Positions 1-41,233 of a stretch of 41,233 bases of DNA are shown here, one piece after another. Below the pieces are notes generated by a model that was not told the DNA's origin, did not search any database, and worked only from the letters and a program-made list of their open reading frames with translations. This DNA is from an uncultured Woeseiaceae bacterium. GTDB taxonomy: Bacteria; Pseudomonadota; Gammaproteobacteria; Steroidobacterales; Woeseiaceae. Each line of letters starts with the position of its first letter. Within the stretch, counting starts at the first letter, position 1. The stretch spans positions 14,522-55,754 of the forward strand of contig CAYWBZ010000001.1 of assembly GCA_964456535.1 (NCBI GenBank), read 5' to 3'. Made by a program: the position numbers and the translations under genes.

Positions 1-62
1 AGTGGAACGCCGTGGCTTCAGGTTCGCACGCGAAGGCATGCGACTGGCTCTCTAAACAGAAT

Positions 63-110
63 TAAGGTGACAGTGACCCTAACTCGATAGTTAAGGTCAC
101 TGCCACCTTA
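63..110. terminator. Long imperfect hairpin; candidate bidirectional terminator or REP-like palindrome
   Basis: Arm 63-84 pairs with arm 89-110 (TAAGGTGACAGTGACC...GGTCACTGCCACCTTA, inner CTAACT/AGTTAA). The stem is about 22 bp with 2 mismatches and a CGAT loop. It is followed by TCTTTTG on the plus strand and lies 17 nt beyond the stop of the minus-strand gene at 128. Confidence 0.5.
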
Positions 111-127
111 TCTTTTGCCGGGCTTGA

Positions 128-451
128 TTAGTCGGTCGCTTCTTCGACGGCTTCTTCTGCCGCTTCCATCGCGCCATCTAATGCCTCTGCAGCCGCATCC
201 GCCGCTTCGTCGAGCTGCTCCTCGGCAGCCTCTACGGCATTCGCCGCTGCGTCTTCTGCATCAGCAGCCATGTCGCCAGCAGCATCCGCCGCGTCATCCA
301 CAGCTTCTTCGGCAGCATCCATTGCGCCGCCCGCAGCTTCTTCAACAGCATCTGCGGCATTTTCTGCCGCCTCTTCAGCCGTTCCGCCCGAGTCACCACC
401 ACTGCATGCGAACAAAGCCAGACTCGCGAGTAAGATTAATAAATGTTTCAT
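128..451 (-). CDS. Small acidic Ala/Glu/Asp-rich lipoprotein (hypothetical)
   Basis: Signal peptide MKHLLILLASLALFAC with a lipobox (LFAC). GGGAGGAAAAGA Shine-Dalgarno lies just upstream of the ATG. The mature part is almost only A/E/D/G/V/M. Confidence 0.7.
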   Translation of the reverse strand: MKHLLILLASLALFACSGGDSGGTAEEAAENAADAVEEAAGGAMDAAEEAVDDAADAAGDMAADAEDAAANAVEAAEEQLDEAADAAAEALDGAMEAAEEAVEEATD

Positions 452-468
452 TCTTTTCCTCCCTTTAT

Positions 469-972
469 CTATACGTTACCAATACGTCTTATGAATTGTT
501 TAAGGTACTCGTTAATCTCGTCAATATTCTCCGTCAAACGGTGATCCCCGTTCACCAGATGTAACGTCGCAGAACACTCCCGAGTATAGCGAATACTGTT
601 TTCAACGGGAATAATATCATCATGCCAGCCGTGCACGATGCAAATCGGCATTGACGGCGGTAGCGGTGTCAGTTCCTCGTAACCTTCCATATAGTACGCC
701 GGAGCAAGTACAAACAGGCCTGCAGCCCCCAATTCCTCGGCCGCCGCCGTCGCGACGTGGCCACCCATGCTTGAGCCAACCAGTATTAACGGGTCGCTTA
801 TGTCGGTACATTCGCGCACGAGTTTTTGAACTCGTTCTGTCGGATCGGCAGTTCCCTGGTAGTCGATACTGTCAACCTTGCAACCCAGACTTTTGGCGAG
901 CTCGGACATCGCCCGAATCTTGGTGCCCCAGGGGCCGCTCTCCTGACCGTGCGAAAAAATTACTGTCGTCAT
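469..972 (-). CDS. YqiA-like alpha/beta-hydrolase esterase
   Basis: GSSMGG nucleophile elbow, later HGWHDDIIP and NGDHRL (Asp/His candidates). Length is about 167 aa. It has a 4-nt overlap with the upstream gene. Confidence 0.8.
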   Translation of the reverse strand: MTTVIFSHGQESGPWGTKIRAMSELAKSLGCKVDSIDYQGTADPTERVQKLVRECTDISDPLILVGSSMGGHVATAAAEELGAAGLFVLAPAYYMEGYEELTPLPPSMPICIVHGWHDDIIPVENSIRYTRECSATLHLVNGDHRLTENIDEINEYLKQFIRRIGNV

Positions 973-2306
973 ACGAGTATTCCGTCTCCTGTGTCACAAA
1001 GTTCTTCGATATGTCTCACCAACAGCCAGTCACGATCCTGTCCCCAGACCAAAAACTCGCCCATACGAACCGTCGGCACACCCCACGAACCCGACTCCAT
1101 CATCGACTCGCGATTAGCCTCAGTGGGTTCTCTCCAGTCATCGGTTTGCATTGCCGCTTCAACGTCTGGCCAAAACAATCCCGTGCGACCTGTAACTTTT
1201 CGCATGCCGTCATCGGTCGCAACGTCAACGGCCTCGGCCCAAATGGCAGCGCCGGCGTTTAGCAGGAAATCACGCCCGCGGTGCTCGGACTCCGCGTACT
1301 GGAACACCGCGAGGCAGCGTTCAGCGCCGGAGCCCACCGGATCGGCGATCTTTCCAAAGGGAATATTTCGACGACCCGCTTCGCGAAGTGAGTCCTTTAC
1401 GATGTACAAAATCTTGGACTGCGGCACTTTCATGCCGCGCATTACCATTGGCAGAACTGGTCGCAGCTTCAGTTCAATACCGAATGCATCTGCGATTTCG
1501 TATGTTTGTTGTAGCGCGATGTACGAATACGGGCTGCGAAACGAATGGAAATACTCGATCGGCGGCAAGTCTTTGGCCGCCGCTGGCGGCTTGACCGGCA
1601 GGGAAACTTTCATTGCCTGCTTGACAGATGCCAGCAGGGGATCCAATGCATCGCTATTTGCCGCACCCAACTCACTCAGGCGATCCAGCAGATAGTGCAA
1701 GCGGTCCACGCCCCAAAACCACTCTCCAGCGTAATGCAGCATCGCGGTATTGTAGTGGCCGAGTTTCTCCTGAAGCCGCTGCGAGTCTGCAATTACCTTG
1801 CTCGCTGCCCCCTCCGAGTCCGCCACGCTACTCATAATTGCTGCAGCAGAACTGTCACCGCGCCAAAAAATAGCGAGCGCGTGACGAAGCTCTTCGTCGA
1901 ACGAATCTGTACCGAGCAATGACGCAACAGCGTTCGAAAGGCCGACGCGGTGCTCGGTCGGTGGCAGCTTGCCTTTGTCGAGGAAGGGAATTCCCAGCTC
2001 ACTTGCCAGACGCGCACAATCGGCTACGGCGTACTCTGCCAGCATGTCCGGCGCCGGCTGATACTCGTCTCCTCGCGCCTGTGAGAGATACAAGCGGAGT
2101 TCTATATCGTAATTTGCCGCCAGATTCGGCAAATAATGCGACAAGATGTAGGAATAAGGATCGTCGAGCTGCAAGAAAACCGAAACAGTATGGGGCTTGC
2201 CACTGATCTGTCTGCGCTTTTCCGCCAGCCAGCGTTTCGCCCTGATCATATTTGGATTGAATATTACATTCAGCATTAGCGACCGAAATTTTCGCTCAAG
2301 ATTCAT
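969..2306 (-). CDS. Tandem-domain DsbA-like / 2-hydroxychromene-2-carboxylate isomerase family protein
   Basis: Two copies of the HCCA-isomerase/GST-kappa signature (FLQLDDPYSYI and FHSFRSPYSYI), each followed by a thioredoxin-like region. C-terminal GVPT...FWGQDR-type motif (WGVPTVRMGEFLVWGQDR). Confidence 0.75.
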   Translation of the reverse strand: MNLERKFRSLMLNVIFNPNMIRAKRWLAEKRRQISGKPHTVSVFLQLDDPYSYILSHYLPNLAANYDIELRLYLSQARGDEYQPAPDMLAEYAVADCARLASELGIPFLDKGKLPPTEHRVGLSNAVASLLGTDSFDEELRHALAIFWRGDSSAAAIMSSVADSEGAASKVIADSQRLQEKLGHYNTAMLHYAGEWFWGVDRLHYLLDRLSELGAANSDALDPLLASVKQAMKVSLPVKPPAAAKDLPPIEYFHSFRSPYSYIALQQTYEIADAFGIELKLRPVLPMVMRGMKVPQSKILYIVKDSLREAGRRNIPFGKIADPVGSGAERCLAVFQYAESEHRGRDFLLNAGAAIWAEAVDVATDDGMRKVTGRTGLFWPDVEAAMQTDDWREPTEANRESMMESGSWGVPTVRMGEFLVWGQDRDWLLVRHIEELCDTGDGILV

Positions 2307-2671
2307 GCTTCATCCCACATCGAGCTCGGCTTCCAGAGTAACTCATCGAGGTTGGGCTCCCAGCGATATTTATTCATATCCACCTTGCCGTTGATGAGCG
2401 GTACACCTTCTTCGGCCAGCCGATCTCGTTGTGTCCGGAAGTTTCGGCTGTTTGGATCAAACGCGCTCTTGCCTGACGAGGTAATCACGCGATGCCAGGG
2501 TAATTCGAGTTCTTCAGGTGTGTGGCGCAACGCATAACCAACCTGTCTCGCACCACGTGGAATACCAGAGATTTCAGCGATCTGACCATAATTCGCAACG
2601 CAGCCTTTCGGAATGTCCAGAATAGTCTCCCAGATCCGTCGCATGCGAGTTTCACGATCCAGCGGTGGCAT
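2303..2671 (-). CDS. Alkyltransferase-like (ATL) protein, MGMT DNA-binding domain without the acceptor Cys
   Basis: VANYGQIAE...GARQVGYAL helix-turn-helix region. The site is PWHRV where active methyltransferases have PCHRV. Confidence 0.85.
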   Translation of the reverse strand: MPPLDRETRMRRIWETILDIPKGCVANYGQIAEISGIPRGARQVGYALRHTPEELELPWHRVITSSGKSAFDPNSRNFRTQRDRLAEEGVPLINGKVDMNKYRWEPNLDELLWKPSSMWDEA

Positions 2672-2672
2672 A

Positions 2673-4076
2673 TCAGCTCAATCCCAGGCGCGCTTGAATC
2701 TCGCGCTTGGCATCGCGCAGCACGGTATCGCGATCCAGGGAGTCCAATATCTGCTTCACTACAAGCTTCGGTCCTCCATCACCCCACGACTTTCCTGCCG
2801 CAAGATATTCGGCGGCCGCCTGACCGACGAGATAGGTGCTGTAGTATGCGATCGCTCCCTGGGCACCTGCAGTCAGTATCGTCGACAAACCGACTGTGCC
2901 GACCTTCAATGCACTGGACACGAAATGCAGTGCCCACACTGTTCCCATCAACGCAGCGGATTCGGCCATGATGACTTTGACGATGGACCCGGCCTCCTTC
3001 TGATTCAACGGCAGGTCATAGACTTTCGACAGGTGCACGACCATACCAACATCAATGAAGGCCGCCGCAAACAGATCCGCGACCGGTACCGGGTTAAAAG
3101 CGACAGCGATACCTTTGGCAACGCAGTAAGTGCGAACCATTTTTTCGCCGAGCTCACGTCTGGCAGCCAGTATTCGGCGACCAACCTGATCCGACAAGTC
3201 TGCTGCGAACAAGCTGGCATTCAACGCCGCCAGCGTCTTGCCCTCGGTTTCCAGTATTTCCCAAAGTTTTAGTCGTAGGGCGGCAATATCGGGATCACGT
3301 TGCCGCTGTAATTCACGTTCATTACCGTCTTCGTCGATCTCCAGCACGAGCTGCGGTCTCGGGTGTGCGGCGACGGTAATGACGTGCTCAGGATCGATAA
3401 TTCCGTCGGTCTTGTCGCGTACCGATTGCAGAAGCGCGTCTCGCTCAGCGCTCGTATACAAGTCTGACTTGTTTAACGCGAGCAAAATCGGCCGACCCTC
3501 TGCAATGGCAGCCTTGAGGGCGGCAAGCTCTGTGTCGGTGATATCACCGTCGATGACGAAGATCACCAGGTCGGATCGACCAGCGACTTCCTTCGCCAGA
3601 GACTCGCGATCCTCACCGCCGGCCTCATCCAGACCGGGTGTATCGATCAGGAAGACGCCGCCCACCTCCAGTTCATTCCAGGCCTGTATTTCAGAATGTT
3701 TGGTTTCCCCGTGCACCGGGCTGACAGAAAACCGTTCCTCGCCGATGAGTGCGTTCAGGAGTGACGATTTTCCTGTGCTAACGCGACCGAATGCTGACAA
3801 ATGCAAGTGACCATGTTCGAGCTTGTCGAGCATGGACTGAACAGCATCGTAGTCATGCGCAAGTGATTCGCGGACGCCGTCGGGCAGGCGAGCGTCATCG
3901 ATCAGATCGCGCAAACTCTCGCGCGCAAGACTCAGGTGCCCCGCACCATCGTCTCCAACCTTTTCAGTCGGCTTTTTCGTCCAGCGCCATTTTGGCAATG
4001 CGGCGAACGCCCGCGTCCAAATGCTCACTAATACCTTCCTCAAATTCTTTGGCCGCGGTTGCCGGAACCAGCTCAC
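2673..4076 (-). CDS. GTPase (HSR1/MMR1-type G domain) fused to a DUF697 (YcjF-like) membrane module
   Basis: G1 GRVSTGKS, G3 DTPG, G4 NKSD. The C-terminal part is hydrophobic and DUF697-like (AFNPVPVADLFAAAFIDVGMVV...). The start is uncertain: the first ATG overlaps the upstream gene by 113 nt, and alternatives are TTG at 3914 or ATG at 3833. Confidence 0.8.
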   Translation of the reverse strand: MSWFRQPRPKNLRKVLVSIWTRAFAALPKWRWTKKPTEKVGDDGAGHLSLARESLRDLIDDARLPDGVRESLAHDYDAVQSMLDKLEHGHLHLSAFGRVSTGKSSLLNALIGEERFSVSPVHGETKHSEIQAWNELEVGGVFLIDTPGLDEAGGEDRESLAKEVAGRSDLVIFVIDGDITDTELAALKAAIAEGRPILLALNKSDLYTSAERDALLQSVRDKTDGIIDPEHVITVAAHPRPQLVLEIDEDGNERELQRQRDPDIAALRLKLWEILETEGKTLAALNASLFAADLSDQVGRRILAARRELGEKMVRTYCVAKGIAVAFNPVPVADLFAAAFIDVGMVVHLSKVYDLPLNQKEAGSIVKVIMAESAALMGTVWALHFVSSALKVGTVGLSTILTAGAQGAIAYYSTYLVGQAAAEYLAAGKSWGDGGPKLVVKQILDSLDRDTVLRDAKREIQARLGLS

Positions 4077-5448
4077 CGTGTCGCTCCAGAGTCAGCACCA
4101 GGCTGCGTCCAAGCGCGTCGAAGATCAAACCATATGCAACCGCATGTGCCAGCCCACCTACTACAGTCCCCAGGCCGGGAAACGCCTTGAGTCCGTTACC
4201 TGCCACTGCCATTGATAACGGAAGCGCTCGTCCGACGCGACTCTGGCCCAGAGAGAGAAACTCTTCGACATCAAGATCGCGCGGTGCGGCACCGTAAATT
4301 TTGCAAAGCTCCTGCGTCATGGTTGTGCCGATATAGCCCTGCACCAGGATATCGGTGCCGGGGCTCACCGCTGCCATCGCGCCGATCACTGCTTTGCGTG
4401 TCGCGCTACGGATAATTTGTTCAGAGCGCTGCAGTCGATATTCACCCTCCGCAACCTCAAGTTTTTCCGCCGCGATTTGAAACACTGCTCGCTCTCTGCG
4501 TGCATCGAGCGGCTGAGTATCGTCACCGAGAAGCCGGTTAATTGCGACAACCAACACGCCGATATCTGCAGCCCTTTCACGCCGGGCCGTTCCCTCGCTG
4601 CCATCGGCACGACGTTCGACAACCTCCCTTTCGCCGCCTGCACTGACCGCAACAACATGGTCGCGCTGGACCTCGCCGCCCAGGTCGTCAATGCGCTGCA
4701 GCAGTTTTTGCATGAGCGTTGCTTGTTCGTCAGCGGAGTATCGATCCGCCTTGTTCAGTACCAGAACGATCGGTTTATCAAATGCCAGTAGTGATTTGAT
4801 AGCACCCAGCTCTGCCCGAGTGAGATCGCTGTCGCAAACAAACAGCACGAGGTGCGACCGCTTGGCTTCCTCGGACGCAATCTCATCCAGACCGTCTTCA
4901 TGACCACCGGTGCCAGGTACGTCAGTCAACAGGATTTCAGTGCCGGATTCATTTCGCCATCTGTAGTGCCGTACGTCGTCTGTCGATCCCCCGACGACGT
5001 CGATCACAACATTGGCTTCGGGCACCAACGCTTTAATCAGCGAACTCTTCCCTGCACTGATTTCGCCAAAAAAGCACAGATGAATCGCTCCGGTAGCTTG
5101 GCGAGCCGCCAAATCCTGCAGTTCCGCCTGAGCATCGCTAACGTCGACTCCGGCTGCCTCCGCCCGGTGCAGCCGCTCTTTTATGTCACGTCTGGAAAGT
5201 GGTTTTGAGAATTTGGCTGGCGCTACCTTCTGCTTTACGACAAGCCGCCAGACCAGCCAGACGGCAGCCATGGCCAACAACACCATGACCGCGATGTAAA
5301 CGTACATAATGGCTGGCGGGCCAGCCCGCAGGCGGTCCCAGACATTGAGCGCTGATTCAGTGATGAACAGCAACGCTCCCGTCGCTACAACAAAGGCGAG
5401 CGTAACGACAACCGCGATCGCGACGCGAATGAATCGATCAAGTTTCAT
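3964..5448 (-). CDS. Membrane GTPase (two N-terminal TM helices, HSR1-type G domain, DUF697 module)
   Basis: N-terminal TM segments (IAVVVTLAFVVATGALLFI and YIAVMVLLAMAAVWLVW). G1 GEISAGKS, G3 DVPG, G4 NKAD. C-terminal DUF697-like region (VIGAMAAVSPGTDILVQGYIG...). Confidence 0.85.
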   Translation of the reverse strand: MKLDRFIRVAIAVVVTLAFVVATGALLFITESALNVWDRLRAGPPAIMYVYIAVMVLLAMAAVWLVWRLVVKQKVAPAKFSKPLSRRDIKERLHRAEAAGVDVSDAQAELQDLAARQATGAIHLCFFGEISAGKSSLIKALVPEANVVIDVVGGSTDDVRHYRWRNESGTEILLTDVPGTGGHEDGLDEIASEEAKRSHLVLFVCDSDLTRAELGAIKSLLAFDKPIVLVLNKADRYSADEQATLMQKLLQRIDDLGGEVQRDHVVAVSAGGEREVVERRADGSEGTARRERAADIGVLVVAINRLLGDDTQPLDARRERAVFQIAAEKLEVAEGEYRLQRSEQIIRSATRKAVIGAMAAVSPGTDILVQGYIGTTMTQELCKIYGAAPRDLDVEEFLSLGQSRVGRALPLSMAVAGNGLKAFPGLGTVVGGLAHAVAYGLIFDALGRSLVLTLERHGELVPATAAKEFEEGISEHLDAGVRRIAKMALDEKAD

Positions 5449-5472
5449 AGATCATCACGATACCGCAATTAC

Positions 5473-5497
5473 GGAGTCGCGGCCTAAGGGCCGCTCC
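5473..5497 (-). terminator. Stem-loop at the DUF885 stop codon
   Basis: GGAGTCGCGGCC-TAAG-GGCCGCTCC, an imperfect GC-rich hairpin that abuts and overlaps the stop by one base. The T-tract is weak. Confidence 0.35.
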
Positions 5498-7290
5498 TAC
5501 AGTTGGGATGCTACCCAGCGGTCGAGCTTCGACTCCAGCATCGACAGGGGCATTGGGCCGTCTTTTAGTACCTCTGTGTGAAAGTCTTTGACGTTGAACT
5601 TGTCGCCCAGCGCCGCTTCAGCTTTGTCGCGTATTTCGCGAATCTTGAGCTGACCGACCTTGTACGCCAGTGCCTGCCCCGGAATGGCCATGAAGCGCTC
5701 AGCCTCCGATACGGCTCGTACTTCTGCTACGGCCGAGTTTGCATACATATAATCAAGTACATCCTGGCGTGACCACTGCTTGGCGTGAATACCGGTGTCG
5801 ACAACCAATCGAATCGATCGCCACAGTTCTGCGTTTAATCCACCGAAGTACTGGTAGGGATCCGTGTATACACCGAGCTCCTTGCCAAGCGATTCGGCGT
5901 ACAGTCCCCACCCTTCCGAGTAGGCCGTGAAACCACCGAAGCGGCGGAAGCCGGGCAGATCTTCGTTCTCGCGCTGAATCATGATCTGGAAGTGGTGACC
6001 CGGAATAGCCTCGTGCAGGAATAACGATTCCATCGCCCATTTGCCGCGAGCTTTTATGTCATAGGCGTTGGCATAAAAGATTCCAGGGCGCGAACCATCC
6101 GGTGTGCCCGCCTGGTAAGAACCCTTCGAAGCAGACGCCTCACGAAACGGCTCAACGCGGCGGACCTCAAAACCGGTCTTCGGCATGACATCAAACAGAT
6201 TCTTCGACAGCTCTGCAATATGGTCCGACATATCACGGTAGCCCTGAATGAGTTCCTCGGCTTCATCGTAGAAGAACTGGTCATCCGTATTAACGAACTC
6301 GAAGAACTCTTTGAGGCTGCCTTCGAAACCAACCTCCTCCAACACGCCGCGCATCTCTTCGTGAATACGCGCAACTTCATTTAGTCCGATCTGGTGAATT
6401 TCATCGGGCGACATATCGGTCGTCGTGCGCAGACGAACCATATACGCGTACCAGTCGGCGCCGTTCGGCTGTGCATAAAGGCCTACCGTTTCACGTGCCG
6501 CGCCTATGTACTCATCACCCAGAAAATTACTGATGCGTTGGTAGGCCGGAATAATTGTGTTACGGATTTTGTCTTCATACGCCGCGGTCAGCCTCGCGCG
6601 GTCTTCGGCGCTAAAGTCGTCCGGAATATTGGTAACGGGTTTGTAGAAGTTACTGTCTTTCACGTCATCGACAATATGCGCGTCGACCTGCGGCACCAGT
6701 TTTTCCATCAGAATACGAGGCTGAGTTACACCCTGATGCATACCTTCTTTCATGTTGCTGATGACCTGATCGATATTGATCGAGAACTGATCAGCACGAC
6801 TCAGGAAGTCCTCATAGTCTTTAACCGTATTGAAGGGGTGTGCACCGGTACCGCTGCCCAGTTGCACAAAGAAATTCGTCATCGAATAAAACTGATTGAT
6901 CGGTTGCAGGTGGAACGGGAACTGATTGCCTTCGAGGGATTGCTCTCTCCTGATCTTGAACAAATCGTAGCTCAGTTGATCCTGATAACTGAGTTGCTCA
7001 CGATCAATCTCCAGAAGCTGGGCGAGGAATTCCTCGTCCAACGCCGTCGCAGCAGCAATGTATTCGGGACTATTGGAGTTCGCCATTCGATCGTTGTAGC
7101 GATAGTCGCCGATAAACGTTGCGCTGATCGGATTCAACTCCAGATTGCGCTCGAAATGCTCATCAAATAGCGCGTGCAGTGCATCGCTGGCGCTAACTTC
7201 TGGCGCGACAGGCGCCGCCTGATCCTGTGTTTCGCCGCAAGCGGTAACAAGGAAAACGACAGCGAGCGTCGCTGCAGCAAGATTTCTCAT
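5497..7290 (-). CDS. DUF885 family lipoprotein (putative metallohydrolase)
   Basis: Signal peptide with lipobox (LVTAC). Conserved HEAIPGHH motif typical of DUF885. Length about 600 aa. Confidence 0.8.
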   Translation of the reverse strand: MRNLAAATLAVVFLVTACGETQDQAAPVAPEVSASDALHALFDEHFERNLELNPISATFIGDYRYNDRMANSNSPEYIAAATALDEEFLAQLLEIDREQLSYQDQLSYDLFKIRREQSLEGNQFPFHLQPINQFYSMTNFFVQLGSGTGAHPFNTVKDYEDFLSRADQFSINIDQVISNMKEGMHQGVTQPRILMEKLVPQVDAHIVDDVKDSNFYKPVTNIPDDFSAEDRARLTAAYEDKIRNTIIPAYQRISNFLGDEYIGAARETVGLYAQPNGADWYAYMVRLRTTTDMSPDEIHQIGLNEVARIHEEMRGVLEEVGFEGSLKEFFEFVNTDDQFFYDEAEELIQGYRDMSDHIAELSKNLFDVMPKTGFEVRRVEPFREASASKGSYQAGTPDGSRPGIFYANAYDIKARGKWAMESLFLHEAIPGHHFQIMIQRENEDLPGFRRFGGFTAYSEGWGLYAESLGKELGVYTDPYQYFGGLNAELWRSIRLVVDTGIHAKQWSRQDVLDYMYANSAVAEVRAVSEAERFMAIPGQALAYKVGQLKIREIRDKAEAALGDKFNVKDFHTEVLKDGPMPLSMLESKLDRWVASQL

Positions 7291-7311
7291 TTGGGAACCC
7301 CTGATTTGGAA

Positions 7312-8685
7312 TCAGGCGATCATAAACCCAAGGTCACGCTGTGCAAAGTTCGAAAGGTTGGGTGCAATGATATCAAGGTCCACATCCGGGATACCGAACC
7401 ATTTCGCCAGAGTTGCCGCGTATTGATCGGCCGAAGTCGACGGAATCATACGGCCGCCACCGACGTCCTCGGGGCCGCCGATCTCGAGAGTCGGGTAGGC
7501 GCCGTAAATATCCCGACCATTAACAGCGCCACCAAGAACGACCTGATTTCCGGCCCAGGCGTGATCGGTACCATCGCCATTGGAGGTCAGCGTACGGCCG
7601 AAATCAGACTGTGTGAAGGCGGTAACGTCTCCAGCAACACCGATATCGACAGTTGCGCTGTAGAATGCAGCCAATGCATCGCTGACACCGCCCAGGAGCC
7701 CCGGTTGATCCTGATTCTGGTTGTCATGGGAATCAAAGCCACCGATGCCGACAAAAAATACCTGCCGTTGCATATCGAGTTCGACCCGCGATGCAATCAG
7801 TTTCGCAACCGTCGACAGCTGCCGGCCGAGCGGCGTGCTCGGGAACGTGGTTGTGATGATTCCCGAATTTTCGGCACTGATAATCGCCGCCGAGACTGTG
7901 TCCGCTGCCGCCACCGCACGACTTTGGATTTCGGCGAACCCGCGCTCGTAAATGGAGCCATACTGCGCGTCGAGCACACCTTGAAATGCCGCTCGCTGAT
8001 CAAAAAGGATGCTGGTTGGATCGGTAGAAAATCCTTCGAACTGCAGCGGTCCGTCCTGACCCATGACGTATGCAATCGTGTTGTCCGCAGACTGGAACAG
8101 ACTGGTACCGGACACGGAGGCGTTGGTTGCCATCCTTTGATTGGCGACTTCTGCGCTAATCAGGTCCGCCATGCGTCCTGCCCAACCTGTCTTGCTTGTG
8201 TTGGCGCCCTTGAGTGAGTTCCACTGCGACTGCTGGTCGTTGTGCGAAAATAGTTGCGGCGGCAATACGACCGACTGATTTTCAAACTGTGTCTTTGTCG
8301 TTGGTTCAACGAGCGGACCAAGGTTTGCGACAAGAGCTGCGTTGCCGGACTCAAACAGTGTCTGCAAGCCACCCATTGCCGGGTGCAGGCCGAAAGCCTC
8401 CGAACCAGGAGTCTCCGACACAGGATTGATGGGTATCAAGTCAGCCCGGGGAATTGCCAGGTTCTGTCTTGACGCTGCGTATGCGTTGTACTCCGCATCG
8501 GTATTCGGTACCAACATATTGAATGAATCATTGCCACCGTGCAGAAACACACAAACGAGTGCACGATAGTCATTGAATGGCGCCGCCGCACCAAACCCTT
8601 GTGTATAGGCAAAACCTGGAGCGCTGACAAGTGCGGCGGCCGCACTGCTTTGGACCAGAAAATCGCGTCGATTGATCTTTTTCAT
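7312..8685 (-). CDS. DUF1501 domain protein (sulfatase/phosphatase-like fold), Tat-exported
   Basis: Twin-arginine leader [19 protein letters not shown]. Motifs [10 protein letters not shown] and GGFDSHDNQ are typical of DUF1501. Confidence 0.85.
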
Positions 8686-8712
8686 AATTCTTCTCCCGGC
8701 GAATCGCCGTGC

Positions 8713-10359
8713 CTAACGCTGGTAGGCGTACTCGGGTGACGTAACGATAAAGTAGATAGTTTCTGCAACTCGAATCGCCGCATCTGCTTCAGGTATAAGA
8801 GCAAGCATCCCGGCTATTTCATTTCGCAATGTTGTAGAGATCTCCCCGCCTAGAAGTTTGCCCGCGACCGAGTCAATTAATTGATCGATGTCCGCCGCGA
8901 TTGGCAACTCCGATTCGAAGTTGATGAACACGTCATCGGGCCGCAAAGTCTGATTGAGTGAATTCAACCGGAAAACTTGCCCAAACATATAGTTGGTGAC
9001 GAAGGTGTTTTGATATTCGGTCGCGATCTCAAGTTCCGGCGCGACCAGGTTAGCGTCCTGTATCTCGCCGGGTGGCGCATAAAAGGGACTGAAAAAATTG
9101 AAAACGTGCGACGCTTGCAACGGCCCTTGGCCAAATACGATATTGGCGAAGTTGAGAGGGTATCCACCACCATTGGACATTGCATCATAAGCGCGCCATA
9201 ACTGCGTCAGTCGTAACAACGGTTCCTTTATTTTTCCATCGCGTTCAGTTTGAACGGCCGGATGTGCTTCGGCATCCAGCAAGATCGCCTTCACAACCGC
9301 AGCAAGGTCACCACGCACTCCCGACCCATTGTTGTTAAATATGGCCGCAACACGCGACACATAAGCGGGCGATGGATTACTCGTGACCAGGCGATGAATG
9401 AGCCTGACCGCGATGAATGGGCCAACATTTGGGTGATTAAAAATATTATCGAGCGCAGTGCTTAGATCGGCGACACCACCTTGGCCCGCAAGTAGCAGCT
9501 CGCCGTTTAGAAGCGTTTTCGAGCCCGCATCATGGAATTCTTCCCACAACTCCATTGGGGTTACCTGGTTCCGTGGTGTTCCTCGCGCCTCCTGAAAACC
9601 AGGCGAATTGGCCCATGTCCATCCTGTGAAGACATGTGCGAAGCCTTCGATTATCTCCTGGTTGTAGGTAGGAATTGTGCGTCCCTGGCCGTCGAGTTTG
9701 TTGCTTCCGTCAGTGTTGAGCTCAACGAGACCGATGGAAAACAGCTGCATCAACTCGCGGGCATAATTTTCATCTGGCCGAATATTCAGAGCAGCGTTTG
9801 GCTTTTCGTTACCCAGCATGCTGAGATAAACGCCCATCGCGGGGTGCAACGTGACCTCCGCGATCAGGTCTCGATAATTTCCAAATGCGTTGCGCGCAAG
9901 CAGATCATAGTAGTCCGCTAACGCAAACGGCGCGTTATTTAGCGCGCCGAGCTGTGAAACGACCATTACCTCGGAGAGCGCGAACGCAACTCGTTGGCGA
10001 AGCTGGTCTTCACCATGCAGTGCGTTTCTAAACCAGATATCTACTCGATCGGCCTGTAGCTGAAACGGAAACTGTGGTGTCGGAACAGACTGCACGTGCG
10101 GTAGCTGCAACGACACTGGCTTCGTTATCTGGTCATCAATCCACGCCTCCTGACGCATCGCTATAACCTGGGTCGCCTCAGACTCGAGCGCGCCAAATGT
10201 TGTTTGATTCAGGAATTGAAATACTTCTGCCTTGGAAAGTGGCGTTGGCAGCGGCGGAGGTGGTGGTGGCGTCGGACCGGATCCGCCCCCGGAACCACCG
10301 CAACCGGCAAGACCAAGCAGTAACCATGCTGATAGTAAGATTAGTCTGTTCATACTCAA
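8713..10359 (-). CDS. DUF1800 domain lipoprotein
   Basis: Lipobox LAGC followed by a Gly/Pro linker (GGSGGGSGPTPPPPPPLP). Length is about 550 aa. It sits in the canonical position immediately upstream of DUF1501. Confidence 0.8.
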   Translation of the reverse strand: MSMNRLILLSAWLLLGLAGCGGSGGGSGPTPPPPPPLPTPLSKAEVFQFLNQTTFGALESEATQVIAMRQEAWIDDQITKPVSLQLPHVQSVPTPQFPFQLQADRVDIWFRNALHGEDQLRQRVAFALSEVMVVSQLGALNNAPFALADYYDLLARNAFGNYRDLIAEVTLHPAMGVYLSMLGNEKPNAALNIRPDENYARELMQLFSIGLVELNTDGSNKLDGQGRTIPTYNQEIIEGFAHVFTGWTWANSPGFQEARGTPRNQVTPMELWEEFHDAGSKTLLNGELLLAGQGGVADLSTALDNIFNHPNVGPFIAVRLIHRLVTSNPSPAYVSRVAAIFNNNGSGVRGDLAAVVKAILLDAEAHPAVQTERDGKIKEPLLRLTQLWRAYDAMSNGGGYPLNFANIVFGQGPLQASHVFNFFSPFYAPPGEIQDANLVAPELEIATEYQNTFVTNYMFGQVFRLNSLNQTLRPDDVFINFESELPIAADIDQLIDSVAGKLLGGEISTTLRNEIAGMLALIPEADAAIRVAETIYFIVTSPEYAYQR

Positions 10360-10382
10360 TTCTCTGACTCAGTTCTTCGCGC

Positions 10383-10802
10383 TCATTTTTGTGCGGCTAG
10401 TGCCTCTAGGTAAGCAATCTGCTCAGCGTTCAGCAGGTTCTTTAGTCTTACCAGCATCGCCATCTGCTTCTTCTTAACCTGGTTTTCTGCCAATAAAGCC
10501 TTGTTCGCGTGCTTCAACACTTTGGCCTCATTGATCGGTGCCTTGTCGAGCTCCAGCATTAGCGCCTGATACGCCTCTCGCATATCCCATTCGTGCTCGG
10601 CGACCCCGGACTGTACCTCTACGACAGCAGCTCGAATTTCAGTGAACTGCTGCTTCGTAAGATGGAGCTCCGCCTGCTGCTCCAGGATGATATTGGGGGC
10701 AAATAATTTACCCTTGAATACATCCGCCTTCAGGTTTTCTGCGAAAGCCGTGCCTGTTCCCAGACAGACGATCGCAGTGATCAATAAAAATACCTTTCTC
10801 AT
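10383..10802 (-). CDS. Periplasmic LTXXQ-motif protein (Spy/CpxP/ZraP/CnrX-like)
   Basis: Signal peptide ending in AFA. LTKQQ and LNAEQ motifs in a helical protein of about 140 aa. Its ATG overlaps the anti-sigma stop (ATGA). Confidence 0.7.
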   Translation of the reverse strand: MRKVFLLITAIVCLGTGTAFAENLKADVFKGKLFAPNIILEQQAELHLTKQQFTEIRAAVVEVQSGVAEHEWDMREAYQALMLELDKAPINEAKVLKHANKALLAENQVKKKQMAMLVRLKNLLNAEQIAYLEALAAQK

Positions 10803-11173
10803 AGTAACGCTCCTGCACTGGTATCGGTTGACTCGAAGATCCGTGGAATTTCCCGATATATGTCAAAGTGGTGTTCGGGGAGCAAAGCATCGCTGGGCGC
10901 CGACCAGTAAGTCGTCTCCACTAACGCCTCTACATCCACGTACGTAAATTCTTCTTTCTGTGCTGGCAGCAATCCGATCGCAAGCAGCGCAATTGCTGCG
11001 ACCGCCGCAGCACCCGCGAACTGCACTCTGCGTCTGTCTCGCACCGTGCGTTCTGCTGCACCGAATACTCTGCCGAAGTCCGGTGCCGAGCCATCTGCCT
11101 GCTGTTGTGCCTTCTGCAACGAGGCACTTAATTCCTGGTCATCTCTATTCATGATTGGAGTCTCTGCCATCAT
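10799..11173 (-). CDS. Single-pass membrane protein, candidate anti-sigma factor
   Basis: It lies directly downstream of the ECF sigma gene and overlaps it. One TM helix (AAAVAAIALLAIGLL). There is no Cys and no ZAS motif. The start is ambiguous (ATG at 11173, 11170 or 11152). Confidence 0.6.
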   Translation of the reverse strand: MMAETPIMNRDDQELSASLQKAQQQADGSAPDFGRVFGAAERTVRDRRRVQFAGAAAVAAIALLAIGLLPAQKEEFTYVDVEALVETTYWSAPSDALLPEHHFDIYREIPRIFESTDTSAGALL

Positions 11174-11675
11174 CGAGCTTTGCTCGTAACGATTTCTTGG
11201 CACGGTCGTAATGCACTCGGCCTGTACCGGTGGTGACACCCATAACTCGGGAAGCATCTTCTATGGTCATTTCGCGACAGAACACGAGTTCAATAATGTC
11301 TCGCTGGCGCTGCGGTAGTTCCTGCACGGCTAGCCACAGCCCCGGATTTTCATCCGTTGTCACTGCCGCGACCGACCTTTCAAGAGTGTTTCGCTCGACA
11401 ACCTGGACAAGGCGCATGCGCGATGCCATGCGGCGATAACGACCTTTCGCCAGATTTTGAATAACCGAGAAAACAAACGTCTTCAGCGAAGAACGTTCTT
11501 CGAACTTCGCTTTGCCGGTTAATAATTCAACGTATGCCTGCTGCACAAGATCCTCCGCTACCGTGCGATCAAAATCGCAACGGGAGAGAGCCCAACCGAA
11601 TACCTGGTCGTGCATGGCTTCCAATGCCGATCGAGATATGTGTGGATTTTTTTCCAGAACATCACTGTCTCTCAT
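11145..11675 (-). CDS. ECF-type RNA polymerase sigma-70 family factor
   Basis: Region 2 (DLVQQAYVELL) and region 4 HTH (RQRDIIELVFCREMTIEDASRVMGVTTGTGRVHYDRAKKSLR). GGGAGAGGG Shine-Dalgarno. Confidence 0.9.
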   Translation of the reverse strand: MRDSDVLEKNPHISRSALEAMHDQVFGWALSRCDFDRTVAEDLVQQAYVELLTGKAKFEERSSLKTFVFSVIQNLAKGRYRRMASRMRLVQVVERNTLERSVAAVTTDENPGLWLAVQELPQRQRDIIELVFCREMTIEDASRVMGVTTGTGRVHYDRAKKSLRAKLDDGRDSNHE

Positions 11676-11738
11676 GCCCTCTCCCGATTACTTGGTGGCA
11701 TGAGATAGATGCTCATATGACAACGGACGGATGCGAAA

Positions 11739-13295
11739 TTAGCTGGGAGTGCGTCTTATGGTAAGTCCGAATGCAGTGCTACCGACACGAAAGCCAGATG
11801 CGGTTTGATGCAGGGTTAGTGAAATGGGTTCATCGCAACCCACCGGATGAAATACCAGCAGAATGGTGATGCCATGTTCTTCCGTATCCGAACGGTTGCT
11901 GACGCCAGCATCACATTGCACTATGAAACTGTCATCAACGAACGCGCCGAGATCATTGAGGCAATGCAAATAGGTCAGCACCTGGCCATGCAATCGAGTA
12001 GCCAGTGTGGCGTCTTCAGGCTCGAATACGGCCCAGCGAGTCGCCTTCGCGATCGTGTTGATTATTTGCAGACAGAAACGCCTCACCGGCAACTTCGAAA
12101 ATTTCGCGTAGGCCTCGCTACCACGGCCCATCGTGACGGACCCGGATAAGCGAGCCTTACCAATCGAACCACTCACAATGACATTCAGGCCTGCGCGCAT
12201 TAGCAGCGTTTCGTCGTCATCGCTTAACTCGTGCTCGGGCCTCAGCCTCCGGTGCAAGCCCAGACCTTGCTGATCGAGCATTTGCCACGGGCCATATGTC
12301 CGATCCTGTTTGCACAGCAGACCGGCGATCGCGCCACCGACCGGTCGTGCAACTCCATCATCATCACCTCGCACCCTGACTCGTGGAAAATAGCCGAGCA
12401 GGTTGGGGCTGGCGTAGCCCAGATCACGAACGCCGTTGATAGCCTCCCTTGCCGTTGACCAGTCAGACAACGGATCAACGATCAACATCGCACCGCGTTC
12501 CCGGCTGTATTGTTCAGCTGCAAGAATAGCTACTGGCCCGACATCCCTGCCCTTGCCAGTCGGTGGCAGGTAGAGCAGATCGAAGTGTTCAACATGATGC
12601 AGGGCGAACAAGCCACTTCGCTCGCGTCGCGATCCGATCAGATCGTAGTTTGAAAGTTCGGTCCCATCCGTGCCCGCTTGAATATGATCGATATAGGTAG
12701 ATTCATACGATCGACCGGACGCAGTCGTTCGCTCCGGGCGATGAGTCGGATACGGCTGTTCGACCTGCGCTATTTCCGACGCCCGCAGTTCATCGGCTAC
12801 GAACCTGTCGGAACCCTCTTCCCATGATAGTTTGCGAAAGAACTCCTGATCGATCACTGTGCCGACCGATGGGTTCACGCGCTGCAACGTAAGGTTGAAC
12901 AGGTCGTCGCTGTCTTCGTCAATGCCATCGAAATCGACGGCTGCGCGAATGAACTCTGTCGATCCTGGCTCTACTGCACGTAACACCAATGCAGAACCGC
13001 TCGCTGGCAAACACAGCATCGCACCGCGCGCATTATTGGCTACGCGAATGACATACAGCCGTTTACCACCATGATCAAAGAACTGTTTTGCGGCCGGTCC
13101 GAGACTTGATCGTCCCCAGACATCACCGAAACGACGGCGAAACTCGCCAAAGTTAGAAACCAGAAGCGGTGAATTCAAGGGACCACGAAGCGCACGGCCA
13201 ACGAAAGCGGCCGTGGTTTCTGGGCAAGCATCGACGGGTTGATCCATCGCTGCGATTTCTGTGACCGTGATACCGCGGTCAACTGCATCTGACAA
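11739..13295 (-). CDS. Diverged phage tail sheath family protein (orphan)
   Basis: The N-terminus (RGITVTEI...TTAAFVGRALRGPLNSPLLVSNFGEFRRRFG) and C-terminus (LPVRRFCLQIINTIAKATRWAVFEPEDATLATRLHGQVLTYLHCLNDLGAFVDDSFIVQCD) follow the Phage_sheath_1/1C pattern. TTG start with GGAGA 5 nt upstream. Confidence 0.7.
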   Translation of the reverse strand: MSDAVDRGITVTEIAAMDQPVDACPETTAAFVGRALRGPLNSPLLVSNFGEFRRRFGDVWGRSSLGPAAKQFFDHGGKRLYVIRVANNARGAMLCLPASGSALVLRAVEPGSTEFIRAAVDFDGIDEDSDDLFNLTLQRVNPSVGTVIDQEFFRKLSWEEGSDRFVADELRASEIAQVEQPYPTHRPERTTASGRSYESTYIDHIQAGTDGTELSNYDLIGSRRERSGLFALHHVEHFDLLYLPPTGKGRDVGPVAILAAEQYSRERGAMLIVDPLSDWSTAREAINGVRDLGYASPNLLGYFPRVRVRGDDDGVARPVGGAIAGLLCKQDRTYGPWQMLDQQGLGLHRRLRPEHELSDDDETLLMRAGLNVIVSGSIGKARLSGSVTMGRGSEAYAKFSKLPVRRFCLQIINTIAKATRWAVFEPEDATLATRLHGQVLTYLHCLNDLGAFVDDSFIVQCDAGVSNRSDTEEHGITILLVFHPVGCDEPISLTLHQTASGFRVGSTAFGLTIRRTPS

Positions 13296-13379
13296 ACCTG
13301 TCTCCGAACCTGGTCAGATAAGCGTTGCCACATTCTAAACATTCGCGATCAAGTGTGCACTTGGTTAATCTCGACGATC

Positions 13380-14432
13380 ATGGCTGATTACCTGGCAAAC
13401 GCATATCCGAGGCTCGCGGGAAAACTGCGAAAGTGCTCGTTTGCCTCGTTACCAACGCCGATTTCTCATCACGAGATAAAGCTGCCCTCCGGAACTCGCT
13501 CCCTGTCGGTCAAACATGATGACCAGACCGGTGACATCTACGGCGGCAACAAAGTCCGCAAACTTGAATACATTCTGCAACGTGCGCAAGATCGTGGTGC
13601 AGAACGTATCGCGACGTTCGGCGCGGTTGGCTCGAATCATGCATTGGCGACCGCCATTTTTGCCAGGCAATTCGGTTTTGACTGCACGTGCTTTCTGGCA
13701 CATCAAAAACGCACGCCGAATATTCCCAGGGCGCTCAACATGCATCTCAAACTCGGCACCGAACTTGTGCGTTATGGTGGCAGCATTGACCGGCTTGAGC
13801 TGTTTCGGCGCTATCTACAAAACCGCAAGACCTGGGTCATTCCATTGGGCGGTACCTGTTGGCTGGGCGCAATCGGATTCGTCAATGCCGGGCTTGAGCT
13901 TGCGGCACAGATCGATTCCGACGAACTCGAAGCGCCCGACCGCATTTACATTGCCAACGGCACGATGGGCAGCGTTGCAGGACTTGCTGTCGGAATCGCC
14001 ATAGCAGGGTTGCCGATCGAAATTCACGCCGTACGAGTCGCCGATAATCGATTTGCGAAGCGGGAAGTACTTGATCGCTTGATGATCAAAACGACCACGC
14101 TACTTAATCGTCTGGATCCTTCAATCCCACTCGAAGCAGCAACACGAACCAGAGTTATCTGGCGAGATGATTTCTATGCGGGCGGCTATGCGGCGGTTGA
14201 TGACGTAACTACTCGTGCCGTTGAATTTGCGAGGGATGCTCTGGGGCTTACTCTTGATACGACATATACAGGCAAGGCGATGGCAGCGCTATTGCACGAT
14301 TTGGAGGTGAGCGATGAGGGTACCTCGACACTCTTCTGGAATACCTACAATTCAAGACCGCTGCCATCCATCGATAGTGACAGGCTCTCACTACAAGACC
14401 TGCCAGAGCAATTTCGACGATATTACGAGTGA
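13380..14432 (+). CDS. PLP-dependent ACC deaminase / D-cysteine desulfhydrase family enzyme
   Basis: GGNKVRKLEY signature with the PLP lysine. Length about 350 aa. The ATG at 13380 is preferred over the upstream GTG at 13353. Confidence 0.85.
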   Translation: MADYLANAYPRLAGKLRKCSFASLPTPISHHEIKLPSGTRSLSVKHDDQTGDIYGGNKVRKLEYILQRAQDRGAERIATFGAVGSNHALATAIFARQFGFDCTCFLAHQKRTPNIPRALNMHLKLGTELVRYGGSIDRLELFRRYLQNRKTWVIPLGGTCWLGAIGFVNAGLELAAQIDSDELEAPDRIYIANGTMGSVAGLAVGIAIAGLPIEIHAVRVADNRFAKREVLDRLMIKTTTLLNRLDPSIPLEAATRTRVIWRDDFYAGGYAAVDDVTTRAVEFARDALGLTLDTTYTGKAMAALLHDLEVSDEGTSTLFWNTYNSRPLPSIDSDRLSLQDLPEQFRRYYE

Positions 14433-14441
14433 ATTGGTCCT

Positions 14442-14747
14442 TTAATTCACGGGAGTGGAGACAACGCCAGCGATTCGGGTCAACTCCTCAACGTGCGCCG
14501 AAAATGCTTTCCTGCCGGCCTTCGTAAGACTGGCCCACATACGCTGACGGCCATTCACGGCACCTTTTCTAAAAGTTACATAACCAGCCTCCTCGAGTTG
14601 TTTCAGATGCTTGGACAACACGGAATCACTAACATCCAGTTCGTCGCGAAGCACCTGGAACTCGGCCTCTTGCAGCGGTGTCAGGAAAGCGCAGATTTGC
14701 AGGCGATTGGGTGCATGAATGACAGTATTGAGGCGTGCCTTTGTCAT
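14442..14747 (-). CDS. Winged-helix transcriptional regulator (ArsR/HTH_34-like)
   Basis: VIHAPNRLQICAFL...FQVLRDELDVSDSVLSKHLKQLEEAGYVTFRK wHTH pattern. Overlaps the upstream membrane-protein gene. Confidence 0.8.
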   Translation of the reverse strand: MTKARLNTVIHAPNRLQICAFLTPLQEAEFQVLRDELDVSDSVLSKHLKQLEEAGYVTFRKGAVNGRQRMWASLTKAGRKAFSAHVEELTRIAGVVSTPVN

Positions 14748-15211
14748 TACCCCTGCCCTCCACCTGCCTTGGCAATGTAGGCGCGCCGCTCGTGCTCGCT
14801 GGCCAGGAACACGGTCAGCCCAACCAGCAATCCGGTGATAACTGACACCCAGGGGGCATCATAAGTTCGCCGAATGAAAATCGAGCCAAAAAAAACGACA
14901 AACAATACAGCGGCAAATAGTACCAGCATCCACTTATTCGATTTGCCGTCTGGAAAGTCTCGCCCATACGCGCCAACTTTCTCACGACCGGAAGCAATGA
15001 GCACTGCGATTCCGATTATCGGGAATACGATATAAGGATACGGGTCCTCCAGCGCATAAACAGCGAACATACTTCCCATCAGGGTCGCTATCCCGGCACC
15101 AAACCAGCGTTCAGGTACTGCTCGCCGCCAGCCAGCACCCTCCATCTTCGCTACTGAATCAAGGGCTCCCCGCGCCTCGTCCGGCGTCAAATCTTCTTTT
15201 TCATTAATCAT
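14747..15211 (-). CDS. Integral membrane protein (hypothetical), co-transcribed with the wHTH regulator
   Basis: About 4 hydrophobic helices. The ATG at 15211 (MINEKEDL) follows GGAAAGAGAAG. The longer ORF to 15334 runs through operator-like repeats. Confidence 0.65.
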   Translation of the reverse strand: MINEKEDLTPDEARGALDSVAKMEGAGWRRAVPERWFGAGIATLMGSMFAVYALEDPYPYIVFPIIGIAVLIASGREKVGAYGRDFPDGKSNKWMLVLFAAVLFVVFFGSIFIRRTYDAPWVSVITGLLVGLTVFLASEHERRAYIAKAGGGQG

Positions 15212-15220
15212 TAATCTTCT

Positions 15221-15294
15221 CTTTCCATGTTGGAAAGTGAAGTATATACCATCTCTTTCCATATTGGCAAGACATATGTTGCCGAATTGGAAAG
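15221..15294. promoter_or_regulatory. Three operator-like boxes, CTTTCCA-N3-TGGAAAG
   Basis: 15221-15237 is a perfect 7-3-7 palindrome. 15255-15271 matches 6/7 per arm. 15278-15294 has a perfect right arm and a degenerate left arm. All lie in the divergent intergenic region between the membrane/wHTH operon and the small plus-strand gene. Confidence 0.5.
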
Positions 15295-15388
15295 AACCCC
15301 AGCATGGCTTCTCGCGTAACGCCGATGTGGCCACAGTTTTCGGGCCTTGTGGTACGTTCGTCTTACTGCTTTCAATCAGGAGAACACT

Positions 15389-15574
15389 ATGAAAACCCTT
15401 AAGTGCGACCTATGCGATACAACCGCAGACGGTGAAACATTCGAAGACTGGATGACAGCACTTCGCCCTCATTACATGGAGGCTCATGCTGACGTGATGA
15501 GTGACTCCAGTAAGACCAAGGAAGACATGGAGAGATGGATGGCCGAGAACAAGGCAAGGTTTGACGCTGCCTAG
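15389..15574 (+). CDS. Small DUF1059-like protein (hypothetical)
   Basis: AGGAG Shine-Dalgarno 7 nt before the ATG at 15389. MKTLKCDLCD...EAHADVM resembles small metal-binding DUF1059 proteins. Confidence 0.6.
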   Translation: MKTLKCDLCDTTADGETFEDWMTALRPHYMEAHADVMSDSSKTKEDMERWMAENKARFDAA

Positions 15575-15667
15575 AACAGGCTCGCCGGCACCATTGTCAG
15601 GTTCGCCTGGTGATGTGCCAGCACGTAATGCCGAGCGAAAAAATCGGCGATGCCTAGGACAGTCCAT

Positions 15668-16810
15668 TTACAGGGTCTCGTCTTTTTCCCCATCCACTTC
15701 GTCCATCATTGCCCTGATTTCGTCGAGCGTCATTTCGTTGGGATCTTGCTCCACGATATTGTGCACCACACGAGCGCGGGCCAGCATCTCGTTCGCATCA
15801 TACTGAACGATGCTGACCGGTACTCCGCTTGCTGTGGCCGACAATGAAACGATGTGCTGTTGCAAGTGATCGTTGAATGCTTGTCCCGCGGCATCTACCT
15901 GCACGTCCAGTAACGCCTGCAAACGATCTTCCGCCAGGACCGCATCGTCTTCGAGCGGTGCATGTGCCTCGAAGTAGAGCACACCGTCTTTGCGGCCCAT
16001 TTGATACGGCTCATTCATGATCGTCACGACTTCACCGACATCGACCAGCGTGTAGAGGAACTCGATGTTCTCCGGATACAGGCGGACGCAACCGTGGCTT
16101 ACGCGCATACCCACTCCATAGGGCTGATTGGTGCCGTGGATCAGGTAGCCCGGCATATCCAATTTAAGTACGCGTGTACCCAGCGGATTATCTGGCCCTG
16201 GAGGAATGAGGGATGGCAGCGGGTCACCCATCTCAGCATGCTCCTGGCGCACAGATGCCGGCACCCACCACGATGGATCTTTCGCTTTCGCAACGACCGT
16301 TGTGTCACCAAGCGGCGTTTCCCAGCCGACGCGACCGATGCCGATTGGATACGTCAGTACCTGTTGCAGCTCGTCTTCGGCAGGTTTCGGATAGTAGAAA
16401 AGTCGCTTGGTAGCGATGTTCAGAATCACGCCGCGTTTCGGCGCGTCGGGCAGCACGTATTGCGTTGGCAATAGCACGGGTGTGCCCTCGCCTGGTAGCC
16501 ACGGATCCATACCAGGGTTCGCGGCAATAAGATCGTCATAGCCAAGACCGTAGGTCCTCGCCAGATCTGAAAAAGTATCCTCCGCGCCCGCCAGGACAAT
16601 CTGCGGCTCACCGATAACAGTTTGCTCGTGCGTGGCTAGCGTGAATGTGTTGCCATCGATCGGGTCGTGAACGGGCCTGTCTTCGATCGGCACGAAATCC
16701 GGCCCCGCACCCCTGCCGGCCAGCAGCCCGTCGAGCGTCTCGCAACCGGTTATTGCGAAAATCGCGGCTAAAAGTAGTGTTCGCGAGACAATTTGGTGTC
16801 GTTTGAACAA
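15668..16810 (-). CDS. L,D-transpeptidase family lipoprotein (LysM + YkuD domain)
   Basis: Lipobox ITGC. LysM-like TFSDLARTYGLGYDDLIAANPG. Catalytic motifs HGTN...SHGCVRL. Confidence 0.9.
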   Translation of the reverse strand: MFKRHQIVSRTLLLAAIFAITGCETLDGLLAGRGAGPDFVPIEDRPVHDPIDGNTFTLATHEQTVIGEPQIVLAGAEDTFSDLARTYGLGYDDLIAANPGMDPWLPGEGTPVLLPTQYVLPDAPKRGVILNIATKRLFYYPKPAEDELQQVLTYPIGIGRVGWETPLGDTTVVAKAKDPSWWVPASVRQEHAEMGDPLPSLIPPGPDNPLGTRVLKLDMPGYLIHGTNQPYGVGMRVSHGCVRLYPENIEFLYTLVDVGEVVTIMNEPYQMGRKDGVLYFEAHAPLEDDAVLAEDRLQALLDVQVDAAGQAFNDHLQQHIVSLSATASGVPVSIVQYDANEMLARARVVHNIVEQDPNEMTLDEIRAMMDEVDGEKDETL

Positions 16811-16835
16811 TCGAGTCTTCCGAGTGGCTGGCCGC

Positions 16836-17594
16836 CTAGTCTAACAGTGTATTCGGTCGACTGACTTTGATTGACAGCGGCCAGCTCACTGGCCGGACAC
16901 CATCCCCCCACGCTGACCCTAGCTCTGCCGATATTATCTGAACGGGGTCAGGGCCCTTTTGGGATTCGTAGCGCTTGCACGCGGACCAGGTTCGCAGGTA
17001 GCCAAGCATGTCAGCGGCGCGCCATTCCAGGGACATAACGAACTCTGGCGCGGGCACCGTCACACCCGGCATCGTGACTCCCGAGTAGCCCTGCTCTACC
17101 ATCAACCGCTCAGGCGACCAGTAATCGCCGAGGATGTCACGGTATAGCTTATCGACGATCGCATCGCACTCGTCGCTTACGCTGCATAGTTCATAACACC
17201 AGATCGCAAGCACACCCTCTGGACGCAGTACCCGGCATGCCTCCGCCATGAACAATGGCTCGTTGAACCAGTGAAAGGCCTGACCGACTGTAATGAGGTC
17301 TACTGAACTATCGGCGAGACCGGACTGCTCGGCCGTCGCCACGCGATATTCGACCCCGGCATGCTGGGTCGCCGCATCGATTTGCGACTGGCTTGCATCA
17401 CTGGCAACAACATTGGAAAAATAATCAGTAAGCGCTACTGCGACCTGACCACTGCCCGTCGCACAGTCCCACGCCAAATTGTTGGCGCTCGCGACCGACG
17501 CAAGAAACTGAAAAAGCTCGACAGGATACGTCGGACGGTATTTTGCATAACCGTCTGACTGTGCAGAAAAGTGGTCCTTAAAGCTGCCCGTCAC
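16836..17594 (-). CDS. Class I SAM-dependent methyltransferase
   Basis: Methyltransf_11-type motif (AWDCATGSGQVA). The conserved N-terminal FKDHFS...YAKYRPTYP begins right after the GTG at 17594, which overlaps the upstream stop (GTGA). The ATG at 17669 is the alternative start. Confidence 0.8.
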   Translation of the reverse strand: MTGSFKDHFSAQSDGYAKYRPTYPVELFQFLASVASANNLAWDCATGSGQVAVALTDYFSNVVASDASQSQIDAATQHAGVEYRVATAEQSGLADSSVDLITVGQAFHWFNEPLFMAEACRVLRPEGVLAIWCYELCSVSDECDAIVDKLYRDILGDYWSPERLMVEQGYSGVTMPGVTVPAPEFVMSLEWRAADMLGYLRTWSACKRYESQKGPDPVQIISAELGSAWGDGVRPVSWPLSIKVSRPNTLLD

Positions 17595-18421
17595 TCCCAG
17601 GTCTTTTTGCAGTTCGGCTCTTTGCCGTCCGCTAGTGCCTGGTTGTATATCGGCAGCGTTTTTTGCCACTCCGAAATCAGGTTCTCAATACGAGTTTCGC
17701 TAGCCGGGTGAGTGGACAAATGCTCCGGCGGCTTCTTGCCGCCCTGGGCCGACATATTCTGCCAAAGATCGACAGCCGCCCGTGGATCAAAGCCGGCCTT
17801 GGCCATGTACTCAAGGCCAACGACATCCGCCTCTGATTCCTGACCTCGACTCATCGGCAGCTGCAAGCCCAGTGCCGCACCAGCGCTCAATGCCTGGCTG
17901 GCCGTATAGGCGCCACCGGTGTAACCACCACCCATGATGACAGCCAGTGCCTCAATACCAATTCCGGTCAGCGAGCCGCGCGAAGCACGTTCATTCACGT
18001 GCTTGGCCGTCACGTGCGCAATCTCGTGGCCGATAACAGCCGCGAGCTGGTGCTCGTTCTCAGTAATCTCGAGGATACCCGTGTACACGCCGATCTTGCC
18101 ACCGGGCATTGCAAAAGCGTTGATCTGATTCTGCTCGAATATCGCGAGTTCCCATTCGATATCGCTGTACGGCGGATTGAGCTCTGCGACGACGGCCTGT
18201 GCAACACATGCAACGAAATCGATTTTGGCCCGATTCGTCGTCAGCGGCAGCGTTGTTCGATAGGCGTTGAATGTCGCTGCGGCCTGCGCCTCCAATTCAG
18301 CGTCAGACTTAAGGATCAGCTGGGGTCGGCCAGTGGGTGATGTGGAGCAGGACGCGATAAAGACCGCAATAATCAGCGATATCAACAAGTTGAAACGACG
18401 CGTGGCCCTGATAATCATCAA
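17591..18421 (-). CDS. M48 family zinc metallopeptidase lipoprotein (LoiP/YggG-like)
   Basis: Lipobox IASC. HEIAHV zinc-binding motif and downstream E...ADxxG region. Confidence 0.9.
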   Translation of the reverse strand: MMIIRATRRFNLLISLIIAVFIASCSTSPTGRPQLILKSDAELEAQAAATFNAYRTTLPLTTNRAKIDFVACVAQAVVAELNPPYSDIEWELAIFEQNQINAFAMPGGKIGVYTGILEITENEHQLAAVIGHEIAHVTAKHVNERASRGSLTGIGIEALAVIMGGGYTGGAYTASQALSAGAALGLQLPMSRGQESEADVVGLEYMAKAGFDPRAAVDLWQNMSAQGGKKPPEHLSTHPASETRIENLISEWQKTLPIYNQALADGKEPNCKKTWE

Positions 18422-18519
18422 TCAATACTCCTCAAGTATGCAGAGGATTATAGCGCCCCGGCGCGCCATTAATCTCGTCATTGGTTTCGACCGTCGAGCG
18501 GCGCTTCAGTTCCACGCTG

Positions 18520-19539
18520 TCAACGTGGCAGCTGCGACTCAAACTTGCGCCGCCAACCTGCCGCATCTGCCTTTTCGAGGGCACTATCGATGCCGCCCAG
18601 CAGGCGCTTTTGCAGTGGCTGCTTGATCTTGTAGCACACTGAATAGAGGTCACGTTCGCCAACCAGCTCACTCAACAACTCGTCACTGGTTCGAATTTCG
18701 TCAGCAAGTCCAAAATCCAATGCGCGCGTGCCGTACCAGTGCTCACCGGTAGCGATCTTCTCAAGGTCCATATCCGGCCGGTATTTCGCCACCGCATCTT
18801 TGAACAACGAGTGCACGTCTTCCAGCTCTTCTTTCAGCTTTGCCCGGTCTGCGTCGGTGTTTTCGCCGAACATGGTGACAGTACGCTTGTACTTGCCAGC
18901 TGTTACCTGTTCAAAATCGACGCCATGGCTGTCCAGCATGCGATTGAAATTTGGAATCTGTGCGAGCACGCCTATCGAACCGAGTATCGCGAATGGCGCC
19001 GCGTAAATTTTCGTCGCGACACAGGCCATCAGGTAACCACCACTCGCGGCGACTTTATCGACACAAACGATTAGTGGAATATCATGATCACGGATGCGAG
19101 CGAGTTGCGATGCGGCCAGGCCGTGTTCGTGCACGACGCCGCCATGATTCTCCAGCCGGACGATCACTTCGTCATCTGCCGTCGCCACGTCGAGAATCGC
19201 ACTGACCTCCTCACGCAATGAGGGCACAGCGCTGGCTTTCAGGTCGCCTTTGAAGTCGATAACGAAACTGCGAGGTCTATTTATCTCTTCTTTAGCCTCG
19301 GCCTTGTCTTTTTTCTTCTTCTCTTTGGCCGCTTTCTTTTTCTGGCCTTTGCTGGAAACAGCGCTCTGCAAGGTCTCCACAAGGGACTCGTGTTTCTTGT
19401 TGAGGTTTTCGACCTCAAGCCCTTCTTGCTTTCCCTTCCGCCCGGCGGACGCTGCCACAACGATAACGACAACTATGCCAACGACAACGGTAACTACTTT
19501 GAGCAGGAACAGACCGTACTCAGCGAAAAATTCGATCAT
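18520..19539 (-). CDS. sohB: Protease SohB (peptidase S49)
   Basis: N-terminal TM segment [17 protein letters not shown]. Lys-rich linker. S49 core with [13 protein letters not shown]. Confidence 0.9.
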
Positions 19540-20573
19540 ATTGAGATGCCAACGTTATTCTTTTGTAAAACCTGTTCGGCCCGATAACTCGAGCGCACCA
19601 TCGGTCCGGCGACAACTTCGACGAACCCTTTTTCCAATCCTTCCGCGCGATATGCCTCGAACTCCTCTGGCGTCACGTATCGTTCCACCGCCAGGTGGTT
19701 CGGCGTCGGACGCAAGTATTGCCCGAGCGTGAGGATATCGACATTCGCTGCCCGAAGATCATCCATCGTCTGCATGATCTCGTTATCGCGTTCACCGAGG
19801 CCGAGCATGAGACTGGTCTTGGTCAGTACGTCAGGGCGATGCGCCTTTGCATGGCGCAGAACTTCTATGCTCTGTTCGTAGCTGGCGCGAGGATCACGAA
19901 CCGGGTGCGTCAGTCGCTTCACCGTTTCGACGTTTTGTGCGAAGACTTCCAATCCCGAATCAACAACCAGCTCGACATGTTCGCGAATGCCATTGAAGTC
20001 CGGAGTTAACGCTTCTACGGCCGTATTGGGATTTAATTTTTTGATCTCGCGCACGCAAGCCGCGTAGTGCGATGCACCACCATCCGACAAATCATCACGA
20101 TCGACCGAAGTGATAACGACGTACTCAAGACCCATTAACTCAACCGCCTTCGCCGAGTTCAACGGTTCTTCTGCATCCAGCCAGCCTTTCGGATTGCCGG
20201 TATCAACGGCACAAAACCGGCAGGCCCTGGTGCAGACCGACCCCATGACCATGATCGTCGCCGTGCCAGCATTCCAGCACTCGCCGATGTTGGGGCACAT
20301 GGATTCTTCGCAAACAGTGCTTAAGCGGTGTTCGTGAACAATATTGCGCGTGCCCGAATATCCCGACCCGGATGGCATTTTTGCGCGCAACCACTTGGGT
20401 TTATCACCACGCACTAACGGCGCATTGCCGCGACGGTTTTTCTGGCCATTCTTCACAGCCGAGAAACCTGCCTTGGTCTTAAATTTTTGTCCGCTCGCCA
20501 CCGGTTCACTTTGAGCGCCAGGCTCATTTTGAACAATTGGGATGCCGCGGAAGGATTTGTCGTCTTTGCTCAT
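19536..20573 (-). CDS. lipA: Lipoyl synthase
   Basis: Auxiliary cluster motif [13 protein letters not shown] and radical-SAM motif [10 protein letters not shown]. Confidence 0.95.
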
Positions 20574-20640
20574 GCGCCAGCTAGTCAGCCACGTAGGCCG
20601 TCGATGCTTTTGGGGGCACGCATTGTAGCTTAAATCCGGG

Positions 20641-20668
20641 ACAAAAAAATTCCCGGCCGAGGCCGGGA
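20641..20668 (-). terminator. Rho-independent terminator
   Basis: TCCCGGCC-GA-GGCCGGGA stem followed on the minus strand by ATTTTTTTG. It lies 36 nt past the stop of the 65-aa gene. Confidence 0.8.
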
Positions 20669-20704
20669 GAATCAGGGGGAAATCAGTGCCAGACGCCAGT
20701 TAAA

Positions 20705-20902
20705 TCAGTGCAGTCTCGACCAGCTGACCAGCTTTACGACATCTATCTGCAGGTCAAAATTGCGGGCCAGAATGGCTTCGATGTCTCGCGAATCCGAGCT
20801 CTGCTCCATCGGGCAGTTGAGCTCGACAACGCCGCAGAACTCATTGCCACCGCGATAATCTGCGTCGGTCAATATGAACTGCGTGTAGTACTTAGCGGAC
20901 AT
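20705..20902 (-). CDS. Hypothetical 65-aa protein
   Basis: Intact ORF with its own strong terminator. No clear Shine-Dalgarno and no family recognised. Confidence 0.5.
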   Translation of the reverse strand: MSAKYYTQFILTDADYRGGNEFCGVVELNCPMEQSSDSRDIEAILARNFDLQIDVVKLVSWSRLH

Positions 20903-21137
20903 GTGACCAATTTACGCCCTGGCGTGATCAGAGACTGTGAGCCAGAGCACAAATTCCCGGTCAAAGGCAGGCAATCAGCAGAAATTTGACATAAGTCACA
21001 TTCCGGCGATTTTTGGCGTAAAATTTCGGCTTAGGCGACGCGGTGCACAGATTTGAGTCATTGCCATATGTAACATCGTCGTCACTAAAGCGCTCATTTG
21101 CGCAGAAATCTGGCCAGACACCACGGGAATTGAATAA

Positions 21138-22604
21138 ATGGTCGCTAAAACCGGACTAATAAGACTTGTCATATTGGGCGTCGCGCTCCTCGCCGCAGGA
21201 AACGGATACGCTCAGGACGAACTACGGAAAACCTTCTTTAAGGACGCAGATGCGGCGAAAGCGGCCGCCGAAGCCGTCAACGCGAAACTGTTTGCACCAA
21301 AGAACTTCACCGCGGCTATGAAAGAGTACAGCGATGCCGAAAGCTTGCTCGAACGTGGCCGTAACATCGAGTACGTACGTTCAAACGCAGCCGACGCCAC
21401 GCGTTATTTCAAGAAGGCCACCGAGGCTGCACAACTTGCACAAACTGCATTGGCCCAGGCGATCAAAAGCCGCCAGGACGGTGCTAACGCATTGGCACCA
21501 AAACTGTCGCCGGAACTCTGGGCCGACGCCCAGCAGGATTTCATACGCGCCATCCAGCTCATGGAGCGCGGTGATCTGAAGAACGCGAAGCGGCGCGAGA
21601 ACGAAGCCATCAACCTCTATCGCGAAGCAGAACTCGTCGCGATCAAGGCGCAGTACCTCAGCGAAACACGCCGCCTGCTCGCAGATGCTGACCGGGCACG
21701 TGTTGGCAAGTACGCGCCAATTACTCTTGGTAAAGCGAAACGATTGCTCGCTGATGCCGAACGCGAACTAAACGAAAACCGCTACGATACGGATCTGCCT
21801 CGAAGCCTGGCGAAGCAGGCCAACTACGAGGCCAAGCATGCGTTGTATCTGTCGCAGATCGTTCGCCAGGTACGTGACAAGGACCTGACGGCAGAACAAC
21901 TGGTGCTCAACTGGGAACAACCTCTTCGTACGGTTGCTGGTGTGGCAGATGTAGTGCCCGACATGCAGGATGGCCCCGATCGCCTGGTGGCCGAACTGGT
22001 CGCCTACTTCGAGCAGGAAGCCAACGAGCTGCAGGCCTTGCAGCAGGAAAATACTGAAAACGAAGTGCGCGTTGCCGACCTGTCAGAGGAACTGCAGGCT
22101 CTTGATGAAAGACTGGGTGGCGCCACTGCCGAACGAGCGGCTCTGATACAACGTCTCGAAGCTCAAGCTCGGGTTAAGCAGCAATTCGAGCAGGTTGAAA
22201 AGATATTCTCCTCTTACGAGGCTCGCGTGTTTCGCGAGGGCAATACCATTATCCTGCGCCTGGTTGGCCTGAACTTTGACAGCGGCGATGCACAAATCAA
22301 ACCGGATAATTTTGATCTGCTGGCAAAAGTTGAAAAAGCGATTGACGTATTTCCTCGCAGTGAGCTAACGATCGAAGGCCACACAGACTCACACGGTGGC
22401 GATGATCTTAACCAAAAGCTATCTCAGGAACGCGCCGAATCGGTACAACAGTACATGATCAACGCTATGCGAATTCCGACCTATCGCCTCATCGCGACCG
22501 GTTACGGTGAGACGCGCCCGGTTTCCAGTAACGAGACAGAAGCGGGTCGTGCTCGCAATCGGCGTATTGACATCGTCATTACGCCGAACCTCGAAACTAC
22601 TTAG
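21138..22604 (+). CDS. OmpA-family protein with N-terminal helical DUF4398-like repeats and a coiled coil
   Basis: Signal peptide. C-terminal OmpA-like peptidoglycan-binding domain (TIEGHTDSHGGDDLNQKLSQERAESV...GYGETRP...NRRIDIVI). Confidence 0.9.
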   Translation: MVAKTGLIRLVILGVALLAAGNGYAQDELRKTFFKDADAAKAAAEAVNAKLFAPKNFTAAMKEYSDAESLLERGRNIEYVRSNAADATRYFKKATEAAQLAQTALAQAIKSRQDGANALAPKLSPELWADAQQDFIRAIQLMERGDLKNAKRRENEAINLYREAELVAIKAQYLSETRRLLADADRARVGKYAPITLGKAKRLLADAERELNENRYDTDLPRSLAKQANYEAKHALYLSQIVRQVRDKDLTAEQLVLNWEQPLRTVAGVADVVPDMQDGPDRLVAELVAYFEQEANELQALQQENTENEVRVADLSEELQALDERLGGATAERAALIQRLEAQARVKQQFEQVEKIFSSYEARVFREGNTIILRLVGLNFDSGDAQIKPDNFDLLAKVEKAIDVFPRSELTIEGHTDSHGGDDLNQKLSQERAESVQQYMINAMRIPTYRLIATGYGETRPVSSNETEAGRARNRRIDIVITPNLETT

Positions 22605-23517
22605 ACGTCGGTAACCCCGCATCATGACCGCGCCACCATTTCGCAATGGTGAGCGCGGTTTTTTTATTGGCGAGGTAGCCGTATTCGGCATGCACATTTA
22701 GCTCGCCGTCGAGGCGAAAGTAATTGAATATCTCTTCATCATCGATCGACTCAACCAGCCCCAGTTCCACCATTTCACCGAAGTCGTTCGCTAACCACGG
22801 ATCGAAAGCGGTTAGATCGCCTGTCGCAGCCATGTTTTTCCAGCGCCTTATGTTGCGCGGATAGCGGTCGACTCCGCTTCTATCGTGACCACTGATTCTT
22901 CGCTGCATGAACCGCTGTCCCAGCGGGCTGCCCATCGTCAGGAGCAGATCGATGCTCACCGGGTTGCCATGATTGTGGCTCAATTCCCATAGCGCGTCGT
23001 ACGAGATAATGGATCCCATGCTGTGTCCAATCAGTAAAACCGGATGCTCACCACCCGACGCCGCCAGCAACGGCACCTTGAGCATTCGTCGCACGTGCTC
23101 TGCAATGCCGTTCTTGTTGCGTTCATAACGCATGAGATCACGCAAATGAACTTCCATGCGCTCACTTGCAAGATGCGGAATGAGAAATGGCAACATATCG
23201 CCCAGCGTATATATCCAACGCGTTAATCGGCGCGACCAGGAAGACGCCTCGGCAATATCGGTGGCACTGGCCTCCGCCTGCACAATAACGGCCTCAATAG
23301 CCGACCTGTCGATCTCAATATCACGATGTGTACGATAGAAATCGTAAGTCCAGGACACGATATCGAAACTGCCGGGCGTCGCCTCAATCGCGTCCGCCAC
23401 GGGCGCATCAACCCGGCGCAATCCAGCCAATACGCATCGCAGAAGTGCTTCGCGGTGTTTCTCGGGCTCTGGTTTGGGCAGAAGACCCGGAACGTAGATG
23501 ACAAGAGGGTGTGCCAT
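22597..23517 (-). CDS. Alpha/beta hydrolase (lipase-like), uncharacterised
   Basis: GHSMGS nucleophile elbow within LLIGHSMGSIISYD, then a downstream GSPLG. Confidence 0.7.
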   Translation of the reverse strand: MAHPLVIYVPGLLPKPEPEKHREALLRCVLAGLRRVDAPVADAIEATPGSFDIVSWTYDFYRTHRDIEIDRSAIEAVIVQAEASATDIAEASSWSRRLTRWIYTLGDMLPFLIPHLASERMEVHLRDLMRYERNKNGIAEHVRRMLKVPLLAASGGEHPVLLIGHSMGSIISYDALWELSHNHGNPVSIDLLLTMGSPLGQRFMQRRISGHDRSGVDRYPRNIRRWKNMAATGDLTAFDPWLANDFGEMVELGLVESIDDEEIFNYFRLDGELNVHAEYGYLANKKTALTIAKWWRGHDAGLPTSK

Positions 23518-23520
23518 GAC

Positions 23521-24210
23521 TTATTTGACGCCCAGCAGACCCAGCAGTTCACCGACGTGAGTGACTTCGAACTCAGGCTCCGCAAATTCTTCCGGCCAGC
23601 TGCTGGCCGTACGATTGACCCAGGCGGTACGCAGCCCCGCACTTCGAGCACCATCAACGTCGTACTGGGGATGATCTCCGACGTGCAAGGTTTGCTCGGC
23701 GCTGGCGCCGCCGACCTGCACTGCCATGTCGAAAACCTGACGCGCCGGCTTCGCGGCACCGGCCATCGCCGCAGTTACGACCTCGCTGAAGAGATGATCG
23801 ATGCCGATTAACTCAAGGTTTGCATTACCGTTTGTTACGGCGATAACGACGAAATTTTCGTTTAGCGCTTCGAGTGCTGGAATCACTTCCGGGAAAATAT
23901 CGACGTCATTGCGGGCTGCATCGAAAACACTGAATGCTTCATCTATGAAATCTGTGCTGTAACCCGCCGCAACGCCCACTCGCCCAAGCACGGTTTGGCG
24001 GAGAAACGTCAGGTCGTGCGAACGATCGGCGAACTCGATAATCACCTGTGACCTGACCTCTCGCAAATCTGAGGGCTCATACATCTCGGTGATGCGCGGA
24101 TAGTTCTCGCCAAGCCACTCATACAAACGCTGCTCGGCACGTCGGATCACGGGATGAATCTCCCAAAGCGTGTCGTCCAGATCGAGCGTAATGGTGCGAA
24201 TATCTTTCAC
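23521..24210 (-). CDS. HAD-superfamily hydrolase (subfamily IA-like)
   Basis: Motif I is DLDDTLW; motif IV region is HVGDHPQYDVDGA. The GTG at 24210 (VKDIRTITLDLDDT) is preferred. The ATG at 24312 would overlap divergent gloA. Confidence 0.75.
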   Translation of the reverse strand: MKDIRTITLDLDDTLWEIHPVIRRAEQRLYEWLGENYPRITEMYEPSDLREVRSQVIIEFADRSHDLTFLRQTVLGRVGVAAGYSTDFIDEAFSVFDAARNDVDIFPEVIPALEALNENFVVIAVTNGNANLELIGIDHLFSEVVTAAMAGAAKPARQVFDMAVQVGGASAEQTLHVGDHPQYDVDGARSAGLRTAWVNRTASSWPEEFAEPEFEVTHVGELLGLLGVK

Positions 24211-24297
24211 GGTTGCCGTCGCTGCGCGTATCAGGGACCATTGTGAATTCAAATCCTGCGCCAGTCCAATACGGCGAATCCAGCGAGGAGCCAGAGA

Positions 24298-24717
24298 ATG
24301 AAATACCTGCACACAATGGTGCGAGTCACCGACCTTGATGCCTCACTCGACTTTTACTGCAATAAACTGGGGCTAAATGAGCTCAATCGATACGACAGTG
24401 AGCAAGGCCGATTCACTCTCGTCTTCCTGGCGGCGCCTGGCGATGAAGAAGCCCAGGTCGAGCTGACGCACAACTGGGACCCGGAGGAATACGATGAAGG
24501 TCGTAACTTCGGACATCTCGCCTATCGTGTCGATAACATCTACGAATTGTGCCAGAAGCTCATGGACGCCGGTGTGACCATCAACCGTCCACCACGAGAC
24601 GGACATATGGCGTTTGTTCGTTCGCCAGACAACATCTCGATTGAATTGTTGCAAAAAGGCGCATCGCTGTCGCCGCAAGAACCCTGGGCGTCAATGGAAA
24701 GCCAGGGCCACTGGTAG
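24298..24717 (+). CDS. gloA: Lactoylglutathione lyase (glyoxalase I)
   Basis: HTMVRVTDLDASLDFY, ELTHNW, GHLAYRVD and SIELLQ metal-ligand motifs. Length about 139 aa. Confidence 0.9.
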   Translation: MKYLHTMVRVTDLDASLDFYCNKLGLNELNRYDSEQGRFTLVFLAAPGDEEAQVELTHNWDPEEYDEGRNFGHLAYRVDNIYELCQKLMDAGVTINRPPRDGHMAFVRSPDNISIELLQKGASLSPQEPWASMESQGHW

Positions 24718-24809
24718 CTGGAGGGCATGGTTGTCGAAAATCGCGAGAACTGTTTATAGTGGCCCGGCTAAGAACAATAACTTAATAACAATAACCAAGG
24801 GATACTAAG

Positions 24810-25184
24810 ATGAAGAACGGACTAACATGTCTGGCAATTGCTGTCCTCGCGCTCGGCTTCAGTAACATCGCTAGCGCTGATTCCATTAATGAAGTCTGGC
24901 GCTGCACGGTCAAAGACGAAAAATCGCTCGACGACGTGCAGGCTGTGAACAGTAAGTGGCTGGCGATGGTGCGCGAGCACGTATCAAAAGACATCTCGAG
25001 CAGCGTTGTGTCGTCCATTGTAGGTGACTCAACGTCTTTCCTGTTTGTTGATATCTACCCGGACCTCGCTACCTGGGAAAAGAGCAAAACATACCTCAGA
25101 GATAATGAGGCCGCTGATGAATTGTTCGCCGAAGTCAGCGATTGTTCGCAGAACTATCTCTATTATGCTGAGCCGACTAAATAG
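24810..25184 (+). CDS. Secreted hypothetical protein
   Basis: AAGGGA Shine-Dalgarno. Signal peptide ending in ASA-D. Two Cys residues. A hairpin follows the stop. Confidence 0.65.
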   Translation: MKNGLTCLAIAVLALGFSNIASADSINEVWRCTVKDEKSLDDVQAVNSKWLAMVREHVSKDISSSVVSSIVGDSTSFLFVDIYPDLATWEKSKTYLRDNEAADELFAEVSDCSQNYLYYAEPTK

Positions 25185-25203
25185 AGTTTTTTAGTAATCG
25201 GGT

Positions 25204-25228
25204 GCGGCAGCCAGTCTGTGGCTGCCGC
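25204..25228 (+). terminator. GC-rich hairpin after the secreted-protein gene
   Basis: GCGGCAGCCA-GTCTG-TGGCTGCCGC, a perfect 10-bp stem. The trailing T-tract is weak (TCTTC). Confidence 0.5.
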
Positions 25229-25397
25229 TCTTCACAAAAAATCATCCCGGGATTGTTCCAATGCGTTATTTATACCGTTTAGCCTGCCTTGTATTGGGCT
25301 TGTTAATAACGCCGGTGTCGTTTCAGGCGGACCGCTCATCGAAATGCTAGACAGCGCGATCGCAGCAGAACACGCTGAAGAAAACGATTAATCCGGG

Positions 25398-26105
25398 TTA
25401 AGCGATAGTCCACTCGAGGTTGGGTGGATTATCAAGGGAACCCAATTGCGACAAAGCGCTACTCTGCAACCACTCCGATAGATTTTTCGTTAATGCGGCA
25501 TCACCAAATACCTCTATCTCACCTTCCCTGACAGCATCGTCAAATTCGATTTTACAGGTCCACACTGCAGTCATCGTTCGCAGCGGGCTCTTGATGACGA
25601 TATCGACATCGATACCGGGATCGTTCAGGCAGAGTTCGATTTCTCCGTGTTCGGAAACCAGCCACCAGTCTTTAGCCCCTTTGGATGCGTCTGCAAATTC
25701 GAACTGCACCACAATGCGATGCTCAGGAAAGACGTCCCGGTTGATGCTGCGCCGCATATCCCACATCAACAAACTGGCGTCGAGGTCTTCCACAACCAGC
25801 GATGTCGGTACCCAGCGGTGCCCCCATGCGCCAAGAAGCTGAACGATCGGCGTCAGCTCCCGACCTGCTTTTGTCAGCTCGTAAACGCCTTTGTTCTTGC
25901 TCCCGGTTCGAGTGATCACACCAGCCTCCACCAATTGCTTTAGACGCGCCGACAACAGCGTCGGCGACATCAGCGGAACGCCTTTTCTCAGCTCGTTGAA
26001 GCGGGTGCTACCCGCGACTAACTCACGCACTACTAATAGCGTCCAGCGCTCGCACAACAGCTGTGTTGCCTGTGCCAAAGGACAGAATTGACCAAACGAC
26101 TTCAT
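25398..26105 (-). CDS. HxlR-family transcriptional regulator with a C-terminal extension domain
   Basis: FCPLAQATQLLCERWTLLVVRELVAGSTRFNELRKGVPLMSPTLLSARLKQL HxlR-type wHTH. The ATG at 26105 follows GAGG. Confidence 0.85.
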   Translation of the reverse strand: MKSFGQFCPLAQATQLLCERWTLLVVRELVAGSTRFNELRKGVPLMSPTLLSARLKQLVEAGVITRTGSKNKGVYELTKAGRELTPIVQLLGAWGHRWVPTSLVVEDLDASLLMWDMRRSINRDVFPEHRIVVQFEFADASKGAKDWWLVSEHGEIELCLNDPGIDVDIVIKSPLRTMTAVWTCKIEFDDAVREGEIEVFGDAALTKNLSEWLQSSALSQLGSLDNPPNLEWTIA

Positions 26106-26165
26106 GGAAAAACCTCGTGTAAATACTTTTAAGGACATGATGCCAGCAGAGCGCCGCCTCATCAC

Positions 26166-26178
26166 TACAGAATCTGTA
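26166..26178. promoter_or_regulatory. Palindrome TACAGA-A-TCTGTA, candidate HxlR operator
   Basis: Perfect 6-1-6 inverted repeat in the divergent HxlR/globin intergenic region. Confidence 0.4.
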
Positions 26179-26273
26179 CTATTTTGCGAACAAAACCGAT
26201 GCTACGGTCTTCGAGACAACCCTCACTGCAGACTGTTTGGAGTGATTAATTAACAAACCAGGGAGAGAATAAA

Positions 26274-26738
26274 TTGAGAATAACACTGACACGACGTCTG
26301 ACCATACTGACACTAACATTGATGGCATCGGTGATCTCGATTGGCGCTTTCGCGAACGAAGATGAGGCAGCCGCGCCCTCGTTGTATGAGCGACTAGGTG
26401 CTATGGAAAGTATCGCTCGGATCGTCAACGACACGATAGCCCTGCATCACAACAACCCGGATATCGCACATTTCTTTGAAGGCGTCGATGACGAGCAGCT
26501 GGCCCATCACGTCACCGCATTTTTTGCGGCGGGCACAGGTGGCCCGGCGAACTATGAGGGTCGCGACATGACCTCTACACATGCCTCAATGGATATGTCC
26601 GATGCACAATTCAGCTCTGCCGTGGCGGATGTCCTGAATGCTGCCGAAGCCAACGGCGTGGATGCAGATTCACGGGCGGATGTCGGCGCTATTCTCGAAT
26701 CCCTGCGCCCGGCCGTAATGGGTACAGTGGCTGAATGA
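26274..26738 (+). CDS. Group 1 truncated hemoglobin-like protein with an N-terminal signal peptide
   Basis: SLYERLGAMESIARIV...HFF...GGPANYEGRDMTSTH follows the trHbN pattern, including a proximal-His candidate. TTG start lies 6 nt after GGGAGAG. The leader is MRITLTRRLTILTLTLMASVISIGAFA. Confidence 0.75.
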   Translation: MRITLTRRLTILTLTLMASVISIGAFANEDEAAAPSLYERLGAMESIARIVNDTIALHHNNPDIAHFFEGVDDEQLAHHVTAFFAAGTGGPANYEGRDMTSTHASMDMSDAQFSSAVADVLNAAEANGVDADSRADVGAILESLRPAVMGTVAE

Positions 26739-28436
26739 TCAGGTCCCTGGAGGCATCAGGGGTGGCAATGGACTATCCATTGCCGCCTCAGTGTCTTCCA
26801 TCAATACGCCGATTGATCGAAGCGCCTTGGCTAGCGAACTCCCATTCCACTCTGAAGCACCACTTCCGTAGCTGCTGGCCGACAAGTTAAGCAACTCTTC
26901 TGACAGCGGCGATGCAACTCGTTTCGCAACATCTGCGACACTCCGCGGTGCATCGTCGGGCCATTGTAATCGGCCCCACTCAATTACCGCCGCGCGAACG
27001 CCGGCCTTGTCATCCGCCGCCGCAGCCTTTCTCGCAGCTTTGACGAACTTTGCCTGCTGCTTGTAGATCGGTGGGGGCTCCGGTTCTCTGGGCTCTCTTT
27101 TCGTTTCCCTGGACGACCACCACCAAGCCACCACGGTTAGCAACCAGACGCCCGCGATGAGCAGACTAACCCGTTTCCAGAATCCGTCGGGCGCGGGTTT
27201 GGCCTCAGGCTGGTCTGCACGTCCGTTATTGGCCAATTCGGCGTATTCCGGTTCCGCGGGCGGCGGAAGGATCGCTTCCGCAACAGGCGCATTAATTTCG
27301 ATCGTTCTTGATGGCAGACTTGCGATGCGCCACTCGCCCGTCTCGATATCCCACCACGGGACCTCAAGCTTGGGAATTTCTGCAGGCCCGCCACGCACAC
27401 CGATCATGGCGTACTGGTCTCTGCGTACACCGCGAATTCCCTCTGCCTCGAAAAAGCGCGTTAGATCCGGCTTGTCCGTGTATACATTCATGCCTTCAAT
27501 AACCGGCGGCTCAATCGCAGGAATTTGTGTTTCGATCTGGCCCAGTGCGCTGATCGTTACCTTGCGTGTCACCGGCTCGCCGGCCGCAACATCGTTCGGC
27601 TCTCTCGACCATTCCTCGCTGAGCCGAACATCTCGCGCTGGCAACCAGGCCGCATCGGGAAAGTCCGCAGGCGGTGCGGGAATCGGCAGTACCTTTACAG
27701 TATGTGCTTGTGACTCGAAGACCTTGCGACCCGTAATACGCCCATCACGCAATACGCGCGCTTCGAACCGCGCCGGCGAAATCGATATCTCGCCGCTCGC
27801 CTGCGGATAGATCGCGAGCACGCGTTCGATAACGTTATAGGCTTTGCCGTCCAAAATAGCTTCGTAACTGCGCTCATCACCCGCACGCTCGACCAGAACT
27901 TCGGCACCTGAAATAACCGGATCACGTCGCCCTTCCTGACGCGTTGCTACCGCCCGATAGACCTTGAACCGGTACAAAATTTGCGACTGCACGTAGGCCT
28001 CGGTCTGGTCGACTTCGCTGGAGATAAAGACGTCGGCTTCACCAGGAGGCGCGTTGGTCGGCTCGTTAATCGTGATAGAGATCGGCTGGCTCTTTTGATT
28101 GCCAACCGTGATCGCGGGAATCACCTGCTTACCGGTCGACTTCGCCATCAACGCTATCGTCCAGGTCCGACTACGGCGTATCTGGCCATTAATGATCGAT
28201 GTATTACTGAGTTGACTGAGCTGGCCACGATAGAACTTGTCGTCCAGTACCGTGAGGTCCGGCTCCATATCGATATTGGTATCGACGGTGAGTTCAAGGA
28301 CGAACGATTCGTTAAGGTCGACCGACGGACGATCTATCCGCGCTGTAACGTCTGCAGATGCATTCGTGACGACAGTGAGCAGCCCACACAGACCTAAAAG
28401 CGTATTGCGGATGAGTTTGCTATTAATCATTACCAC
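26739..28436 (-). CDS. batD: BatD-like protein
   Basis: Signal peptide, large beta-rich ectodomain, one C-terminal TM helix (LLIAGVWLLTVVAWWW). It is the terminal gene of the Bat-type operon. Confidence 0.75.
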   Translation of the reverse strand: MVMINSKLIRNTLLGLCGLLTVVTNASADVTARIDRPSVDLNESFVLELTVDTNIDMEPDLTVLDDKFYRGQLSQLSNTSIINGQIRRSRTWTIALMAKSTGKQVIPAITVGNQKSQPISITINEPTNAPPGEADVFISSEVDQTEAYVQSQILYRFKVYRAVATRQEGRRDPVISGAEVLVERAGDERSYEAILDGKAYNVIERVLAIYPQASGEISISPARFEARVLRDGRITGRKVFESQAHTVKVLPIPAPPADFPDAAWLPARDVRLSEEWSREPNDVAAGEPVTRKVTISALGQIETQIPAIEPPVIEGMNVYTDKPDLTRFFEAEGIRGVRRDQYAMIGVRGGPAEIPKLEVPWWDIETGEWRIASLPSRTIEINAPVAEAILPPPAEPEYAELANNGRADQPEAKPAPDGFWKRVSLLIAGVWLLTVVAWWWSSRETKREPREPEPPPIYKQQAKFVKAARKAAAADDKAGVRAAVIEWGRLQWPDDAPRSVADVAKRVASPLSEELLNLSASSYGSGASEWNGSSLAKALRSIGVLMEDTEAAMDSPLPPLMPPGT

Positions 28437-30256
28437 GGTTGTACCTCATTGTCTGGCCACACACTGTTGCCGTCCTGATCTTTTCCGGTGCGCTGGTACT
28501 GATGCCTGAATTTCCTGCGTAACAAGCCGCCCGGATCGTCCGGAATGCGGCGCAGCCATTGTTCCATCGCCTGTTCTTGTTCTTGTTGCTGCCGCAATTC
28601 GGCAAGCTCTGCTTCCGTCATTTGTTGTGGCTGCTCGCCTGCTTCGGCCTCTTTTGCAGCGCGCTGCAATTCTTCCTGCAATGCCTGCATGTCTTCTTCG
28701 CTCATTTCGTCGCCGCTTTCTGACGAGTCACTTTCCTCAGATTTGCTGTCAGTCTGGGATTCACCTTCTTCGCCCTGTTGGTCGGACTGGTCCTCTGAAT
28801 CCGATTGCTCGCCTTCACCGCCCGGATTTTCGGTCGACTGTTGATCATCTCCCTGATTTTGCTGCTCTTGTTCCTGTTGCTCTTTCATTCCCTGCACAAG
28901 CTCAAGGTTGTAAGCCGCATCCTCATTGTCGGGCTCGACTTCGAGCACCCGCTCATAGGCATCAATCGCCGCATCAAGTTCACCCTGATAGGCCTTCGCG
29001 TTGCCGAGGTTGTAGAGATTTCGCGTATCTTTTTTCTCGGAAAAGACCTTGGCGCTACCCGCGTAGTCGCCAGCTTGATAGTCAGCAACGGCCTGCCAGT
29101 CCAGGCTCTCAAATAATGCCGCCGCTTCGCTGGCGTTACCGGCCTCAAGTTGCTTCTGTCCCTGCTGATCCTTGTTCAGCCAGAGGTCACTCCACGTCGC
29201 TGCAAATGCGGGTTGTGGCATCGGCATGATGAAAATAATCACAACCAGTACCCAGCCACGACGAAACGCCAGTGCTGCAAGCGGCAGCAATAACAGTAAC
29301 AACCAGGGTCCTTCCTCTTGCCAGCGATCAGTTGCCAGAGCGTCATCACCCATAGCAGCGCCGGCACCGGAAATTTCGCCGGACAATAAAATATCCAGGT
29401 CTTTGTCGTCCGCTGAAATGCGTGAGTAGCGACCACCACCTGCACCGGCGAGCGTACGCAAGCCGCGCTCTTCCAGTCTGGGCACCGCGATCTGGCCGCG
29501 GTTGTCGGTCACAAACCCACCCGTTACTCGAGGGATCGGTGCGCCTTCAGTCGTACCAACACCCAAGATTGACAAGGTATAACCTGCTGCTTTGAGATCT
29601 CGTGCCGCCGCGGAGGCTGCTGGCGAGGAGCCTCCATCGGTTATCAGCAGTACTTCTCCGTAACCGGCTTTAGCCTGATCAAGCAGTTGCCTGCCTTTTG
29701 CAATGGCAACCTCCGGGTAGCTGCCACGGCTTGGCATGATATCGGTACCCAGGCTGTTAACCAGCGATGCAATGGTGTCGTTATCGGTGGTCAACGGCGT
29801 GACGGTAAAGGCATTGGCCGAATAAACCACCAGTGCTGTCTGGCCGCTCTGACGGCGTTCGAGCATATCGAGAATCTTCAGTTTGGCACGCAGCAGGCGA
29901 CTCGGCGCGACGTCCTGCGCATCCATGGAGCGCGACAGGTCGATCGCTACGACGAGCGCCTGCTCGTCCCTGAAGACCGGTTGTTCAATACGTTGCCATG
30001 CGGGCCCAGCCAGAGCGACCAAAGCGATCACACCGCCGAGCCCCATCAACCACCAACGGTGATCGGTTCCGCGACCCGGATCGCGAGACAGTACGTACGG
30101 CATAAGTACGGGATCGATAACCGCTTGCCAGTTGCCGGAGCCCAGTTTGCCGCGCGCGAGCAATACGGCCAGCACAACAAGAACCGGTATTGCGTACAAC
30201 CACTCGGGGCGTATCCAGTGAAAGTCAGCTGGCACTGGTTTGCACCTCGCTGGCAC
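28430..30256 (-). CDS. VWA + TPR protein (BatB/BatC-like fusion) with an acidic C-terminal tail
   Basis: N-terminal TM helices. MIDAS motif DLSRSMD. TPR repeats (YNLGNAKAYQGELDAAIDAYERVLEVEPDN). Long Q/E/D/S-rich tail. Confidence 0.85.
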   Translation of the reverse strand: MPARCKPVPADFHWIRPEWLYAIPVLVVLAVLLARGKLGSGNWQAVIDPVLMPYVLSRDPGRGTDHRWWLMGLGGVIALVALAGPAWQRIEQPVFRDEQALVVAIDLSRSMDAQDVAPSRLLRAKLKILDMLERRQSGQTALVVYSANAFTVTPLTTDNDTIASLVNSLGTDIMPSRGSYPEVAIAKGRQLLDQAKAGYGEVLLITDGGSSPAASAAARDLKAAGYTLSILGVGTTEGAPIPRVTGGFVTDNRGQIAVPRLEERGLRTLAGAGGGRYSRISADDKDLDILLSGEISGAGAAMGDDALATDRWQEEGPWLLLLLLPLAALAFRRGWVLVVIIFIMPMPQPAFAATWSDLWLNKDQQGQKQLEAGNASEAAALFESLDWQAVADYQAGDYAGSAKVFSEKKDTRNLYNLGNAKAYQGELDAAIDAYERVLEVEPDNEDAAYNLELVQGMKEQQEQEQQNQGDDQQSTENPGGEGEQSDSEDQSDQQGEEGESQTDSKSEESDSSESGDEMSEEDMQALQEELQRAAKEAEAGEQPQQMTEAELAELRQQQEQEQAMEQWLRRIPDDPGGLLRRKFRHQYQRTGKDQDGNSVWPDNEVQPW

Positions 30257-31259
30257 GGCGAACAGCGATTCGCTTCAAGAGGCTGATCAGGCTCATCAGG
30301 GTGACCAACAAGACCGCCAGACCCAATGGATAAAAGTAGTACGACTTAACTGGCCGAAATCCTGACTCGGGCTCCTCGACGGGCTCAAGCTCATCAACAA
30401 GCTTATAGATGTCCTGCAAACTCGCCGTATCGGTTGCCCGAAAATAGCGACCACCGGTCAGCTGCGCGATCTGGGTCAGCGTGTCTTCGTCGAGATCCGC
30501 TGACGGGTTGATACGGCGCCGGCCACCAATGAGTGAGGACACTTCGAGTTGTTCGGCACCGATACCAATCGTGTAGATGCGCAAGCCGACCTGCTGCGCG
30601 AGCTGCGCCGCTTTGAGTGGCTGCACTTCGCCCGCCGTATTAGCGCCGTCGGTGAGAAGCACCAGAACCTGCTCGCCCTCATCTTTCTTTTGCTCATGTA
30701 TGCGACGGACTGCCAATGTAATCGCATCACCAATCGCCGTCTTTTCGCCCGCAAGGCCGATGAAGGCTTCCATCAACAGAATATTGACGGTCTCTCGATC
30801 CAGCGTCAGTGGCACCTGCAGGTAGGCGCGCTCGCCGAACAAGATAAGTCCTATGCGATCACCTTCGCGGCGCTCGATGAAGTCGCTGGCTACCGCCTTC
30901 GTTGCCGTCAACCGGTCAACACGCCGACCAACGAGCTCAAAGTCTTTCTGATCCATGCTGCCCGACAAATCCACTGCCAGCATCAGGTTGCGACCAGCGA
31001 CCGGTACATCAAGTTCTTCGCCAATGCGTTCCGGACGCGCGGCGGCGAGGACCAGCAGCATCCATGCGATGACTGCAATCCAGAAACGCCAGTTGAGTAA
31101 CTGCTCTGTCCCCGAGCGATCCTTGAGCGTCGAAAAACTCTCGATGCTCGGTACGCGCAGGCCTGCCTCGGACAGGCCTTTGGCCTCCGGCAGCAAATAG
31201 CGAAAAATCAGCGGCAACGGCAGCGCGAGCAAGACCCAGGGCCAGGCGAGAGACCACAT
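30225..31259 (-). CDS. VWA domain membrane protein (BatA-like)
   Basis: N-terminal TM helices. MIDAS motif VDLSGSMD. C-terminal TM helix. Confidence 0.85.
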   Translation of the reverse strand: MWSLAWPWVLLALPLPLIFRYLLPEAKGLSEAGLRVPSIESFSTLKDRSGTEQLLNWRFWIAVIAWMLLVLAAARPERIGEELDVPVAGRNLMLAVDLSGSMDQKDFELVGRRVDRLTATKAVASDFIERREGDRIGLILFGERAYLQVPLTLDRETVNILLMEAFIGLAGEKTAIGDAITLAVRRIHEQKKDEGEQVLVLLTDGANTAGEVQPLKAAQLAQQVGLRIYTIGIGAEQLEVSSLIGGRRRINPSADLDEDTLTQIAQLTGGRYFRATDTASLQDIYKLVDELEPVEEPESGFRPVKSYYFYPLGLAVLLVTLMSLISLLKRIAVRRASEVQTSAS

Positions 31260-31750
31260 CAGCCGGCACCCCGGATCGGCGTAGCCAGACGCATTCTTAC
31301 AGCAGCCAGTAGTGCGTTGATATCAAGGTCGCTGAAATCGCCGTCGGGATCCCGGTACGGCAGCTGCAGAAGGCTCTTGCCACCCTCTGTATGGAAATAC
31401 GGCACTGGCAAACCCTGATCCAGCCATTTGAGCCAGGAATCGCCTGTGAGGCCGGCAACTTCGTGTCGCGGTGCATAAGCGAGCATGCCACGGCGCAATA
31501 GCAGAGAAACCTGCCGGCCCAGTGCGACAGGGTTACGATTTGTGAGATATTCAGCCTCAACCTCCGCCAGAGCGCGAATCGCATAGCGACGTGGTGCGTT
31601 GAATCGCCGCTTTCGCCACGCAAGCAACAGCAACCAGCCAAGCCCGAACAATGCGAGTGCGATGAGCAGCCACCAACCCGGCGCCAGTGGCCACCAGCCT
31701 ACGGGTTCAGGCAGGTGTAAATCTCGCAAGCTAAGCTGGGTCGGATCCAT
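31259..31750 (-). CDS. DUF4381 domain membrane protein
   Basis: Single TM helix (WWLLIALALFGLGWLLLLAW). It occupies the conserved position between the DUF58 and VWA genes. Start and stop overlap both neighbours. Confidence 0.7.
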   Translation of the reverse strand: MDPTQLSLRDLHLPEPVGWWPLAPGWWLLIALALFGLGWLLLLAWRKRRFNAPRRYAIRALAEVEAEYLTNRNPVALGRQVSLLLRRGMLAYAPRHEVAGLTGDSWLKWLDQGLPVPYFHTEGGKSLLQLPYRDPDGDFSDLDINALLAAVRMRLATPIRGAG

Positions 31751-32688
31751 CAGTGACTCCGACGTCCAAGTGCAGTTTGCAGCGTCGAAACCGGGTCGTC
31801 ATCAGTAGACATAGGCATCAAATGCACGCCGTAACGGTGGCAAAATGCCTCCAGCACGTGCGATCGCTCCGCGAACTCGTGTTCGTAATCACGTCGTGCG
31901 GCAGCAGCGTACGTGTCGATCGCCAGTTCATCATTGGGCGATACGATGCGGTAGCGTCCCGGCGGCGGTAATTTCCGCTCCAGCGGATCGTTCATGAAAA
32001 CAGCCAGCACTTCGTTATGACGAGCCACACTGGAAAGATACGATTGCGCAGCGCGATCGAACCCAATGAAGTCACTGATAACAACGACCAGGCTACCCGG
32101 CCTTGCAACACGACGCAGCGACGACATCGCCCGCGCAAAGGGGTCAGAGCCCTCCGGGATACCGCGATTTGTCCAGTCCGGGTGTTCTGCGAGCTGGTGC
32201 ACGAATCGCAATGCCGCGCGTCGCCCCAGTCTCGGCTTCAATTCTCGATGCGTTGTGTCACCAAAGATCAATCCGCCCAGTCGATCGCCGCGATGGTGCG
32301 CCGCCCAAGATATCAGCGCCGCCGCGCGACTCGCGTTCACAGACTTGAAACAGCCGCGGGTTGCAAAATGCATGTTGGAGCGAAGGTCCACAACGACGAG
32401 AACGGGTCGCTCGCGCTCTTCGCGAAATAATTTTGTATACGCCGTCGTGCTGCGCGCGGTGACACGCCAGTCGATGCTGCGCGGATCGTCGCCCGGTTGA
32501 TAAGGGCGCGATTCATCGAATTCCATGCCACGACCCCGAAAGTGCGAGACATAGGCACCAGTCTGCAACGAGTTCACTCGCAGCACATTGAGAGCGATCG
32601 CTCTCGCCGGGCCGTTGAGACGAATCAATCCTGCCTGGCTTACGCTGACCGGCGATGCATCTTCATATAGGTGGTCGAGCCGGGGCAC
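31750..32688 (-). CDS. DUF58 domain protein
   Basis: YQPGDDPRSIDWRVTAR...LFREERERPVLVVVD signature of DUF58. Confidence 0.9.
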   Translation of the reverse strand: MPRLDHLYEDASPVSVSQAGLIRLNGPARAIALNVLRVNSLQTGAYVSHFRGRGMEFDESRPYQPGDDPRSIDWRVTARSTTAYTKLFREERERPVLVVVDLRSNMHFATRGCFKSVNASRAAALISWAAHHRGDRLGGLIFGDTTHRELKPRLGRRAALRFVHQLAEHPDWTNRGIPEGSDPFARAMSSLRRVARPGSLVVVISDFIGFDRAAQSYLSSVARHNEVLAVFMNDPLERKLPPPGRYRIVSPNDELAIDTYAAAARRDYEHEFAERSHVLEAFCHRYGVHLMPMSTDDDPVSTLQTALGRRSH

Positions 32689-33656
32689 TAGGGCACTCCG
32701 ACGCCATCCAGAACGCCCGCGACGATAGAGTTCGAATCCACGCCATCCGCCTCTGCTTCGAAGCTCAAGACCAGTCTGTGACGCAGAACATCGGGCGCAA
32801 CCGCCTGAATGTCTTCCGGTCCGACGAAGTCACGACCTGAAAGCCAGGCATGCGCACGTGCCGCCCGGTCAATACCCATACTGGCACGTGGACTCGCACC
32901 GTATAGAACCTGACCCTCCAAATCGGCGTTTACCGCTCCCGGGTTCCGGGTAGCAACAACGACATTGACGATATATTCCTCAAGCTCCGGCGCCAAATGC
33001 AGGTTCAGGATGTCCTGACGCGCCGTCATGATCGACTCCATCGACAACAACTCTGGCGGCTGGAACATGTCACGCTCGGCTTGTTTGGCTTCGTCCCGGT
33101 TCAACACCAGAATTCGGCGCTCGTCTTCGATCGTCGGGTAACCCACCTCGACGTGTAACAGGAAGCGGTCAAGCTGCGCTTCAGGCAGAGGATAAGTGCC
33201 TTCCTGCTCAATCGGGTTTTGCGTGGCCATGACCATGAACAGACTTTCCAGCGGATAGCTCTGATCACCGACCGAAATTTGCCGCTCTTCCATCGCCTCG
33301 AGCAAAGCGGACTGTACCTTTGCGGGAGCGCGGTTGATCTCATCGGCAAGAATCAGGTTATGAAACAGCGGACCCTTTCGAAACTCAAAGGTACCTTCCT
33401 GCGGGCGATAGATGTCGGTACCGGTCAAATCAGCCGGCAGCAGGTCAGGCGTGAATTGCAGGCGATGGAAATCACCCTCGATGCTTTCCGCGAGCACTTT
33501 AATGGCGCGCGTCTTGGCAAGACCCGGTGCGCCCTCAACGAGAAGGTGTCCGTCACACAAGAGCGCGATCAACATACGATTGATCAAATGAGCCTGACCG
33601 ATGATCAACCCACTCACGTGAGTTTCAAGTTTTTGGAAGTGTTCTCTGACGCTCAT
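32688..33656 (-). CDS. moxR: MoxR-family AAA+ ATPase
   Basis: Walker A GAPGLAKT, Walker B LILADEINRA, and the MoxR-typical C-terminal region. Confidence 0.95.
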   Translation of the reverse strand: MSVREHFQKLETHVSGLIIGQAHLINRMLIALLCDGHLLVEGAPGLAKTRAIKVLAESIEGDFHRLQFTPDLLPADLTGTDIYRPQEGTFEFRKGPLFHNLILADEINRAPAKVQSALLEAMEERQISVGDQSYPLESLFMVMATQNPIEQEGTYPLPEAQLDRFLLHVEVGYPTIEDERRILVLNRDEAKQAERDMFQPPELLSMESIMTARQDILNLHLAPELEEYIVNVVVATRNPGAVNADLEGQVLYGASPRASMGIDRAARAHAWLSGRDFVGPEDIQAVAPDVLRHRLVLSFEAEADGVDSNSIVAGVLDGVGVP

Positions 33657-33686
33657 TAATTACTCCGAAGGATACAGCGGCGTGCC

Positions 33687-33715
33687 ATTCTAGTGAGGAT
33701 GCATGGGAAGACCAA
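33687..33715 (-). promoter_or_regulatory. Candidate sigma-70 promoter of the moxR/Bat operon
   Basis: On the minus strand: TTGGTC, 17-nt spacer, TAGAAT. It lies about 30 nt upstream of the GGAG Shine-Dalgarno and ATG of moxR. Confidence 0.4.
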
Positions 33716-33798
33716 CCGGTCGCATCATTTTTTTCTCAATTTTTCTGACTCAGTTAAGTAGTATTGGCCCCAATTCCGACCACAGATAAGCGATTCCA

Positions 33799-34380
33799 TT
33801 GCATCAGCCTGAAAAAAAGCCTGTTTCTGCGCAAAAACTGCCCTTGCTGGGCCTGCTCCTGTTCAGCGCTTTGGGTGCTTGTGAACCGGCTGCTGTAGAG
33901 CAACCCGCCCCGTCGCCAGCGCTTGTCGGTTCCGGCTGCGGCGAAAACGGTGCTCTGCAAACAACATTGTTCGGTAGCTTAGAGACCACCGTAAGCTGGT
34001 CGGGTTCCGAGATGATTTGCGAAAGTATGCTCCGGCCAGATGGGCAAGGCATTCGATTGCGGTTTGCAGGAGACGTGGCCGGCGAGCGACTCGCGATCAT
34101 TATTGCTGTTCCGAGCCTGGTATCGCGTGAGCCCGCAGCCGGATTGCCGAGCAACGTAACGATTACCGTGGAAGGTAGTGGGCGATTTTTTAGCACACCG
34201 AACCTCGATTCTTGCTGGATGGACGTCATTTCACAGACTGCCGTACCAGGCAAAGATGACTCCTATGACATTTCAGGGACGCTCTATTGTTTGTCGCCGT
34301 TGGGCGAAGTAAACGGCGATACCGCCGTATCTGTACCCGAATTGTCGTTCACCACAATCGTTAATTGGGAAGATAAATGA
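33799..34380 (+). CDS. Hypothetical lipoprotein
   Basis: TTG start. KKPVSAQKLPLLGLLLFSALGAC lipoprotein signal. ATGA overlap with the DUF192 gene. Confidence 0.6.
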   Translation: MHQPEKKPVSAQKLPLLGLLLFSALGACEPAAVEQPAPSPALVGSGCGENGALQTTLFGSLETTVSWSGSEMICESMLRPDGQGIRLRFAGDVAGERLAIIIAVPSLVSREPAAGLPSNVTITVEGSGRFFSTPNLDSCWMDVISQTAVPGKDDSYDISGTLYCLSPLGEVNGDTAVSVPELSFTTIVNWEDK

Positions 34381-34874
34381 CACGTACCCTGTCTATCCTC
34401 ATTTGTGCCAGTGCGCTGGTCGCGAGTCTTGCCGCTTGCGTTGAGCCGCAAGAATCAACATCTACCCGGGTCACATCTCTGGACAGTGAATTCGGCCGCG
34501 GTACATTGACGATCGAATCCGACGATGGCGCTCATCACGAATTCGACATCTATCTCGCGGTTGACGTTGATCAGCAGCGCCGCGGTCTGATGTTCGTGCG
34601 CAAGATGCCGGAGGACACCGGAATGTTGTTCGTTTATGAGCTTAGCGAAAAGCACTCCATGTGGATGAAGAACACTTATATACCGCTGGACATGGTTTTC
34701 GCCCGGGCCGATGGCACGATCTCATCTGTCATTCACGACACCCAACCCTTGTCACTCACGTCCCAAAGCTCGATCGAGCCGGTCAACTATGTGCTGGAGC
34801 TGAATGCTGGTACTGCAAGGCGGCTGAATATTGGTCGAAAGAGTCGCATCACATGGGAAGCAGCGAATGACTAG
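34377..34874 (+). CDS. DUF192 domain lipoprotein
   Basis: Lipobox LAAC. MWMKNTYIPLDMVF motif characteristic of DUF192. Confidence 0.85.
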   Translation: MTRTLSILICASALVASLAACVEPQESTSTRVTSLDSEFGRGTLTIESDDGAHHEFDIYLAVDVDQQRRGLMFVRKMPEDTGMLFVYELSEKHSMWMKNTYIPLDMVFARADGTISSVIHDTQPLSLTSQSSIEPVNYVLELNAGTARRLNIGRKSRITWEAAND

Positions 34875-34879
34875 CAGCG

Positions 34880-36070
34880 TTATTCGTTTTGCAGCGTGGC
34901 AGCGATCGAGTCAGCAAGGTAGTTAACGTTATCAGGTGTAATGCCCGCAACGTTGATGCGGCCGGAGTCCACCATATAAACGCCGAAGTCTTTCTTTAGC
35001 TTTGTAACCTGCTCTGCTGTAATGCCGAGAAAACAGAACATGCCTTTAGCGCGCACGAGATGGGAGAAGTCGTGATCCGGCACTTTCTCTGCCAGCGCAT
35101 CATGCAGCAGCACACGCATTGCGCGAATCCGCTCGCGCATTACTGCCAGCTCATCAATCCATGCACCACGTAATTCGTCATCATTCAGAATCAGGCTCAC
35201 AACAGCGGCACCGTGATCCGGCGGAACAGAGTAGATCGTACGCACAAGGTTATTGACCTGGCTGCTGACGATATCGCGAGCAGCGCTGTCGGCTGCGAGT
35301 AAGGACAGAATCCCCACCCTGTCGCGATAAAGGCCGAAGTTTTTCGAGCACGAACTTACGACGATCATCTCGGGAACCCGTTCGGCCATGAGCCGTATCG
35401 GATATGCGTCGTCGTCAATATTTTCCACAAACCCCTGGTAGGCCATATCGAGAAACGGGATCAGCTTGCATTCAACCAGGACGTCGGTGATCGCCTGCCA
35501 TTCTTCCACTGACGGGTCCAGGCCCGATGGATTGTGACAGCAGGCATGTAGCAGAACGATGTCGCCAGCGGGAACCGCACGCAGAGTCTCCAGCATCTCG
35601 TCGATCTTGATCACGTGATTTTCTGTGTCGTAGTAAGGGTACGACTTCAGGGTCACCCCGGCACCGGTCAATAGCGGCCAATGATTTGCCCAGGTCGGCT
35701 CACTGACCCAAACCGACGCTTGCGGCGAAGCTCGCAGGATCATTTCCGCAGCGACTCGCAGCGAACCGGAACCACCCGGTGTCTGAATCGTCGTTAATCG
35801 ATCATCAGGGCTGGCATCACCAAAAGTAAGCGCCTGCATTGCCGAATTGAAATCTGCGGCACCAGCGGTACCGATGTAGGTTTTGGTATTTTGAGTGTCC
35901 AACAATATCTGCTCGGCCCGCTTTACGACATCAAGCACGGGTGTTTCACCGGCTGCCGTCCGATAAACGCCGACGCCCAGATCAATCTTCTCCGCACGTG
36001 GGTCGTTCCTGTGTTCCGCGATCAAGCCGAGAATGGCGTCCGCGGATGCGGCCTGCAGTGATTCAAACAA
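34880..36070 (-). CDS. Aspartate/aromatic amino acid aminotransferase (AspC/TyrB class)
   Basis: SSCSKNFGLYRDRVG PLP-lysine motif. The TTG at 36070 gives MFESLQAASADAILGL, the canonical N-terminus, and 396 aa, with GGAGCGGAG upstream. The longer ORF to 36127 is rejected. Confidence 0.9.
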   Translation of the reverse strand: MFESLQAASADAILGLIAEHRNDPRAEKIDLGVGVYRTAAGETPVLDVVKRAEQILLDTQNTKTYIGTAGAADFNSAMQALTFGDASPDDRLTTIQTPGGSGSLRVAAEMILRASPQASVWVSEPTWANHWPLLTGAGVTLKSYPYYDTENHVIKIDEMLETLRAVPAGDIVLLHACCHNPSGLDPSVEEWQAITDVLVECKLIPFLDMAYQGFVENIDDDAYPIRLMAERVPEMIVVSSCSKNFGLYRDRVGILSLLAADSAARDIVSSQVNNLVRTIYSVPPDHGAAVVSLILNDDELRGAWIDELAVMRERIRAMRVLLHDALAEKVPDHDFSHLVRAKGMFCFLGITAEQVTKLKKDFGVYMVDSGRINVAGITPDNVNYLADSIAATLQNE

Positions 36071-36126
36071 GGGTTTTCTCCGCTCCAGATAGAGTTTGTG
36101 GTGCCTACAGCCGCGCATTGTACACA

Positions 36127-36153
36127 CAAAAACGCCGGCTCAAAGGCCGGCGC
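36127..36153 (-). terminator. Rho-independent terminator downstream of the HiPIP gene
   Basis: CGCCGGC-TCAAAG-GCCGGCG stem followed on the minus strand by TTTTTG. Confidence 0.75.
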
Positions 36154-36179
36154 TTCATGTTACGAGTGTTCTTTAAAGA

Positions 36180-36503
36180 TCAGGCTTTTGGTGCCCAAAC
36201 AGAACACCAGCCGGCGGCAGCAACGGCCTTGCCCGGGAAAATCTGGCAGGGACGCCATGCGTCGCCATCAGTGCCCTGAAGCAGTGCACAGTTAGCGCAG
36301 CTTTGGTCGGCAGCAGGATTGGTACGCGATGCAGGATCAACGGCAGAGGCATCATCGGTGTACTTCATAGCAGATGCCATCGGATCGTCTGCTGACAAGT
36401 GTGGCAAATCATCGGCGCGTGCTTCGCGGCCCGATTGTACGAGGTAACCAGCAGCCGTAACGGCTGACAGTTGAATAAATGTTCGGCGTGGGATTGTGCT
36501 CAA
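36180..36503 (-). CDS. High-potential iron-sulfur protein (HiPIP), Tat-exported
   Basis: Twin-arginine leader STIPRRTFIQLSAVTAAG. Four-Cys pattern CANC...C...GWCSVW. Confidence 0.9.
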   Translation of the reverse strand: MSTIPRRTFIQLSAVTAAGYLVQSGREARADDLPHLSADDPMASAMKYTDDASAVDPASRTNPAADQSCANCALLQGTDGDAWRPCQIFPGKAVAAAGWCSVWAPKA

Positions 36504-36619
36504 TGGAATCTCCTTAACGTTCTAGTCTTGCGGGTAGTTTAATGCATATCGGCGCGCATTCTAACCAAGTTTTCTGAACGCCAGCACAACAGGATATGCG
36601 CATGAAATTAATGGGATCT

Positions 36620-36634
36620 TGAGAACGATTCTCA
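36620..36634. promoter_or_regulatory. Perfect palindrome TGAGAA-CGA-TTCTCA (candidate regulator box)
   Basis: 6-3-6 inverted repeat in the divergent HiPIP/fdhD intergenic region. By eye it matches 12 of 15 positions of the Fur 7-1-7 consensus TGATAATGATTATCA. The half-sites also resemble Crp/Fnr-type TGAGA/TCTCA. Confidence 0.35.
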
Positions 36635-36698
36635 TTGCGGCCTGCAGCCCCCGCCACTGGGATATACTGCGTGGCCCGGACACCGATTAAAGGCCCAG

Positions 36699-37556
36699 AT
36701 GACCAGCAGCAGCCTCGCAATTACCGTCAGTAAAATCAGTGGTGATTCCGCAAAATTGCTCGATCGCGATCTTGTTGAAGATCGGGTCGCGGTGGAGGAG
36801 CCACTGGAAATTCGGCTGGGCTACGGGACACCTGAGGGCCACACAGCAAGCAGTATTTCCGTAACCATGCGTACGCCGGGCGACGATACCGAACTCGCAG
36901 TTGGTTTCCTGTTTTCGGAATCCATCATTCAAAGCGCCAGCGATGTATTGAACGTCGAACACTCCGGTCCACCGGCACCGGATACCGGCAGTCACAATAT
37001 TATTCGCATCGATCTTGCCGCCCACGTTGATGTCGATCTCGGTCGTTTGCAAAGAAATTTCTATACGACGTCAAGCTGTGGCGTCTGTGGCAAGTCTTCT
37101 CTGGACGCACTGCGCGTTATCGGCGCCGAGCCGATCAAAGGTGACAAGGGCCGATTCGCCAAAGATGTCCTGATCGCGATGCCGGACGCACTACGTGATC
37201 GGCAACGCGCATTTGAACAGACCGGAGGCCTGCATGCTGCGGCCGCGTTCAATTCACAAGGTGAAATCCTGGTGGTGCACGAAGACGTTGGCCGCCACAA
37301 TGCCCTCGACAAGGTGATCGGTAGCCTGTTAACACAAGGTTTGCTGCCGGCCAGTGATCTCGGCCTGCTTGTCTCCGGACGGGCCAGTTTTGAGTTAATG
37401 CAGAAAACACTGATTGCCGGTATTCCACTATTGGCAGCGGTCAGCGCACCGTCCAGTCTTGCAGTGCAACTGGCGAACGAATTCAACGTTTCGCTGGTTG
37501 GTTTTCTACGTGACGATACTTTTAATATTTATTCCGCCGGGGAACGCATTACCTGA
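36699..37556 (+). CDS. fdhD: Formate dehydrogenase accessory sulfurtransferase FdhD
   Basis: TSSCGVCGK active-site loop. GGLHAAA and GRHNALDK motifs. Confidence 0.9.
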   Translation: MTSSSLAITVSKISGDSAKLLDRDLVEDRVAVEEPLEIRLGYGTPEGHTASSISVTMRTPGDDTELAVGFLFSESIIQSASDVLNVEHSGPPAPDTGSHNIIRIDLAAHVDVDLGRLQRNFYTTSSCGVCGKSSLDALRVIGAEPIKGDKGRFAKDVLIAMPDALRDRQRAFEQTGGLHAAAAFNSQGEILVVHEDVGRHNALDKVIGSLLTQGLLPASDLGLLVSGRASFELMQKTLIAGIPLLAAVSAPSSLAVQLANEFNVSLVGFLRDDTFNIYSAGERIT

Positions 37557-38020
37557 TGGCTAGAATTGACGAACAAACGACGCGCGACATCGTCGCGCAA
37601 TTCGACCACAAAGCGGAAATGCTGGTGCAGATTCTGCAAGCCATTGTTTCGCGTTTTGGCTGGGTGCCACCGGAGACCATTCGTCAGCTTGCGGAAGAGC
37701 TGAATCTGTCGCGCGCGGACGTACACGGTGTCGTCGAGTACTACCACGATTTCCGAACCGAAGAGCCGGGCAAGCATATCGTCAAGATTTGTCAGGCCGA
37801 AGCCTGCCAGGCGATGGGTAGCCGCGAGCTAACTGAACACGCAAAGAACGCGCTGTCTGTCGGACTGCATGACACCAACAACGATGTCACCCTTGAACCT
37901 GTGTACTGCCTTGGCAACTGTGCCTGTTCGCCAGCGGTAATGATCGATGGCAAAACCCACGGCCGCGTCGATGAGTCTCGATTCGACGCCCTCCTCGACA
38001 CAATGCGGGGGAACGACTAG
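37556..38020 (+). CDS. fdsG: NAD-dependent formate dehydrogenase gamma subunit (NuoE-like 2Fe-2S)
   Basis: CQAEACQAMG...CLGNCACSPAV Cys pattern. ATGA-type coupling to both neighbours. Confidence 0.85.
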   Translation: MARIDEQTTRDIVAQFDHKAEMLVQILQAIVSRFGWVPPETIRQLAEELNLSRADVHGVVEYYHDFRTEEPGKHIVKICQAEACQAMGSRELTEHAKNALSVGLHDTNNDVTLEPVYCLGNCACSPAVMIDGKTHGRVDESRFDALLDTMRGND

Positions 38021-39567
38021 TGGCCAGGACGAAGATTTATGTACCACGAGAGACCGCCGCGGTCTCAGTCGGTGCCGATGAGGTTGCTTTGGCGATCGCA
38101 CGGGTCGCAAAGAAAACTTCAACCGATATCGAACTCATTCGCAATGGGTCCTGGGGCGCATCCTGGCTGGAGCCCCTGGTCGAGGTTGAGGTGGACGGCA
38201 CACGCATCGCTTACGGCAATGTCACCGTCGACGATGTCGCCAGTATGTTTGAATCCGGTCTGGTCACAGGTGGCGAACATGAACGTCGTCTCGGACCCAT
38301 CAACGAAATCCCTTATCTGATTAACCAGGATCGCTGGACGTTCTGGCGCTGCGGTCTCGTCAATCCATTATCGATTGAGGACTTTGAATTACACCAGGGT
38401 TTCAAAGCGCTCGAAAAAGCGTTTGCAGAAGGTGCGGAAGCTGTTCTGCAAGCCGTAGCGGACTCCGGGTTACGTGGCAGAGGCGGCGCCGGCTTTCCGA
38501 CGGGCATCAAGTGGCGCACCGTGGCTGATGCGCCGGGCGAGCAAAAGTACATCGCGTGCAATGCCGATGAAGGTGACAGTGGCACGTTCTCGGATCGCAT
38601 CCTCATGGAAGGCGACCCTCTCGGACTTATCGAGAGTATGGCGATTGCCGGCTTCGCCGTCGGTGCCAGCAAAGGCTATATCTACCTGCGCTCGGAATAT
38701 CCGCTCACACATTCAATCCTGTCCCGGGCGATAGAGACAGCCCGCGACGCAGGATGGCTTGGCGATAACATCAAGGACAGCGGCTTCGATTTCGATATCG
38801 AATTGCACCTCGGCGCTGGCTCTTACGTCTGCGGCGAAGAAACCGCGATGCTGGAAAGCCTGGAAGGCAAAAAGGGCCTCGTGAGATACAAACCCCCTCT
38901 GCCCGCACTGGAAGGACTATTCGGCAAGCCGACCGTCGTTAACAACGTCGTCACGCTGGCCTCGGTGGCGAACATCGTCAACCTGGGTGGCGAGCGCTAT
39001 GCCGGCATGGGCGTAAATCGCTCCAAAGGAACACTCGCGTTTCAGCTCGCAGGCAATATCAAGCGCGGTGGCCTCGTCGAGAAAGCATTCGGTGTCACCT
39101 TGCGTGAACTGATTGAGGATTGGGGCGGCGGCACCGCCAGCGGTCGGCCTGTCAAAGCCGTGCAGGTTGGTGGTCCTCTTGGCGCTTATGTTCCTGCAGA
39201 TCAACTCGACGCACCGATGGACTACGAAGCATTCATCGAAATGGGCGCGATGGTCGGACACGGTGGCATCGTCGTTTTCGATGACACAGCGGATATGGCC
39301 CAATTGGCGCGCTTCGCCATGGAATTCTGCGCGATCGAGTCCTGCGGCAAGTGCACGCCTTGCAGAATCGGCTCAACCCGGGGCGTTGAGGTCATCGACA
39401 AGATGATCGGCGGCGACCATAAAGACGAGAATTACGAACTGCTGGTCGATTTATGCGACACGATGGAAGACGCTTCCCTTTGCGCCATGGGCGGAATGAC
39501 CCCCTACCCGGTTAGAAGTGTTCTAAAATACTTCGCAGAAGACTTTGCGTCTTCAGAAGAGAAATAG
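38020..39567 (+). CDS. fdsB: NAD-dependent formate dehydrogenase beta subunit (NuoF-like, FMN/NAD/4Fe-4S)
   Basis: GLRGRGGAGFPTGIKW FMN site, NADEGDSGTF, ESCGKCTPCRIG cluster motif. Confidence 0.9.
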   Translation: MARTKIYVPRETAAVSVGADEVALAIARVAKKTSTDIELIRNGSWGASWLEPLVEVEVDGTRIAYGNVTVDDVASMFESGLVTGGEHERRLGPINEIPYLINQDRWTFWRCGLVNPLSIEDFELHQGFKALEKAFAEGAEAVLQAVADSGLRGRGGAGFPTGIKWRTVADAPGEQKYIACNADEGDSGTFSDRILMEGDPLGLIESMAIAGFAVGASKGYIYLRSEYPLTHSILSRAIETARDAGWLGDNIKDSGFDFDIELHLGAGSYVCGEETAMLESLEGKKGLVRYKPPLPALEGLFGKPTVVNNVVTLASVANIVNLGGERYAGMGVNRSKGTLAFQLAGNIKRGGLVEKAFGVTLRELIEDWGGGTASGRPVKAVQVGGPLGAYVPADQLDAPMDYEAFIEMGAMVGHGGIVVFDDTADMAQLARFAMEFCAIESCGKCTPCRIGSTRGVEVIDKMIGGDHKDENYELLVDLCDTMEDASLCAMGGMTPYPVRSVLKYFAEDFASSEEK

Positions 39568-39570
39568 CTT

Positions 39571-41233
39571 ATGAATAAGGTCCGCCAGGCCGATCTCGGT
39601 ACTCCAGCCGCCGCCAGCACTGAGACAGTGCAGGTGGAAATCGACGGCATGCCCGCAACGGTGAATGCCGGTTCAAGTATTTTGCGCGCGGCCCGTGAAA
39701 CGGGCGTCGACATTCCAAAACTCTGTGCAACAGACAGCCTCAAGCCGTTTGGCTCCTGCCGCATGTGCCTCGTTGAGGTGGAGGGCCGCAAAGGCTACCC
39801 GGCATCCTGCACAACGCCGGTCGAAGAAGGCATGAAGATTCGCACACAGACCAGCGAGCTTTCGAAGATCCGCCGCAACGTCATGGAACTCTATATTTCC
39901 GATCATCCGCTGGATTGCCTCACCTGCTCGGCGAACGGTGACTGCGAGCTACAAGACATGGCAGGTGCCGTCGGTCTGCGCGATGTGCGCTACGGTTTCG
40001 ATGGCGAGAATCACCTGGACGGTGGCATTGATTCCAGCAATCCCTACTTTCAGTTCGATGCCAGCAAATGCATCGTCTGCTCACGCTGCGTGCGTGCCTG
40101 CGACGAGGTTCAGGGTACGTTCGCTTTGACGATTCAGGGCCGCGGTTTTCAGTCCAAGGTTTCCGCCGGAGTCGACGAAGGTTTTCTCGATTCGGAATGC
40201 GTGTCGTGCGGCGCCTGTATACAGGCCTGCCCCACGGCAACTCTCATGGAAAAAAGCATCGTCGATCATGGCCAGCCCGATCACAGTGTCGTAACGACTT
40301 GCGCCTATTGCGGCGTCGGTTGCTCGTTCCAGGTCGAGATGAAGGGCGACCAGGTGGTTCGCATGACGCCGTACAAAGACGGTGAAGCGAACCACGGCCA
40401 CTCTTGCGTGAAAGGACGCTTTGCCTGGGGCTATGCGTCGCACCAAGATCGCGTCATGAACCCGATGATTCGCGACACCACAGACGAGCCATGGCGTGAA
40501 GTGAGCTGGGAAGAGGCTATTCAGTACACAGCGAAACGCTTCAAGGAAATTCAGGGCAAGTACGGTCGTAAGTCGATCGGCGGTATAACCTCCTCTCGCT
40601 GCACGAATGAAGAAGTTTACGTCGTGCAGAAGATGATTCGTACGGCATTCGAGAATAACAATGTCGATACCTGCGCTCGAGTTTGTCATTCGCCAACCGG
40701 CTATGGTCTGAAGACCACGCTGGGTACCTCCGCCGGAACACAACCGTTCGACAGTGTTATGGACACAGATGTGATGGTTGTCATCGGGTCAAACCCAACG
40801 GTCGCCCATCCGGTATTCGCATCGCAGATGAAGAGGCGTCTACGTGAAGGCGCGAAACTGATCGTTATTGACCCGCGTGAAATTGGCCTGGTACGTTCGG
40901 CACGTATCGAGGCTGAGCATCACATCGCCCTGTCACCCGGGACTAACGTGCCGGTAATTAATGCGCTGGCGTATGTCATTGTCAGTGAAGGGTTGATCGA
41001 CGAAGAGTACGTTCGTGAACGCTGCGACCTCGAGTCCTTCGAGGCCTGGAAGGCAATGATACTCAAACCGGAAAATTCGCCTGAGGAAGTGGCTATTGTT
41101 GCCGGTGTGGATGCCGAAACATTGCGTGCCGCAGCCCGCCTCTATGGCTCAGCCAGGAACGGCTCAATTTACTACGGCCTCGGCGTTACCGAACACAGCC
41201 AGGGTTCAACGATGGTCATGGGCATGGCCAATC
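39571..41233 (+). CDS. fdsA: Formate dehydrogenase alpha subunit (molybdopterin), 3'-truncated by the window end
   Basis: Open frame from the ATG at 39571 to the window end; it is absent from the ORF track because it has no stop. 2Fe-2S motif (CATDSLKPFGSCRMC), HPLDCLTCSANGDC, two 4Fe-4S ferredoxin motifs, TCAYCGVGCSF, and active-site CARVCHSPT. Confidence 0.9.
   Translation, partial: MNKVRQADLGTPAAASTETVQVEIDGMPATVNAGSSILRAARETGVDIPKLCATDSLKPFGSCRMCLVEVEGRKGYPASCTTPVEEGMKIRTQTSELSKIRRNVMELYISDHPLDCLTCSANGDCELQDMAGAVGLRDVRYGFDGENHLDGGIDSSNPYFQFDASKCIVCSRCVRACDEVQGTFALTIQGRGFQSKVSAGVDEGFLDSECVSCGACIQACPTATLMEKSIVDHGQPDHSVVTTCAYCGVGCSFQVEMKGDQVVRMTPYKDGEANHGHSCVKGRFAWGYASHQDRVMNPMIRDTTDEPWREVSWEEAIQYTAKRFKEIQGKYGRKSIGGITSSRCTNEEVYVVQKMIRTAFENNNVDTCARVCHSPTGYGLKTTLGTSAGTQPFDSVMDTDVMVVIGSNPTVAHPVFASQMKRRLREGAKLIVIDPREIGLVRSARIEAEHHIALSPGTNVPVINALAYVIVSEGLIDEEYVRERCDLESFEAWKAMILKPENSPEEVAIVAGVDAETLRAAARLYGSARNGSIYYGLGVTEHSQGSTMVMGMAN

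Follow-up and report, generated by a model that had tools for sequence, protein, structure and literature searches.

A solitary contractile-sheath homolog in a conserved housekeeping neighbourhood of Woeseiaceae and related Gammaproteobacteria

What does a contractile-tail-sheath protein do where no tube gene stands beside it? This question is raised by a 518-aa protein encoded in the window, i.e. the whole analysed stretch of 41,233 nucleotides from an uncultured Woeseiaceae bacterium. To our knowledge, every characterised sheath protein works in a multi-gene contractile machine (myophage tail, tailocin, eCIS or T6SS). In full-text literature searches no sheath homolog was described as occurring alone, and nothing relevant turned up on stand-alone sheath-like proteins or on a tail sheath of Woeseia. 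An earlier note on this DNA had taken the gene for a strongly diverged orphan sheath homolog and suggested its exaptation, perhaps as a polymerising or scaffolding protein. The features discussed below are collected in Table 1.

The gene and its neighbourhood

The gene starts at the TTG codon and is preceded by the GGAGA Shine-Dalgarno sequence, both described in the earlier note, and reading of the sequence agrees with both as well as with an intact full-length ORF; the N- and C-terminal strings quoted there are found in the 518-aa protein. The TTG start is supported by the orthologs, which keep the residues S2, D3, A4, V5 and D6. A sigma-70-like promoter match is located upstream, the number of such matches being not above shuffle expectation. 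The N-terminus of the protein bears no signal-like hydrophobic stretch, and the protein is therefore presumed to be cytoplasmic. GC at the gene equals the background, the composition matches that of the host, and scans of the window gave no tRNA and no Rfam element, so there is no sign of a recent insertion.

Table 1. Features of the sheath-like gene and of its surroundings (positions within the window)
Feature	Position	Strand	Remark	Basis
Solitary sheath-fold gene	11739..13295	-	518 aa, TTG start	ORF call, profile, model, dN/dS
GGAGA Shine-Dalgarno	13301..13305	-	5 nt 5' of TTG	sequence reading
Sigma-70-like promoter match TGCACA-16-TAGAAT	13332..13359	-	upstream of gene	consensus scan, pattern only
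N-terminal arm GITVTEI, residues 8–14	13254..13274	-	counterpart of canonical PGVYVEE	
Outer insertion domain, residues ~85–200	12696..13043	-		conservation comparison
Degenerate block TYGPWQMLDQQG, residues 333–344	12264..12299	-	replaces canonical RGVWKAPAG	alignment of 99 representatives
Degenerate block LSGSVTM, residues 383–389	12129..12149	-	replaces canonical VWGARTL	
C-terminal long-helix block VRRFCLQIINTIAKATRWAVFEPED, residues 404–428	12012..12086	-		PF17482 partial match
C-terminal arm, residues 498–509	11769..11804	-		conservation, AF2 model
ECF sigma	11145..11675	-		Pfam Sigma70_r2, r4
Putative single-pass anti-sigma	within 10799-11257	-	downstream context	
Secreted LTXXQ-like protein	10383-10802	-	downstream context	
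PLP-dependent enzyme, PALP fold	13353..14432	+	divergent to gene	PF00291, E=1.4e-25

Pfam scans of 36 of the larger window ORFs (35 of at least 150 aa and one of 101 aa) revealed no tail genes and only housekeeping-type families; integrase families are missing from the scanned ORFs, and the sole AAA+ protein among them is MoxR, situated inside a BatA-D operon. The gp19-type tube HMM has no match in any window ORF of at least 60 aa. Both the core-type character of the flanking genes and the lack of tube, baseplate and phage genes in the window, as claimed earlier, are thus upheld. The same HMM, restricted to tubes of the gp19 type (the exclusion of further tube families relies on Pfam annotation where this existed), gave 0 matches in the window and 100 further loci taken together (101 members, 1.30 Mb, about ±10 kb per gene and 41 kb at the window), against 99 matches in 71 of the 80 canonical-sheath loci. 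As a positive control, Pfam places a tube gene next to the canonical sheath in 8/8 loci, and in one tested locus (L109) a T4_baseplate gene also adjoins.

The gene stands alone in 12 Woeseiaceae genomes, in Steroidobacteraceae including the cultured Peristeroidobacter and in other lineages, and a Pfam census of 21 metagenome loci likewise finds it solitary. T6SS families are found neither in the window nor in the examined loci; made of one chain, the protein is of the phage/eCIS type and has no TssB/TssC two-subunit organisation. The genes that recur around it encode OmpA, LipA, SohB, M48, YkuD, PALP, GTPases and PlsB, and the OmpA-LipA-S49-M48-YkuD block persists at 31–37% protein identity in lineages with GC of 50–71%. 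In Woeseiaceae no immediate neighbour is as constant as the PALP enzyme (adjacent in 12/12 loci), which also lies near the gene in the loci L019, L020, L072, L074 and L099 of other lineages. A functional tie of the sheath-like protein to the PALP enzyme or YkuD was considered and is not adopted, since their recurrence is explained by the conserved synteny of the whole block. The two ORFs downstream of the gene in group 7 (d1 and d2) have no Pfam match.

Sheath fold and redistribution of the conserved residues

The 518-aa protein is a contractile-sheath homolog with the three-domain fold of eCIS and phage tail sheaths. It is matched by PHROG 23 ‘tail sheath’ at residues 4–501 (E=2.9e-30) and by a PDB sheath profile (E=1.4e-30). 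The AF2 monomer (pLDDT 87.1, pTM 0.86) was built on an alignment of 88 sequences with 33–95% identity; with 31 Woeseiaceae orthologs alone (a shallow alignment, 70–95% identity) AlphaFold reached a pLDDT of only 53, and that model was not used. All of the top 50 Foldseek matches of the predicted structure in the PDB are sheath subunits, the best one (9ezm) having E=1e-27 and TM of 0.68/0.71 over ~510 columns. The profiles and the structural comparison therefore confirm the proposed diverged sheath homolog. The Pfam check suggested in the earlier note stayed below threshold: PF17482 matches partially at residues 397–470 with 22.6 bits, the cutoff being 26.9, and the protein is not matched by PF04984. 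Nor is it matched by any NCBIfam family.

The nearest canonical relatives are three-domain eCIS/phage-type sheaths of ~500–530 aa (e.g. P0208, P0219 and P0221 from IMG/VR) with about 30% identity to the window protein over the full length. Both share the three-domain layout, a homologous outer domain (PG.WG..LR..VD / FNL), the N-terminal AFVGR..RGP and the C-terminal RR..L.I..S...GT.WAVF / F.V.CD, whereas the canonical sheaths alone keep RGVWKAPAG, WGARTL, FEPN and some 40 further near-invariant positions, have a gp19-type tube gene immediately downstream and occur in viral contigs. Among the solved structures, the best profile matches are the CIS sheaths of Streptomyces coelicolor (8bky, 8bl4, 9gtp and 9gts) and Halogeometricum borinquense (9ezm), with E=1e-30 to 1e-26 and identity of 18–21%; 9gts_2A stands beside 9ezm as the best structural match (TMt 0.82, rmsd 3.3 Å). 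In the HMM alignment to 8bky only residues 7–100 and 217–501 are aligned, and the middle domain differs. Going by their titles, these PDB entries are components of assembled contractile systems that comprise sheath-tube, baseplate and cap; genes for partners of this kind are absent from the vicinity of the window gene.

Afp/PVC sheaths (Pvc2-4, Afp2-4) and the R-type pyocin sheath (PA0622) have the inner-domain fold in common with the window protein, at E=1e-12 to 1e-14 by Foldseek and at E=1e-12 to 1e-3 by profile; with ~350–450 aa they match only its C-terminal part, from about residue 260–320. As far as we know, sheaths of these types are always encoded in multi-gene clusters. T4 gp18 is also among the structural matches (9mkb, 3j2m). 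Sheath subunits such as T4 gp18 and TssBC of T6SS can self-assemble without a tube into polysheaths via the same inter-subunit contacts. Likeness to them is a functional analogy only: polysheaths arise from complete machines as by-products, aberrant or in the contracted state, whereas the window gene is solitary and kept by selection.

Relative to canonical sheaths the constraint is inverted: the inner C-terminal region is relaxed (GVWKAPAG, WGARTL, FEPN), and the outer domain has gained new invariant polar residues. The conservation was compared between 67 representatives of the solitary clade and 28 canonical ones. As the earlier note had recognised, TYGPWQMLDQQG and LSGSVTM stand where related sheaths carry the canonical blocks RGVWKAPAG and WGARTL. 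Conservation of the former block is 0.86–1.0 in canonical sheaths against 0.13–0.30 in the solitary clade, and W384 and R387, conserved at 0.96 in canonical sheaths, are replaced. The solitary clade thus does not keep the inner-region motifs of functional sheaths of this subfamily (RGVWKAPAG, WGARTL, FEPN and the C-terminal P..PAE). It has lost or replaced 44 positions whose conservation among the 28 canonical representatives is at least 0.85, and these concentrate in the inner C-terminal region. The best-retained sheath signature is the block VRRFCLQIINTIAKATRWAVFEPED, in which the solitary and the canonical clade alike conserve R406 and W421; the AF2 model has a helix here (residues 402–418), within the C-terminal region of the protein. 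In the outer domain the clade-specific invariants are E114, D123, Q138, R139, Q150 and T190, and the invariant columns are also seen in alignments A2, A3 and A4.

The N-terminal arm GITVTEI aligns with residues 7–13 of 8bky and is 100% invariant in the 31 Woeseiaceae orthologs. In the AF2 monomer residues 1–11 have pLDDT below 50, with a mean of 65 in block 11–20. At the other end, conservation of the C-terminal arm in Woeseiaceae is 0.89, whereas the last 9 residues reach 0.47; residues 502–506 of the model form a strand, block 501–510 has a mean pLDDT of 66, and residues 508–518 fall below 50. Within Woeseiaceae the arms (N 1.00, C 0.89) are hence more conserved than the protein overall (0.80), whereas in the wider clade their 0.57–0.58 is average against 0.64 overall. 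Since the arms are strongly conserved only in Woeseiaceae, it is uncertain whether polymerisation is retained, and the polymerising or scaffolding role put forward in the earlier note stays a proposal.

The solitary clade and competing explanations

The term “orphan” used in the earlier note fits the locus, which is solitary, and does not fit the protein: it is no oddity of one genome and has positional orthologs in Woeseiales, Steroidobacterales and other Gammaproteobacteria (at least two orders), with which it forms a large and old clade. The clade consists of ~505–550 aa proteins in hundreds of clusters, all missing the canonical GVWKAPAG and WGARTL blocks, and these degenerate-motif relatives stand at 33–50% identity. 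Carriers belong to Woeseiaceae, Steroidobacteraceae and other Gammaproteobacteria (the Woeseiaceae chromosome OZ245060.1, GCA_004138335.1 of Peristeroidobacter agariperforans and CALNXZ010000014 are among them), and some are cultured (Lentisalinibacter spp., including L. salinarum, L. sediminis and L. orientalis, P. agariperforans, Steroidobacter), which makes the protein experimentally tractable. The clade proteins are automatically annotated as ‘phage tail sheath protein FI’. In the NJ tree (unrooted, capped distance, 100 best full-length representatives) the solitary clade splits from canonical sheaths in 192/200 bootstraps (96%); the representatives P0186, P0203 and P0211 retain parts of the canonical motifs. 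Metagenomes were scanned for relatives with the group 7 alignment as query. In IMG/VR viral contigs the solitary-clade profile found 0 relatives, against 497 for the canonical relatives; together with the fixed chromosomal position and the background GC this does not look like a prophage or mobile cargo. The integrity of the gene, asserted earlier for the window, holds more widely: the ORF is full length in 12/12 Woeseiaceae genome loci and evolves under purifying selection with dN/dS of 0.05–0.10, the same as for its neighbours (LipA, SohB, M48 and others).

A non-functional relic, the last uneroded remainder of a prophage or CIS in decay, could be expected to have no partner genes nearby and to have lost motifs which functional sheaths keep invariant. 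The data on selection and conservation effectively refute this reading, and it has next to no chance of being correct: in addition to a dN/dS at the level of the neighbouring genes and the full-length ORFs in 12 loci and hundreds of clusters, the same locus is kept across lineages of very different GC (50–71%), new invariant residues have been gained, and the composition matches the host. An intact gene under selection, complete over three domains and with arms highly conserved in Woeseiaceae, might rather be displaced, i.e. serve as the working sheath of a CIS or tailocin with its tube, baseplate and spike genes at another site of the genome. We consider this very unlikely, since the gp19-type tube gene found immediately downstream of the nearest canonical sheaths accompanies none of the 101 solitary ones within about ±10 kb (41 kb at the window), the 44 lost positions are near-invariant in the tube-associated relatives and belong mainly to the inner C-terminal region, and the housekeeping position is conserved across two orders; CIS clusters are sporadic and mobile.

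A sheath fold with subunit-contact arm sequences kept and inner-region motifs lost would also suit an assembly decoy, that is, a tube-blind subunit which co-assembles with sheath or tube proteins of an infecting myophage or an incoming CIS and poisons tail assembly, and the nearest canonical relatives are indeed abundant in viral contigs. Defence genes, however, are typically patchy and fast-turning, whereas the present gene sits in a stable core neighbourhood and in no variable island, is inherited vertically and evolves slowly; no PADLOC family matches at E<=0.01, and defence-type neighbours do not recur. A role in defence is accordingly highly improbable. The remaining explanation concerns the ECF sigma/anti-sigma/LTXXQ-like stretch (10383..11675, minus strand), which is context and lies outside the core feature. 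The sheath-like gene is located upstream of the ECF sigma ORF on the same strand with a gap of exactly the 63 nt given in the earlier note and no terminator-like site in it, and many of the recurrent neighbours are envelope-related (YkuD, M48, SohB, OmpA-like, rhomboid); it could thus open an operon shared with the ECF sigma, the anti-sigma and a periplasmic protein and act as an envelope-stress component. But this adjacency proved to be lineage-specific. The module is present in most Woeseiaceae loci, whereas no sampled locus outside the family has it, be it of Steroidobacteraceae, of groups 7 and 13 or of the other lineages, and in L007 and L009 it was secondarily deleted with remnants left and the sheath-like gene intact. 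A module that is confined to Woeseiaceae and deletable does not define the function of the protein, which also has no signal-like hydrophobic stretch at its N-terminus, and we give the envelope-stress role only a slim chance. In Woeseiaceae the gene may additionally be read through into the ECF sigma operon, as a secondary link.

Possible role of the probably domesticated sheath

The gene probably encodes a domesticated contractile-sheath-fold protein which is no longer part of a tube/baseplate injection machine. Exaptation, preferred in the earlier note over a decaying prophage remnant, is the best reading of a solitary and intact gene under purifying selection: a sheath gene alone, without machine parts nearby and conserved across at least two orders, has apparently been repurposed. 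The clade members, each a lone gene that keeps its housekeeping position from order to order, point to vertical descent from one ancient capture; the sheath gene would have been captured once and then inherited vertically. The function of the protein would be independent of a tube. Self-association is probably kept via the sheath-type terminal arms, as these are invariant or nearly so in Woeseiaceae though disordered in the monomer model, and the re-constrained outer domain probably binds a cellular partner or ligand. The role would then be structural, that of a scaffold or an oligomeric protein, and not that of an injector. A more complete version can be suggested tentatively, and it is rather doubtful that all of its parts hold: the clade would be a sheath-derived bacterial cytoplasmic polymer or scaffold of a new kind, captured from a CIS or phage once in an ancestor of Woeseiales and Steroidobacterales, which self-assembles tube-free via the conserved arms and organises a cellular partner by its outer domain. 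A contractile protein of viral origin would then serve, as a single gene, a core structural role in the cell.

The carriers are environmentally abundant Gammaproteobacteria, in which the gene combines a fixed position, strong purifying selection and a re-patterned set of conserved residues. Its automatic annotation as a phage tail sheath protein could mislead predictors of prophages and CIS. The locus raises a testable question, namely the role of a sheath without a tube. If the proposed reading is true, this would be a clean single-component exaptation from a viral machine.

The sheath fold of the window protein

PHROG 23 "tail sheath" matches the product of the sheath-like gene, the window protein, over residues 4–501 (E=2.9e-30), and the ortholog profile matches the solved CIS sheaths 8bky, 8bl4 and 9ezm (E=1e-30 to 1e-26) through the N-terminal (7–100) and C-terminal (217–501) parts. 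Pfam by itself would have missed this homology: PF17482 reached 22.6 bits, below the 26.9 cutoff, and PF04984 gave no match. NCBIfam returned no family for this protein. The structural model required a diverse 88-sequence alignment (pLDDT 87.1, pTM 0.86); a shallow alignment led to an unusable one (pLDDT 53). The best 50 Foldseek matches of the predicted structure in the PDB are all contractile sheath subunits, with 9ezm at the top (E=1e-27, TM 0.68/0.71) and with T4 gp18, P1, phiCD508, Lin1278, S. coelicolor CIS, Pvc2, Afp2 and R-pyocin among them. The diverged sheath homolog proposed in the earlier note is borne out by the PHROG, profile and Foldseek comparisons, and its reading frame, TTG start, GGAGA and 63-nt gap to the ECF sigma ORF agree with the sequence. 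The TTG start is supported by conservation of the first residues among orthologs. In the divergent PALP enzyme gene the GTG of the longest ORF is probably too far upstream and the ATG at 13380 (MADYLANAY...) is likelier; in that case 84 nt instead of 57 nt separate it from the divergent sheath-like gene.

Features of the window and of the loci of relatives (L-numbers, about 10 kb to each side of the gene)
Feature	Position	Strand	Remarks
Sheath-like ORF	11739..13295	minus	518 aa, TTG start
GGAGA	5 nt upstream of the TTG	minus	read in sequence
Sigma-70-like hexamer pair	13359..13332	minus	pattern match, upstream of sheath-like gene
PALP enzyme ORF	13353-14432		longest ORF
ECF sigma ORF	11145-11675		
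Putative anti-sigma, longest ORF	10799-11257		113-nt overlap with ECF sigma ORF
ECF sigma / anti-sigma / LTXXQ module	10383-11675		3' of sheath-like gene
DUF1800-DUF1501-DUF885 trio	5497-10359		directly downstream of ECF module
GTPase gene pair	2673-5448		overlapping, MMR_HSR1/dynamin-like, one with DUF697
BatA-D-like operon	26739-33656	minus	complete, aerotolerance-type; MoxR AAA_3, DUF58, DUF4381, two VWA (one with TPR), BatD
L007, module deleted	11546-11900		short anti-sigma 3'-end remnant
L009, module deleted	11540-11780		short anti-sigma 3'-end remnant
L004, LTXXQ gene	10181-10783		apparently reduced to 3' part
L023, group-7 ORFs d1-d3	11670-12308, 12215-12988, 13050-13871	same as sheath-like gene	after sheath-like gene

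Distribution and genomic surroundings

Among 1.84 billion representatives, searched exhaustively, there are 6094 relatives. More than 120 clusters (90% identity level) share at least 70% identity with the window protein; all are about 515–518 aa, and every one with an organism name is Woeseiaceae. In 12 genomes of this family the gene is full-length and occupies the identical position in the order OmpA / LipA-SohB-M48-MTase-YkuD / PALP (divergent) / sheath-like / [ECF, anti-sigma, LTXXQ] / DUF1800-DUF1501-DUF885 / two GTPases. Its dN/dS of 0.05–0.10 (Nei-Gojobori, against seven orthologs) is indistinguishable from that of the neighbours, and its GC shows no anomaly.

The best full-length relatives at 33–50% identity likewise lack the canonical blocks, and canonical sheaths (GVWKAPAG, WGARTL, FEPN, KCD) are only reached at about 30%. 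The degenerate-motif proteins comprise Woeseia-type, Lentisalinibacter-type (group 11) and Steroidobacteraceae-type (about 541 aa, group 14) subgroups and groups 13, 7 and 12; named carriers, including cultured Lentisalinibacter spp., Peristeroidobacter agariperforans and Steroidobacter sp., fall in two orders, Woeseiales and Steroidobacterales. Each distant locus examined holds a solitary gene in housekeeping surroundings. The gene follows YkuD, M1 peptidase and rhomboid in Steroidobacteraceae, YkuD and rhomboid at the P0302 locus, and YkuD, M48, GT4 and Zn-peptidase in P. agariperforans, where cobalamin genes lie beyond it; oxoprolinase, an SSF transporter, PALP, Ogt, PlsB and the GTPase pair lie near it in group 13. 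Group-7 metagenome proteins (31–37% identity to the window protein, contig GC 50 to 71%) are positional orthologs across deep divergence, their genes lying within the OmpA-LipA-SohB-M48-YkuD block as in the window. Among 125 flanking ORFs of 21 loci YkuD, oxoprolinase, M48, PlsB, PALP and M1 peptidase are the commonest Pfam families, and no tail family is among those listed.

The three ORFs of L023 are conserved, with equivalents in 16–22 other group-7 loci. No Pfam or PADLOC family was assigned to d1 (212 aa) or d2 (about 220–257 aa), and d3 is lipoprotein-like with a weak SAM-methyltransferase match; homologs of the three were absent from the window and from Woeseiaceae and Steroidobacteraceae loci. 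In Woeseiaceae, and likewise in the distant lineages L019, L072, L074 and L099, the GTPase pair stays in linkage with the sheath-like locus.

Pfam assigned 36 of the larger ORFs of the window (35 of at least 150 aa and one of 101 aa) to housekeeping-type families only, without sheath partner genes: DsbA-like protein, two GTPases, DUF885, DUF1501, DUF1800, ECF sigma, PALP enzyme, ArsR-type HTH, YkuD L,D-transpeptidase, methyltransferase, M48 and S49 peptidases, LipA, OmpA-like protein, HAD hydrolase, the BatA-D/MoxR operon, aminotransferase, FdhD and NuoE/F-like proteins. The sole AAA+ ATPase of the window is MoxR, which has no relation to ClpV. A scan of the window for tRNA and Rfam elements found none.

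The emphasis that the earlier note placed on the ECF module is not supported. The module is complete in most Woeseiaceae loci, absent from every other lineage examined, and deleted in L007 and L009 beside an intact sheath-like gene, so that its association is secondary; in these two loci the DUF1800-DUF1501-DUF885 trio lies directly 3' of the gene. Read-through from the sheath-like gene into the module is possible in the window genome, as the gap before the ECF sigma ORF contains no terminator-like hairpin. The true anti-sigma start in the window is probably near 11150, judging by the L013 ortholog, called at 113 aa with its start 8 nt inside the sigma gene end.

Probable independence from the tube and a shifted constraint

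In all eight canonical loci tested the ORF following the sheath gene encodes a gp19-type tube (PF06841, E=1e-32 to 1e-46), in L109 with a T4_baseplate ORF directly after it. An HMM made from these tubes gave 99 matches in 71 of 80 canonical loci (1.03 Mb, positive control) and none among 11,172 ORFs of the window and 100 solitary-clade loci (1.30 Mb). Together with the Pfam results this upholds the earlier observation of core-type flanks without tail genes. IMG/VR viral contigs contain 497 relatives of the nearest canonical sheaths and none of the solitary-clade profile.

Neighbour joining of 100 full-length representatives splits 30 canonical proteins from 70 of solitary type, with 192 of 200 bootstraps in support. 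P0186, P0203 and P0211, all on the solitary side, retain "APAG" (two of them also a "W.ART"-like block) and may be early-branching or transitional forms. Region by region, the two sets show opposite patterns of conservation. In canonical sheaths it peaks at positions 321–490 (0.62–0.92), whereas the solitary clade is relaxed there (0.25–0.63; 0.25–0.52 from position 331), having lost 44 near-invariant canonical positions, mainly at 334–349, 374–391, 401–436 and 470–489. Fourteen invariants are new to this clade, most of them lying in the outer domain (E114, D123, Q138, R139, Q150, T190, Y201, D216/Y217/D218). The C-terminal region of sheaths forms the inner wall touching the tube and adjacent subunits, and the outer domains are usually the variable part; the pattern, mapped by analogy onto these regions, would therefore fit a protein freed from tube-lattice constraints whose outer domain has acquired a new function.

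At the two ends of the monomer model (residues 1–11 and 508–518) pLDDT is below 50. Within Woeseiaceae, GITVTEI of the N-arm does not vary at all (100%), and the C-arm (498–509) is conserved at 0.89 (overall 0.80); in the non-Woeseiaceae set the arms reach 0.57–0.58 versus 0.64 overall. The pattern hints at an intermolecular contact, e.g. the sheath "handshake".

The main alternative is that carrier genomes hold a sheath-less CIS cluster elsewhere for which this gene supplies the sheath. We consider it unlikely because of the motif loss in the solitary clade and the core-like, syntenic distribution of the gene. Exaptation rather than a prophage remnant, the central reading of the earlier note, is supported and extends well beyond this genome: the gene belongs to a large clade, apparently undescribed, of solitary sheath-fold proteins inherited vertically, and no description of such a family was found in the literature. 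The best-supported mechanism would be a tube-independent cytoplasmic protein, probably self-associating, whose outer domain has taken on a new binding role. We regard domestication and tube independence as moderately probable and polymerisation as less so. Many clade members are auto-annotated by JGI as "phage tail sheath protein FI" or "Bacteriophage tail sheath protein", labels that could lead to genomes of Woeseiaceae and Steroidobacteraceae being wrongly credited with a prophage or CIS.
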